A DNA stretch of 52,081 nucleotides. Source: Akkermansia muciniphila. GTDB taxonomy: Bacteria > Verrucomicrobiota > Verrucomicrobiia > Chthoniobacterales > Chthoniobacteraceae. Positions 1-52,081 of this stretch are shown here, piece by piece. Under the pieces are notes generated by a model. That model had not been told where the DNA came from, searched no databases, and saw nothing but the letters and a program-made list of their open reading frames with translations. A program made the position numbers and the translations under genes. Each line of letters starts with the position of its first letter. Position 1 is the stretch's first letter. The DNA is taken from positions 1-52,081 of the forward strand of contig CAMCIN010000001.1 in the NCBI GenBank assembly GCA_945874745.1. Direction: 5' to 3'.

Positions 1-3000
1 AGATTGATGTTGCTTTGAAAGTCCACATCCCCCGGGGCATTGGCGGCATTGAGCATCAGGGTGCTACCGGCAAAGGCGCCGGAACCCATCGTCAGCGTGC
101 CGCCGAGGTTGACGTTGAGGTGCGTCGCCGAGGCAGCGAACCCGCCGCCGCTAGAGCCGAACTGAATCTGGCCCGGTTCCGTGCCGAGTGTGCGGGTAAA
201 GGTGCCGTCGCTTTGGAACATCCCTCCGCTGAGGGTGAGGTTGCTGGTGGAGGGCAGGCCGATGCCGTCCTGCGCCTGGAGCACACCTCCAGCTACAGTC
301 GTGGACCCCGTGTAAGTGTTACTCCCAGTTAGCAACCACTGACCCGTTCCCAACTTGTGGACCCATAGCGCGTTGGCACCGTTATCGGTGAGTTTCAGAG
401 CGATTTCATTATCGCCTGTCGAGTTTCCAGAAAGATACAGGGTTCTGACTCCACTCCCCGCGAAAGCAACCGACCCGGTGTTGGAAAAAACAAGCGCCGC
501 GTTGTTTTGAACGCCAGTAGCGAGGGCGTTGTTTCCGTAATTACCCGACGAATCGATGGTTGCGTTGCCAGCCAACGTAAAGAGTCGGTCGGTGGCGACC
601 GAAGGCGTCTGGCTAAACTGAACGAAGCTTGAATCAGACCCGGTGTATTTAAGAACGCCTCCATTGAAGACCAGGTTGGCGGCGGCATTTGAGGAGGCGC
701 CAATGGAGCTGGGCAGGCCGCCATTGGCGAGGGTGTTGACGGCCAGGGTGGCGCCGCCGCTGAGGATGGTGGCGCCGGTGTAGGTGTTCAGGCCGGTCAG
801 ATATTGCGTGCCGCTGGCTCCGTTGCGGATGACGGTGAGCGGAGCAACGCCATTTTGAACGACGCCCGAAAAGACGGCAGTCCCGGTAGAAGCGCTAGTG
901 CCCAAAGAGACCGACGCGGCCACAGTGCCGGAATTATCCAGGCTGCCTGCCCCCGACAGCACTCCCAGCGGTTGGATCGGCGAGGAAGGCCCGCCGGTAT
1001 ACAGGGGACCCGAGACGCCCATGCCGTTTAGGTCCAACAGCGCATTCTGCCTGACGGTGACGATCGTGGTCGCACCAGCAATTCCCAAACGGGCAGTGCC
1101 GGAGGCGAGTCTGAGCGTGCCCCCATTGATGGTGGTGTGTCCCGTGTAGGTGTTGGCGGCTGAAAGAACGAGGAGTCCGTCGCCGGACTTGGTGAGCGAT
1201 GCTGAACCGGAGCCAATCATGGAGCTGATGGTCAACGCGTTGGCGGGGTTCGTTCCGTTGACCGTGGCGATGAGTTCCGAGCCGGCGGCTCCAAGAGTGG
1301 CGCCAGTGATGGTCATTGCGCCTGCTGAGTTATCAAACAAGAGCCCGCCGGAGGTCAGCGAAAGCTGTCCGCCGAGGGTAAGTGTCCCTGCACCCGTCAG
1401 CTTGAGGGCGTTCGCTGCGAGAGAGTCGGTGGTGACGGTCCCACCCGTGAGGAGGTAGTTGGCAGTGGCGCTCCCCCCCGAGATGGGCATGGGAACGTAA
1501 GCGACTGCGGTCAATGTGCCTCCTGCGAGTGTGCCCGCAAAGTCGACTCCGTGGAGGGTCGCCCAACCGCCTAGGATGCCGTTGGTTGGGTTCAGCGAAT
1601 TGAAGCGAAGCGTGCCGAGTCCCGGCTGAAAATCCACGGTGGCGCCGGCGGAACGCGTTCCAAGCCCCGTGAAGGTGAACGTGCCGCCGTTGGTGAGCGC
1701 GACGGAGGCTGCTCCAGCCGAGGCGGTAAGCGAACCAGCCACCTCGGTTGAAGTGCCGCCAAAGGCGAGGTACTCCAAGCGTCCGCCGGCGTTTTGCTTG
1801 CCGAAGCCGGGCGCGGTGGCGTCGGAGGTGAAGACAACGGCGCTGGAGTTGGAGAGAACATCGTTGGTCTCGGAGGTAGCCTGCAAACGCATGGTGCCCG
1901 CGGAAATGGAGAGTGGACCGGTAAAGTGAGTCAGGGAACCGAAGGTGAGGACGACGTTCGAAAGCGCACCCGTGAGATTGGAAGACAACCACAGGGTGTT
2001 GCCAACAATGGCCGTCACCGCCTGCCCGGTGGTCACGCCCGAACCGCTCACGGTCATGCCGACCGCAATGCCGGCAGTGGAGCTGACAACGAGCGTCCCC
2101 GCGTTTGAAAATCCACTCGACCCAGTGATTCCAACGGGGCCAGCAACCGTTGCGGTGGAGTCGGGGGCATAAGTCCAGATCCCCTTGTCCGTTTTGAAAA
2201 GTGACGTTGCCCCCGTGTTTTGGGTGATTCTTCCGGAAATGAAATTGGGGGCGGCGCTGTCGCCTCCGAGAACGAACGTCTTGGCCCCGGCCCCGCTTGC
2301 CGCGATGTTATTGTTGACCTGAATGGGCGTGCTTCCTGTCTGGTTTGCGAGGAGCACCGCATTGCCAGTTGTGCCGGAGAGATTCAATGTCTTTAGGAGC
2401 GTCTCTCCTTCAGTGCCGGTGAAGTTAAGGGCTCCACCGTTGAGCGAAATCGCCCCGCCCAGAGCGTTCCGAATCGCCCCGAAAGTTTGAACTTCCAGAA
2501 CTCCACCAGTCACGCTGGTGTTTCCCAGATATGTGGAGGCCGTGCCAGCGATAAGAATCCGTCCTTGGCCACTCTTTTGGAGGTAATCGACAGCAGTAGC
2601 GCTACTGGAAACCAGATTTTCAATAATCACAAATTCACCTGCCCCGGATGCCGAAAAATAGCGATTTCCCGAACCATCCCCAATCACGACCGTACCTCCC
2701 AGTACGATCGGAGCGTTGCTCGAATTGGTTAGCATGACATTGGTTCCCGCGGCGCCAGACATAGCGAACCCATAACCGTTACGTCCCATGACTGTTAAGG
2801 CAGTTGCCAGTCCAGACGTGAGGCTTCCAAACTGGATTTTTTGTCCTATGCCAAGGATGCCCAGAGCGTGATCCAAGAAAATCGAGCCGTTTGAAGAAAG
2901 TGCGAGCGACTTCCCGCCGAAAGTAGCTGCTGCGGCACTCTCTGCCCGGACCTCCATTACCGCCCCACCCGCCCCAACAAGGCTGATGGGTGCGACACTT

Positions 3001-3908
3001 TTCCCCAGCGCCCCGCCATTGGAAACACGGATAAAGCCGCTGTTTACGGTTACCTGCCCTGTGTGGGAATTGTTAGAGTTCTGCAGCCAAAGGGTGCTGG
3101 GAAGTGTTGTTGCAGCTTCCTTAGTGATCGCGTAGGCGCCGGCCACCAAACCGCTCACAATCGCGTTGCCGTTTCCACTAAAGAACCCCCCCGGGCCAAG
3201 ATTCACCGGCCCGGCTATCGTGAGATTTCCAATCCCACTCATGAGATGCGAGTATACACCCGTCCTCCCAAACTGCACGGGGCCGTCGAGTGTGACGTTG
3301 CCCAGAGTGAGCACAGCCCCGGCGCCATAATATCTGGATGCGGAGAGGCCGCGTCCATACAGAGAAAGCCCCTGTGAAATCGCGAGCGCGTCCGTGCCGG
3401 CATCGAGCAGCAGCATTCCGCCACTGAGGAAACCCCTAGCGCCATCGGTGCTCACCCCGTTGACCGTCACCATGTTGGAGGCGGCGCCCAGTTGCGAGCT
3501 GCCGTTCACCACCACCACGCCGCCATTCACCACGACATCACCGGAAAAGGTGCTCGTGCCGCCGAGCTTCAGCACGCCGTCGCCTGTTTTAAGCAGGCTC
3601 CCATAGCCCGTCATTCCGGCCTGCAGGTCCACCAAGTCGCCCAGTTTGGTGTCGATGATTTGGTTGCCAGTGAGGGTGTAGGGTTCAGCGAGGAGCAGCG
3701 TTTCGGCGCGTAAGGGCAGGCCCGTAAAGAAAAGCGCGGCCAGCGACCAGAGGGCGACGAAGCGGGTCAGCCCGGGACAAATCCGGAAAAACTCCTGGGG
3801 CGCCTGCGTTCCGAGTGCAGACGGCAGGCGGGCCCGGCGGAATCGGGAAGATCCGGCGCCTGGGCAGTCGAAAGCAGGCCTGCGGCTGGGGGGGAGCGAG
3901 CGGTCCAT
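1..3908 (-). CDS. Secreted PATR / autotransporter-associated beta-strand repeat protein, N-terminal 1,302 codons; the C-terminus lies beyond the left window edge
   Basis: This minus-strand frame has no stop from ATG 3908-3906 down to nt 3, and an in-frame TGA sits at 3920-3918. It is absent from the ORF track because no stop occurs in the window, and no listed minus ORF in 1-3952 uses this frame. My translation begins MDRSLPPSRR...FFRICPGLTRFVALWSLAALFFTGLPLRAETLLL, a signal-peptide-like hydrophobic stretch after a ~45-aa Arg-rich leader. PATR-type repeats follow, e.g. LTKSGDGLLVLSAANTYTGHTTINGGTLRL, YLTGLNTYTGATILSGGATLAV and WLLTGSNTYTGSTTVAGGVLQAQ. Confidence 0.8.
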   Translation of the reverse strand, partial: MDRSLPPSRRPAFDCPGAGSSRFRRARLPSALGTQAPQEFFRICPGLTRFVALWSLAALFFTGLPLRAETLLLAEPYTLTGNQIIDTKLGDLVDLQAGMTGYGSLLKTGDGVLKLGGTSTFSGDVVVNGGVVVVNGSSQLGAASNMVTVNGVSTDGARGFLSGGMLLLDAGTDALAISQGLSLYGRGLSASRYYGAGAVLTLGNVTLDGPVQFGRTGVYSHLMSGIGNLTIAGPVNLGPGGFFSGNGNAIVSGLVAGAYAITKEAATTLPSTLWLQNSNNSHTGQVTVNSGFIRVSNGGALGKSVAPISLVGAGGAVMEVRAESAAAATFGGKSLALSSNGSIFLDHALGILGIGQKIQFGSLTSGLATALTVMGRNGYGFAMSGAAGTNVMLTNSSNAPIVLGGTVVIGDGSGNRYFSASGAGEFVIIENLVSSSATAVDYLQKSGQGRILIAGTASTYLGNTSVTGGVLEVQTFGAIRNALGGAISLNGGALNFTGTEGETLLKTLNLSGTTGNAVLLANQTGSTPIQVNNNIAASGAGAKTFVLGGDSAAPNFISGRITQNTGATSLFKTDKGIWTYAPDSTATVAGPVGITGSSGFSNAGTLVVSSTAGIAVGMTVSGSGVTTGQAVTAIVGNTLWLSSNLTGALSNVVLTFGSLTHFTGPLSISAGTMRLQATSETNDVLSNSSAVVFTSDATAPGFGKQNAGGRLEYLAFGGTSTEVAGSLTASAGAASVALTNGGTFTFTGLGTRSAGATVDFQPGLGTLRFNSLNPTNGILGGWATLHGVDFAGTLAGGTLTAVAYVPMPISGGSATANYLLTGGTVTTDSLAANALKLTGAGTLTLGGQLSLTSGGLLFDNSAGAMTITGATLGAAGSELIATVNGTNPANALTISSMIGSGSASLTKSGDGLLVLSAANTYTGHTTINGGTLRLASGTARLGIAGATTIVTVRQNALLDLNGMGVSGPLYTGGPSSPIQPLGVLSGAGSLDNSGTVAASVSLGTSASTGTAVFSGVVQNGVAPLTVIRNGASGTQYLTGLNTYTGATILSGGATLAVNTLANGGLPSSIGASSNAAANLVFNGGVLKYTGSDSSFVQFSQTPSVATDRLFTLAGNATIDSSGNYGNNALATGVQNNAALVFSNTGSVAFAGSGVRTLYLSGNSTGDNEIALKLTDNGANALWVHKLGTGQWLLTGSNTYTGSTTVAGGVLQAQDGIGLPSTSNLTLSGGMFQSDGTFTRTLGTEPGQIQFGSSGGGFAASATHLNVNLGGTLTMGSGAFAGSTLMLNAANAPGDVDFQSNIN

Positions 3909-4224
3909 TTGAGAATATCAGGTCTCAACGACGTAAAAAACTGCGGCACCAAGACTCGCCGGTCAAAAATGCCGCCCAGCCCCGCTCCACGGGGAACGCA
4001 GCCACCGGCCGGGAAACAGGCAGAACTCCGCCGAGGACCCGCTTGCGAGGCCGCACAAGCGGCCGCGGGGGGCGGATTCCTTCATGCTGTGTCATGCCGC
4101 AATGGAAACGCATCTTACGCGACACCCAGCAGCAATCATGCCATCCACTGCCTGCTGCCTGCCGGATTTCCGGCCCCCTTTTTGCGGGTGCCCCTTCTTT
4201 GGCAGGCGCAAACGCCGGCGTGCT

Positions 4225-5037
4225 TCAGCGACTGCGCCGCCACAGCGACGCCTGGGCCACGCTCCACTGGTATTTCCGCGCATGTTCCCGGATCAAAAAC
4301 GGCAGGTCGCGAGTCGACTCCAGCTGGAAAGCCGGTTCCAGATGCGCGCGCAGTCCGTCCAAGGTGTGCCGCCGCGCGCCGTCGCCCGCCACACCTCCGA
4401 GCCAATCCTCGCGCGCTGTGTATTCCTGCATCCAGGTGTAGGGCGAGGTCACCACCAGCAGCCCTCCCGGCTGCACCAAGCCCGGAAGCCGCTCCAGACA
4501 CCGGACCGGTTCACGCAAACGGTCGATCAGGTTTGCCAGCAAAACCACCTCGAAGCGCCCCAGGTCCCCGCGCAGCGCCATGGCGTCCCCCTGCTCAAAG
4601 CGGACCCGCTCCGGGTCGACCCCGGCAGGCAAGCTGGCGCGCAGCTGCGTTCCGCACTCCCCCTCGTCGAGGCGGAAATAGTCCATTCCGCGGGTGGTGC
4701 GGACCTGCTCCGCAGCCGCGACAAACCGGTGCGAATAGTCGATTCCGATGACCTCGGTGCACAACCGGGCGAGTTCAAAGCTGGAGCGTCCCACGGCGCA
4801 CCCCAAATCGAGGGCGCGCGCCCGGGCGGGCAGGTCGGCGGCGGCCACGCATTCAGTGACGCAGCGCACCGGATAATCCAAGGCGCCTGCAGGCCCCCAG
4901 GCATAGGGCAACACCTCCTGAGCGTTACCATAGTGAAAGAGCAGGTATTCGTTCACGAGCTTGTCCGTCTCGTAGGGGTTAGCGGGGGCTCCGGGTGAAA
5001 TCTGTACGTTTGGAGTCCCTAAAGTTGCGAATGCCAT
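4225..5037 (-). CDS. Class I SAM-dependent methyltransferase, OvoA C-terminal-domain-like (putative 4-mercaptohistidine N1-methyltransferase family; subfamily tentative)
   Basis: This is ORF 4225..5088. It has the SAM-binding motif I LDLGCAVGRSSFEL, an N-terminal NPYETDKLVNEYLLFHYG motif that I recall as typical of OvoA C-terminal homologues, and GGLLVVTSPYTW. I prefer the internal ATG at 5037 (MAFATLG...) because a start at 5088 would leave only 8 bp before the divergent folP. Confidence 0.8.
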   Translation of the reverse strand: MAFATLGTPNVQISPGAPANPYETDKLVNEYLLFHYGNAQEVLPYAWGPAGALDYPVRCVTECVAAADLPARARALDLGCAVGRSSFELARLCTEVIGIDYSHRFVAAAEQVRTTRGMDYFRLDEGECGTQLRASLPAGVDPERVRFEQGDAMALRGDLGRFEVVLLANLIDRLREPVRCLERLPGLVQPGGLLVVTSPYTWMQEYTAREDWLGGVAGDGARRHTLDGLRAHLEPAFQLESTRDLPFLIREHARKYQWSVAQASLWRRSR

Positions 5038-5096
5038 GTGCCTGAGATAGACGACAGGCCCGCCCGCAGCAACGGCCCTCGTCTTCAACGTTTGAA

Positions 5097-5936
5097 ATGT
5101 TCTGGAAAGTCACCCACCGCACCCTTGATTTGAGCAAACGCGCCCTTCTTATGGGCGTGCTCAACGTCACGCCCGACTCCTTTTCGGACGGCGGCCGCTG
5201 GGGGAATGCGGAAGGGGCAATCGCCGCGGGCCTCGCCATGGCGGCCGAAGGGGTGGACCTGCTCGATGTTGGAGGGGAGTCCAGCCGGCCGGGGGCCGCG
5301 CCAGTCTCGCCCGCGGAGGAACTCCGGCGGGTGCTGCCCGTCATTGAGGCCCTTGCCGCACAATCCTCCGCCCTCATTTCCGTCGACACCAGCAAGCCCG
5401 AAGTCGCCCGCGAGGCCCTCCGGCAGGGAGCGTCCGTGGTCAACGACATCACCGGCCTCCGCCAGGCGCCGATGCGCCGCGTGCTGCTGGAATCTGGCGC
5501 CGGGGCCATCGCCATGCACATGCAGGGAAGCCCTGCTACAATGCAGGCCGCCCCCGTTTACGCCGACGTGGTTTCCGAGGTGAGCGCTTTTTTGAAGGAA
5601 AGCCTCCGCCTGTGTGTGGAGGAGGGCATTGCTCCCGAACAGCTGCTGTTTGATCCGGGCATTGGCTTCGGCAAAACCGTCCAGCACAACCTGCTTTTGT
5701 TGCGGCACCTGGAAAGCCTTCAGGCGGCAGGCCGGCCGGTGGCCCTTGGGGTGTCGCGCAAGTCGTTCCTCGGCGCCCTCACCGGCAGTCCGGCGCTCGA
5801 GGACAGGGCTTGGCCGACGGTCGCCCTGACCAGTTTCGCACGCAGCCGCGGCGCCGTGCTCATCCGCGTCCATGAGGTGAAAGCAAACGCGGAAGCCTTG
5901 CGCATGACCGAAGCCATTTTGGAGGCGTCCGAGTGA
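5097..5936 (+). CDS. folP: Dihydropteroate synthase
   Basis: 279 aa. Pterin-binding hallmarks are present: LLMGVLNVTPDSFSDGG, DLLDVGGESSRPGA, NDITGL and FDPGIGFGKT. Confidence 0.95.
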   Translation: MFWKVTHRTLDLSKRALLMGVLNVTPDSFSDGGRWGNAEGAIAAGLAMAAEGVDLLDVGGESSRPGAAPVSPAEELRRVLPVIEALAAQSSALISVDTSKPEVAREALRQGASVVNDITGLRQAPMRRVLLESGAGAIAMHMQGSPATMQAAPVYADVVSEVSAFLKESLRLCVEEGIAPEQLLFDPGIGFGKTVQHNLLLLRHLESLQAAGRPVALGVSRKSFLGALTGSPALEDRAWPTVALTSFARSRGAVLIRVHEVKANAEALRMTEAILEASE

Positions 5937-6715
5937 AGGAAGATCCCCTTCTGTTTTTTCTGAAGGCCCATTGGCGGGACGGCGTGGAGATCGCCCTCCT
6001 CTGGCTGGGGCTCCACCAGGCGTGGTGCCGTTTGCGCGACTCCCGCGGAGCGCGGATCGTGTTGGGGGTGGCGCTGGGCGCCGTTTCGGTGCTGGTGCTC
6101 TCGGAGGTGTTGCGCCTGCCGGTGCTGGACTGGCTGCTGCGTAACATGGCGGCGCTGGGGCTTTTCTCTCTGGTGGTCATTTTCCAACCGGAACTGCGCA
6201 GGGCCGCTGCAAATCTGGGCAACAACCGGCTTTTTTCCAATTCCACCCACTCTGGGGGCGGCATCGAAGTACTGGCCGACCTGACCTTCGACCTGGCCAA
6301 CCGCCAACTCGGGGCGCTGATTGCCTTGGAGCGGGACGTACCGCTGACCTCCTGGATAGAGAACGGCGTTGAGATTGACGGGCTGCTTTCGAGCGAACTG
6401 GTCGTCTCCATTTTTCACCCAAGAACCCCGCTCCACGACGGCGGCCTGATTCTGCGCAGCGACCGGGTGCTGGCGGCCGCCTGCATTTTTCCGGTCACCG
6501 ACCGGACCGACATCGACCGGAATCTGGGGCTGCGCCACCGCGCAGCGCTCGGGCTCACCGAGGAAACCGACGCCATTGTCATCGTGGTGAGCGAGGAAAC
6601 CGGGACCGTCTCCCTTTGTCACCGCGGGGAGTTGGAGCGGGGCTTTGAACCGGCCACGCTCCGGACGAGGCTTGGGGAGTTGCTGTCGGCCCTTTCAAAT
6701 GAAAAACAGGCTTAA
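5933..6715 (+). CDS. cdaA: Diadenylate cyclase (c-di-AMP synthase), CdaA type, with an N-terminal membrane region
   Basis: 260 aa. Hydrophobic N-terminal helices precede DAC-domain motifs: GALIALERD, HDGGLIL, RHRAALGLTEETDA and VVSEETGTVS. The GTG start overlaps the folP stop (GTGA at 5933-5936), which suggests translational coupling. Confidence 0.9.
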   Translation: MKEDPLLFFLKAHWRDGVEIALLWLGLHQAWCRLRDSRGARIVLGVALGAVSVLVLSEVLRLPVLDWLLRNMAALGLFSLVVIFQPELRRAAANLGNNRLFSNSTHSGGGIEVLADLTFDLANRQLGALIALERDVPLTSWIENGVEIDGLLSSELVVSIFHPRTPLHDGGLILRSDRVLAAACIFPVTDRTDIDRNLGLRHRAALGLTEETDAIVIVVSEETGTVSLCHRGELERGFEPATLRTRLGELLSALSNEKQA

Positions 6716-6845
6716 AAAGAGCGCGTTGGACAAGATTGGCACGCTACTGCTGGCGGTGGCGGTCTGGTATGTGGTCAGGCAGCGCACCGAGTTCCACCAA
6801 GGCGGGCGTCCGTCCCCCGCCCCACAGGCTCCGGCGACCCGGTAA
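6699..6845 (+). CDS. Hypothetical 48-aa single-pass membrane peptide resembling only the N-terminal anchor of YbbR/CdaR
   Basis: An internal ATG of ORF 6645..6845 gives MKNRLKKSALDKIGTLLLAVAVWYVVRQRTEFHQGGRPSPAPQAPATR. It overlaps the cdaA 3' end by 17 nt and occupies the position where CdaR normally sits. It is short, so coding status is uncertain. Confidence 0.35.
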   Translation: MKNRLKKSALDKIGTLLLAVAVWYVVRQRTEFHQGGRPSPAPQAPATR

Positions 6846-7097
6846 ACGCGGCATCTGCGCGCCCCGCGCGGCAGGGGCGTGTGCAAGGGCGAACAAGGTC
6901 CATAAACGGCTGGATCAGAGTTTTATCCACAGATGCCTCAGATTTCACAGAGAGGAAAAACCAGTCGCCGGTATCGGTAAATCTGAGTGTCAGCGGTGGC
7001 TCACTCCCCATTCCCAGGGGAGGCAGCGAGACGTTACACGCCCCGGTGCGTTCTCCTGCCTTGTCACCCCGCCCAGACCCGCCTTAAATCCGCCCCC

Positions 7098-8270
7098 ATG
7101 CAGTCCCCGGAAGCTCAGTTGGAAATTCTCAAACGCGGTTCAGCCCAGATTTTGTCCGAAGCGGAGCTTTTGAAAAAGCTGCGCACCGGCAAACCGCTCA
7201 ACATTAAACTCGGCGTCGATCCCACCGCCCCAGACATCCATCTCGGCTTCACGGTGTGCCTGCAAAAGCTCCGGCAGTTTCAGGATCTGGGACACCAGGC
7301 GATCCTCATCATCGGCGACTTTACCGCCATGATTGGTGATCCCTCCGGCCGCTCCAAAACGCGGCCGCAACTTTCCCATGACACGATCATGGAAAACGCC
7401 CGCAGCTTTCAGCAGCAGGCCTTCAAAATTCTGGATCCCACTCGGACGCGAACCGTCTTCAACGGGGAGTGGTTTGAGGTGATGAATTTTGAACAAATCA
7501 TCAGGCTCAACAGCCGCGTGACGCTCCAGCAGATGCTCCACCGCGAGGACTTCAGGTCCCGGATCGAGCGGGGCGACTCCGTGCGCCTGCACGAAATCCA
7601 ATACCCCATCATCCAGGGGTGGGACTCGGTGATGGTCAAGGCGGACGTGGAAATGGGCGGCACCGACCAGCTGTTCAACATTCTGGTGGGGCGCGATTTG
7701 CAGCGGGAGGAGGGCATGCCCGAGCAGGTGGTGTTTTTGATGCCACTCCTCGAGGGGCTCGACGGGGTGCAGAAGATGTCCAAGAGCCTCAACAACTACG
7801 TGGGGGTGACCGAGGCTCCGTCGGAAATGTTCGGCAAGCTCATGAGCATCTCCGACGCGCTCATGGCCCGCTACTACCTGCTGCTCCTCGGCGAGGAACT
7901 GCCCGCCGGCCATCCCATGGACGCCAAGAAGGAACTCGCCCGCCGCCTGGTCGCTCGGTACCACTCCGAGGCAGACGCGCAGGCGGCACTCGCCGAGTTC
8001 AACACCCGTTTCTCCAAACGCGACCTCGAAAGCGCCGAACTCCCGCTCGTGCCGCTCGGCTCGCTGGGGACGGACATCGTCTCCGCAGTCGTGGCCTCCT
8101 ACGCCACCGGGTTCCAACTCACCAAATCCCGCGGCGACGCACGCCGGCTTGTCGAGCAGGGCAGCGTCCAGTGGCGCTCCGAAAAAATGACGGATCCCAA
8201 GGCCACCCCGGCCTTCGCCGCCGGCGATGTGTTGCGGCTGGATAAAACGCGGGCCGTCCGTTTGAGCTGA
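7098..8270 (+). CDS. tyrS: Tyrosine--tRNA ligase (short form with C-terminal S4-like domain)
   Basis: This is ORF 6987..8270. It has a HIGH-like motif (DPTAPDIHLGF), KMSKS, and a C-terminal S4-like region (SRGDARRLVEQGSV). I prefer the ATG at 7098 (MQSPEAQLEILKRG) because the upstream 37 codons are not TyrRS-like. Confidence 0.92.
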   Translation: MQSPEAQLEILKRGSAQILSEAELLKKLRTGKPLNIKLGVDPTAPDIHLGFTVCLQKLRQFQDLGHQAILIIGDFTAMIGDPSGRSKTRPQLSHDTIMENARSFQQQAFKILDPTRTRTVFNGEWFEVMNFEQIIRLNSRVTLQQMLHREDFRSRIERGDSVRLHEIQYPIIQGWDSVMVKADVEMGGTDQLFNILVGRDLQREEGMPEQVVFLMPLLEGLDGVQKMSKSLNNYVGVTEAPSEMFGKLMSISDALMARYYLLLLGEELPAGHPMDAKKELARRLVARYHSEADAQAALAEFNTRFSKRDLESAELPLVPLGSLGTDIVSAVVASYATGFQLTKSRGDARRLVEQGSVQWRSEKMTDPKATPAFAAGDVLRLDKTRAVRLS

Positions 8271-8288
8271 GCCACAGGGGGACTGGCC

Positions 8289-9212
8289 TCAGCCATGAAG
8301 GCTCGCCCAGACCCACGCGCCGGCGAGCCAGAGCACCGCGCACGCGCCGCAGGCCAGTTGCAGCGGAGCGGCGGCGCGGGCCGGCCGAAGCACGCTCACT
8401 CCAAAGCCCAAAGGCAGGCCGGCGGCGAAACCCCACAGGTGCGCCATCACGTCGACCGAGGCCTTTCCCTCGCCGGCGCCTAGGAACGCCAGCAGCGAGA
8501 GCCCAGCCCCCAGCGGCAACATCCACTTCCACCAGGAGCGCCCTGCCCGGCGCCGCAACAGCAACCACAGGGCATCGCCGACCAGAAGGCCAAGCGCGCC
8601 AAAAACCGCGGTCGAGGCGCCGAGGCTCCGGTGGTCCTGTGGCCAGTAGGAAAGCGCCGTGAGCGCGTTCCCCGCGGCTCCCGCGGCCAGCACCGCAAGC
8701 CAGGTCACTCCCTGTCCGAAGGCCGGGACCAGCAACGCACCAAAAAGCAGCCCAACCCAAACGTTGGCCAGCACATGCGGCACATCCCCGTGCAAGGTGA
8801 GCGCCGTGAGCACGCGCCACCACTGCCCTTGCCCGACCACCTTTTCTGCGGACAAGATTCCCAACTCCCGCCAGGAAGGGCCGCGCTCGGCCTGCAGCAC
8901 GGCTCCAGCCACCGCCACAAGCGCCACGAGCGGCAGGGACCAGAAACTCAGGGGCAACGGCGACTCGTCCGGAGGGGGAACATCCGTGTTTTTCAATTCT
9001 GCCTCGTAGGCCTGCAGCTCCTCGAGGGCGGCAGGCGCGTCCAAGGCGGCGACGCGGAGCAGCCAGGTATTCCCCTCGCGCCCAATCGAGTGGGTGATGC
9101 CCCGCGCAGAAAGGGCGAGTCCGCGCTCCCGTGCCTCCTTGAGGCGCACGTACTGCGCGATGTCCACGATAAGGGGGAGGGAAGGATCAGGCTCCAAAGT
9201 GCACGGAGGCAT
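8289..9212 (-). CDS. Rhomboid family intramembrane serine protease with a ~90-aa cytoplasmic N-terminal domain
   Basis: 307 aa. Rhomboid motifs are present: WWRVLTALTLHGDVPHVLANV (HxxxN), GASTAVFG (catalytic Ser) and AHLWGFAAG (catalytic His). There are multiple TM helices. Confidence 0.88.
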   Translation of the reverse strand: MPPCTLEPDPSLPLIVDIAQYVRLKEARERGLALSARGITHSIGREGNTWLLRVAALDAPAALEELQAYEAELKNTDVPPPDESPLPLSFWSLPLVALVAVAGAVLQAERGPSWRELGILSAEKVVGQGQWWRVLTALTLHGDVPHVLANVWVGLLFGALLVPAFGQGVTWLAVLAAGAAGNALTALSYWPQDHRSLGASTAVFGALGLLVGDALWLLLRRRAGRSWWKWMLPLGAGLSLLAFLGAGEGKASVDVMAHLWGFAAGLPLGFGVSVLRPARAAAPLQLACGACAVLWLAGAWVWASLHG

Positions 9213-9743
9213 AGCTGGAACACGCGCTCCGTTGAACCAAAAACAGACTCAACCAAGGGCGCTCAAAATCCTTTGCCGCCCAAACAGGGCCGGGACAGAC
9301 GCCCTGGCCGGCTGCTTTTGCGAAGCCGCCCCCCGGCTGCTCTGCCGGCAGCCCAGGGCTTGGCCCTGGGGCGAACTTCAAACTCGTACCCCAAATCAGT
9401 TGAAGTTTCGCATAGCGAGAGTGGCGCTTTCGCTCCCGGAGGGAGCGGAGATAGTTAGCCGGGCGGCAGCGAGGCTTTGCGAGCGCCCCCGGTCCCTTCC
9501 AACGAGAGTGACGGCCCCGGCGGGGCCAGAGAACCAGGGTACGCGTACAGCGGGGCGGTCTTGCGCCCCTCCCGGGGCGGGCCGCTTTTTTCGGCCAGAC
9601 CGGTGGCGGCGCTCGCGGGGCTCGCTTGCCGACCGGCTAGCTATCTGCGGGCCCGCAGGGCCCGGCAGGCAGAAGGCCGAGCCGAGCAGGGACGGGCCGG
9701 TTTTTCAGAGAAAGGGATCCAACCTTTTGACTGACTTGGGGTA
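9213..9743. other. 531-bp non-coding, GC-rich, hairpin-dense intergenic region between the ilvD 3' end and the rhomboid 5' end
   Basis: Hairpins occur at 9371-9411 (GCGAACTTCAA...TTGAAGTTTCGC) and 9431-9447 (CGCTCCC-gga-GGGAGCG). A perfect 14-nt palindrome CTGCGGGCCCGCAG lies at 9645-9658. A GC stem at 9552-9569 precedes T6 at 9586-9591, and T5 lies at 9701-9705. ORFs here are Pro/Arg/Gly-rich and not credible. Confidence 0.5.
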
Positions 9744-11555
9744 CTAGAGGTCGGTGACCGCGCCTAGGGAGGCGTTCGTTACCGTGCGTGCGTACTTGGC
9801 CAGCACGCCGCGGGTGTAACGCGGCTTGGGTGCCTTCCACTTGGCCCGGCGCTTTGCCAACTCCTCGGCATCCACCCCGAGGGTCAGCTGGCGAGAGGAG
9901 GCGTCAATGGTGATGAGGTCCCCGTTTTTGACGAGCGCGAGCGGGCCGCCCAGTGCTGCTTCAGGAGAGATGTGGCCGACCACAAACCCGTGGGAACCGC
10001 CGGAAAACCGGCCGTCGGTGATGAGAGCCACGTCCTTGCCCAGCCCCTTGCCCATGACCGCGCTGGTTGGCGAAAGCATCTCGCGCATTCCCGGACCGCC
10101 GACGGGTCCCTCGTGGCGGATGACGATCACGTGCCCCTTTTTGACGGTGCCGTCCAGGATGGCCTTGAGCGCCAGCTGTTCGTTTTCAAACACGATGGCC
10201 TTCCCGCTAAAAAGGAGTCCTTCCTTGCCGGAGATCTTTGCGACGGCGCCCTCTGGCGCGAGGTTTCCCTTCAGCACCACCAGGTGGCTCTCCGACTTAA
10301 TCGGGTTGGAGAAGGGCCGCACGATTTCCTGATTGCGGGGATAGGGGCGCACCTTTTTGAGGTTTTCAGCCAGCGTTTTGCCGGTAACGGTCAGGCAGTC
10401 GCCGTGGAGTAGTTTTTCATCCAGCAACATCTTCATCAAAGGGGTCTGGCCCCCGATGTCGATGAGTTCGCTCATGAGAAAGCGGCCGCTGGGTTTGAGG
10501 TCCGCAAGCACTGGGACGCGCTTGCCGATGCGCGTAAAGTCCTCCAGGTCGAGTTTGATCCCCGCGGAATGAGCCATCGCGAGCATGTGGAGCACGGCGT
10601 TGGTGGAACCGCCGAGGGCGATGACGACCGTGATGGCGTTTTCAAAGGCTTCGCGGCTGAGAATGTCCGAAGGCCGGATGCCGCGTTTAATGAGTTCGAC
10701 CACGGCGATGCCGGCGGCGCGGGCATCCTGCAACTTGGCCTGGGAGACGGCGTTCTGTGCGCTGGAGTTGGGCAGACTCATCCCGAGCGCCTCGATGGCG
10801 GAGGCCATGGTGTTTGCGGTGTACATCCCGCCGCAGGAGCCAGCCCCCGGGATGGACTGCTCTTCGATCAAGGTGAGCTCGCGTTCGTCAATGTGCCCGT
10901 TGGCCATCGAACCGACCGCCTCAAAGCAACTGACGATATCCAGCTTCTTGCCAGCAAGGGCCTCTGCGCGTTCCTTGCGAAGGCGCTTGGCGGCAAGTAC
11001 GCCCGTGATGCAGCCGGGCAAAATCGTGCCTCCGTACACAAACACTGAGGGTCGGTTCAACCGGGCCAAAGCGATGACGCACCCGGGCATGTTTTTATCG
11101 CATCCGCCGATCGCCACGACCCCGTCAAACCCCTGGCAGCCGACCACCGCTTCGATGGAGTCGGCGATGATTTCGCGCGACACCAGCGAGTACTTCATCC
11201 CCTCGGTCCCCATGGAGATCCCGTCGGAAATAGTCATGGTGTTAAAGATGAGCCCCTTGCCCCCACCGGTGTTGACTCCTGCCTCGGCCTGCCGCGCGAG
11301 GCCGTCAATGTGCATGTTACAGGGGGTGACCATGCTCCAAGTCGAAGCGATCCCGACCTGGTTCTTCTTAAAATCATCCCGCGTGAAACCCACGGCGTGG
11401 AGCATCGCCCGGCTCGCGGCCCGCTCCATCCCGTCCACCACCTCGGACGACCAGCGCCTGTGCAGGGAGGCCGGTGCAGACGGTGCAGACGGTGCAGTTT
11501 TCGGCTTCTTCTCCTTCTGAATTTTCTGCGTTTTGGAACCGGAAGATTTGCTCAT
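9744..11555 (-). CDS. ilvD: Dihydroxy-acid dehydratase
   Basis: 603 aa. IlvD/Edd motifs are present: RAMLHAVGF, TPCNMH, AIGGCDKNMPG, GAGSCGGMYTANTMASAIEALGMSLP and ITDGRFSGGSHG. A ~32-aa Lys/Ser/Pro-rich N-terminal extension precedes the conserved core. Confidence 0.95.
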   Translation of the reverse strand: MSKSSGSKTQKIQKEKKPKTAPSAPSAPASLHRRWSSEVVDGMERAASRAMLHAVGFTRDDFKKNQVGIASTWSMVTPCNMHIDGLARQAEAGVNTGGGKGLIFNTMTISDGISMGTEGMKYSLVSREIIADSIEAVVGCQGFDGVVAIGGCDKNMPGCVIALARLNRPSVFVYGGTILPGCITGVLAAKRLRKERAEALAGKKLDIVSCFEAVGSMANGHIDERELTLIEEQSIPGAGSCGGMYTANTMASAIEALGMSLPNSSAQNAVSQAKLQDARAAGIAVVELIKRGIRPSDILSREAFENAITVVIALGGSTNAVLHMLAMAHSAGIKLDLEDFTRIGKRVPVLADLKPSGRFLMSELIDIGGQTPLMKMLLDEKLLHGDCLTVTGKTLAENLKKVRPYPRNQEIVRPFSNPIKSESHLVVLKGNLAPEGAVAKISGKEGLLFSGKAIVFENEQLALKAILDGTVKKGHVIVIRHEGPVGGPGMREMLSPTSAVMGKGLGKDVALITDGRFSGGSHGFVVGHISPEAALGGPLALVKNGDLITIDASSRQLTLGVDAEELAKRRAKWKAPKPRYTRGVLAKYARTVTNASLGAVTDL

Positions 11556-11662
11556 ATGGGGGTGGATTTAGACCTCGACAATAGACCTGTCCTCCCGCAC
11601 ACGCAAGCATCCCCTGTGTACTCGACTTTCGGACTGCGCTGATCTTCTCTCAATTGAGCCTC

Positions 11663-11974
11663 ATGTTCTTCCTCGTTCTTTTTGTCGCCGCTGCCTTTTT
11701 GGCGGGCGCCTTTTTTCTCAGACGCTTGCTGCCCCAATACGCCACGGCAATACAGCGCTCGTGGCTGGTGCGCGTGAGCCTTTTTGCGTTTTGCGGGCTC
11801 CTCCTGCTGGGGCTGGTGTTGGTGCCGCTCCCCAACAAACACCGGTTGGTGGCTCTGGTGCCCATCTTCTTCCTGATCACAGCCTTCGTCCGAATCTTCA
11901 AATCTGGAAAGGCGCGCGTGCGTGCTGGGGAACATTCCGCGCCGGATGTGGAACGCATGAAGCGGATGAACTAA
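11663..11974 (+). CDS. Hypothetical small integral membrane protein (about 3 predicted TM helices)
   Basis: This is ORF 11654..11974. The sequence MFFLVLFVAAAFLAGAFFL...LFAFCGLLLLGLVLVPL...LVALVPIFFLITAFV has clear hydrophobic periodicity and a basic tail. I prefer the ATG at 11663 over the TTG at 11654. The competing antisense ORF 11552..12028 is Arg/His-rich and not protein-like. Confidence 0.5.
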   Translation: MFFLVLFVAAAFLAGAFFLRRLLPQYATAIQRSWLVRVSLFAFCGLLLLGLVLVPLPNKHRLVALVPIFFLITAFVRIFKSGKARVRAGEHSAPDVERMKRMN

Positions 11975-12003
11975 AAGCGGCGTCCGGTAGACCGGAAAGT
12001 GAG

Positions 12004-12076
12004 CCGCAGATGACGCAGATTTCCGCAAATGTTTTTACGCACTTCAGTCATCTACTGAATCTGCTGACATCTGCGG
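12004..12076. repeat. Imperfect inverted repeat (9-bp plus 7-bp helices) between the convergent small-membrane-protein gene and the giant gene; possible bidirectional terminator or binding site
   Basis: CCGCAGATGacGCAGATT (12004-12021) pairs with AATCTGCtgaCATCTGCGG (12058-12076). The 36-nt intervening segment contains TGTTTTT. This is the most AT-rich patch of the locus. Confidence 0.35.
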
Positions 12077-12112
12077 ATCACTGCCTGTTACCACCGGGCG
12101 CCCGCGTTCTGC

Positions 12113-15100
12113 CTACTCGCCCGGCGGCGCGGCGGCGGCGGCGGCCGAGAGGGCGGCCTGGAGCTGTGCCAAAACGGTTTCCCAGTCTTGCGTCGCACCG
12201 AGCGTCAGGGCCCGCTCGGTTGACCAGAGCAAGTCCACATCGAGTGAGCGCTCCACATCGTAGCCGCCGGAGAGGAGTTCGGGTGCTCCAAAGACGGACG
12301 CAGCTCCAGCAACTTCAACGGTGCCTCCCAACACAAAGTTACTCATCCGGGTGTCCTCCTTCGTCGCGATCACCGAGAACTCCAACTGCGCGTTGGTAGC
12401 CGCGTCGGTGACCTGCTGTTCGGCGGCGGTCCATTCGGGATTGGGCGTCTGCTGGTCCGCCCAGAGCCAGGCGGAACGGCCGGTGGTGACAGCCACGAGT
12501 TTACCGGCTTCCAACACCTGCTTGCGCTCGAGCACCCAAACCCCATTGACCGCACTGCCGGTGCCGGAGGGATCGAGACCCGTTGCATCAAAAATCCACC
12601 AAGGCGTAAACAGGGCAGCCGAGAGGGTGCCTTCGGAGCCCGTTGTCCCCGTCAGCGTCGAGGGCGTGGCACCCACGGCCTGAACCAACTTGGCGGAGGC
12701 CTCGACAAACACGGTGGGATCCGCGAGGTCCGAGACACGCACGGTGTAGGTGGCGAAATCCACGCTCGTGGCCGAAGCAATACGGAGCACTTCCCCTGTG
12801 CCAGTCGGGAGCTTTGTGGTGCCGCGGAACCATTCGTAGACGAGGGGCTTGGCGCTTGGGTACTTGACTGCCACCGCGAAGGAGACCTTCGCACCGAGGG
12901 GGACCGTCTGGGAGGCGAGCGACGCCCGCAGCTCAGGCACCACGCTCAAGGTCAGTGTGCCCAGGCCGGAGACCGGCGCCTGCACGCCGTCGGAAAGCTC
13001 GACGCTGTAGACGCCGACGTCCGTGGCGGTGACGGGATTGATGCTCAGCTGGGCCTTGGCTTCGCCCGCCAACAGGACGCGGGAAGTGCCGGCACCGCGG
13101 TACCACTGGTACTTCAGGGTCCGGTCGGTTTTCGCACCGCGCACCGCGGCGAGGAGGCTGACCCCCTGGCCCAGGGCAACGCGCTTTGGCACCTCTACTG
13201 AAACAGCCAGAAGCGCCTCAACCGAAAGCTGCGCGGGCTCGCTGAGGACGGCGCCGGCGGCGTTGGACACCTCGACCTGGTAGTTGCCTGCGTTTTCAAG
13301 TTTGAGCGGGCCGACGCCGAGCACGGCCTGGTTCGCACCTGCGACCAAGGTGCCGTCCTTGAACCACCGGTACTTGAGGGTGCCGCCACCGGTGGCGACC
13401 ACGGAGAACTGAGCAATCCCGCCTTCCAGCGCGGAAAGGTCTCTGGGGCTCTGCTGGATGTCCACCTTGGTGGCGACGGCGAGAGGCAGCCAGGCGCTGA
13501 GCACCGCTGCGTCCTCGGTGGGCTTCGCGGGGTCCTTGGTGGCAACCTCAACCTGGTACTCCCCGGCGTCCACGAGCCTCACCGCTTTGAGCAGGAGTAC
13601 GGCCGCGGTGGCGCCCTCTACATCCTCGGAGTTGACCAGTGTCGTGGCAGCAGCAGTTGGTGAAACGCGGTGGCGCCAGGTGTAGGAGAGGTAGGAGAGC
13701 GGCCTGGCGCTCACCGCCTTGGCTTCGAGTCGCAGACCATCCCCGACGGCTGCGGCTGGGGGCACCGAAACCGAAACCAGATGGGGATCCACCACCAGCG
13801 TAACCGGGGTGCTGTAGACAAAGTTGGCCTCGTTGGAAATGACCACTTCGTAAACACCCGCCAACGCATTGGCCGGTGCACCAAGGCTCAAGGAGTTGCT
13901 GGTCCCCGAGCTGATGGCGACGCCATCCTTGCGCCACTGGTAGGTGAGCACGCCGCTGCCTTCTGCGGTGACGGCGAGAGTGAGCGCCGGCCGGGCGGGC
14001 TGGCCGGGAACGGCCGGGGAAGCCACTCCGTTGGTCAGGCCCTCGATGCGCAGTTGCTCGGTGATCTTGAGATCGCCAAGCGGGGCGATGACAAGTTTGG
14101 CGGCCGCGCTGGTGGCCGAGGCGATCGAGTTGGAGGCAACCGCTTGGAAGGTGGCGCCGTTGAGCGGGCTGGCCGAGTCCAGCGAAGTGAAGGAGAGCAA
14201 GGGGCCGGTGGCCTGGCGGGTGGTGCCGGGCACGTAGAACGGCAGGAACTGGAGGGTACCGCCCGAGAGCGTGCCGATGAACCACTGATAAGACACATCA
14301 TCCCCCTCAGCCTCGACGCGGAAGCTGGCAGAACTGCCGTCGACCACCGTGAGAGAGGCCGGGTCCCGGGTGATCTTCGGTTTGAGGTTGACCGAGACAT
14401 TCACCGGGGAACTCACCGTCACCCCGTAGGCGTTGGAGATGAGCAGCTCGTAGCGGCCTGCATCCGCCTTGGTAGCGCTTGGGAACGCCAACTCGAAGCT
14501 CCTTGGGACGATCACGGTCTGGCCGGCGGTCGGCCGGGCCGCGGTGTTGGGCAGCAGGACGCCATCCTTGCGCCAGGAATAACTGACGGGCGCGGTGGCG
14601 TCCGCACGGACCGTGCCGCTGAGGACAAAGCTCCCGCCCTCGTTGGCCACGACCAGACCGTTGGCCGCCGAGACGACTGAACCGGAGACCTGGGGCTCTG
14701 CGGAGACGAACTGCGGCGGGGCGAAGACCGTGAGGCGGCCCAGCAGATAAGGCTCGGAAGTCTTGGTCTTGGAGGCGCCGGCCACGGAGAAGGCGTTGCG
14801 GAGTGTGACCCCGTAGAAGCCTCCAGAGTTTGCAGTCACAGGCCCGGTCACAAACGTGGCCGACTGGGCGGTGGGGCCGGGCAGTGCTTCCCAAGTCCCG
14901 GACAGGGTCGAGCGGTAGTGCCACTGGAATTCCGGTTCAAAGCCTGTGGCGGCCGCCGTAAAGGAGGTCTGCTCCCCAACGATCAGCGACCTGCTCTGGA
15001 GCTTGAGTCCTGCGACAACGGCGACCGGGTCGTTCACCACGAGGCGTACCGGGGCGCTTTCAGCAAAGCCGCCGACCTTCCCGGAAATGCGTACCTTGTA

Positions 15101-18100
15101 GTTGGCATCGTTGGTCTCCTGCACTCCCTTAAGATTGAGCGTGGAGGCGTTTTCTCCTGCCAACACCTTCCAGCCGCGGGTGCGGTTGTCCTGCACAAAC
15201 CATTGGAAGGGTTTACTCTCCAGCAGTGCCCCGGTCCACGAGGCAGTCAAGGTGACTTCGCCTCCGGGATTGACGGCGGTGGGACTGACCGTCACGCCCG
15301 TGGGGACCACCGGCCTGAGAACGGTTACGCGGGCGATCTCGGAGCTGATGGCCGCGGCGGAGTTGCGCACTTCGAGCCTGTAGTCCCCATCGTCTGCATC
15401 GGTGACACCAAGGACGTCGTAGGTGCTGGTGGTGGCCCCCGGCATCTGCAACCACTCGGTGGTGCCCGTCGGGCGGAAGAACCACTGGAAGCGGGTATCC
15501 CCGGTGACAAGGACGCCGGCACTCAAGGTTGCGGTTTCGCCGGGAAGGCGGACCTGGGATTCGGGCTGCTGCTTGGTGCCTGGGATGGCTCCGTCGAGGA
15601 AGACCGGGGCCGCCACGACCACGAGTTTCCAGGGGATAATGTCGAGGAGCTTGGTGCCGTCGGCCAGTGAGATAGTGGCCACGTATTCCCCCGCATCATT
15701 GGGAAGGACATTGCGCACCACGAGGGTCGCCGCGTCGGCGCCCTTGGAGGCGGCGGAGATTTCCTTGCCGTCGGTACGGCGCCAGGCGTAGCGGAAGCCG
15801 TCACCGATGGCGTAGGAGCGCAGGGTGACGGTGTCGCCTTCGTTGGCAAAGAGGGTCTGCTGGAGTTTGCGCTGGGCGATGTCGGCTTCCGTGGTGGGCA
15901 GCCCGATGGGATCGGCTGCGTTGACGAAGACGAGTGCGGGGATGCTCATGGTCGCTGCGTTGGCATCCGACACCACCACGTAATAGTAGCCGGTGTCTTC
16001 GGAGGCGACGTTGGCAAGGGCCAGCGTGTCCTGGGTGCCACCCGCGACCAGCGCGCCCGCCTTTGTGCCGTCGGTGCGGTACCAGGCGTAGGTCAGGCCC
16101 GTGGCAACGGGCGGTTTCATCGCGACCTTCAAGGTCACGGTCTGGCCGACGCGCACGGATTGGGCTGCGGGCTGCGTAAGGATCTCAGGGCCGCCATCGA
16201 CCTTTTTGAGTTCGAAATCCTTCACCGTCACGGGCTCTCCGCCCAGGGGTCCGATGATGCTGACCTGGTACTTGGCAAAGTCTCCAGCCCCAACGGGGGC
16301 TAGGGTGAGGGTGTCGCCCGTGGCTGCAAGCGGTTCCAGGCCGCTGAGGCCGACGCGACTCCAGCTGTACTGCAGCGGGCCGGTTCCTGCGGCGAGGACG
16401 CGGAAAACGGCGCGCCCACCAAGCGGCGCGCTCTGGCTGGCGGGCACTGCGAGAAGGCTGACCTTTTCAATGACCTGAACGCTGATTTTGCGCGAGAAGA
16501 CGCGCCCGATTTCAACGGCGCCCGAGGCGTCGAGATAGTTGCGCACCTCCAAGTCGAAGAGGCCCGTATCAAAGACGCTGAGCTTCGCACGGGAAAGTTC
16601 CGGCTTGGTCTCGCCGGCCAGGATCACCCCGTTTCTGCGCCACTGGTACTTGAGGACGCCGTCACCGCCTGCAGTCACGGCAAGATTGAACGTGCCGCCC
16701 TGGGCCAGTTTCAAGTCGCCCGGTTCGGTCACAATAAAGGCGGGCACGCTCACGGAAAGCGTGGTGATCTTGGACAGGACGCCGGCGGGATCCACCGGGT
16801 TGGCCACGCGCGCCTGATAGTCGCCGGAGTCGGCTGCTGCGACCCCGCGGATCCGGAGCACCGGGCCGTTTCCGCCTGGGATGGGCGCGCCGTAGCGCAG
16901 CCACTGGTAGTTGAGCGGCCCGGTCCCGGTGGCCTCGACACGGAATTCGACCGTGGCGCCCGGAGTGGCGGTCTGCACGGTGGCTTCCTTGGGAGAAACG
17001 AGGGTGACGGGCTTGTTGACGGTGACGCGAGAGAGCGTGCTGGTGAGGCGTCCGGCCGGGCCTGTGACGACCACCATGTAAACGCCTTCGTCAGAAACGG
17101 CGGCCTGCTCGAGGCGCAGCGTGCGGCCTGTTTTTCCGGCGAGGACTTGGGAGGCGCGGCCGATTCCCTTGACCCACTGGTAGGTGACGCCCTCGCTCAA
17201 ATTGGTGGCCACTGAGAGTTCGATGGGCTGGCGTGGGTTGACCGTCAACCGGGCTTGCGGCTGGGTGACGATGCGGAGTGCTTCGCGCACTTTCAACTCG
17301 ATGGTCTTGCTGGTGGCGCGCTCGCTGCCGTTGGACACCACCACATCGTACAAACCGGCGTTCTTAAGCTGGATGGAGGGGAGGTCCAACTGGGGCCTGA
17401 CCGCGCCGTAAATGTTTACGCCGTTCAACCGCCACTGGTAGCGGTAGGCGCCGCTCAGGTCGGAGGTGGGAGTCGCAAGGAACGACAGGCGTTCGCGCAA
17501 GTTCATGCTCACCACGCTCGCGCTCGGTGACAGTGTGATCTCGATGGGCAGCGTGACCTTGAGCGTCACCTGGGCCGTGCGCCCCGTCTCGGAGTTGTCG
17601 TCCTTGGCCAGAAGCTCGTACACGCCAGAATCAGAGACGGAAGCCGCGTCAATGGTCAGCACGCCCGTCACCGCATTCACGCTGCGGCCCGCTCCTGAAA
17701 CGGGCAGTTTTGTGCCATCCGGCTGAATCTTCGTCCAGCTGAGCACCAGGTTGGCTCCGCCCGAGACCACGGGCACTAGGAGCGCGCGCTGGCCGGGGCG
17801 GACCGTTTGCGGCGCCATGGGAGCGATGGTGGGCGGGGCAAGCAGCTTCAGCAGGGTGGCGGCTGAAATGACCCGTCCCTTCTCCTCGCCCTGAACCGTG
17901 GCACTAATGACCGCGTCGTAGATGCCTGCGTCGGAATCCACAATCTTGGCAATGGAGTAGGAGGAGGCGTTCGCCCCTGGGATGGCAACCCCGTTGCGGC
18001 GCCACTGGAAGGCGATGGTGTAGTCGTCGCTCGGCTCAACGTACTGGGAGAAGACGATGGACTCGCCCAGCTTGCGGACTTCGACGCCATCCTCGGGAGC

Positions 18101-21100
18101 GGTGGACAGCGGGGCAACTCCACCCGAGGGAGCGGCGCCCTGACGCGTCAGTGAGAGGGCGGTGAGCGTACGCAGCTGCACCTCCGGAGTGGTGACGCTC
18201 CCGTAACCATTGCTGACGCGCACGGTGAAGCCGCGTGCCGAAGTCGACTTGGCGACGTTCTTGACGACCAACGAAGCCGTCTTGGCCCCCTCGATCACGT
18301 TGAGCTTCGTCCCAACCGGGGAGTCCGTAAGCAGAGCCCCGTTGAGGTACCATTGGTACTCGAGTTCCGTGGCGCTCCGCGCTGCCACCTTGAAGCTGGC
18401 CGCATCGCCAACGTTCACCACCTGGCGTTCGGGCGCCGTCTTAATGATGGGCATGCCCTCCACGGAGAGCAGCGCGGGCAAGCTGGCCAGCGTGCTTGCG
18501 GCACCCGAGACGACCACATCGTAGGCACCGGCGGAGCCGATGTTGGAGGCATCACCGAGCTCGGCCACAGCGATCTTGAGGGTGGCCGAACGCGTGCCGG
18601 AGATGCCCTTGGCAGGGGCATCCTGAAGCTCCACCCCGTCCTTGCGCCACTGGTAGGACAAAACAAACTCGCCATCGAGCGGAGTCCCTGTCGCTGCCAC
18701 GGTGAAGGAAACCGGATCGCCGGCCTTCACTGTTTTGAGCAGCGGCTGGGAAGTGATGGCCACCGGCACGGGCAGGAGTGCTTCTGCAATCGCGCTTTGC
18801 TCGGAGCCGGCGAGATTGGAAACAATCACGTCGTAGCTGCCCGCGTCCGCGGCGCTGGCCTTGGAGACAGAGAGGCTCGCCTCGGTGGCGCCCTGGATGT
18901 CCGTGCCGTTTTTGCGCCACTGGTAGGTGAGGGGCTCGTCGCCGGAAGCCTGCACCAGGAGGGTAAAGGGCTTATCAAGCGTGAGCGCGGTCCGGCGAGG
19001 CTGCTGTTCGATGAGGGCCGGGAGGCGCACCTTCAAAAGACCCGAGGCGCTGAGCGAGGTGCCGAGGGAATGGTTGACCTGCACGTCGTACGTGCCTTCG
19101 CGCGCCAGTTTGTCGGCGGCTGGCGTTGCGCCCTGGGCGGCCAGGACCCTGTACACGGAGGAGGTCGCCCCGGAAATGGGTGCGCCATTGCGGCGCCACT
19201 GGTAGGTCAATTCCGAGCCCTTGGCCACCACTGAGAAGACAGCGACGTTGCCGGGATTGACGACAATCAATGGCTCGGGCTGGCCCTTGGGATCAATGAC
19301 ATCCAGTTCGCGCACCGCGACGGCCGCTTCGCGGGAATAGACGCTACCCCGGGCGTTCTGGACCCACAGCCGGTAGAGGCCGGCGTCGGTGGGACGCGCT
19401 GGGCTGAGGGAGAGCTGGACATCGGAAGCGCCGCTGATGGCACTCCAGCGCCCTGCGCGGAAGCGCTCCCACTGGTAGCTGAGCGTCCCGGCCTCCAAGG
19501 CCTGGGCCTGCAACAGTGCGGTGCCGCCCGCGGTGAGCGAGATGTCCTGGGGCTGGCCATTGGAGGAGAGCTGAGGCACGGGCAGGAGGCGCACGGCCAC
19601 GGGCACACTCCGCACGGTGCCTAGATCCAAAGTGCCGTTCCGCCCCGAGACTTCCACAAAGAAGGTGCGAGCCACGTCGGTAACATTCGCCATCGTATAC
19701 GCATTGGTGACAGCGCCTGGAATTTTTGCAGAGCCCTCGTACCACTGGTAGGTTAGTTCGCCATCCCCGATGGCGCGCACTTCGAGTCTGGCTGTTCCCT
19801 CGCCCTGCAGCGTGGGAAGCACCTGCACCTGGGGCACCGGGGGCACGGTGATGGTGGCAGGCGTGAGCACCGTCAACGTGGCGGACTGACTCGAGACGGA
19901 GGTGGCTCCGCTGCTGAAGAGCACATCGTAAGCCCCTGCGTCAGACAGCTGCGCGGCTTTGAGCACCAAGGTGGGAGAGGTGGCTCCGGGCACGTTGACC
20001 CCGTTGCGCCGCCACTGGTAGCGAAGCAGCGAACCGGTGGCCCTGGCTTCAAGCACCGCCAACGTTCCGGCCAGCGTGGTCACCGACTTGGGATAGGCGG
20101 GATCGACTTTGAGCGCGTCGTTCAAGCCGATCACCGCGGCGTTGGAGGTGACCTTGTTAATGGAGTTGCTCACGATCACGTCGTATTCGCCTTCGGTGTC
20201 TCCGGTGAGACTTGGGATGACAAACTCCGCGGTGTTGGCGAGGGGAATGGCGACGGTGTCTTTACGCCACTGATAGGACAACGGCGCAAGGCCGGTGGCC
20301 GTCACCAGCAGCTTCACGGGGGTGCCGGAGTTTGCGGTGCGGCTGAGCGGATGCACGGTGATGGCGACAGGCGCCTTCACGGTGAGGAGCTGCGCGGCGC
20401 TGGTGGCTTCGTTGACTGCGTTGGCAACCTTGACGGAGTAGGAGGCTGTCGCGGCAGCATCTGTGGTGAGGGAGTAAGTCTGCCCCGTGCCATTCTGAAG
20501 AATCTGCACGCCGTTCTTGAACCACTGGTAGGTCAACGGGGCTGTTCCCTTGGCGGAGGCAATCAGCGGCAGCACCTGGTTGAATTCGACCAGTCCCGTA
20601 CCCGGAGTAAACTGCACCTCGGAGACCGGCTCGCGCACGGAGAGCAGGGCTTCGCCACTGGTCTTGGAGCTGAGCACCTTTCCTGTAAGGGAATCCGTGT
20701 TGGAGACACGCACCGAAATCTTGGCACCGGAATCGGCGGCCTTGACCACCGGGAGGGTGTAGGCCGCAGCGGTGGCCCCGGAAATGGGGAGCCCGTTGCG
20801 CAGCCACTGGTACTTCAGTTCGCTGCCTGTGGCGGCGACCGAGAAGGGCACCTTGAGCTGGCCGGGGTTGAGGACCACGGTCCCTTGGGGCCCGGACTGA
20901 AGCTCAACCGCCTGGAGCACCTTGAGGGTGGCGCTGCTCGAAACGGAGCTGAACGTGTTGGCCGCTTCAACGGTGTAATCTCCGGCGTCGGAAAGCTTCA
21001 CGGCGGGCAGGGAAAGGGTCTGCGCGGTCTGGGCATCCAAAGACACGGCACCGCGCTTCCACTTGAAGGAGAGAGCATTGCCGGTAGCGGAGAAGCTCGA

Positions 21101-24100
21101 CCAACGGAGTTCCTGGCCTTCCAACACGGTGAGCGGCAGCAGCTGGTTTTCGAGCACGGCGGGGCGCTGGTTGAGCGCCACCCGCTTGGCTTCGGAAGCG
21201 CGCGAGCCCACCTTGTTGCTGACGACCACGTCGTAATCGCCCTCGCCGGCCGCGCCGTTGAGGGTGAAGCGCAAGCTTGAAGCCGTCCCTCCCGAGACAA
21301 CGGAGACAGATTTTGGGTCCAAGGGCACCCCGTTGAGCCGCCACTCAAAGGTCAGGGCAGACAAAGACTGCGCTGTCACGGCGAGATCGATGGTTCCACC
21401 CGGGGCCGCCACAAGACTGCCCGAGGAAGTAAGCGCACCAACCACTGGGAGTTGCTTGACGGTGAGCAGGACCGGCGTTTCGGTCAGGTCGGTGGCTGAG
21501 GCCGGCGTGAGTGCACCCGAAAACTGCGCCTTGTTGGAGACCCGCACCGTGTAGGCCGCCTCGGTGGCGCCGTTGGCCGCCAATTCGGCAGCGACCACCT
21601 GCAGGCTGGCCTGCGTCCCGCCAACGATGGCCTCGCCTCCCTTAAACCACTGGTAGTCAAAAGGAGCAGTGCCTTGGGCGCCCACAGAAAGCGTCACGGT
21701 CTGGTTCGGGTTGAGCGCCTGCGCCTGCGCGGCGAAGGGAATCCGCTCGATTTTAACCGGCTCAAACAGAGCCAACTGGACTTCCTGAGTGGTCTGTTTG
21801 GTGTCGACAAAGGCACCTGCAAAGCCTCCGGAGACGATCTCCACCCGATACCTGCCGACGGTGCGGTCACTTGCTTTCTTCACTTTGAGAAGCGGCGTCG
21901 TCGTGCCCGCGTACAGGTCTCCATCGCTGAGGGCCTGCCACGCGCCAACCACCGGGAGATAGTACCAGCGGTAATGCAGCTCGTAACCTGCGGCTGTCAC
22001 GCCGAAGGCCGCCTCAGCTCCTTCGGGCAACTGAAGGCTTTCAGGCTGTCTGGTGATGTTGACCGAGTGGACGGTGAGCGTGCCTGAGGCGACTGTCGCA
22101 CCGTAACTGCCTGCGGAAACCAGCACCTCGTACACCCCGGCCTTGCCTGCCGCGGTGTCCGTGGACTCCAGCGGAAGGGCAGTGAAAGCGAGCACCTGCT
22201 TGGTTTCGCCCGGCAAATCCACGCCGTCCCGGCGCCACTGGTAAGTGAGTGGGGCGTCACTGGTGACCAAGGCTTTCCAGCCCGCCTTGGTGCCGGCGGA
22301 AAGCGCCCAGGAGAGCGGCTCAAAGCTCACCACCGGTTTGCCCACCAGCACCGTCAGATCCGAGGACACCGCCGACCTGGAGACGCCTCCCGCAGTGGCG
22401 GTAGCTTTCAAGTGGTAGGTGCCAGCATCGGTGGCAAGACCTTGCAGCGACAGGGTCGAGGAGGTGGCGCCCGCAACCGCCACCCCGTTTTTGAACCACT
22501 GGTAGCCGGCGGAACTGACGAGGTAGCCGTCCAAAACCACAGGCACGCTCACGGGATTGCCCGTGGTAAAGAGGGAAGCCATGGGCTGCGTGATAATCTC
22601 CACCCATTCCCTGACTCTGACGCTGGTCACACGGCTTTCGACTTCGCCTGCAAAGTTAGAAACGACTACGGAGTAATTATTTGAGCCAGCTGCCAAAACC
22701 TTTCCGATCTTTAGCGTTGAAGACGTGGCACCTTCCAAAACGAGCCCATCGCGTTTCCAGACGAACTCCGGCGCCGGCACGCCCAGAGCAGAAACCGAAA
22801 GCTCCACATCGTCACCAATCTTGGCGTCCACGGCGGTGGGCTGTGTGACAATCGAAGGCGCAAGGCCGTACACCAATTCTGCGGCTTGGCTGAGCACGGT
22901 GCCGACCGTATTGGAAACCTCCACCGCATACTGTCCGGCGAGACTGGCCTGCATCGTCCCGAGGTTGAGTGTGGCTGCGGTTCCCCCAGAGACGGCGGCA
23001 CCGCCCTTGAGCCACTTGTACTGCAACGTGGGCGAACCCGCGGCCAAAACCGTCAACTGCACCGGGTCCCCGGGCTTGACGATGCCCCCGGTGGGCTGGA
23101 CCAGAATGCTTGGTGAAATCTCAGGCCCGATGGTGAGCGCGGCGTTTGCCGAGCCCTGGTAATTGGGATCCTCGATTGTGGCGACCACGAGGTAGTTACC
23201 GTTGCGGGTGGGCCTGTCTGTCTTGCCGGCGTAGGTCACTGAGCACGTGAGCCCGGCGGGCACCGTGGTGTAGGTCAACCCATGGGGCAGACCGTCATAG
23301 TCGACGGAAGAGGCTCCCGCGAGGGTGACAGTGGCTGCCTTTTTGGCCACGACCAATGTCTGCTCGATGGCGGCGGCGGGGTAGAATCTGGCATCCCCGT
23401 TCTGCGTGGCGCGGACGAGAATCGGACCCGCCCCCATGATCGTCAGAGTGCCGTCGGAGACGCTGCCCGAACCGCTGACCACCGTGTAACCCACGCCGAG
23501 GCCGGAACTGGCGGTGGCGCCCAGTACGACGGGTGCGTCCAGGTAGGTACGCTCGGCGAGTTCGCCAAAGGAGATGCTCTGCGAAGCGCGGTCCACGCTG
23601 AAGCTGCGATCCACGTCCGGCGCGGGCAAATGGTTGGCATCGCCCGGCTGGCTGGCGCGGACCAGCACGGTCCCACCGGCCGTCAAAACCAACGAACCGC
23701 CGCTGAGCACGGCGGGCCCGCTGACATGGCTGAAAGTCACGGGCAGCCCCGCACTGGACACCGCTGAGAGATTGAGGGCCGCATCTCCAAAGACCTTCGG
23801 ATTGAGCGACTCAAACGTGATGGTCTGCGCCTTTTTGGCGACCACAAAGGACTGCTCCACGCTTTGGGCCGCCAGATAGTTGGAGTCCCCCGCACGGGTC
23901 GCAAGCACCACAACCGTGCCGGCGCCCGTGACCGAAACCACATTCCCCTGCCCGAGCGTCGCCGGCCCGCTCACGCTGAGGGTCACCGGCAAACCGCTGC
24001 TGGCCGCTGCACTCAGCGCAAAGGAAGCGTCCCCGAAGGTGCGGCCCGCCAGCGCTCCAAAGAAGATTTCTTGGGCCGACTTCGCCACCGGGATGGTGAA

Positions 24101-27100
24101 GAGCGCGGAGCCGGGCAGGTAGTTGGCGTTGCCCGATACCGACCCACGCACCACCAGGGAGCCGGCCCCCAGCAAGCTTGCGGTATCACCGATGACCTCA
24201 CCCGGGCCGCTTACATAGCTAAACGTCACCGGCATCCCGGAGTTGGCAGTGCCCGAAAGGACAAACGGGTTGTCCCCGAAAGTCTTGGCGGCCAACGCCC
24301 CCAGCTGGATGACGGGAGCCGCGGGCAGGACGGCGAGCGTCTTTTGGACCTCGGGCGCGGCCAGATACTCCGCGTTCCCGGCCTGGATGGCTTTGAGCAC
24401 CAGGGTGCCCGTACCGAACACGCGCAAGGTGCCTCCATTCAGTGCTCCCGGACCGCTCAGGAGGGCAAACCCCACGGGCAGCCCGGAAGTCGTCGCTGCG
24501 CTTAGGGTGAAGGGCGCGGGATCGAAGTCCTTGCTCGCGGGCAAGTCGAAGGTGAGCGCCTGGAACTGGCGGTTAAAGACCAGCGTCCGGACCACCGGTA
24601 GCGCGGGGGCGTAGCTTTCGTTTCCTGGCTGGCTAGCCTGAATCAAGACGGTGCCGGTGCCGGAGAACACCAGCACGTTACCCTCGATGATCGCGGGACC
24701 GCTGAGCTTGGTCCAGGTGATCGGCAAGCCGGAAGAGGCCTGTCCCAAGAGTGACAGAGACCCGTCGGCAAGCACAGCGTCTGCAGAAAGTTCGGGCACC
24801 TCGAGAGCCTGGACGCCCCTGGTTGTGTAGGCCATTGAGAGCGGCCCTGCGGAGGCGGAGATGACTCCGGAGCCGACCTGGACGGGGGTCGACCGGTTTG
24901 TGGTGGACTGGTCCCCGAGCTGGCCGGAGGTGTTGAGGCCCGTGCCATACAACTGCTCCTCGGCGTTGAGTACGAACGTGGAATTGCCACCGGCGAATAC
25001 CGCTTTTCCAAGCAGGCTCAGCGACTGGCCCACCCGCACCGCGGCGGCCCGGTCGGTGGTGGTGCCGTCGCCCAACTGGCCATAGGCGTTTGAGCCGGCG
25101 GCCCAGACCATCCCGTTGGAGGTAAGCCAGACCATGTGCTGTGCGCCCGCGGCAACCGCTGTCACGGAGGAGGCCACCTGCACGGGAACGAGTGCATTGT
25201 CGGTGCTGCCGCCGGTGCCGAACTGGCCTGAGGCGTTGGACCCGGCCATCCACAGGGTTCCGTCCGTCTTGAGGAAGGCGCTGGTGCTGGCTCCGGCGGC
25301 GATCGCCTTGACTTCGGAGAGGACCTGCGCGGGAACGAACCGGCTGGTGGTGGTGCCGTCGCCCAAGGCCCCCGAGACATTGGCTCCCGCCGCCCAGACG
25401 GTGCCGTCAGCCTTGAGGTAGAGGGTGTAGTTGTCCGCCGAACCGGCGCTTTTGGCGACCGCCACGACGTTGGAGGCGATCCGCACGGGGCTGATCCGAT
25501 TGGTGGTCGTGCCGTCCCCGAGTTGGCCGTAGCTATTGAGTCCCATCGCCCACAGCGAGCCGTCAGTCTTGAGGTAGTGGGAGGACTTGTCCGCACCGGC
25601 GGCGGCGGAAAGCACGTCGGAAGCGATCCATACGGGCGTGGTCCGGTTGGTGGTCGAATTGTCGCCCAGCTGGCCTGCGGAATTGTCGCCCATGCCCCAG
25701 AGGCTGCCGTCGCGGGTGACAAACAGGGTGTGGAACTGGCCGGCGGAGCTTTGGAGCACCGTGGCAGTGTTCCCCAGCGAAACGGCCTGGACGTCGGACT
25801 GGAGCTCGAGGATTTCCGCCGCGCTCAGGGCACGGGCATACACCCGCACTTCGTCCATGGCGCCGCTGAAGAAGTCGGAACCGGCGCGGAGATCCTTGCC
25901 GAGCACAAAGTCGGTGGCGACATGGGCCACATCGGCGCCGGTCACGGTGCCTGCGGGCTTGCCGTCGACATAGTAGGTGCCGCGCGTCCCGTCTTTGACG
26001 AACGCGATGTGGCGCCAGGAGCCGGAATTGACCGCCACGCTGGAGGGGACGCCGAAGAATCCATAGCTGCCGTTGTAGTCCCAGTAGTGGAGGCGGCCAT
26101 CTGCATCGAGGGTCAGGAGCTGCTCTCCGTTGAAATTATTCGCACTGCGACCCATCGAGAAAATGGTAGCGTTGACGCCACTGGTTTTGATCCAGGCGGT
26201 AAAGGTCATCTGGTGGTCAGGCGCGGCGGTGAGACTCGCGCGCTGCACAAAGCTCGAAGTTCCGTTAAAGGCGAGGGCTCCTTCTGTGCGTCCATCCCGG
26301 CTGGTAGTGAGCGACACGAAACTCAGAGGGAGGTGCTGTGCATACCCGGAGGAATCGTTACCGTTGCCGTCGAAGCGGTAGGCCGCCAGCAACGCGGGGT
26401 CGGGATAGCGCGTCAAAAGCGTTGGCGTGCTGCGGTTGGTCGTGGTGCCGTCTCCCAACTGCGCGTTTGCGTTGAGGCCGGAGAGGTAGAGCTGGCGGCC
26501 CACGGTGTCGCGCACTGCGACGCGAGCGGTGTCCGAACTGACCGAGTCAAAGGGCCCGGTGACCTGCACCCGGTAGTTGCCGGGATTCAGCTGCGGATCG
26601 ACTTGGAGCACCGGTACGGTGGCACCGCTGAGGGCGAGCCCGTTGAGATACCACTGGTAGGCGAGATGGTAGCCGGAGGCCGCCACGCTCAGAACCGGGT
26701 TCATTCCCGGGAGGGAGAAGATGGAGGCCACGTTGGACTGGATCGTCGTCAACGAGGCGGGCTCGCCAAGGTAGGCGGAGTAATTCCAGCCTGCAGACAT
26801 CCCCAGCCCGTCTGCCACCAGCACCGGGTAATTGCGGTTGGTCGTGGTGCCGTCGCCCAGCGTGCCGGAGCCGTTGTAGCCAAGTGCGAACGTCGCACCA
26901 TCGTTGCGGCGAATCAGCGTGCTTGCGTTGGAACAGGAGACCGCTGTGGCGTTGGCGAAAGGCGCGCCTGAGGAAGCAGCCACACGGGCAAAGACGTTCC
27001 GTGAAACCGTCGACCCATCGCCGAGCTGACCGTAGGCATTGCTGCCGCCGGTCCACACCGTGCCATCCGTCTTCACAAAGGCCATGTGCTGCCAGCCGGC

Positions 27101-30100
27101 TGAAACCTGGGCGACCCCGGTGGCCACCTGGACGGGAACAGTCACGTTTGCGGTGCTGCCGTTGCCGAATTGACCATCCCCGTTGTAACCGGTTGCCCAG
27201 AGGGAACCGTCGGTCTTGACGAACGCGGAGTGGTAGGCACCCGCGGAAAGGGAAGCGACCCCGGAGGCGATCAGTACGGGCACCCTGCGCGTGGTGCTGG
27301 TGCCATCGCCCAGCTGACCGTAGCCATTGCTGCCGATTCCCCAGAGGGTGCCGTCGGCCTTAAGGAACAACACAAACGGCTCAAAGACGCTGGAAACCTT
27401 GCTGGCGTCGACCGCCACCACGTTGTCTGCAATCCAGGCCGGACGCAGCCGCTGCGTCGTGGTGCCGTCGCCCAGTTGGCCGGCATCATTGGCGCCCACG
27501 CCCCAGAGACTGCCGTCGGTCTTGATGAAGTAAGACGAGCCCTGGCCGCCGTTGAAGTTCGAACCGCTTGCCGCCGCCTGCACCACGTCGGAGGAAACAA
27601 ACACCGCACGGGTGCGGTTGGTCGTCGTGCCATCGCCCAACGCGCCGTTTTGGTTCGAGCCCACCGCGAAGAGATTATTTCCAACGGTGACAAAGAGGGT
27701 GTGCGAGGCACCCGCGGAAACCTGCAGCACGCTGGAGACCCCCGAGGGAACGGGAGCCGCCGCCTGTGCGAACAGCAACGCAATCTCCGAGGCGCCCAGG
27801 TCGGTGTCGTACAAACGGACATCGTCCAACAGACCGGTGAAGAAACCGTTGTTGTCGCGCGCGTTCTTACCCAACACAAACCGCGCGACTCCGTAGGAGA
27901 CGTCCGCTGCTGCGCTGGCCGTTCCGGCAGGCTGACCGTCCACAAAGAAAGTCCCGTTCAGTCCGTTCTTCACAAAGGCGACATGGTGCCACTCTCCGTC
28001 GGCAACCGCCCCGGTGGAAACGGCGTTGAAGCCCGCGCCGGTGCCCCAATCCGAGAAAGCGAGGTTTCCAGCTTCGTCAATGTAGAGCTGGAACGAATTG
28101 TTGACGGAGGACTCTGTCCGGTTCAGAGCGGCAATCACCGCGTCCGTGCTGCTCGTTTTAATCCACGCCGCGATGGTCAGCCGCGAGTTTGGTGCAGAGG
28201 AAAGAACCGTCCTTTCCAGATAGCCACCGGAGCCGCCGTCCAGTCGGGCGGCCCAAGTCTGCTGGCCGGAGGGTACGGCAACATAGCTGTAGGTCACACC
28301 ATTAAAGGCGCTGAGCGTGCTGCCGTTGCCGGAAAAGTCCGTGCCTCCGGAAGAGAAACTATAGCCGGCCACCACAGGAATCGGGCTGCGCGCCACATAC
28401 GACGGGCTGGTCCTGTCCGAGGTGGAGCCGTTTCCAAGCTGCCCATAGTTGTTGTTTCCGGCGGTCCAGAGAGGAGCGGCCTCCTCTGCGGAAAGGGTGG
28501 GCGCAACGCGTACGGTACGGGAGGGGGTCACGCCGAACTCGGAGGAGACTTCCACGCGATACGAAGCAGCGGAAACGACAGAAGAAATATTCAGGGTGCT
28601 CTGGGTCCCACCCTCGATGGCCGTTCCATTCTTGAACCACTGGTAAGCAAGCGTGCCAGGGCCCGTGGCGCCCACCGCGAGGGTCGCATCTGTCTGGGGT
28701 GCGACATACTGGGTGAACGGCTCCGCGAGGATGCTCGGCACCGGGTTGGCCTCGATGATAACGGCCGCGAGACTGCCTCGGTTGGGGGCGGCACCGGGCT
28801 GGCCCTGAATGGTGAGGGTGCCGCCGGTCAGTCCGGTCAGCTTCCAGAAGTTGCCGCGCCGTCCCTGCTGTGCGTCGATCTGAATCCACTGCTGGCCCGC
28901 CGCATCCCAGGAGCCGTATGCCGGCGCCTGTGCGGGGGAAGCCCCGCCAAACACCCAGGTGCCGTTCACCCGGAAGTCCAACGTGTTGTAGGGATTCGCC
29001 GCGCTGTCGCTGGCCACCAACCCATACACGTTGTAGCTGGGGTACGGGATGTTGGCGACGGTCACTGCGGCGCCGCTGCCGTCGTTGAGGTAGCCATAGA
29101 GAAGGCGCCCGTTTTGAGTGGTGGTGGCGGCGCCGGTCCGGCCGGTGCTCGCGGCGCTCCAGCTGACACTGAGAGGCGAAGCAAAGCCTGTGTCGTCCTG
29201 TAGCGCTGTTGTCGCGCCCGTGGCGGCGCCGGCGTTGGTGAGGTTCCACACGCGCGTGCCCAGCGGGCCCTTTGGCGTGGTCGCATCAAGGGTGTCCAGC
29301 GCGCTGTCTGCAAAGTGAAGCGCCAGCGTGCGCGGCACATCGTTGACGTTTACCACGAGGGGAGCCGTTGCCGTACCGCCCGCGTTCACAACGCCCAAGG
29401 TGATGGTGTAGGTCCCGGCGCTGCCGACCGAACCCGAAAGCACTCCCGTTGCGGCGTTGAGGCTCAGGCCGGAGGGCAGGCCCGATGCCGTGAAGGACGT
29501 CGGCTCGTCGGTGGCGGTAATCTGGTAGGAGAACGCGCCCCACGCTCCTGCGGAAACGGCGAGCGGACTGGTGATAGTCGACTTCGGCCCGCCGGTTGCG
29601 CCGTTGGCCCACTTAAGGCGGAACTCCGGCGTCAGGTTGACCACGTTGCCCGAGATGGCGTTCGAAAGCGTGAGCGGCGCGTTGAGCGAGAAGGCAAGGG
29701 TGGCGCCCTGAGACACCACGAGCTGCCCGGTGCCAGGCTTGGCGCCGGCGCCAAAGCGGAGCGTGCCAGCCTGCACGAACAGGCTGCCGGTGTTGGTGCT
29801 CACACCCGCGAAGGTGGCCGTACCGGAGCCGGTTTTGAGGATCGCACCGAGGCCGCCCAAAACATTGGGCAACTCAATGTCGGTGTCCGCCGCCACAATC
29901 AGAGCCGCGCCCGAGGCAACCGACACGGGCCCCGTTCCAAGGCCGTTCGAAAGTGAGACACGCAGGGAGCCCGCGTTGATTGAGGTCCCGCCGGCGTAGG
30001 AGTTGGCGCCGGTGAGCGTAACGGTGTGGGAGTTGTTCTTCAGTAATGAGCCCGCGCCGGTGATCGAGTTGGCAAACCCGTAGTTCTCAATACCAAGCAC

Positions 30101-33100
30101 GGCATCAGGCCCGGCGACGGTGCTCGCGGCGATGGATGCTGCGTCCAGCGCCTTGTTCCACATCCTCAGTTCCGAAAAAGTAGCGGCGGAGGTGGGATCT
30201 CCATAGTGGGAACGACCCAGCCAGAAGACACCCGAGGGAACTTGGGACAGGGTCCGGCCTGCTTCCGAGAACTGCGCAAGCAACACCCCGTCGCGGTACC
30301 AGCGGACCACCGCGTTTGCCGAATCCCACACCACGGCGTAGTGGTACACCCGCCCCAGAGTTGTCACCACCGGAGAGGACGGAGCGATGTTGCCGCTTCG
30401 GGCGGTGTCACAGATGATCGGGTTGGCGATGTCGGTGCCGTTGGCAAATGCGGTGAGGAACGAGGTGTTTGTGTTCACCCCGTCTCCCAACTCCAGAATG
30501 CGTGACCAAGCTTGGACCGCATCAAGGGAGGCCCAGACTTCCATGGTGAAATCCGTCAGCCCGGCCAGCAGGTTGGCGGGCATGCTGATGTAACTGGCCG
30601 TATCCCGGGCGCCGCCCTGCAGCTTGACCCCGCCTGCGGTAAAGGAGGCGTTGCTTGTGCTTGCGCCGGAAGGCGTCGCAATTGCGCCGTGGGCGGTGCC
30701 GATGGAATCTGCAAGAAGGGTGCCGGCCAGTTCGTTGAAGGACCAGCGGTGGATCAATCCGGGCGGATTGGCCGTATTTGCATCGAGTACTACGGTGGTG
30801 GACGAGCCGGTGGACAGAGTCCCCAGTCCGGCGGCGTTTCCTGCCTTCAGCAGCAGGGAGCCTTCGGCCAGGGTGAGGGAGGAAAGGTCGCTCGAGCCCG
30901 CCAGCAAGAGGGTGCCCGCGCCTGTCTTCATGAGCGAACCGCCGCCCGTGAGGGCGCCGCCCACCTCGAGCACCGAGGCGTTCACCTGCACGGTGCGTTC
31001 GCCCGTGAGTGAAACACTCCCTGTTCCCAGGTTCAACGGGGCGGACCCCACGAAGCCGAAGTCGCCCGTCCAGATTTGGTTGAGTGTGCCCGAAAGGGTC
31101 AGGGCCGCTCCGGACACATTGTCGAGGAAGCCACCCGAGATCGTCAGCGCACCGGTTCCAAGCGCGGAAGCCCCGCCAAGCGCCAGGGTGCCGTCGGCCA
31201 GCGTCGTGCCGCCCGCGTAGGTGTTGGTCCCGGACAGAATCCACATGCCAGTCCCCTGCTTCCAAAGCGCCGTGGTATGGGTGGTGCTGTGGTTGGCAAT
31301 GACGCCCGAGAGCAGTGCGATTCCAGCCGTGGAACCCTGCAGCGTGAGCGTTTTGGAACCCGCGCCCGTCGCAGTGACGCTGCCGGAGAAGGTGAGCAAG
31401 CCCGCTCCCGAATGGTCAAGCACCCCGCCGCCGGTGGTGCCCGCGAGGTTAATGACCCGGTCGGTGGTCTGCGCACTGCCGGTGACGCGCAGCAACCCGG
31501 TGGAGGCCAGGCTACCGAGGTCGATGGTGCCGTTGGCCGCGGTGAGCGGCGCTCCGAGGGAACTCGAGGCCGAGCCACCGCTGACCTTGTTGAGCGAGGC
31601 AACCGAGAGGGCGCCGCTCTGGATCCAAGTCTTCCCGGTGTAGGAACTGGTGCCCGTGAGCACGATACTGCCCAAGCCCGCCTTGGTCAGACTCGAGGAA
31701 CCCGACAGGAGGAGAGAGGTGCTGCCCGTAAGATCGCCCGCACCCAGCACGGCGTTGGCGCCGGGGGCGTACACCAGCGCGCCCCCGCCGGTGAGGTTGG
31801 GCGTGGACGCACCACTTTGGAGCAACACCGTCGTGCCAGTGGCTGCGTTGATCGTGACTCCGGCGGGCAGCGCGTACGCGCCGTTGAGTACGAGGGTGCC
31901 CGCGGTGAGATTCACCGGACCGGTGAAGGTGTTGGTTCCGCTCAGGATCAGCGTGCCGGCGCCCTTTTTGCCGAGCGCGTAGGCTCCGGAGACGTTTGCG
32001 ACGGACAGCGTACCCGAGGAGACCGTCACCTCAGTGTCCGCGTTCAGGAGCACCGACCCGGCACTCGTGTCGAGTATCCCGGTGCCCGCATAGGCGAAGT
32101 CGCCGTTCCAAACCTGGACCATCGAAGCGAGCGTGACCGGTGCGGCGATACCCGAGGCTTCGATTAGAATAGCCGCCAAACTGCCACGGCCACCCTGGCC
32201 CGTATTGCCGTTGATCGTTGCCGTCGCACCGCTGAGGTTGCTCACTTTCCAGTAGTTCCCCCGCCGCGCGCTGGCGACGTCGATCTGGATCCATTTACTC
32301 CCTGCGGCTGCCCAGGAGCCGAAGGCGGGAGCCAGCATGGGAGAGGCGCCACCGAAGACCCAGGTGTTGTTCACCCTAAAATCTTGCGTGTTGTAGGGGG
32401 TCAGGTCGTTGTCGCTCGCAACGATACCGTACAGATTATAACTGGCGTAAGGAATGTTGGTGATCGTCACCGTGTTGGGTGAGTCGTCCAAATAACCGAG
32501 CAGGATTCTGGCATCCTGAGAACTCGTGGCCGTGCCGTTGACCCGCCAGGTGTTGCCGGTGGTCCACGCCACATTCACCATCGAATTCGCCCCCGTGTCA
32601 TCGGACAGCCCCGTCCTGCTTCCGGAGGCCTCCGCCGCCGTTGCGTTCCAAATTCTGGTGCCCAACGGTCCCTTCGGGGTCGTGGAATCAAGCGTTTCCA
32701 GGGACACGTTGTCTTTAAAGTCCAGCGCCACCACGCGGGAGGTGATTCCCACGGCGTTGATCGCAGCGCCGGGATAAATGGTGAGTGACCCGGTTCCTAG
32801 TGCGTTGGCATTGGTGATCAGGAGCGTCCCTTCATACACCGTCGTCCCACCGGAGTACGTGTTCGCGCCCGAAAGCGTCCAGATACCGGTCCCGCGCTTG
32901 GCAACCGCCGTCGTGTTGGTCGGGCTGTTGTTGGCGATGGCACCCGAAATCTCGCCGGTGCCGGAAATCGACCCCTGCAGTGTGAGGGTCTTCGCACCCG
33001 CGCCGGTGGCCGTCACGCTGCCCGTGAAAACGAGCGCGCCCGTGCCCGACTGGTCCAGCACGCCGCCGCCGGTGGTACCCGCGAGGTTGATGATCCGGTC

Positions 33101-36100
33101 GGTGGTCTGCGCGGGCCCGGTCGCCACGAGCGAACCGGTGGCGGTCAGACTGCCAAGGTCGATGGTGCCGTTGGCCGCGGTAGTCGGAGCCCCCAGCGTA
33201 CTCGACGCCGTCCCGCCGCTGACCTTGTTCAGCGTGGCGACCGCGAGGGCGCCGCTCTGGATCCACGTCTTCCCTGTGTAGGAATTGGCCCCCATCAGCA
33301 CGATGTTCCCCAGGCCCACCTTGGTGAAGGTGGAGGAGCCCGAAAAGACGAGACCGGTACTTCCCGAAGTGTTGTTGGCACCCAGGGTGAGAGGAGAGCC
33401 GGGGGTGATTACCAGACTGCCGCCTCCGGTGTAGCCCATAAGCATCGCACCATTCTGGAGCAGGACCGTGGCCCCCGGGGCGATCGAGAGCGCCGAGTCC
33501 GTTGAGACCGACCCCAGACCCGAAAACACGAGCGTGCCGGCATTAACGGCGGTGAAGCCGGTGTGGGTGTTGACACCCGAGAGCGTGACGGTACCCAAGC
33601 CCGACTTGACGAGATTGACCACGCCTCCTCCGGAGAGCGAACCGTTAAAAGAGGCGGAGCCCCCCGTCAGGTTCAACGCCAGCGTCCCTGCGCTCAGACT
33701 GTTTGTGTTGAGGACGACGCCGCCCCCGCCCAGGTAGTCGGAGAGCGATTTGACGGTCTGGCTGCTTCCGTTGAGGTCGAGGGCCGCTCCCGTCCCCAGT
33801 TTGACTTCGGTGAGGCTGGGCAAGACCCCGGGACCGCTTGCGGAAATCGTGCCGGTGTCAGCCACCAACCGGAGGGTGCCTGTGGTGACCACCGTGGCTC
33901 CCTGATACGCCAGCGTGCCGGAGAGGGAAACCACCCCGGACCCGGAGACGAGCAGCGTCCCCGAGCCGCTGATCGGGTTGCCATAGGCCCCGACTGAGCC
34001 AGTAGCAAAGCCCAGGTACGCCCCGTTGGAAAGGGAGACCGCACCGCTGCCAAGCGCCCCGTTGGCGCCCACCCACAGACTGCCGCCGGTAACGGTCGTG
34101 CCGCCTGTGTAGGAGTTGGCGCCCAAAAGGCTCGCCTGATCCGTGCCTGTTTTTTGCACCGAACCGGCACCCGTGATCTGGTTGGAAAGATTGAGCGGCG
34201 AAGTGAAGACCGCGTCCGGGCCGGCAGCCGAGCTGGCAGTGACCTCGGCGGCGGACAGCGCCCGGTTCCACATCCGCAGATCGTAATACGAAATGTTCCC
34301 GTTTGATCCATTGATCGACTTTCCGAGCCAGAACACCGCACTGGAAACCTGAGAAAGCGCGCGTCCGGCTGTCGATGTAGACGCCAAAAGCACGCCGGAA
34401 CGGTAGTACTTGATTAACGAATTCTCAGCATCCCAGATCAACGCCCAGTGGAACATCTGTCCCACGACACCGGTCACGGCGACGGTGGACACCACCGGAT
34501 TGGCGAGGTCCAGGGCGGCGAAACTCGGATACCCAGAATCGTTTCCATTGCGGAAAAGCGCCGTCAGCGAAGTGGCGACAGAGACGCCGTTGCTGATTTC
34601 AAACATACGCGAATAACCTCTCGCCACATCCTCGGAGGCCCAAACCTCAAGGGTCACGCTGGTCAGGCCGTCCAGCAGGTTGGGGGGAAGGGACACATAA
34701 CTGCCCAAGCCCGTCACATTGATTTTTCCGGCGCCCAAGGTCGTGTAGCCTGTATTTCCGGAAATATCCACGATGGCCGCGTGGGAGGTTCCGACTGAAT
34801 CCGCGAGGACATTGCCGGCCGCCTCGTTGAAGGACCATCTGTGGATGAGGCTTGCAGGGTATTGCACCTGGGTTCCGAGCGAGAGCACCGTCCCAAGCGT
34901 GGTCGACACCGTCCCCGTTCCAACGGCGTTTTGGGAGTTGAGCAGGAGCGTGCCGCCGGTGAGGTTGACCGCGGCAAAGCTGTTTGAACCCGCCAGCACC
35001 AGCGTGCCGGCGCCGGCCTTGGTCAGGGCGCCGTCGCCCAGGATCGAACCGTCAAACTGGAGGGTCGATGCGTTGACCACGATGGTCCGGTCCCCGCTCA
35101 TTCCGATGGTGCCGGCCGAGAAGCTCAGGCTGTTGGAGCCAAGGAAGCCGAAGTCCCCCGTCCAGGACTGGACGAGCGGCGTGGAGATCGTCAGAGCGGA
35201 GCCGGACGCGTTGTTGAGGAAGCCGCCGCTGATGGTCAGCGTGCCCGTGCCGAGCGCGCCGGCGTTCCCGAGAGAGAGGGTCCCCGCGGCAAGCGTCGTG
35301 CCGCCCGAATACGTGTTGGCCCCGGAAAGCGTCCAGGTGCCGGTGCCCTGTTTGAGCAGCGCGGTGGTGTTCAGGAGGCTGTTGTTGGCGAGGACGCCGG
35401 AGAGCTGGCCGGTCCCCTCGGTGGAGCCCTGCAGGGTGAGCGTCTTGGAGCCCGCGCCCGAGGCCGTGAAACTGCCAGTAAGCAGCAACGCTCCCATCCC
35501 GGACTGGTCGAGCACGCCGCCGCCGGTGGTGCCGGCGAGGTTGAGCGGACGGTTGGAAACCTGAGCGGTGCCCGTCAGCACAAGAGACCCGGTGGAAGTC
35601 AGTGAACCCAGGTCGATGGTGGCACTCGTCAAGTCAACCGGCGCCCCGAGGGAACTCGTAGCGAGGGCGCTTACATAAGTGGAAGGCACGCCCTTGCGAA
35701 TCGTCCCGTTCGAGTAGTCTGCCAGGTAAAGATTCCCAAGCGCATCCAACGAGATCTGGGCCGGAGCAGAGAACGTGGCGACAGTGCCCACCCCGTTTCC
35801 GTTCCCGGCCTGCCCGCTGCCGCCAATGGTGCTGACCAGCCCGTTGGGGCGAATCACCCGTACGCGGTTCCCGCTGTGCTCGGTCACATACAAATTTCCG
35901 GATCGGTCAAATACGACGCCAAACGGATGGTTGAACGTGGCCGTCTCTTTGGGGCCGTCGACGGAGCCCGCAACCAAGGAGCCCGCAAAGGTCGTCACAA
36001 AACCCGCCGGGGTGATTTTGCGGATCATGTTGTTGACCTGATCTGCGGCGTACAAGTTTCCCTCAGCGTCGAGGGCAAAACAGTCCAGGTATCTAAAGGT

Positions 36101-39100
36101 GGCCACCGTGCCTGCCCCGTTTGTGTCGCCCATGGCTCCCGAACCCGCCAAGGTCGAAACGACCCCGCCAGGGGTGACCTTGCGGATCTTCTGTCCCGAG
36201 CGGTCGCCCACGTAGACGTTGCCGTTTGAATCCACAGTGAGTCCCCACGGGTCGTTGAAGGAAGCCGCCACGCCCACGCCATCCACACTGTTCGCGACAC
36301 CATTTCCGGCCACGGTCGAGACCAACCCAGCGGTGGTGATTTTCCTGAGTTTGTGGTTTCCAGAATCCGCCACGTACACGTTGCCCGCGTTATCGAGCGC
36401 GACCCCCTTGGGTGCGGTAAAGCGGGCAGCGGTGCCCAAACCGTCCGTGGTTCCGGAGCTGCCCTGCGCTCCGGCGAAGACGGTCACCACCCCGGCGGCG
36501 GTCACCTTTTTAATGCAGTGGCCATCCGTAACATAAACGTTTCCAGCGGGATCTGCCACGGCTCCAAAGTTGGCGGTGAACCCCGTCGCCAGTGTAGACC
36601 AGGTGTAGGACCCGCCCGTAAGCGCGTTCAACGAAGCAGCCCACAGCGCGCCCTGTTGGATCCAGGTCTTCCCGGTAAAGGAAGCGGGATCGGTTAGGCT
36701 GAGGCTGCCGGTGCCCACCTTGGTGAGCGAGGAAGAGCCGGAAAGGATGACGCTGGAACTTCCTGAAACGTTGTTTGCGCCGAACACAGCGTTCGCACCC
36801 GGCCCGTAGGCGAGGGACCCGGCGCCCACCACGTTAGGAGTCGTCGCCCCGTTTTGCAGGAGCAAGGTCGCGCCGGAGGCGAGGTTGATCGTGACGCCCA
36901 AGGGGAGCGCGTTTGGCCCGTTGAGGACTAGGGTGCCCGCCTCGAGGCTCAGAGGCCCAGAGAAGGTGTTGGTGCCCGAGAGAACGAGGGTGCCAGCACC
37001 GGTTTTGCCGAGAAGGAAGGCGCCGGAAATATTTGCCACGGTGAGCGTGCCAGCCGCAACACGCACCGTCGCGTGGGCATTGAGAGAAACAAAACCCGCG
37101 CTCATATCCAGCGCATTGGAGCCGAGGAAGGAGAAGCTGCCGCCCCAGATTTGGGGCATCGCACTCAGCGTGACCGCGGTGCCGGCATCTAGGGTGGTGC
37201 CATCGGCGATGGTGAACGGCCCCCTGCCCAGGGCGCTGTTGTTACCGAGGACCAGCGTGCCTTGGGAAAGCGTGGTGGCTGCGGTGGTGTTCGCGCCGGT
37301 CAGGAGCACCGTTCCCGCCGTTGTTTTGTTCAGCCCTAGGGAGGCAATCCCGTTTGTCGCCAGGGTGGATATCTCGGACCCGGAAAGGGTCCGCTGCCAG
37401 AAACTCACTTCGTCGATGTGTCCGACAAAATACCCTCCGGGAAAGCCGGCTAACGATTGCCCGATCGTGAATGGCCACGTCCCGGCCCCGGTCGCAACCG
37501 AGGGTTCCGACGCCCCTGCAAAGCTACCCGTTTTTTCCAGAACGCCATTTACGTAAAGGCTCAGGGTGTTGCTTCCGGAAACCCCGGTTACGGCAACGTG
37601 CACCCAGTTTCCCGTCCGCACATTGGAAGTCGAAACCACCGCGCCGATACCGTAGATGTCATAGACCACGTTTCCGGTAGAGTTGATGTAAAGAACTGGG
37701 GTGGAGCCGCCGGCTCCGGCAGACTTCCCAAAAATCACGTGGTTGGCCGTGTCTGTAAACCCGGTCCGGATCCAAGCGCTGACAGTGAAGGCCGTTAGGG
37801 CGTTCATGTTGAGATCTCCACCGGCCAGGGTCACCCGGGTCGACCCGTTAAAGTAGGCACTGGCCCCCCCCGCCCTAACCCCAGCCGGAACGGACGACGT
37901 AAAGGACCCTGTCCCCACCCACGTTCCTGAATGCGTTCCAACGGACGACCCGTCGTTTAGGTTTCCTTCAAAACTCAACTGCGCTTTCAAATTGGCTTCG
38001 AGGGAGGACTGTCCGGCAAGGCTCGCACTGACCAAGCCGCTCTGAAGCTCGAACACTTTCCCCGTCGTTGTCAGCGTCCCGTTGCGAATCGTCCCACCGG
38101 AAAGGATGATGGTTCCCGAGGTGGAGTGGCTGTAGCCCCCCAGATCCAGCGTCCCACCGGAAACCCTGATGTCGCCCGTGGTCGCCAGCCTGTCGGACCC
38201 ACCCGCGAGCGCCAGAATCCCCGACTCGACCGTGGTTCCACCGGTGTAACTGTTGACGCCGGAAAGCGTCCAGGTCCCGGTGCCCTGCTTGAGCAGCGCT
38301 GTGGTGTGGGTGGCACTGTTGTTGGCGATGGCACCGGAGAGCTCGCCGGTGCCCGAGGTGGAGCCCTGCAGGGTGAGCGTCTTGGCGCCTGCGCCGGTGG
38401 CCGTCACGCTGCCAGAGAGCACGAGCGCGCCGGTGCCCGACTGGTCGAGGACGCCGCCGCCGGTGGTGCCGGCCAAGTTGATCACGCGGTCGGTGGTCTG
38501 CGCGGAACCGGTAAGGACTAGCTTGCCGGTGGCCGCGAGACTCCCCAGATCAATGGTCCCGTTGGCGGCGGTAAGAGGCGCCCCGAGAGAGCTAAAGGCT
38601 GTCCCGCCGCTGACTTTGTTGAGGGAGACTACCGAAAGGGCGCCGCTCTGAATCCAGGTCTTCCCAGTGTAGGAATTGGCGCCGGTGAACACGATGCTGC
38701 CCGTCCCCACCTTGGTGAAGTTCGAGGAACCGGAAACCACAAGGCTGGAACTTCCCGAGTTGTTGTCCGCGCCCAAGAGAGCGGGAGAACCGGGCGAGAC
38801 CACCAGGCTGCCGCTTCCGGTGTAGCTGTTGAGCATCGCACCGTTCTGCAAGAGCACCGTGGCGCCCGAACCAATCGACACCAACGAGTTGGGTGACACG
38901 GCCCCAAGGCCTGAAAATACGAGTGTCCCGGCATTGACGGCGGTAAACCCGGTATGGGTGTTGGCGCCCGAGAGGGTGACCGTGCCCGCGCCGGCCTTCA
39001 CCAGATTGAGCGTGCCGCTTCCAGAGAGGGAGCCGCTGAAGGAGGACGCGCCCCCCGCCAGGTTCAATACCAACGTCCCTGCGCTGAGACTGTTTGTGTT

Positions 39101-42100
39101 GAGCACCACGCCGCCCCCGACAAGGTAATCGGACAGCGAATTGACGGTTTGTATGCTCCCATTGAGGTCGAGGGTTGCTCCAGTCCCCAGTCTGACATCC
39201 GTGAGGGTAGGCAGAAATCCGGGGCTGTATGCGGACGGCCCGTTTGTCATCAAACTGCCGACCTGTGCGGCGCTCAGTGCCGAACTAAAAACAGACACCC
39301 CGCTGATGGACCCCACAAATTGGGCCGCTCCATCGCCAGTGTTGTTGGAAAAGCCGATCCGCATCATTTGGGTGCCGTTCTCGGCGTTGCCCATCGAGGT
39401 GGCGGTTCCATCTGCCACCCCGTTTACATAGAAGGTTGTCGTGCCATTCTCCCGCACCATGGAGATGAACTTCCAGGTGCCATCCGCGACGTTGGAGATG
39501 CCCCCGATGAAGCCTACGTTATTCTGGGCCCCGCCGATGTGCGTGCCCTTCCAGACCCCCGAGGAACTGTTGCCCGTGAGGTTGGTCAAAAAGAACGACT
39601 GGCTGTTGATGCTCCAGGTCGCAGGCCCCTTATAGAAAAATTCGCCGCCAGGTGTGGAGGTCTTGATCCACATGGCGATGGTGTACGCCTTGCCGGCGCC
39701 GCCCCCCAGATCAGGAAGATTCCCACTCACGGGGTTGATTTCAAGATAGTTGGAGCCTGTAAAAGTGACGTACCCCTGACCCGCGGGGCCTCCCGTCGCG
39801 CTGAAGGTCGGGCTTCCAGAGGCGGTGGTGTTCACGCTGGCGGTGCCGGAGTTGACTGCGCTGCCCGAGGCAAAACTGTAGTACAAGGCGGGACTCGGCA
39901 AATATGCCGAAGGCCACGTGCCGGTGGCGGCCACCAGCCGGAGGGTGCCCGTATTGACCACGGTGGCCCCCTGATAGGCCAGCGTGCCGGAGAGGGAAAA
40001 CACCCCGGAGCCGGAGAGCAGCAACGTGCCCGAACCGCTGATCGCGTTGCCATAGGCCGCGGCCGAATCGGCGGCGAAGCCCAGATAAGCCCCGTTGGAA
40101 AGCATGATGTCACCGCTACCAAGCGCCCCGCTGGCGCCCACCCACAAACTGCCGCCGGTAACGGTCGTGCCGCCGGTGTAGGAATTGGAGCCTGACAGGG
40201 TCACGCTCAAGGGACCGGTTTTCTGCAATGCACCAGCTCCGCTTAAAGCATTGGCCAAAGTAAGGGAGACGGACGGCAGAACGTCGGGGCCGGCCAAGGT
40301 GTTCGCAGCGACCTCGACGCCTGAAAGCGCCTTCTTCCAGAGCCGCACCTCCGCGTAGGTTGCCGCGGAGTTCACGCTGTTGGCGTAATGCGACTTGCCG
40401 AGCCAGAAAACGGTCGAAACCCGTTCGGAAAGCTGATGCCCCAACAACGAGGTTTCACAGAGCAGCACGCCATCCCTGTAAAACTTCGCCTTGTTGTTGG
40501 CGGAATCCCACACGAGGGCCCAGTGGTAGATCCGGCCCAAGGTGAGGGGTGTGGCAGCAGCCGGGGCGGACCGGTCGTGCCAGTTGGCGATAGCAAAGAA
40601 CGGATAGTTGGTGTCCGTCCCGGTGGCAAACTCGGCCAGAGTCTCGGTGCCGGGTCCCACTCCATCTCCAAACTCAAAAATACGCGGGTAGAAGCTACCC
40701 ACGTCCAGGGAAGCCCAGACCTCAACGGTCACATCCGTCAGTCCATTCAAAAGGCCCGAGGGCATCTTGGCATAGCTGGCGGTAAGATCGGAGCCGCCGA
40801 GCATTTTCAGCGACCCTTCTGACAAAGAGGCGTTCGGACTGCCGGAAGGCGTGTAGATGATCCCGTCAGCGCCTCCGACCGAATCCGCAAACGAAGTGCC
40901 GGCGATTTCATTAAAGGACCACCGATTCTTGAGCTCGGCCGGCACCCAAAACTGAGTTGCCAGCGTGACGGTTGTCCCCTGCGCGGTCGACAAGCCCCCC
41001 GCACCGGCGGCAGTCGGAGCGTTCAGCTGCAGGGTGCCCCCGGTCAGGTTCACCGAGGACATGTTGTTGGAGCCGCCCAGTACCAGCGCGCCGGCGCCAG
41101 CCTTGGTCAGCGCGCCACCACCCAGGATCGAACCGTCGAATTCGAGCGCGGCACCGTTGACCACGATGGTCCGGTCCCCGCTCATCGCAATCGCGCCTGC
41201 GGAGAAGGTCAGGTTGTTGGAACCGAGGAAGCCGAAGTCTCCCGTCCAAGACTGCGCGAGCGGTGTGGAGATCGTCAGCGCAGAGCCGGACGCATTGTGG
41301 AGGAAGCCGCCGCTGATGGTCAGCGTGCCCGTGCCGAGCGCACCAGCGTTCCCGAGGGAGAGGGTCCCCGCGGCAAGCGTGGTGCCGCCGGAATACGTAT
41401 TGTTCCCGGAAAGCGTCCAGGTGCCGGTGCCCTGCTTGAGCAGCGCGGTGGTGTTAAGGAGGCTGTTGTTGGCGATGACGCCGGAGAGTTGGCCGGTGCC
41501 CGAGGTGGAGCCCTGCAGGGTGAGCGTCTTGGCGCCCGCGCCGGTGGCCGTCACACTGCCAGAGAGCACGAGCGCGCCGGTGCCCGACTGGTCAAGCACG
41601 CCGCCGCCGGTGATGCCGGCGAGGTTGAGGGAACGGTTGGTGACCTGACCGGTCCCGTTGTAGAGGAGCGTTCCCGAAGCCGTAAGCGAGCCCAAGTCGA
41701 TCGTGGCGTTCGCTAGGGTTGAAGGCGCCCCAAGCGCACTGGACAGACCTGAGGAGACATAGGAGGCAGGCACCCCTCTACGGAGCGCGGCGTTTGAGCT
41801 GTCAGCCACGATCAGGCCACCAAAAGGATCCACCATGATCGCCGAGGGCCCGTTGAAAGAAGCGGCCGTGCCCGTACCGTTGGTAAAGCCAGCGCTGTTG
41901 CCTCCAATGGTCGTCACGGTTCCGTTAGCCCGGATCAAGCGAATCCGTTGTTCCCAGAAATGGGTGACATAGACGTTGAGCTGCGCGTCTACCGCGACCC
42001 CATACGGGTTGTAAAACTGCGCGGTAGTAATGTTTCCGTCGGCCGTGCCGGGGACCCCAGTACCCGCAAACGTGGTCACGACCCCCGCCGGGGTGATTTT

Positions 42101-45100
42101 GCGGATGAGGTTGTTGTTCTGATCGGCCACATACACGTTGCCGGCGGCGTCCACGGTTAGACAGTTTGGAAAATTAAAACTAGCCGCCGCACCTGTTCCG
42201 TTGGTAGCCGCGGGAACGCCCGAGCCTGCAAGGGTGGAGACAAGACCCGCTGGGGTTATCTTGCGGATCTTGTGGTTGCTCCGGTCCGAGACATACAGGT
42301 TTCTCTGGGTGTCGAAGGCCAGTTCCAGAGGATCGTAGAACCGTGCAGCCACTCCACTGCCCTCAGTCGTCCCAGCAACTCCGCTTCCGGCGAAGGTGGT
42401 GACGATTCCCGATGTGGAAATTCTCCTGATCTTGTGGTTGCCGGTGTCAGCCACAAACACATTTCCGTCGGGGTCGACCGCCACTCCCTTGGGGCCTTTA
42501 AAGGAGGCCGTCGTGGCCGTCCCGTCCGCCGATCCGGGGGAATTGAGAATCCCGGCGTAAACCGTGCTCACCCCAGCGGGAGTCACACGCTTGATGACGT
42601 GGTTGCCGCTGTCTGCGACGAACACATTTCCAGCGCCGTCGACCGCCGCTCCTTGGCCGGAACTGAACCCTGTTGCCAGCGTCGACCAGGCGTAGGAGTC
42701 CCCGGTGAGCGCGTTCAACGAGGTGACGGACAGGGCGCCCTGTTGGATCCACGTCTTCCCTGTGAAGGAACCGGAATTGGTCAGCGTGATGCTGCCGGTG
42801 CCAACCTTCGTGAGCGAGGAGGAACCGGAAAGGACAATGCTCGAGCTGAGCGTCACATCCCCGCCGCCCAACGTGGCAGGCGCTCCTGGTCCGAAGACCA
42901 GCGAGCCCGCGCCGCTGAACGAGGTGAGCTGCGCGCCGTTTTGCAGGATGACCGTGGCGCCGGCGGCGGCCGAGATCGAGGAACCTGCCGGCAGCGCGTT
43001 GGCGCCGCTGATGATGAGGGACCCGGCGAGGACCGTCGTGGCGCCGGAATAGGTGTTCGTCCCGGAGAGGAACAGCGTACCGGGGCCGTCCTTGCCCAGT
43101 CCGTAGGCGCCGGAAACGTTTGCGAGGTTCAGGGTCGGAACACCCGTGCCCGCGAGGAACGCGATTTCCTGTGCACTGAGGGCGCGCGAGTAGAGGCGGA
43201 GATCGTCGATCGAACCGTTGAAGAATTGATTGTTGTCACGGTAATCCTTGCCCACACAGAAATCCGTCGCGACGTGGGCCACGTCCGGCCCCGTAATGGT
43301 GCCGGCCGCCACACCATCCACGTAGTAGGTCCCCGTCGTGCCGTTTTTAACAAAGGCCACGTGCCGCCAAGCACCGGAGGTCACGGTCTGCGTCGAAGTC
43401 GCCCCGTTAAATCCAAAGCTACCAGCGTTGTAGTCCCAGTATCTCAGGCACCCGCCCGAAATGAGAAACATCTGCTGGCCGTCCATGTTGGCGGGGCTAC
43501 GCCCAATGGTCATGATGGCCCCGTCAGCCGAGGTCTTGATCCAGGCCGAAAGGGTCATCTGCGAACCCGGCGCCTGATTGAGGCTGGACCGGTAGAGAAA
43601 GCTGGAGCTTCCGTTGAACACCGCGGCCCCGCCGACGGTGCCGTCCCGCCCAACGCCGTAGGTGACGCCCGTGCCCGTGGCAGTCTGCGCGTTCGCCGAG
43701 GCGTCGGTTCCATCGCCGTTCAATGCGTACGCAGCGATCACTCCCCCAGAGGGCGTGCCCCCGGCGACCGTGACCGTGGAGTTGGTCTGAAGCGCCAGGC
43801 TGCCTGAGGTCAGGTCCAACGTCCCTGCGGTAAGGAGGTTGAAGTCCCCGTTCCAAATCTTCGCCGAAGCGGGAAGCAGAAAGGAGGAAGTCGCCTCAAT
43901 CGTGACTCCGGAGTTGAAGGTGAGGCTGCCCGTGCCCAAGGCGCTGGCGTGGCCAAGGACGAGCGTTCCTTGCGAAACGGTGGTCCCGCCTGAATAGGTG
44001 TTTGCGCCGGAGAGCGTCCACTTGCCTATGCCCTGTTTCAAAAGCGACGTGGCGCCGCTGCCGCTGTCGAGAATGACCCCGGAGATTTCCCCAGTGCCGG
44101 CCGTGGACCCCTGAAGGGTCAGCGTCTTGGCGCCGAGGCCCGAGGCGGTGACACCGCCGGTGAAGACAAGGGCGCCGGTGCCGGACTGGTCCAGCACGCC
44201 GCTGCCGGCTAGGCCACCGGGCCAACCGGTGCCCGGGGCGGAGACGGACAGGTTGTCGATACTGTGTTTATTTGTTTGCCCGCCGGAGCGTGCGGCAAAA
44301 CCAAACTTCCAGGTGGACTTGTCGGTTGAAGCATAAGCTGCACCCAAGCTCACATTGATGACACTGACTCCCCCCACCGTCACCGTGAGCTGGTTGGAAG
44401 CGCTCACCTCCACGACAACCTTCCGGTAGGCTGTGCCCATGAGCGTCACATCGCCCGTCTGCAAGATAGCACCGTTCAGTTTTACCTCGATCCGATCGGT
44501 GCCGTACTCGATCAGCGAAACCACAAGCGAAGCGCCCGTCATTCCGTATTCATCCCCGGAAGCCGACAGGGGGCCGTAGTTAAAGCTGGTGCCGTCGGCA
44601 CCGCTGCCGTCGGCTGCGCGGTAGTCGAACTGGGCGGTGAAGACCGTCGGGTTGGACGCCAGCGTATTGAAAAGCAGATACCCATAACCACCCTGAGCTG
44701 GTGTGAGTACGCATTCGCCGTTTGATACGAAGGCTAGCCCCGAAAGCACAGCACCCGAGGGGGCGGCGGAGAAGTCCGTGGAGATGTAGCTGGTCATGGG
44801 CTGGCCGCCCGCGAGGTTCACCACGCGGTCGGTGGTCTGGGCTGAGCCGGTGACGATGAGGGTGCCCGAGGAGTTGAGGCTGCCCAGGTCGATGATTCCG
44901 TTGGCCGCGGTGGTCGGGGCGCCCAGGGAACTGGAGGCCATCACGCCGGTGACACGGTTGAGGGTGGAGACGCTCAGGGCACCGGACTGGATCGAGGTCT
45001 TGCCCGTATACGAGGAGCTCGAAGTAAGCGCCACTGTCCCGCCGCCGGTCTTGATCAGGCTTGAGGAACCAGAAAGCAGGATCGGCGAACTTCCGGAGAT

Positions 45101-48100
45101 ATCCCCCATTCCAAGCACAGCATTCACCCCCGCCGGATAGACGAGGCTGCCAGCGCCGGTGATCGCCGGAACGGGAGCACTGTTTTGAAGCACGATGCTT
45201 GTGCCTATTCCCGTATTGAGGGTAACGGCTGGAGGCAGTGCCTTCGTTCCATTGAGGATAAGGGTGCCTGCCAGCACGTTCACCGTGCCACTCAGAGCGT
45301 TTGTTCCTGAGAGGATCAGCGTGCCGGTTCCAGCCTTGGTCAGGGTGTAAGCACCAGAAATATTGCCCGCTGTGAGCGAGCCCGCACTCACGGTCACCGT
45401 CGTATCGGCCGCCAGGGACGTGGAACCGGCGCTCAGGTCGAGATTGTTGGAGCCAAGGAAAGTGAAGCTGCCGTTCCAGACTTTGGGGATCGCCTGCAAA
45501 ATCGTGGCGCGGGAAGCGTCCAGAGTGGCCTCTGCGTCAATGGAAAGTGTGCCTGTGCCAAGCGCATACGTATTACCGAGAGCAAGGGTTCCCTGGGCGA
45601 GGGTGGTGCCGCCAGTGTAGGTGCTCGCGCCGGAGAGCGTCCACCTGCCAGTGCCCTGCTTGAAGAGGGAGGTCGTGTGAATCGAGCTACCATTGACGAT
45701 GGCGCCTGCGATTTCACCGCTACCTGAGGTCGAGCCTTGAAGGACAAGCGTCTTGGATCCGGCACCCGAGGCCGTAAACCCGCGCACAAACCTCAGCAAA
45801 CCTGTGCCAGACTGTTCCAGCACCGCGCCTCCCGTGGTTCCGGCAAGATCGATGGGTCTGTTGGATGTTTCCCCAGTACCCGCGTAAAGCAAAACGCCCG
45901 TCGCGGACAGGCTCCCGATCGCAATCGTGGCGCTGGCGCCTGAGAGAGGTGCACCGAGGGAACTTTGGGTCAGGCTCGTTGTGATGTTTGGGACGCCCCT
46001 CCGTATCGTGTAATTAGCACGATCCGCGACGTACAATACGCCGTTCTGGTCAAAGACCATGTACTGAGGGCTTTTAAAACGGGCCGCCGTTCCAACTCCA
46101 TCCGTGGAAGCAATGGCGCCGGGAGCGCCACCGAGGGTTGAAACCACACCGGCCGTCGTAATGCGACGGACCGTGTGCCCCATGTTATCGGCCACAATCA
46201 AATTACCGTCAGGATCGGCTGTGATCCCAATCGGCCCGTTGAAGGTCGCAACATTTCCTGCGCCATCCACTCCGCCTGCCACTCCAGTCCCTGCTACAGT
46301 TGAAACTACGCCGTCGGGAGAGAGCATCCGAATCGAATGGTTACCCCAGTCCGCGATATACAAATTTCCGTTAGGGGCATAAACAATTCCCCAAGGGAGG
46401 TTGAAGCGGGCCACTGCGACCGAACCATTGGTGCTTCCGAGCTGTCCCGCCACTCCAGCGATGGTGGTCACCACTCCCGCCGGAGTGATCTTCCGGATCG
46501 TATGGTTGACGCGATCCGCAACATAGATGTTTCCAGACGGATCCACCGCGATCCCGGAGATATTGCCGAAAGACGCCGCCGTTCCCGTGCCGTCCGCCGA
46601 GCCTGAAAAACCAGAACCCGCAAATGTTGTCACCACGCCGGCGGGCGTGATTTTTCGCACATCATAATTACTCCATTCGGCCACGTACAAATTGCCGGCG
46701 GAGTCCAACACCATCCCTTCCGGACCATTGAACCTTGCGGCTAAAGCGGTTGGCGCATTCGTGCTTCCACTGGCTCCATTCGCCCCCGCAAATATCGTCA
46801 CCACGCCCGAAGGCGTGATTCTCCGGATCGTTTGTCCACCACAGTCAGAAACATACAGGGTCCCCGAGGCGTCCACGCAAATGCCGTCTGGGTCCACAAA
46901 CTTGGCCGCAGTTCCTGTGGCGTCAACGTAGCCGGGGCTCCCCGCCATGCCCGCGAATGTGGACCAGGTGTAACTGGCGGCAGCAAACCCGTTGAGCGAA
47001 CTCACGGCGAGTGTCCCGCTCTGAATCGTTGTTTTGCCCGTGAAACTGCCGGAACTCAAAAGGGTGGTCGAGCCGCTGCCGACCTTGGTGAGGTTCGCCG
47101 AACCCGAGACCACGGAACCCCAGTTGCCCGACGTTCCGTCACCGCCAAGCACGATGGAAGAACCCAAGCCGTAAACAAGATTCCCGCCACCGGTGAAGGC
47201 GCTTACCTGTGCCCCGTTCTGCAAAACCACGGTTGCACCCGCCGCGATGCTAAGTGCCGAACCCGCGGGTAACGCCCCGGGTCCGTTGAGCACCAGCGTC
47301 CCGGCATTCACCGCGGTCGCACCCGCGTAGGTGTTGATGCCGCTCAATGTCAGCGTGCCCGAGCCGATCTTGGTAAAGCCGCCCGCACCGGAGATGCTGC
47401 CGGCCACGGTGAGGGAGGGGGCGCGCACATCCACGAGGGTGTTCGCGACAATCGAAACGCCGCCGGTGCCGGTGTTGATGCCGGTGGTGCCCGCAAAGGC
47501 TGCGGTGCCCGCCCAGACCTGCGCCATGCCGGCAGGCAGGGGACTGCCTGTTCCCGTTCCATCCTCCAGAACACCGTTGACGAAGGTCAGCGAGCCCGCC
47601 CCCAGGGCGGTGGCGATGTTCACCCGAAGGGTGCCGCCTTCGATCGTTGTTCCGCCGGTGTAGGTGTTGGCGACGGGCAACGTGAGCTTGCCGGCCCCCC
47701 GTTTTTTTAAACCGCCCCCGGGGGAGGTCGTGGAGTTCGGAAGCGTCTGGGGGATCGTGATGTCGTACCCGTTGGTGTCGAGAACCGCGCCGCCGCTCTT
47801 CACGGAGTTCGTGATTGCGGAGATAAAGGTCGCGGAACTGAACTCGGCCTTGAGTACGCCGCCGTTGAAATTGAGCGTTCCCGTTCCCAAACCGTTTATG
47901 AAGTCCCGCGCGCTAGTGATCGTACCACCGTCCAGATTGATGGTGCCGTCCCCCCCGTAGCCGCCCAAATAAACTTTGTCCAAGGGGCTTGCCGCACCCG
48001 GCGCCGCGATGTTGACCTGACCGCCGTTCTGGATTGTCAAAATCCCCGTGCCAAACTGCGCTCCCCCCTGGCTGCCTCCCCCGATGAAGGTTTTGCCTCC

Positions 48101-51100
48101 TCCATTACCGATGTTGAGCACGCCGCCGCTGCCAACGGTCGCATACGCGGCACCCGTGGCGCCGAAACTCACCGCAAAGTTTGCGGTTGTACCCATCGTG
48201 ACCGAGGCGTTCGCAAGATACAGGGAGCCGCCGGTCCTTCCCGCGAGCACGTTGACCCCCGAGAGGGAGCCTCCGTCCACAATCGCGAGGGTTCCGGCGT
48301 TGATCCACACCTCGCCGGAAAGGTTGTTCGCCCCAGTGAGGGTCCAGGTGCCCGTGCCCGACTTGTTGAAGGAGCCGGAGCCCTTCAGGTCGCCGGAGTA
48401 GGCGGCCGACAGGTTCCGGCTGTTGCCCACCGTGAGGGTGACCGCCGTGCCGGAATTATTGTTCAGCGTGAGGTCCGCGGACCCTGCGAGCGCCGCCAGT
48501 GTGTAGGCGCTGTAGGTTCCAAAACGCAGGCTGCCCCCGTTCAGGTTGAGGCTGCCCGAGGTCGCCACCGGCCCGAGTTCAGTGCCGCCGGTGCCCGCCA
48601 GCGTCAACGTCCCAAGCGTCACGGTCGTGGTCCCCGTGTAGGTACTGTTTCCACTCAGAACCATCGCAGACGTGGCGCTGTTCTGACTGATGTCCGTGAC
48701 GGCTGTGCCAATGGCGCCACTGATCGTGAGCGCGCCCGACCCAGTCCCAGAGTTCACAATCGCTCCCGTGTGAGTGACGCCACCCGCCAACGTGATCGGG
48801 CCGGAGGAACTTGCAGAAACCGTCAAAGTACCCGTTCCATAAATGGGCCCTGAGACGATGAAAGCGGACCCGGTGGAAACCAACGCCTTCCCCTGAGCCA
48901 CCACAGCAACACTTCCTGAGAGCGTTAGGGAACTGTTCGGATTCGCCTGCGTCACGGAGGTATTTCCAATGGACGGCGTGCTCGTCACAAACGGAGTCGA
49001 GGAAGTTCCCCCGTAAGTAATCTGGGCGCCGTAGACGTGAATAGAACTAAAGGAGGCTGTACCGGAGCCATTCCGATTGATCACGATGCCGTTACTGAAG
49101 AGCCCGCCGGTAACGCTGATGTTTCCTGAGTTGTTGAGATTGAGGATGAGCGGGCCTGGTCCGCTGACTTGGGAACTGACGGTAATTGCGCCTGAGGTGT
49201 TGGAGTTGAGCGCAAGGCCGGAGGCGTTCACATAGACGGTCCCGGTCTGGATGGTGACGGCGTCGGAGCCATTCTGGTTGATGGCGGTGACCTTCGAGCC
49301 GATCCCGCCCGAGATGGTGATCGTGGAAGCAGCGCTCGTACCGGCGGTGCCTCCAAGGACCGAGGCAGAGTTGAAGGAAAGCGTGCCGGCATTATTGATG
49401 GGCTGGCTGCTGAAGGTGAATCCCGTCGTGGCGCCGGCACTTGAGTTTACAAGCGACAGATTTCCTGTGCCGGTAACCCCTCCAGTCAGGGTGAGGGCGC
49501 AGGGGCCAATGTGGCTCGCGATGGCCAGAGTCAGATCGCTGTTGAGATTTACCGCGGAGGACAAGGTAAGCCCGTAGTCGACCACGGCGATCAGGTTCTT
49601 TCCGGAGCCTCCGACCGTAATAGGGTTGGAAAGGGTGGTGCTGGCACCGCTGTTGCCGCCAACCGCTCCAGCCCGGGGGGCGTAGATCAGCGACGCATCG
49701 GCAGTTCCGGTGCCGATGGTCATAGTCCCACTGCCAAGGAGGCTGGTTTTGGTGCCGTCGTTTGCCAGGACCAAGGCGCCCTTCTGAATTTCAACAGGTC
49801 CCGTAAAGGAGCCGTTGCTCGCATAGACGATCAGCGCGGAGTTCGCACTGTTCTGGACAAGCTTGGTCACCCCGGCACCCAGGGCTCCGCTAAGCAACGT
49901 GCTGCCGTTGGGTGTTCCGGAGATGGCCGTTGCCCAGTTGCCGCTGTTGCCGACACCCGTGTGGAGGATCTCGCCGCTCAATCCAAGCGTGGTGGCGGTG
50001 TCGATCTTAATCACCCCCGTGGAGTTGTTCCGGAGGGCGAGGTCGCCGACGCCCGAAATCGGGCTGGTGATCGTTAACAGCATCGAACCCGACGAGACGA
50101 TTTCCTTCCCTGAAGCTCCCACTAACAGGGAGCCACTCCAAATGCTAAGCGGGTTGTTCCCCGCCTGCTCGATCGAGGTGACGTTCACGCCCACGCCACC
50201 CGAGATGGTGTTGGTTAAACCCGTGGCAAAATCGGTCGAAGCCGCTCCCCCAAGGAGGGACGCCCTGTTGAAAACGAGGCGGCCCACGTTGTTCAACGGC
50301 TTGGCAGTAATGGTAAAATCGCTCTTCCCGGTTCCCGTTGCGTTGCTGAAAAAGACGTCCCCGTTTCCTGTCACCCCGCCCGAAAGGGTAACCGTCTGGC
50401 TGGACGCCGCCTGGTTGGTGTTGGCGAAGGTCACGTCCGCGTTGGAAAGATTCACGGTTCCCGTAAGCGCCATCCCATAAAACACATTCCCAATGATGTT
50501 CCTGCCGCTGCCGGCAATTGTGAACGGGTTGGAGAGGGTCATGTTTCCCCCGTTCGAGGCTAAACCCGAGGGGGGAGTGGGAGAAAAGTCCCCGTGGTAG
50601 AGGAAGGCAGCGTCCGCGGCACCGGTGCCCACCGTAATCACTCCCCTGCCCGCACCGTTGGGGGTGCTGCTGATGCCGATGGTTTGGTAGTTGGTCACTA
50701 CGACCGCACCCTGACGGATTTCCACCTGCCCGAGCCAGTTGGTGTTATCCGCGTACATCACAAGCGCGGAGGTCGGGCTGTCCTGAATGATCTTGGCAAC
50801 TCCCGTACCGATTTCGCCGGTGAGGAAGGCCGTCCCAACCGTTGGCGGCCCGGTCATCAGGGCAAGTGTGCCGGTATTGCCGGTGCCGTTGTTGAGGATG
50901 TTGCCGTTGATGTTGATGATCCCGCCGGCTCCAACGTCCACAAACAACAGGCCGTTGCCGTTGGCCTTGAGGATCAGGTCCCCCGTACCGGTCACCGGTC
51001 CGTTGATGTTGAGATTGGAGGAACCGCCCACAATCAAAGTCTTGCCAGCCGAGCCCACATTCAACGCCCCGCTCACGTTCAGTGGCCCGTTGCTGCCGGT

Positions 51101-52081: not shown

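Follow-up and report, generated by a model that had tools for sequence, protein, structure and literature searches.

Two consecutive modules of a giant protein very probably share one design, in which an Ig-like spacer is followed by a single seven-bladed RCC1-type propeller with a complete LamG domain spliced into a connection between two of its blades. The source is a freshwater bacterium of the Chthoniobacteraceae (Verrucomicrobiota), and the window (the whole stretch of DNA that was analysed, 52,081 nucleotides) carries both modules inside one minus-strand frame, at positions 24,818-28,741, which is unbroken for at least 13,322 codons. The product, a putative surface or secreted fibre, combines PATR beta-strand repeats with NHL propellers, eight LamG domains, two RCC1 propellers and a long Ig array. 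All 14 RCC1 repeats that our own RCC1-repeat HMM recognized in the whole protein fall in the two modules, one further match being spurious with a negative score. Pfam scans of the modules and of the whole giant protein found no HECT, UBA or UBR families, and RTX and HemolysinCabind families were absent from the scan of the whole giant protein (E <= 0.001). The host ORF and the parts of the modules are as follows.

12113..52081, minus strand: giant ORF with both modules, open at its 5' end, where it leaves the window; at least 13,322 aa.
26759-28741, minus strand: module 1, aa 7781-8441.
28478..28741, minus strand: Ig-like domain of module 1, aa 7781-7868; weak Pfam Ig_3 match (E 3.8e-4, below the gathering cut-off).
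28397..28477, minus strand: N-terminal RCC1 half-blade of module 1, aa 7869-7895; strands C and D, PLWTAGNNNYGQLGNGSTSDRTSPSYV.
27752..28396, minus strand: nested LamG (Laminin_G_3) of module 1 with linkers, aa 7896-8110; found by Pfam, our own HMM and AlphaFold2/Foldseek.
26759..27751, minus strand: remainder of the module 1 propeller, aa 8111-8441; A-B half of the split repeat and six full repeats, the last element being the A-B hairpin GLGMSAGWNYSAYL.
24818-26758, minus strand: module 2, aa 8442-9088.
26507..26758, minus strand: Ig-like domain of module 2, aa 8442-8525; aligned to the module 1 Ig, in an 85-aa gap between RCC1 matches.
26417..26506, minus strand: N-terminal RCC1 half-blade of module 2, aa 8526-8555; QLYLSGLNANAQLGDGTTTNRSTPTLL, HMM positions 5-29.
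25781..26416, minus strand: nested LamG domain of module 2, aa 8556-8767; found by Pfam and our own HMM.
24818..25780, minus strand: remainder of the module 2 propeller, aa 8768-9088; its last element is the A-B hairpin GVISASAGPLSMAYT.

The original prediction had described two consecutive paralogous modules with the same order of domains and had quoted a first-blade peptide from each. Both peptides, NNNYGQLGNGSTSDRTSP and LNANAQLGDGTTTNRSTP, are present in the ORF translation, and the modules align collinearly with 43% identity over 637 residues (E = 6e-151). Their Pfam sets are equal except for the weak Ig_3 match, which is seen in module 1 only; the sequence pattern of this Ig-like domain is that of the downstream Ig array. 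In each module the Ig-like domain is followed by an RCC1 half-repeat, a complete Laminin_G_3 domain and six and a half RCC1 repeats. Pfam RCC1 (PF00415) scored 165.5 and 166.4 bits for modules 1 and 2, respectively (cut-off 21.7), with seven stretches in each, and WD40_RLD (PF25390) scored 210.8 and 222.4 bits (cut-off 150). Laminin_G_3 (PF13385, gathering cut-off 27.6) was matched with 98.5 bits in module 1 (profile positions 3-151 of 151) and 96.1 bits in module 2 (positions 2-150 of 151).

With our own HMM the two modules read R-L-r-RRRRRR, an 85-aa Ig gap, and r-L-RRRRRR (R or r, RCC1 matches; L, LamG). The split RCC1 region that had been anticipated is visible in the HMM envelopes, where the split repeat of module 1 covers positions 6-43 upstream of LamG and 33-48 immediately downstream. 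Per module there is one GxLGxG motif before LamG and six after it, in addition to the terminal A-B half repeat, and the hairpins number seven of the C-D and seven of the A-B type. LamG comes after strand D of the closing half-blade at the N-terminus and before strand A of the following blade. The piece in front of LamG, previously taken for a first blade, is indeed of RCC1 type, but it is not a whole blade: it consists of strands C-D and would close a blade together with the C-terminal A-B strands. The closing blade would thus receive its strands C-D from the start of the chain and its strands A-B from the end, as in canonical RCC1-like domains. The piece ahead of LamG would then be the 'velcro' half of the same ring, and LamG, a domain of the concanavalin-A-like lectin fold, would loop out of the ring at the D-to-A inter-blade junction.

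When 27 canonical seven-repeat RCC1 domains were compared with module 1, the alignment was collinear with a single gap, corresponding to LamG; the first C-D hairpin of these domains falls on the pre-LamG piece, and the alignment continues directly after LamG. A natural counterpart was found in P0405, a partial protein from another Verrucomicrobia MAG that reads RRRRRRR, Ig, rL-RRRRRR. The first propeller of P0405 shares 52% identity with the module 1 propeller minus LamG, comes after the same Ig-end motif (SSEFGVT) as in module 1, and runs unbroken through the site of the module 1 LamG, with ...TTSVVTP on one side of the junction followed directly by VQAASNVVSVSVGGAHT... on the other. The second P0405 module, with 51% identity to module 2, does contain LamG at this site. 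Since the first propeller of P0405 is complete alone, the half-repeat after the P0405 Ig must belong to the downstream ring. This presence or absence of LamG at the exact junction, in module 1 as against P0405, is the strongest evidence for nesting. The indel corresponds to either a gain in module 1 or a loss in P0405.

Module 1 was modeled by AlphaFold2 from a 35-row alignment with a mean pLDDT of 79.5. The input was alignment A3, which has few LamG rows and was chosen because MAFFT repeatedly put outside LamG-only rows under RCC1 columns; alignments A1 and A2 were dropped. In the model the half-blade forms two strands (model residues 6-10 and 25-30, pLDDT about 88), pLDDT is 83-93 for the C-terminal A-B strands, and it exceeds 90 in the propeller core. 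LamG, for which the models draw on just 5-8 sequences, has pLDDT 60-86 with one loop below 50. By Foldseek, the rest of the module 1 propeller superposes on UVR8, HERC2 RLD2/3, the RPGR RLD and RCC1, with E down to 5e-29, rmsd 2.4-3.0 A and TM(target) 0.73-0.79 against the solved RCC1-type structures, values that come without residue ranges. These matches indicate a 7-fold geometry, although just 6.5 blades lie downstream of LamG. For the LamG of module 1, in a part of the model with moderate confidence, Foldseek matched pentraxins, neurexin LNS, perlecan LG3 and sialidase CBM40 (probability 1.00, TM(target) 0.54-0.63), that is, a jelly-roll beta-sandwich. In a truncation control at equal alignment depth, comprising the half-blade and LamG without the propeller, the half-blade pLDDT went from 70/88/87 to 65/65/77; the fall is modest and weakly supportive of packing with the propeller, and therefore much of the half-blade confidence is independent of the propeller. 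Sequence and model together suggest that the half-blade packs into the closing blade with the C-terminal A-B hairpin. The hairpin counts, the 27-domain alignment, the P0405 junction and the AlphaFold2/Foldseek results all support the first proposal, a LamG inserted within an RCC1 propeller.

The RCC1-LamG-RCC1 architecture is not confined to this genome: database searches recovered it from close orthologs and P0405 and, in another form, from further giant RCC1 proteins of metagenomic origin. It is kept in the orthologs L001 (90%), P0275 (95%) and P0377 (96%). The whole-module search and a search of 1.84 billion representatives were dominated by summed RCC1 repeats, and the architecture is not directly readable from them. 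The LamG type of the modules occurred in one of the 269 best matches of the homology searches, where it is not nested. A LamG-targeted search found no nested LamG among proteins of 319-1015 aa, a genome scan found none apart from the 90% ortholog, and a metagenome scan found none; nested relatives were recovered only with the length window set to large proteins. Two other proteins met in this work are P0329, in which a signal peptide is followed by LamG and then RCC1 repeats as a plain tandem with no half-blade, and P0270, an obvious chimera of a LamG fragment with phosphoglucomutase.

Could the RCC1 piece ahead of LamG be a vestigial orphan, such as what is left of a decayed propeller, the downstream 6.5 repeats forming a ring alone, so that each module is a plain tandem of remnant, LamG and propeller? 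A half-blade-free tandem of LamG and RCC1 repeats is known in P0329, and the half-blade still reached pLDDT 65-77 without the propeller. We nevertheless regard this as improbable. The downstream part has seven A-B but six C-D hairpins, and in both modules the half-blade supplies exactly the missing one; the half-blade is as conserved as the other RCC1 repeats across module 1, module 2, L001 and P0405; the homologous half-blade in P0405 is contiguous with its own ring; and the model geometry is 7-fold, not 6-fold. A pairing of the terminal A-B of module 1 with the first C-D of module 2, which would make Ig the nested insert and the LamG domains ordinary connectors between rings, is allowed on paper by the linear order A-B, Ig, C-D, LamG, A-B, but is more improbable still. 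It would leave the first C-D of module 1 and the last A-B of module 2 unpaired, and there is no other RCC1 repeat in the protein; the P0405 ring ahead of Ig already has seven complete repeats; and module 1 alone gives a confident half-blade in AlphaFold2. An Ig domain has its two ends at opposite poles of the sandwich, and is poorly suited to a tight B-C turn.

It is also conceivable that the arrangement is an artefact of assembly or gene calling, or a decaying pseudogene segment without functional meaning, given that misassembly is common in giant repetitive genes and that the chimeric P0270 is among the database matches. Such an origin is hardly credible against 13,322 codons in one uninterrupted frame and the same junction in the independent assemblies of L001, P0275 and P0377 at 90-96% identity, and also in P0405 at about 45-50% identity. 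The modules have diverged to 43% identity with every element retained. A LamG nested in a seven-bladed propeller remains the reading that we prefer.

Judged from sequence, the LamG domains of this gene are plug-in cassettes, found in PATR scaffold units as well as in propellers. Two copies in the PATR scaffold are relevant here.

43133..43762, minus strand: related LamG copy between PATR repeats, outside any propeller, aa 2774-2983.
39230..39904, minus strand: LamG cassette in one PATR super-repeat unit, aa 4060-4284.

The first of these is 55% identical to the LamG of module 2, which is thus closer to this PATR-embedded copy than to the LamG of module 1 (40%). For the second, a paralogous PATR unit has a short linker (about aa 6075-6085) in place of the cassette, and this indel was verified. 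The cassette may have been moved by recombination. L002 and L081 proved to be counterparts of the PATR-embedded LamG at aa 2774-2983, not nested cases.

The modules follow the known 'domain within a domain' design in a form, LamG nested in an RCC1 propeller, that is apparently undescribed; searching the literature for RCC1 combined with LamG or Laminin_G_3 yielded nothing relevant. Canonical RCC1-like domains of bacteria and eukaryotes (RCC1 1A12, UVR8 4D9S, the HERC2 RLDs, the RPGR RLD and BLIP-II) share the repeat sequence, the seven blades and the fold, but have an uninterrupted chain without a nested LamG. A precedent for a looped-out insert is the RCC1-like propeller of the human HECT ligase UBR5: two C-terminal strands complete its first blade, and entire foreign domains loop out from the ring (bioRxiv 10.1101/2023.06.06.543850). 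This eukaryotic E3 ligase is cytosolic and has UBA and double small-beta-barrel (dSBB) inserts inside blades 2 and 5, whereas here LamG is inserted at the first D-to-A junction, the giant protein is bacterial and of extracellular type, and the module is duplicated. In the RTX fibrillar adhesins Aeromonas hydrophila Lap, Vibrio cholerae FrhA and Marinomonas MpIBP, ligand-binding domains emerge from 'split domains' (PMC12077191, PMC10865825). These resemble our modules in having an interrupted host domain with an emerging domain in a giant (here putative) surface protein; the host domain of the adhesins is a beta-sandwich of Ig-like type, and the protein an RTX protein secreted by the type 1 route, whereas our host is an RCC1 propeller and Pfam showed no RTX repeats. 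Integrin alpha-I, in which the insertion lies between blades 2 and 3, offers an analogy only, with an FG-GAP propeller, a von Willebrand A insert and a metazoan receptor. PMC12422189 describes how its ligand-binding domain interrupts a seven-bladed propeller between two of the blades.

By analogy with the split domains of the giant adhesins, the LamG-propeller pair may be the head, held off the stalk, by which a giant adhesin-like protein binds a ligand, most likely a glycan or a cell surface. If the 'split domain' rule of the adhesins holds, the modules suggest where ligand-binding heads are located in these huge, uncharacterised Verrucomicrobia surface proteins. The nested LamG modules reveal no new mechanism or system. 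They add a bacterial case, in which presence and absence of LamG serve as a natural control, to the few propellers known to accommodate a looped-out whole domain, and they pinpoint a permissive insertion site, after strand D of the N-terminal half-blade in an RCC1-like domain, of possible use in protein engineering and in the annotation of split RCC1 matches.

A wider proposal, which we put forward tentatively and think doubtful as yet, is that the D-to-A connection is a general, reused LamG 'socket' in giant proteins of uncultivated bacteria, with cassettes gained, lost or exchanged by recombination, and that LamG joins with the propeller face in a single composite site for the ligand, in place of two independent sites. 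It is suggested by the comparison of module 1 with P0405, by the LamG shared with the PATR scaffold, and by the metagenomic giants P0266 and P0207, where a LamG recurs every 2-4 blades. In these two and in P0392 and P0144, as in our modules, Laminin_G_3 comes directly after RCC1 strand D and RCC1 then resumes. These four uncharacterised proteins differ in belonging to another sequence family (25-30% identity), in having LamG every 2-4 repeats, each then followed by an extra tail of ~60 aa, and in an insertion after strand C in at least one case.

The two modules lie in one giant gene. Each combines an Ig-like domain, RCC1 repeats and a LamG domain, and together they occupy adjoining parts of the translated product:

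12113..52081, minus strand: giant gene, a single reading frame of at least 13,322 residues whose 5' end lies beyond the window
aa 7781-8441, minus strand: module 1, from translation of the reading frame
aa 8442-9088, minus strand: module 2, from the same translation

Modules 1 and 2 align from end to end with 43% identity over 637 residues, and the position of LamG matches. Pfam detects Laminin_G_3 over the full profile length in both (98.5 bits in module 1 and 96.1 bits in module 2). Each module also has seven stretches that match RCC1 and scores above the cut-off of the whole-domain model WD40_RLD; the Ig_3 match in module 1 is weak. The GxLGxG signature occurs once ahead of LamG and six times behind it in each module, and both modules end in a half repeat (...SAGWNYSAYL in module 1, ...SAGPLSMAYT in module 2). 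Translation, Pfam and motif counts thus recovered from both modules the two first-blade peptides and the shared domain order of the original prediction. The split RCC1 envelope that should accompany such an order was also seen, as our own RCC1-repeat HMM matched the first repeat of module 1 at positions 6-43 before LamG and at positions 33-48 immediately behind it.

In RCC1-type domains the sequence repeats and the structural blades are out of register: strands C-D of the blade that closes the ring come first in the chain, and strands A-B of that same blade come last. Closure of this kind is stated explicitly for the RCC1-like domain in the UBR5 structure paper (bioRxiv 10.1101/2023.06.06.543850). 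Counted in this way, each module has seven C-D and seven A-B hairpins, and LamG is located between the first C-D and the first A-B. When 27 canonical seven-repeat RCC1 domains were aligned with module 1, their first C-D hairpin fell on the piece preceding LamG and their chain resumed directly behind LamG, with a single long gap in between.

The strongest evidence for nesting comes from sequence comparison with P0405, a partial protein of 1,755 aa from another Verrucomicrobia MAG, which was found by a third homology search with its length window set for large proteins. In P0405, seven RCC1 repeats run without a break, and behind them come an Ig gap of 85 aa, a half repeat, LamG, and six repeats. 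Its first propeller, preceded by the Ig-end motif SSEFGVT as in module 1, is 52% identical to the module 1 propeller taken without LamG versus 46% to that of module 2. The second module of P0405, in turn, is closer to module 2 (51% identity) than to module 1 (44%). In a four-way alignment the module 1-like ring of P0405 is continuous, with ...GNGGTTSVVTP followed directly by VQAASNVVSVSVGGAHTLYIT..., and at exactly that point module 1, module 2 and the second module of P0405 carry about 220 residues of LamG and linkers. Because this junction is uninterrupted in one ring and bears LamG in the other three modules, the half-blade and the downstream repeats would constitute one RCC1 domain, and LamG, as judged from the alignment, is a clean indel at its D-to-A junction. 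A swapped closure, in which the Ig would be the nested domain, is ruled out: the first ring of P0405 is complete by itself, and therefore the half repeat behind its Ig must join the downstream ring. The nesting of LamG within the propeller, as originally proposed, is supported by the hairpin count, the canonical RCC1 alignment and the P0405 indel, but the segment ahead of LamG is a half-blade (strands C-D, aa 7869-7895 in module 1) and not a first blade. The most useful by-product of the comparison is this natural pair, with and without LamG, which shows where an RCC1 propeller tolerates an insertion.

Residues 7866-8445 (module 1) were modeled by AlphaFold2 from a verified 35-row alignment, as follows:

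Whole model: mean pLDDT 79.5, pTM 0.67
Piece preceding LamG: two strands, model residues 6-10 and 25-30, pLDDT about 88
C-terminal A-B strands: pLDDT 83-93
Ring core: pLDDT above 90
LamG: pLDDT 60-86; one loop is disordered

Foldseek matched the model in the PDB to UVR8, HERC2 RLD2/3, RPGR RLD, HERC1 RLD3 and RCC1, and the fit to these seven-bladed targets (rmsd 2.4-3.0 Å, target-normalised TM 0.73-0.79) indicates that the part behind LamG adopts a seven-fold geometry, although it contains only six complete blades and an A-B hairpin. In a truncation control, the half-blade and LamG were folded without the ring at unchanged alignment depth for the half-blade. Read in blocks of ten residues, the half-blade then had pLDDT 65/65/77, compared with 70/88/87 when the ring was present. 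This decrease, modest but of the expected sign, weakly supports packing of the half-blade into the ring. We infer this packing mainly from sequence logic and the P0405 indel.

The LamG model matches Limulus and human pentraxins, neurexin LNS, perlecan LG3 and sialidase CBM40 with moderate TM (Foldseek), which confirms the predicted concanavalin-A/LamG fold; such a match is silent on the ligand. A broad LamG profile finds eight copies in the giant protein, and an RCC1-repeat profile confines RCC1 repeats to modules 1 and 2. Three sites in the PATR ("autotransporter-associated") beta-strand repeats bear on the mobility of LamG:

43133-43762 (aa 2774-2983), minus strand: LamG copy between PATR repeats, 55% identical to module 2 LamG
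39230-39904 (aa 4060-4284), minus strand: complete LamG of about 225 aa in a PATR unit
about 33830-33860 (aa ~6075-6085), minus strand: paralogous PATR unit with a short linker in place of LamG

Module 2 LamG is nearer to the first of these copies (55%) than to module 1 LamG (40%), a hint that LamG cassettes may have moved between propeller and PATR contexts. Counterparts of that copy occur in a Chthoniobacteraceae MAG (L002:3001-3615) and a metagenome contig (L081:3001-3771). The flanks of the PATR-unit indel are conserved between the paralogous super-repeat units (...LRLVA.TGT and ...S.PG.LP.LT...). Given this indel and the PATR-embedded copy, LamG serves in this gene as a cassette that can be placed in more than one type of scaffold.

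Over its whole length the giant protein is a mosaic in which Pfam recognizes PATR repeats, NHL propellers, Laminin_G_3, RCC1 repeats, one MBG domain and a long C-terminal Ig array. No enzymatic domain was found in it by Pfam, nor any export or anchoring family, including RTX and the autotransporter beta-barrel, within 12113-52081 (E <= 0.001; the true N-terminus is outside the window). The protein has the look of an extremely long fibre, either secreted or at the cell surface. The neighboring genes are housekeeping genes (folP, cdaA, a class I W/Y tRNA synthetase of the tRNA-synt_1b family, a rhomboid protease and ilvD). A second large PATR-repeat protein is encoded on the far side of this block, downstream of the giant gene:

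3-3908, minus strand: at least 1,302 aa, extending past the window edge

By analogy, each module is most likely a head for binding, whose lectin-fold domain would be coupled rigidly to the propeller and kept clear of the Ig/PATR stalk. In RTX adhesins, ligand-binding domains are recognized by their emergence from split host domains (PMC12077191), and domains looped out of a propeller serve as binding modules in UBR5 (bioRxiv 10.1101/2023.06.06.543850) and in integrins (PMC12422189). The giant protein resembles the RTX adhesins in that a domain emerges from a split host domain of a giant chain, and UBR5 in nesting a whole domain in an RCC1-like propeller. Both principles, nesting of a whole domain in a propeller (RCC1-like included) and nested binding domains in giant adhesins, are already established; full-text searches on RCC1 combined with LamG or Laminin_G_3 yielded no description of the present arrangement.

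Near-identical fragments of the nested form occur in P0275 (95%) and L001 (90%), from MAGs labelled Chthoniobacterales or Chthoniobacteraceae, and in P0377 (96%). Judged by these labels, the source organism would be a Verrucomicrobiota bacterium of freshwater type. When close LamG relatives were used as seeds, the nested form turned up only in such orthologs. P0329 is a plain tandem of signal peptide, LamG and RCC1. Four giant RCC1-rich proteins unrelated to the giant protein (P0207, P0266, P0392 and P0144; 4,200-5,300 aa) have Laminin_G_3 at every two to four RCC1 repeats, with a conserved tail (about 60 aa, ...YTGNFTPPTS.LT...) behind each LamG, and may be propellers with several nested LamGs. 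Pfam finds Laminin_G_3 eight times between the 35 RCC1 repeats of P0266 and twice in P0392. With a broader LamG profile, LamG in P0207, P0266 and P0392 stands straight behind strand D (...GQLG....NRSSPxxV) and RCC1 repeats resume after it. From these three layouts, LamG looped out of RCC1 arrays would be a recurring, uncharacterised design of metagenomic giants, and the giant protein a tidy example of it. P0270 (366 aa, on a 1.2-kb JGI contig) joins a LamG fragment, 70% identical to that of module 1, in frame to the C-terminal part of a phosphoglucomutase; this fusion is most likely an assembly chimera.
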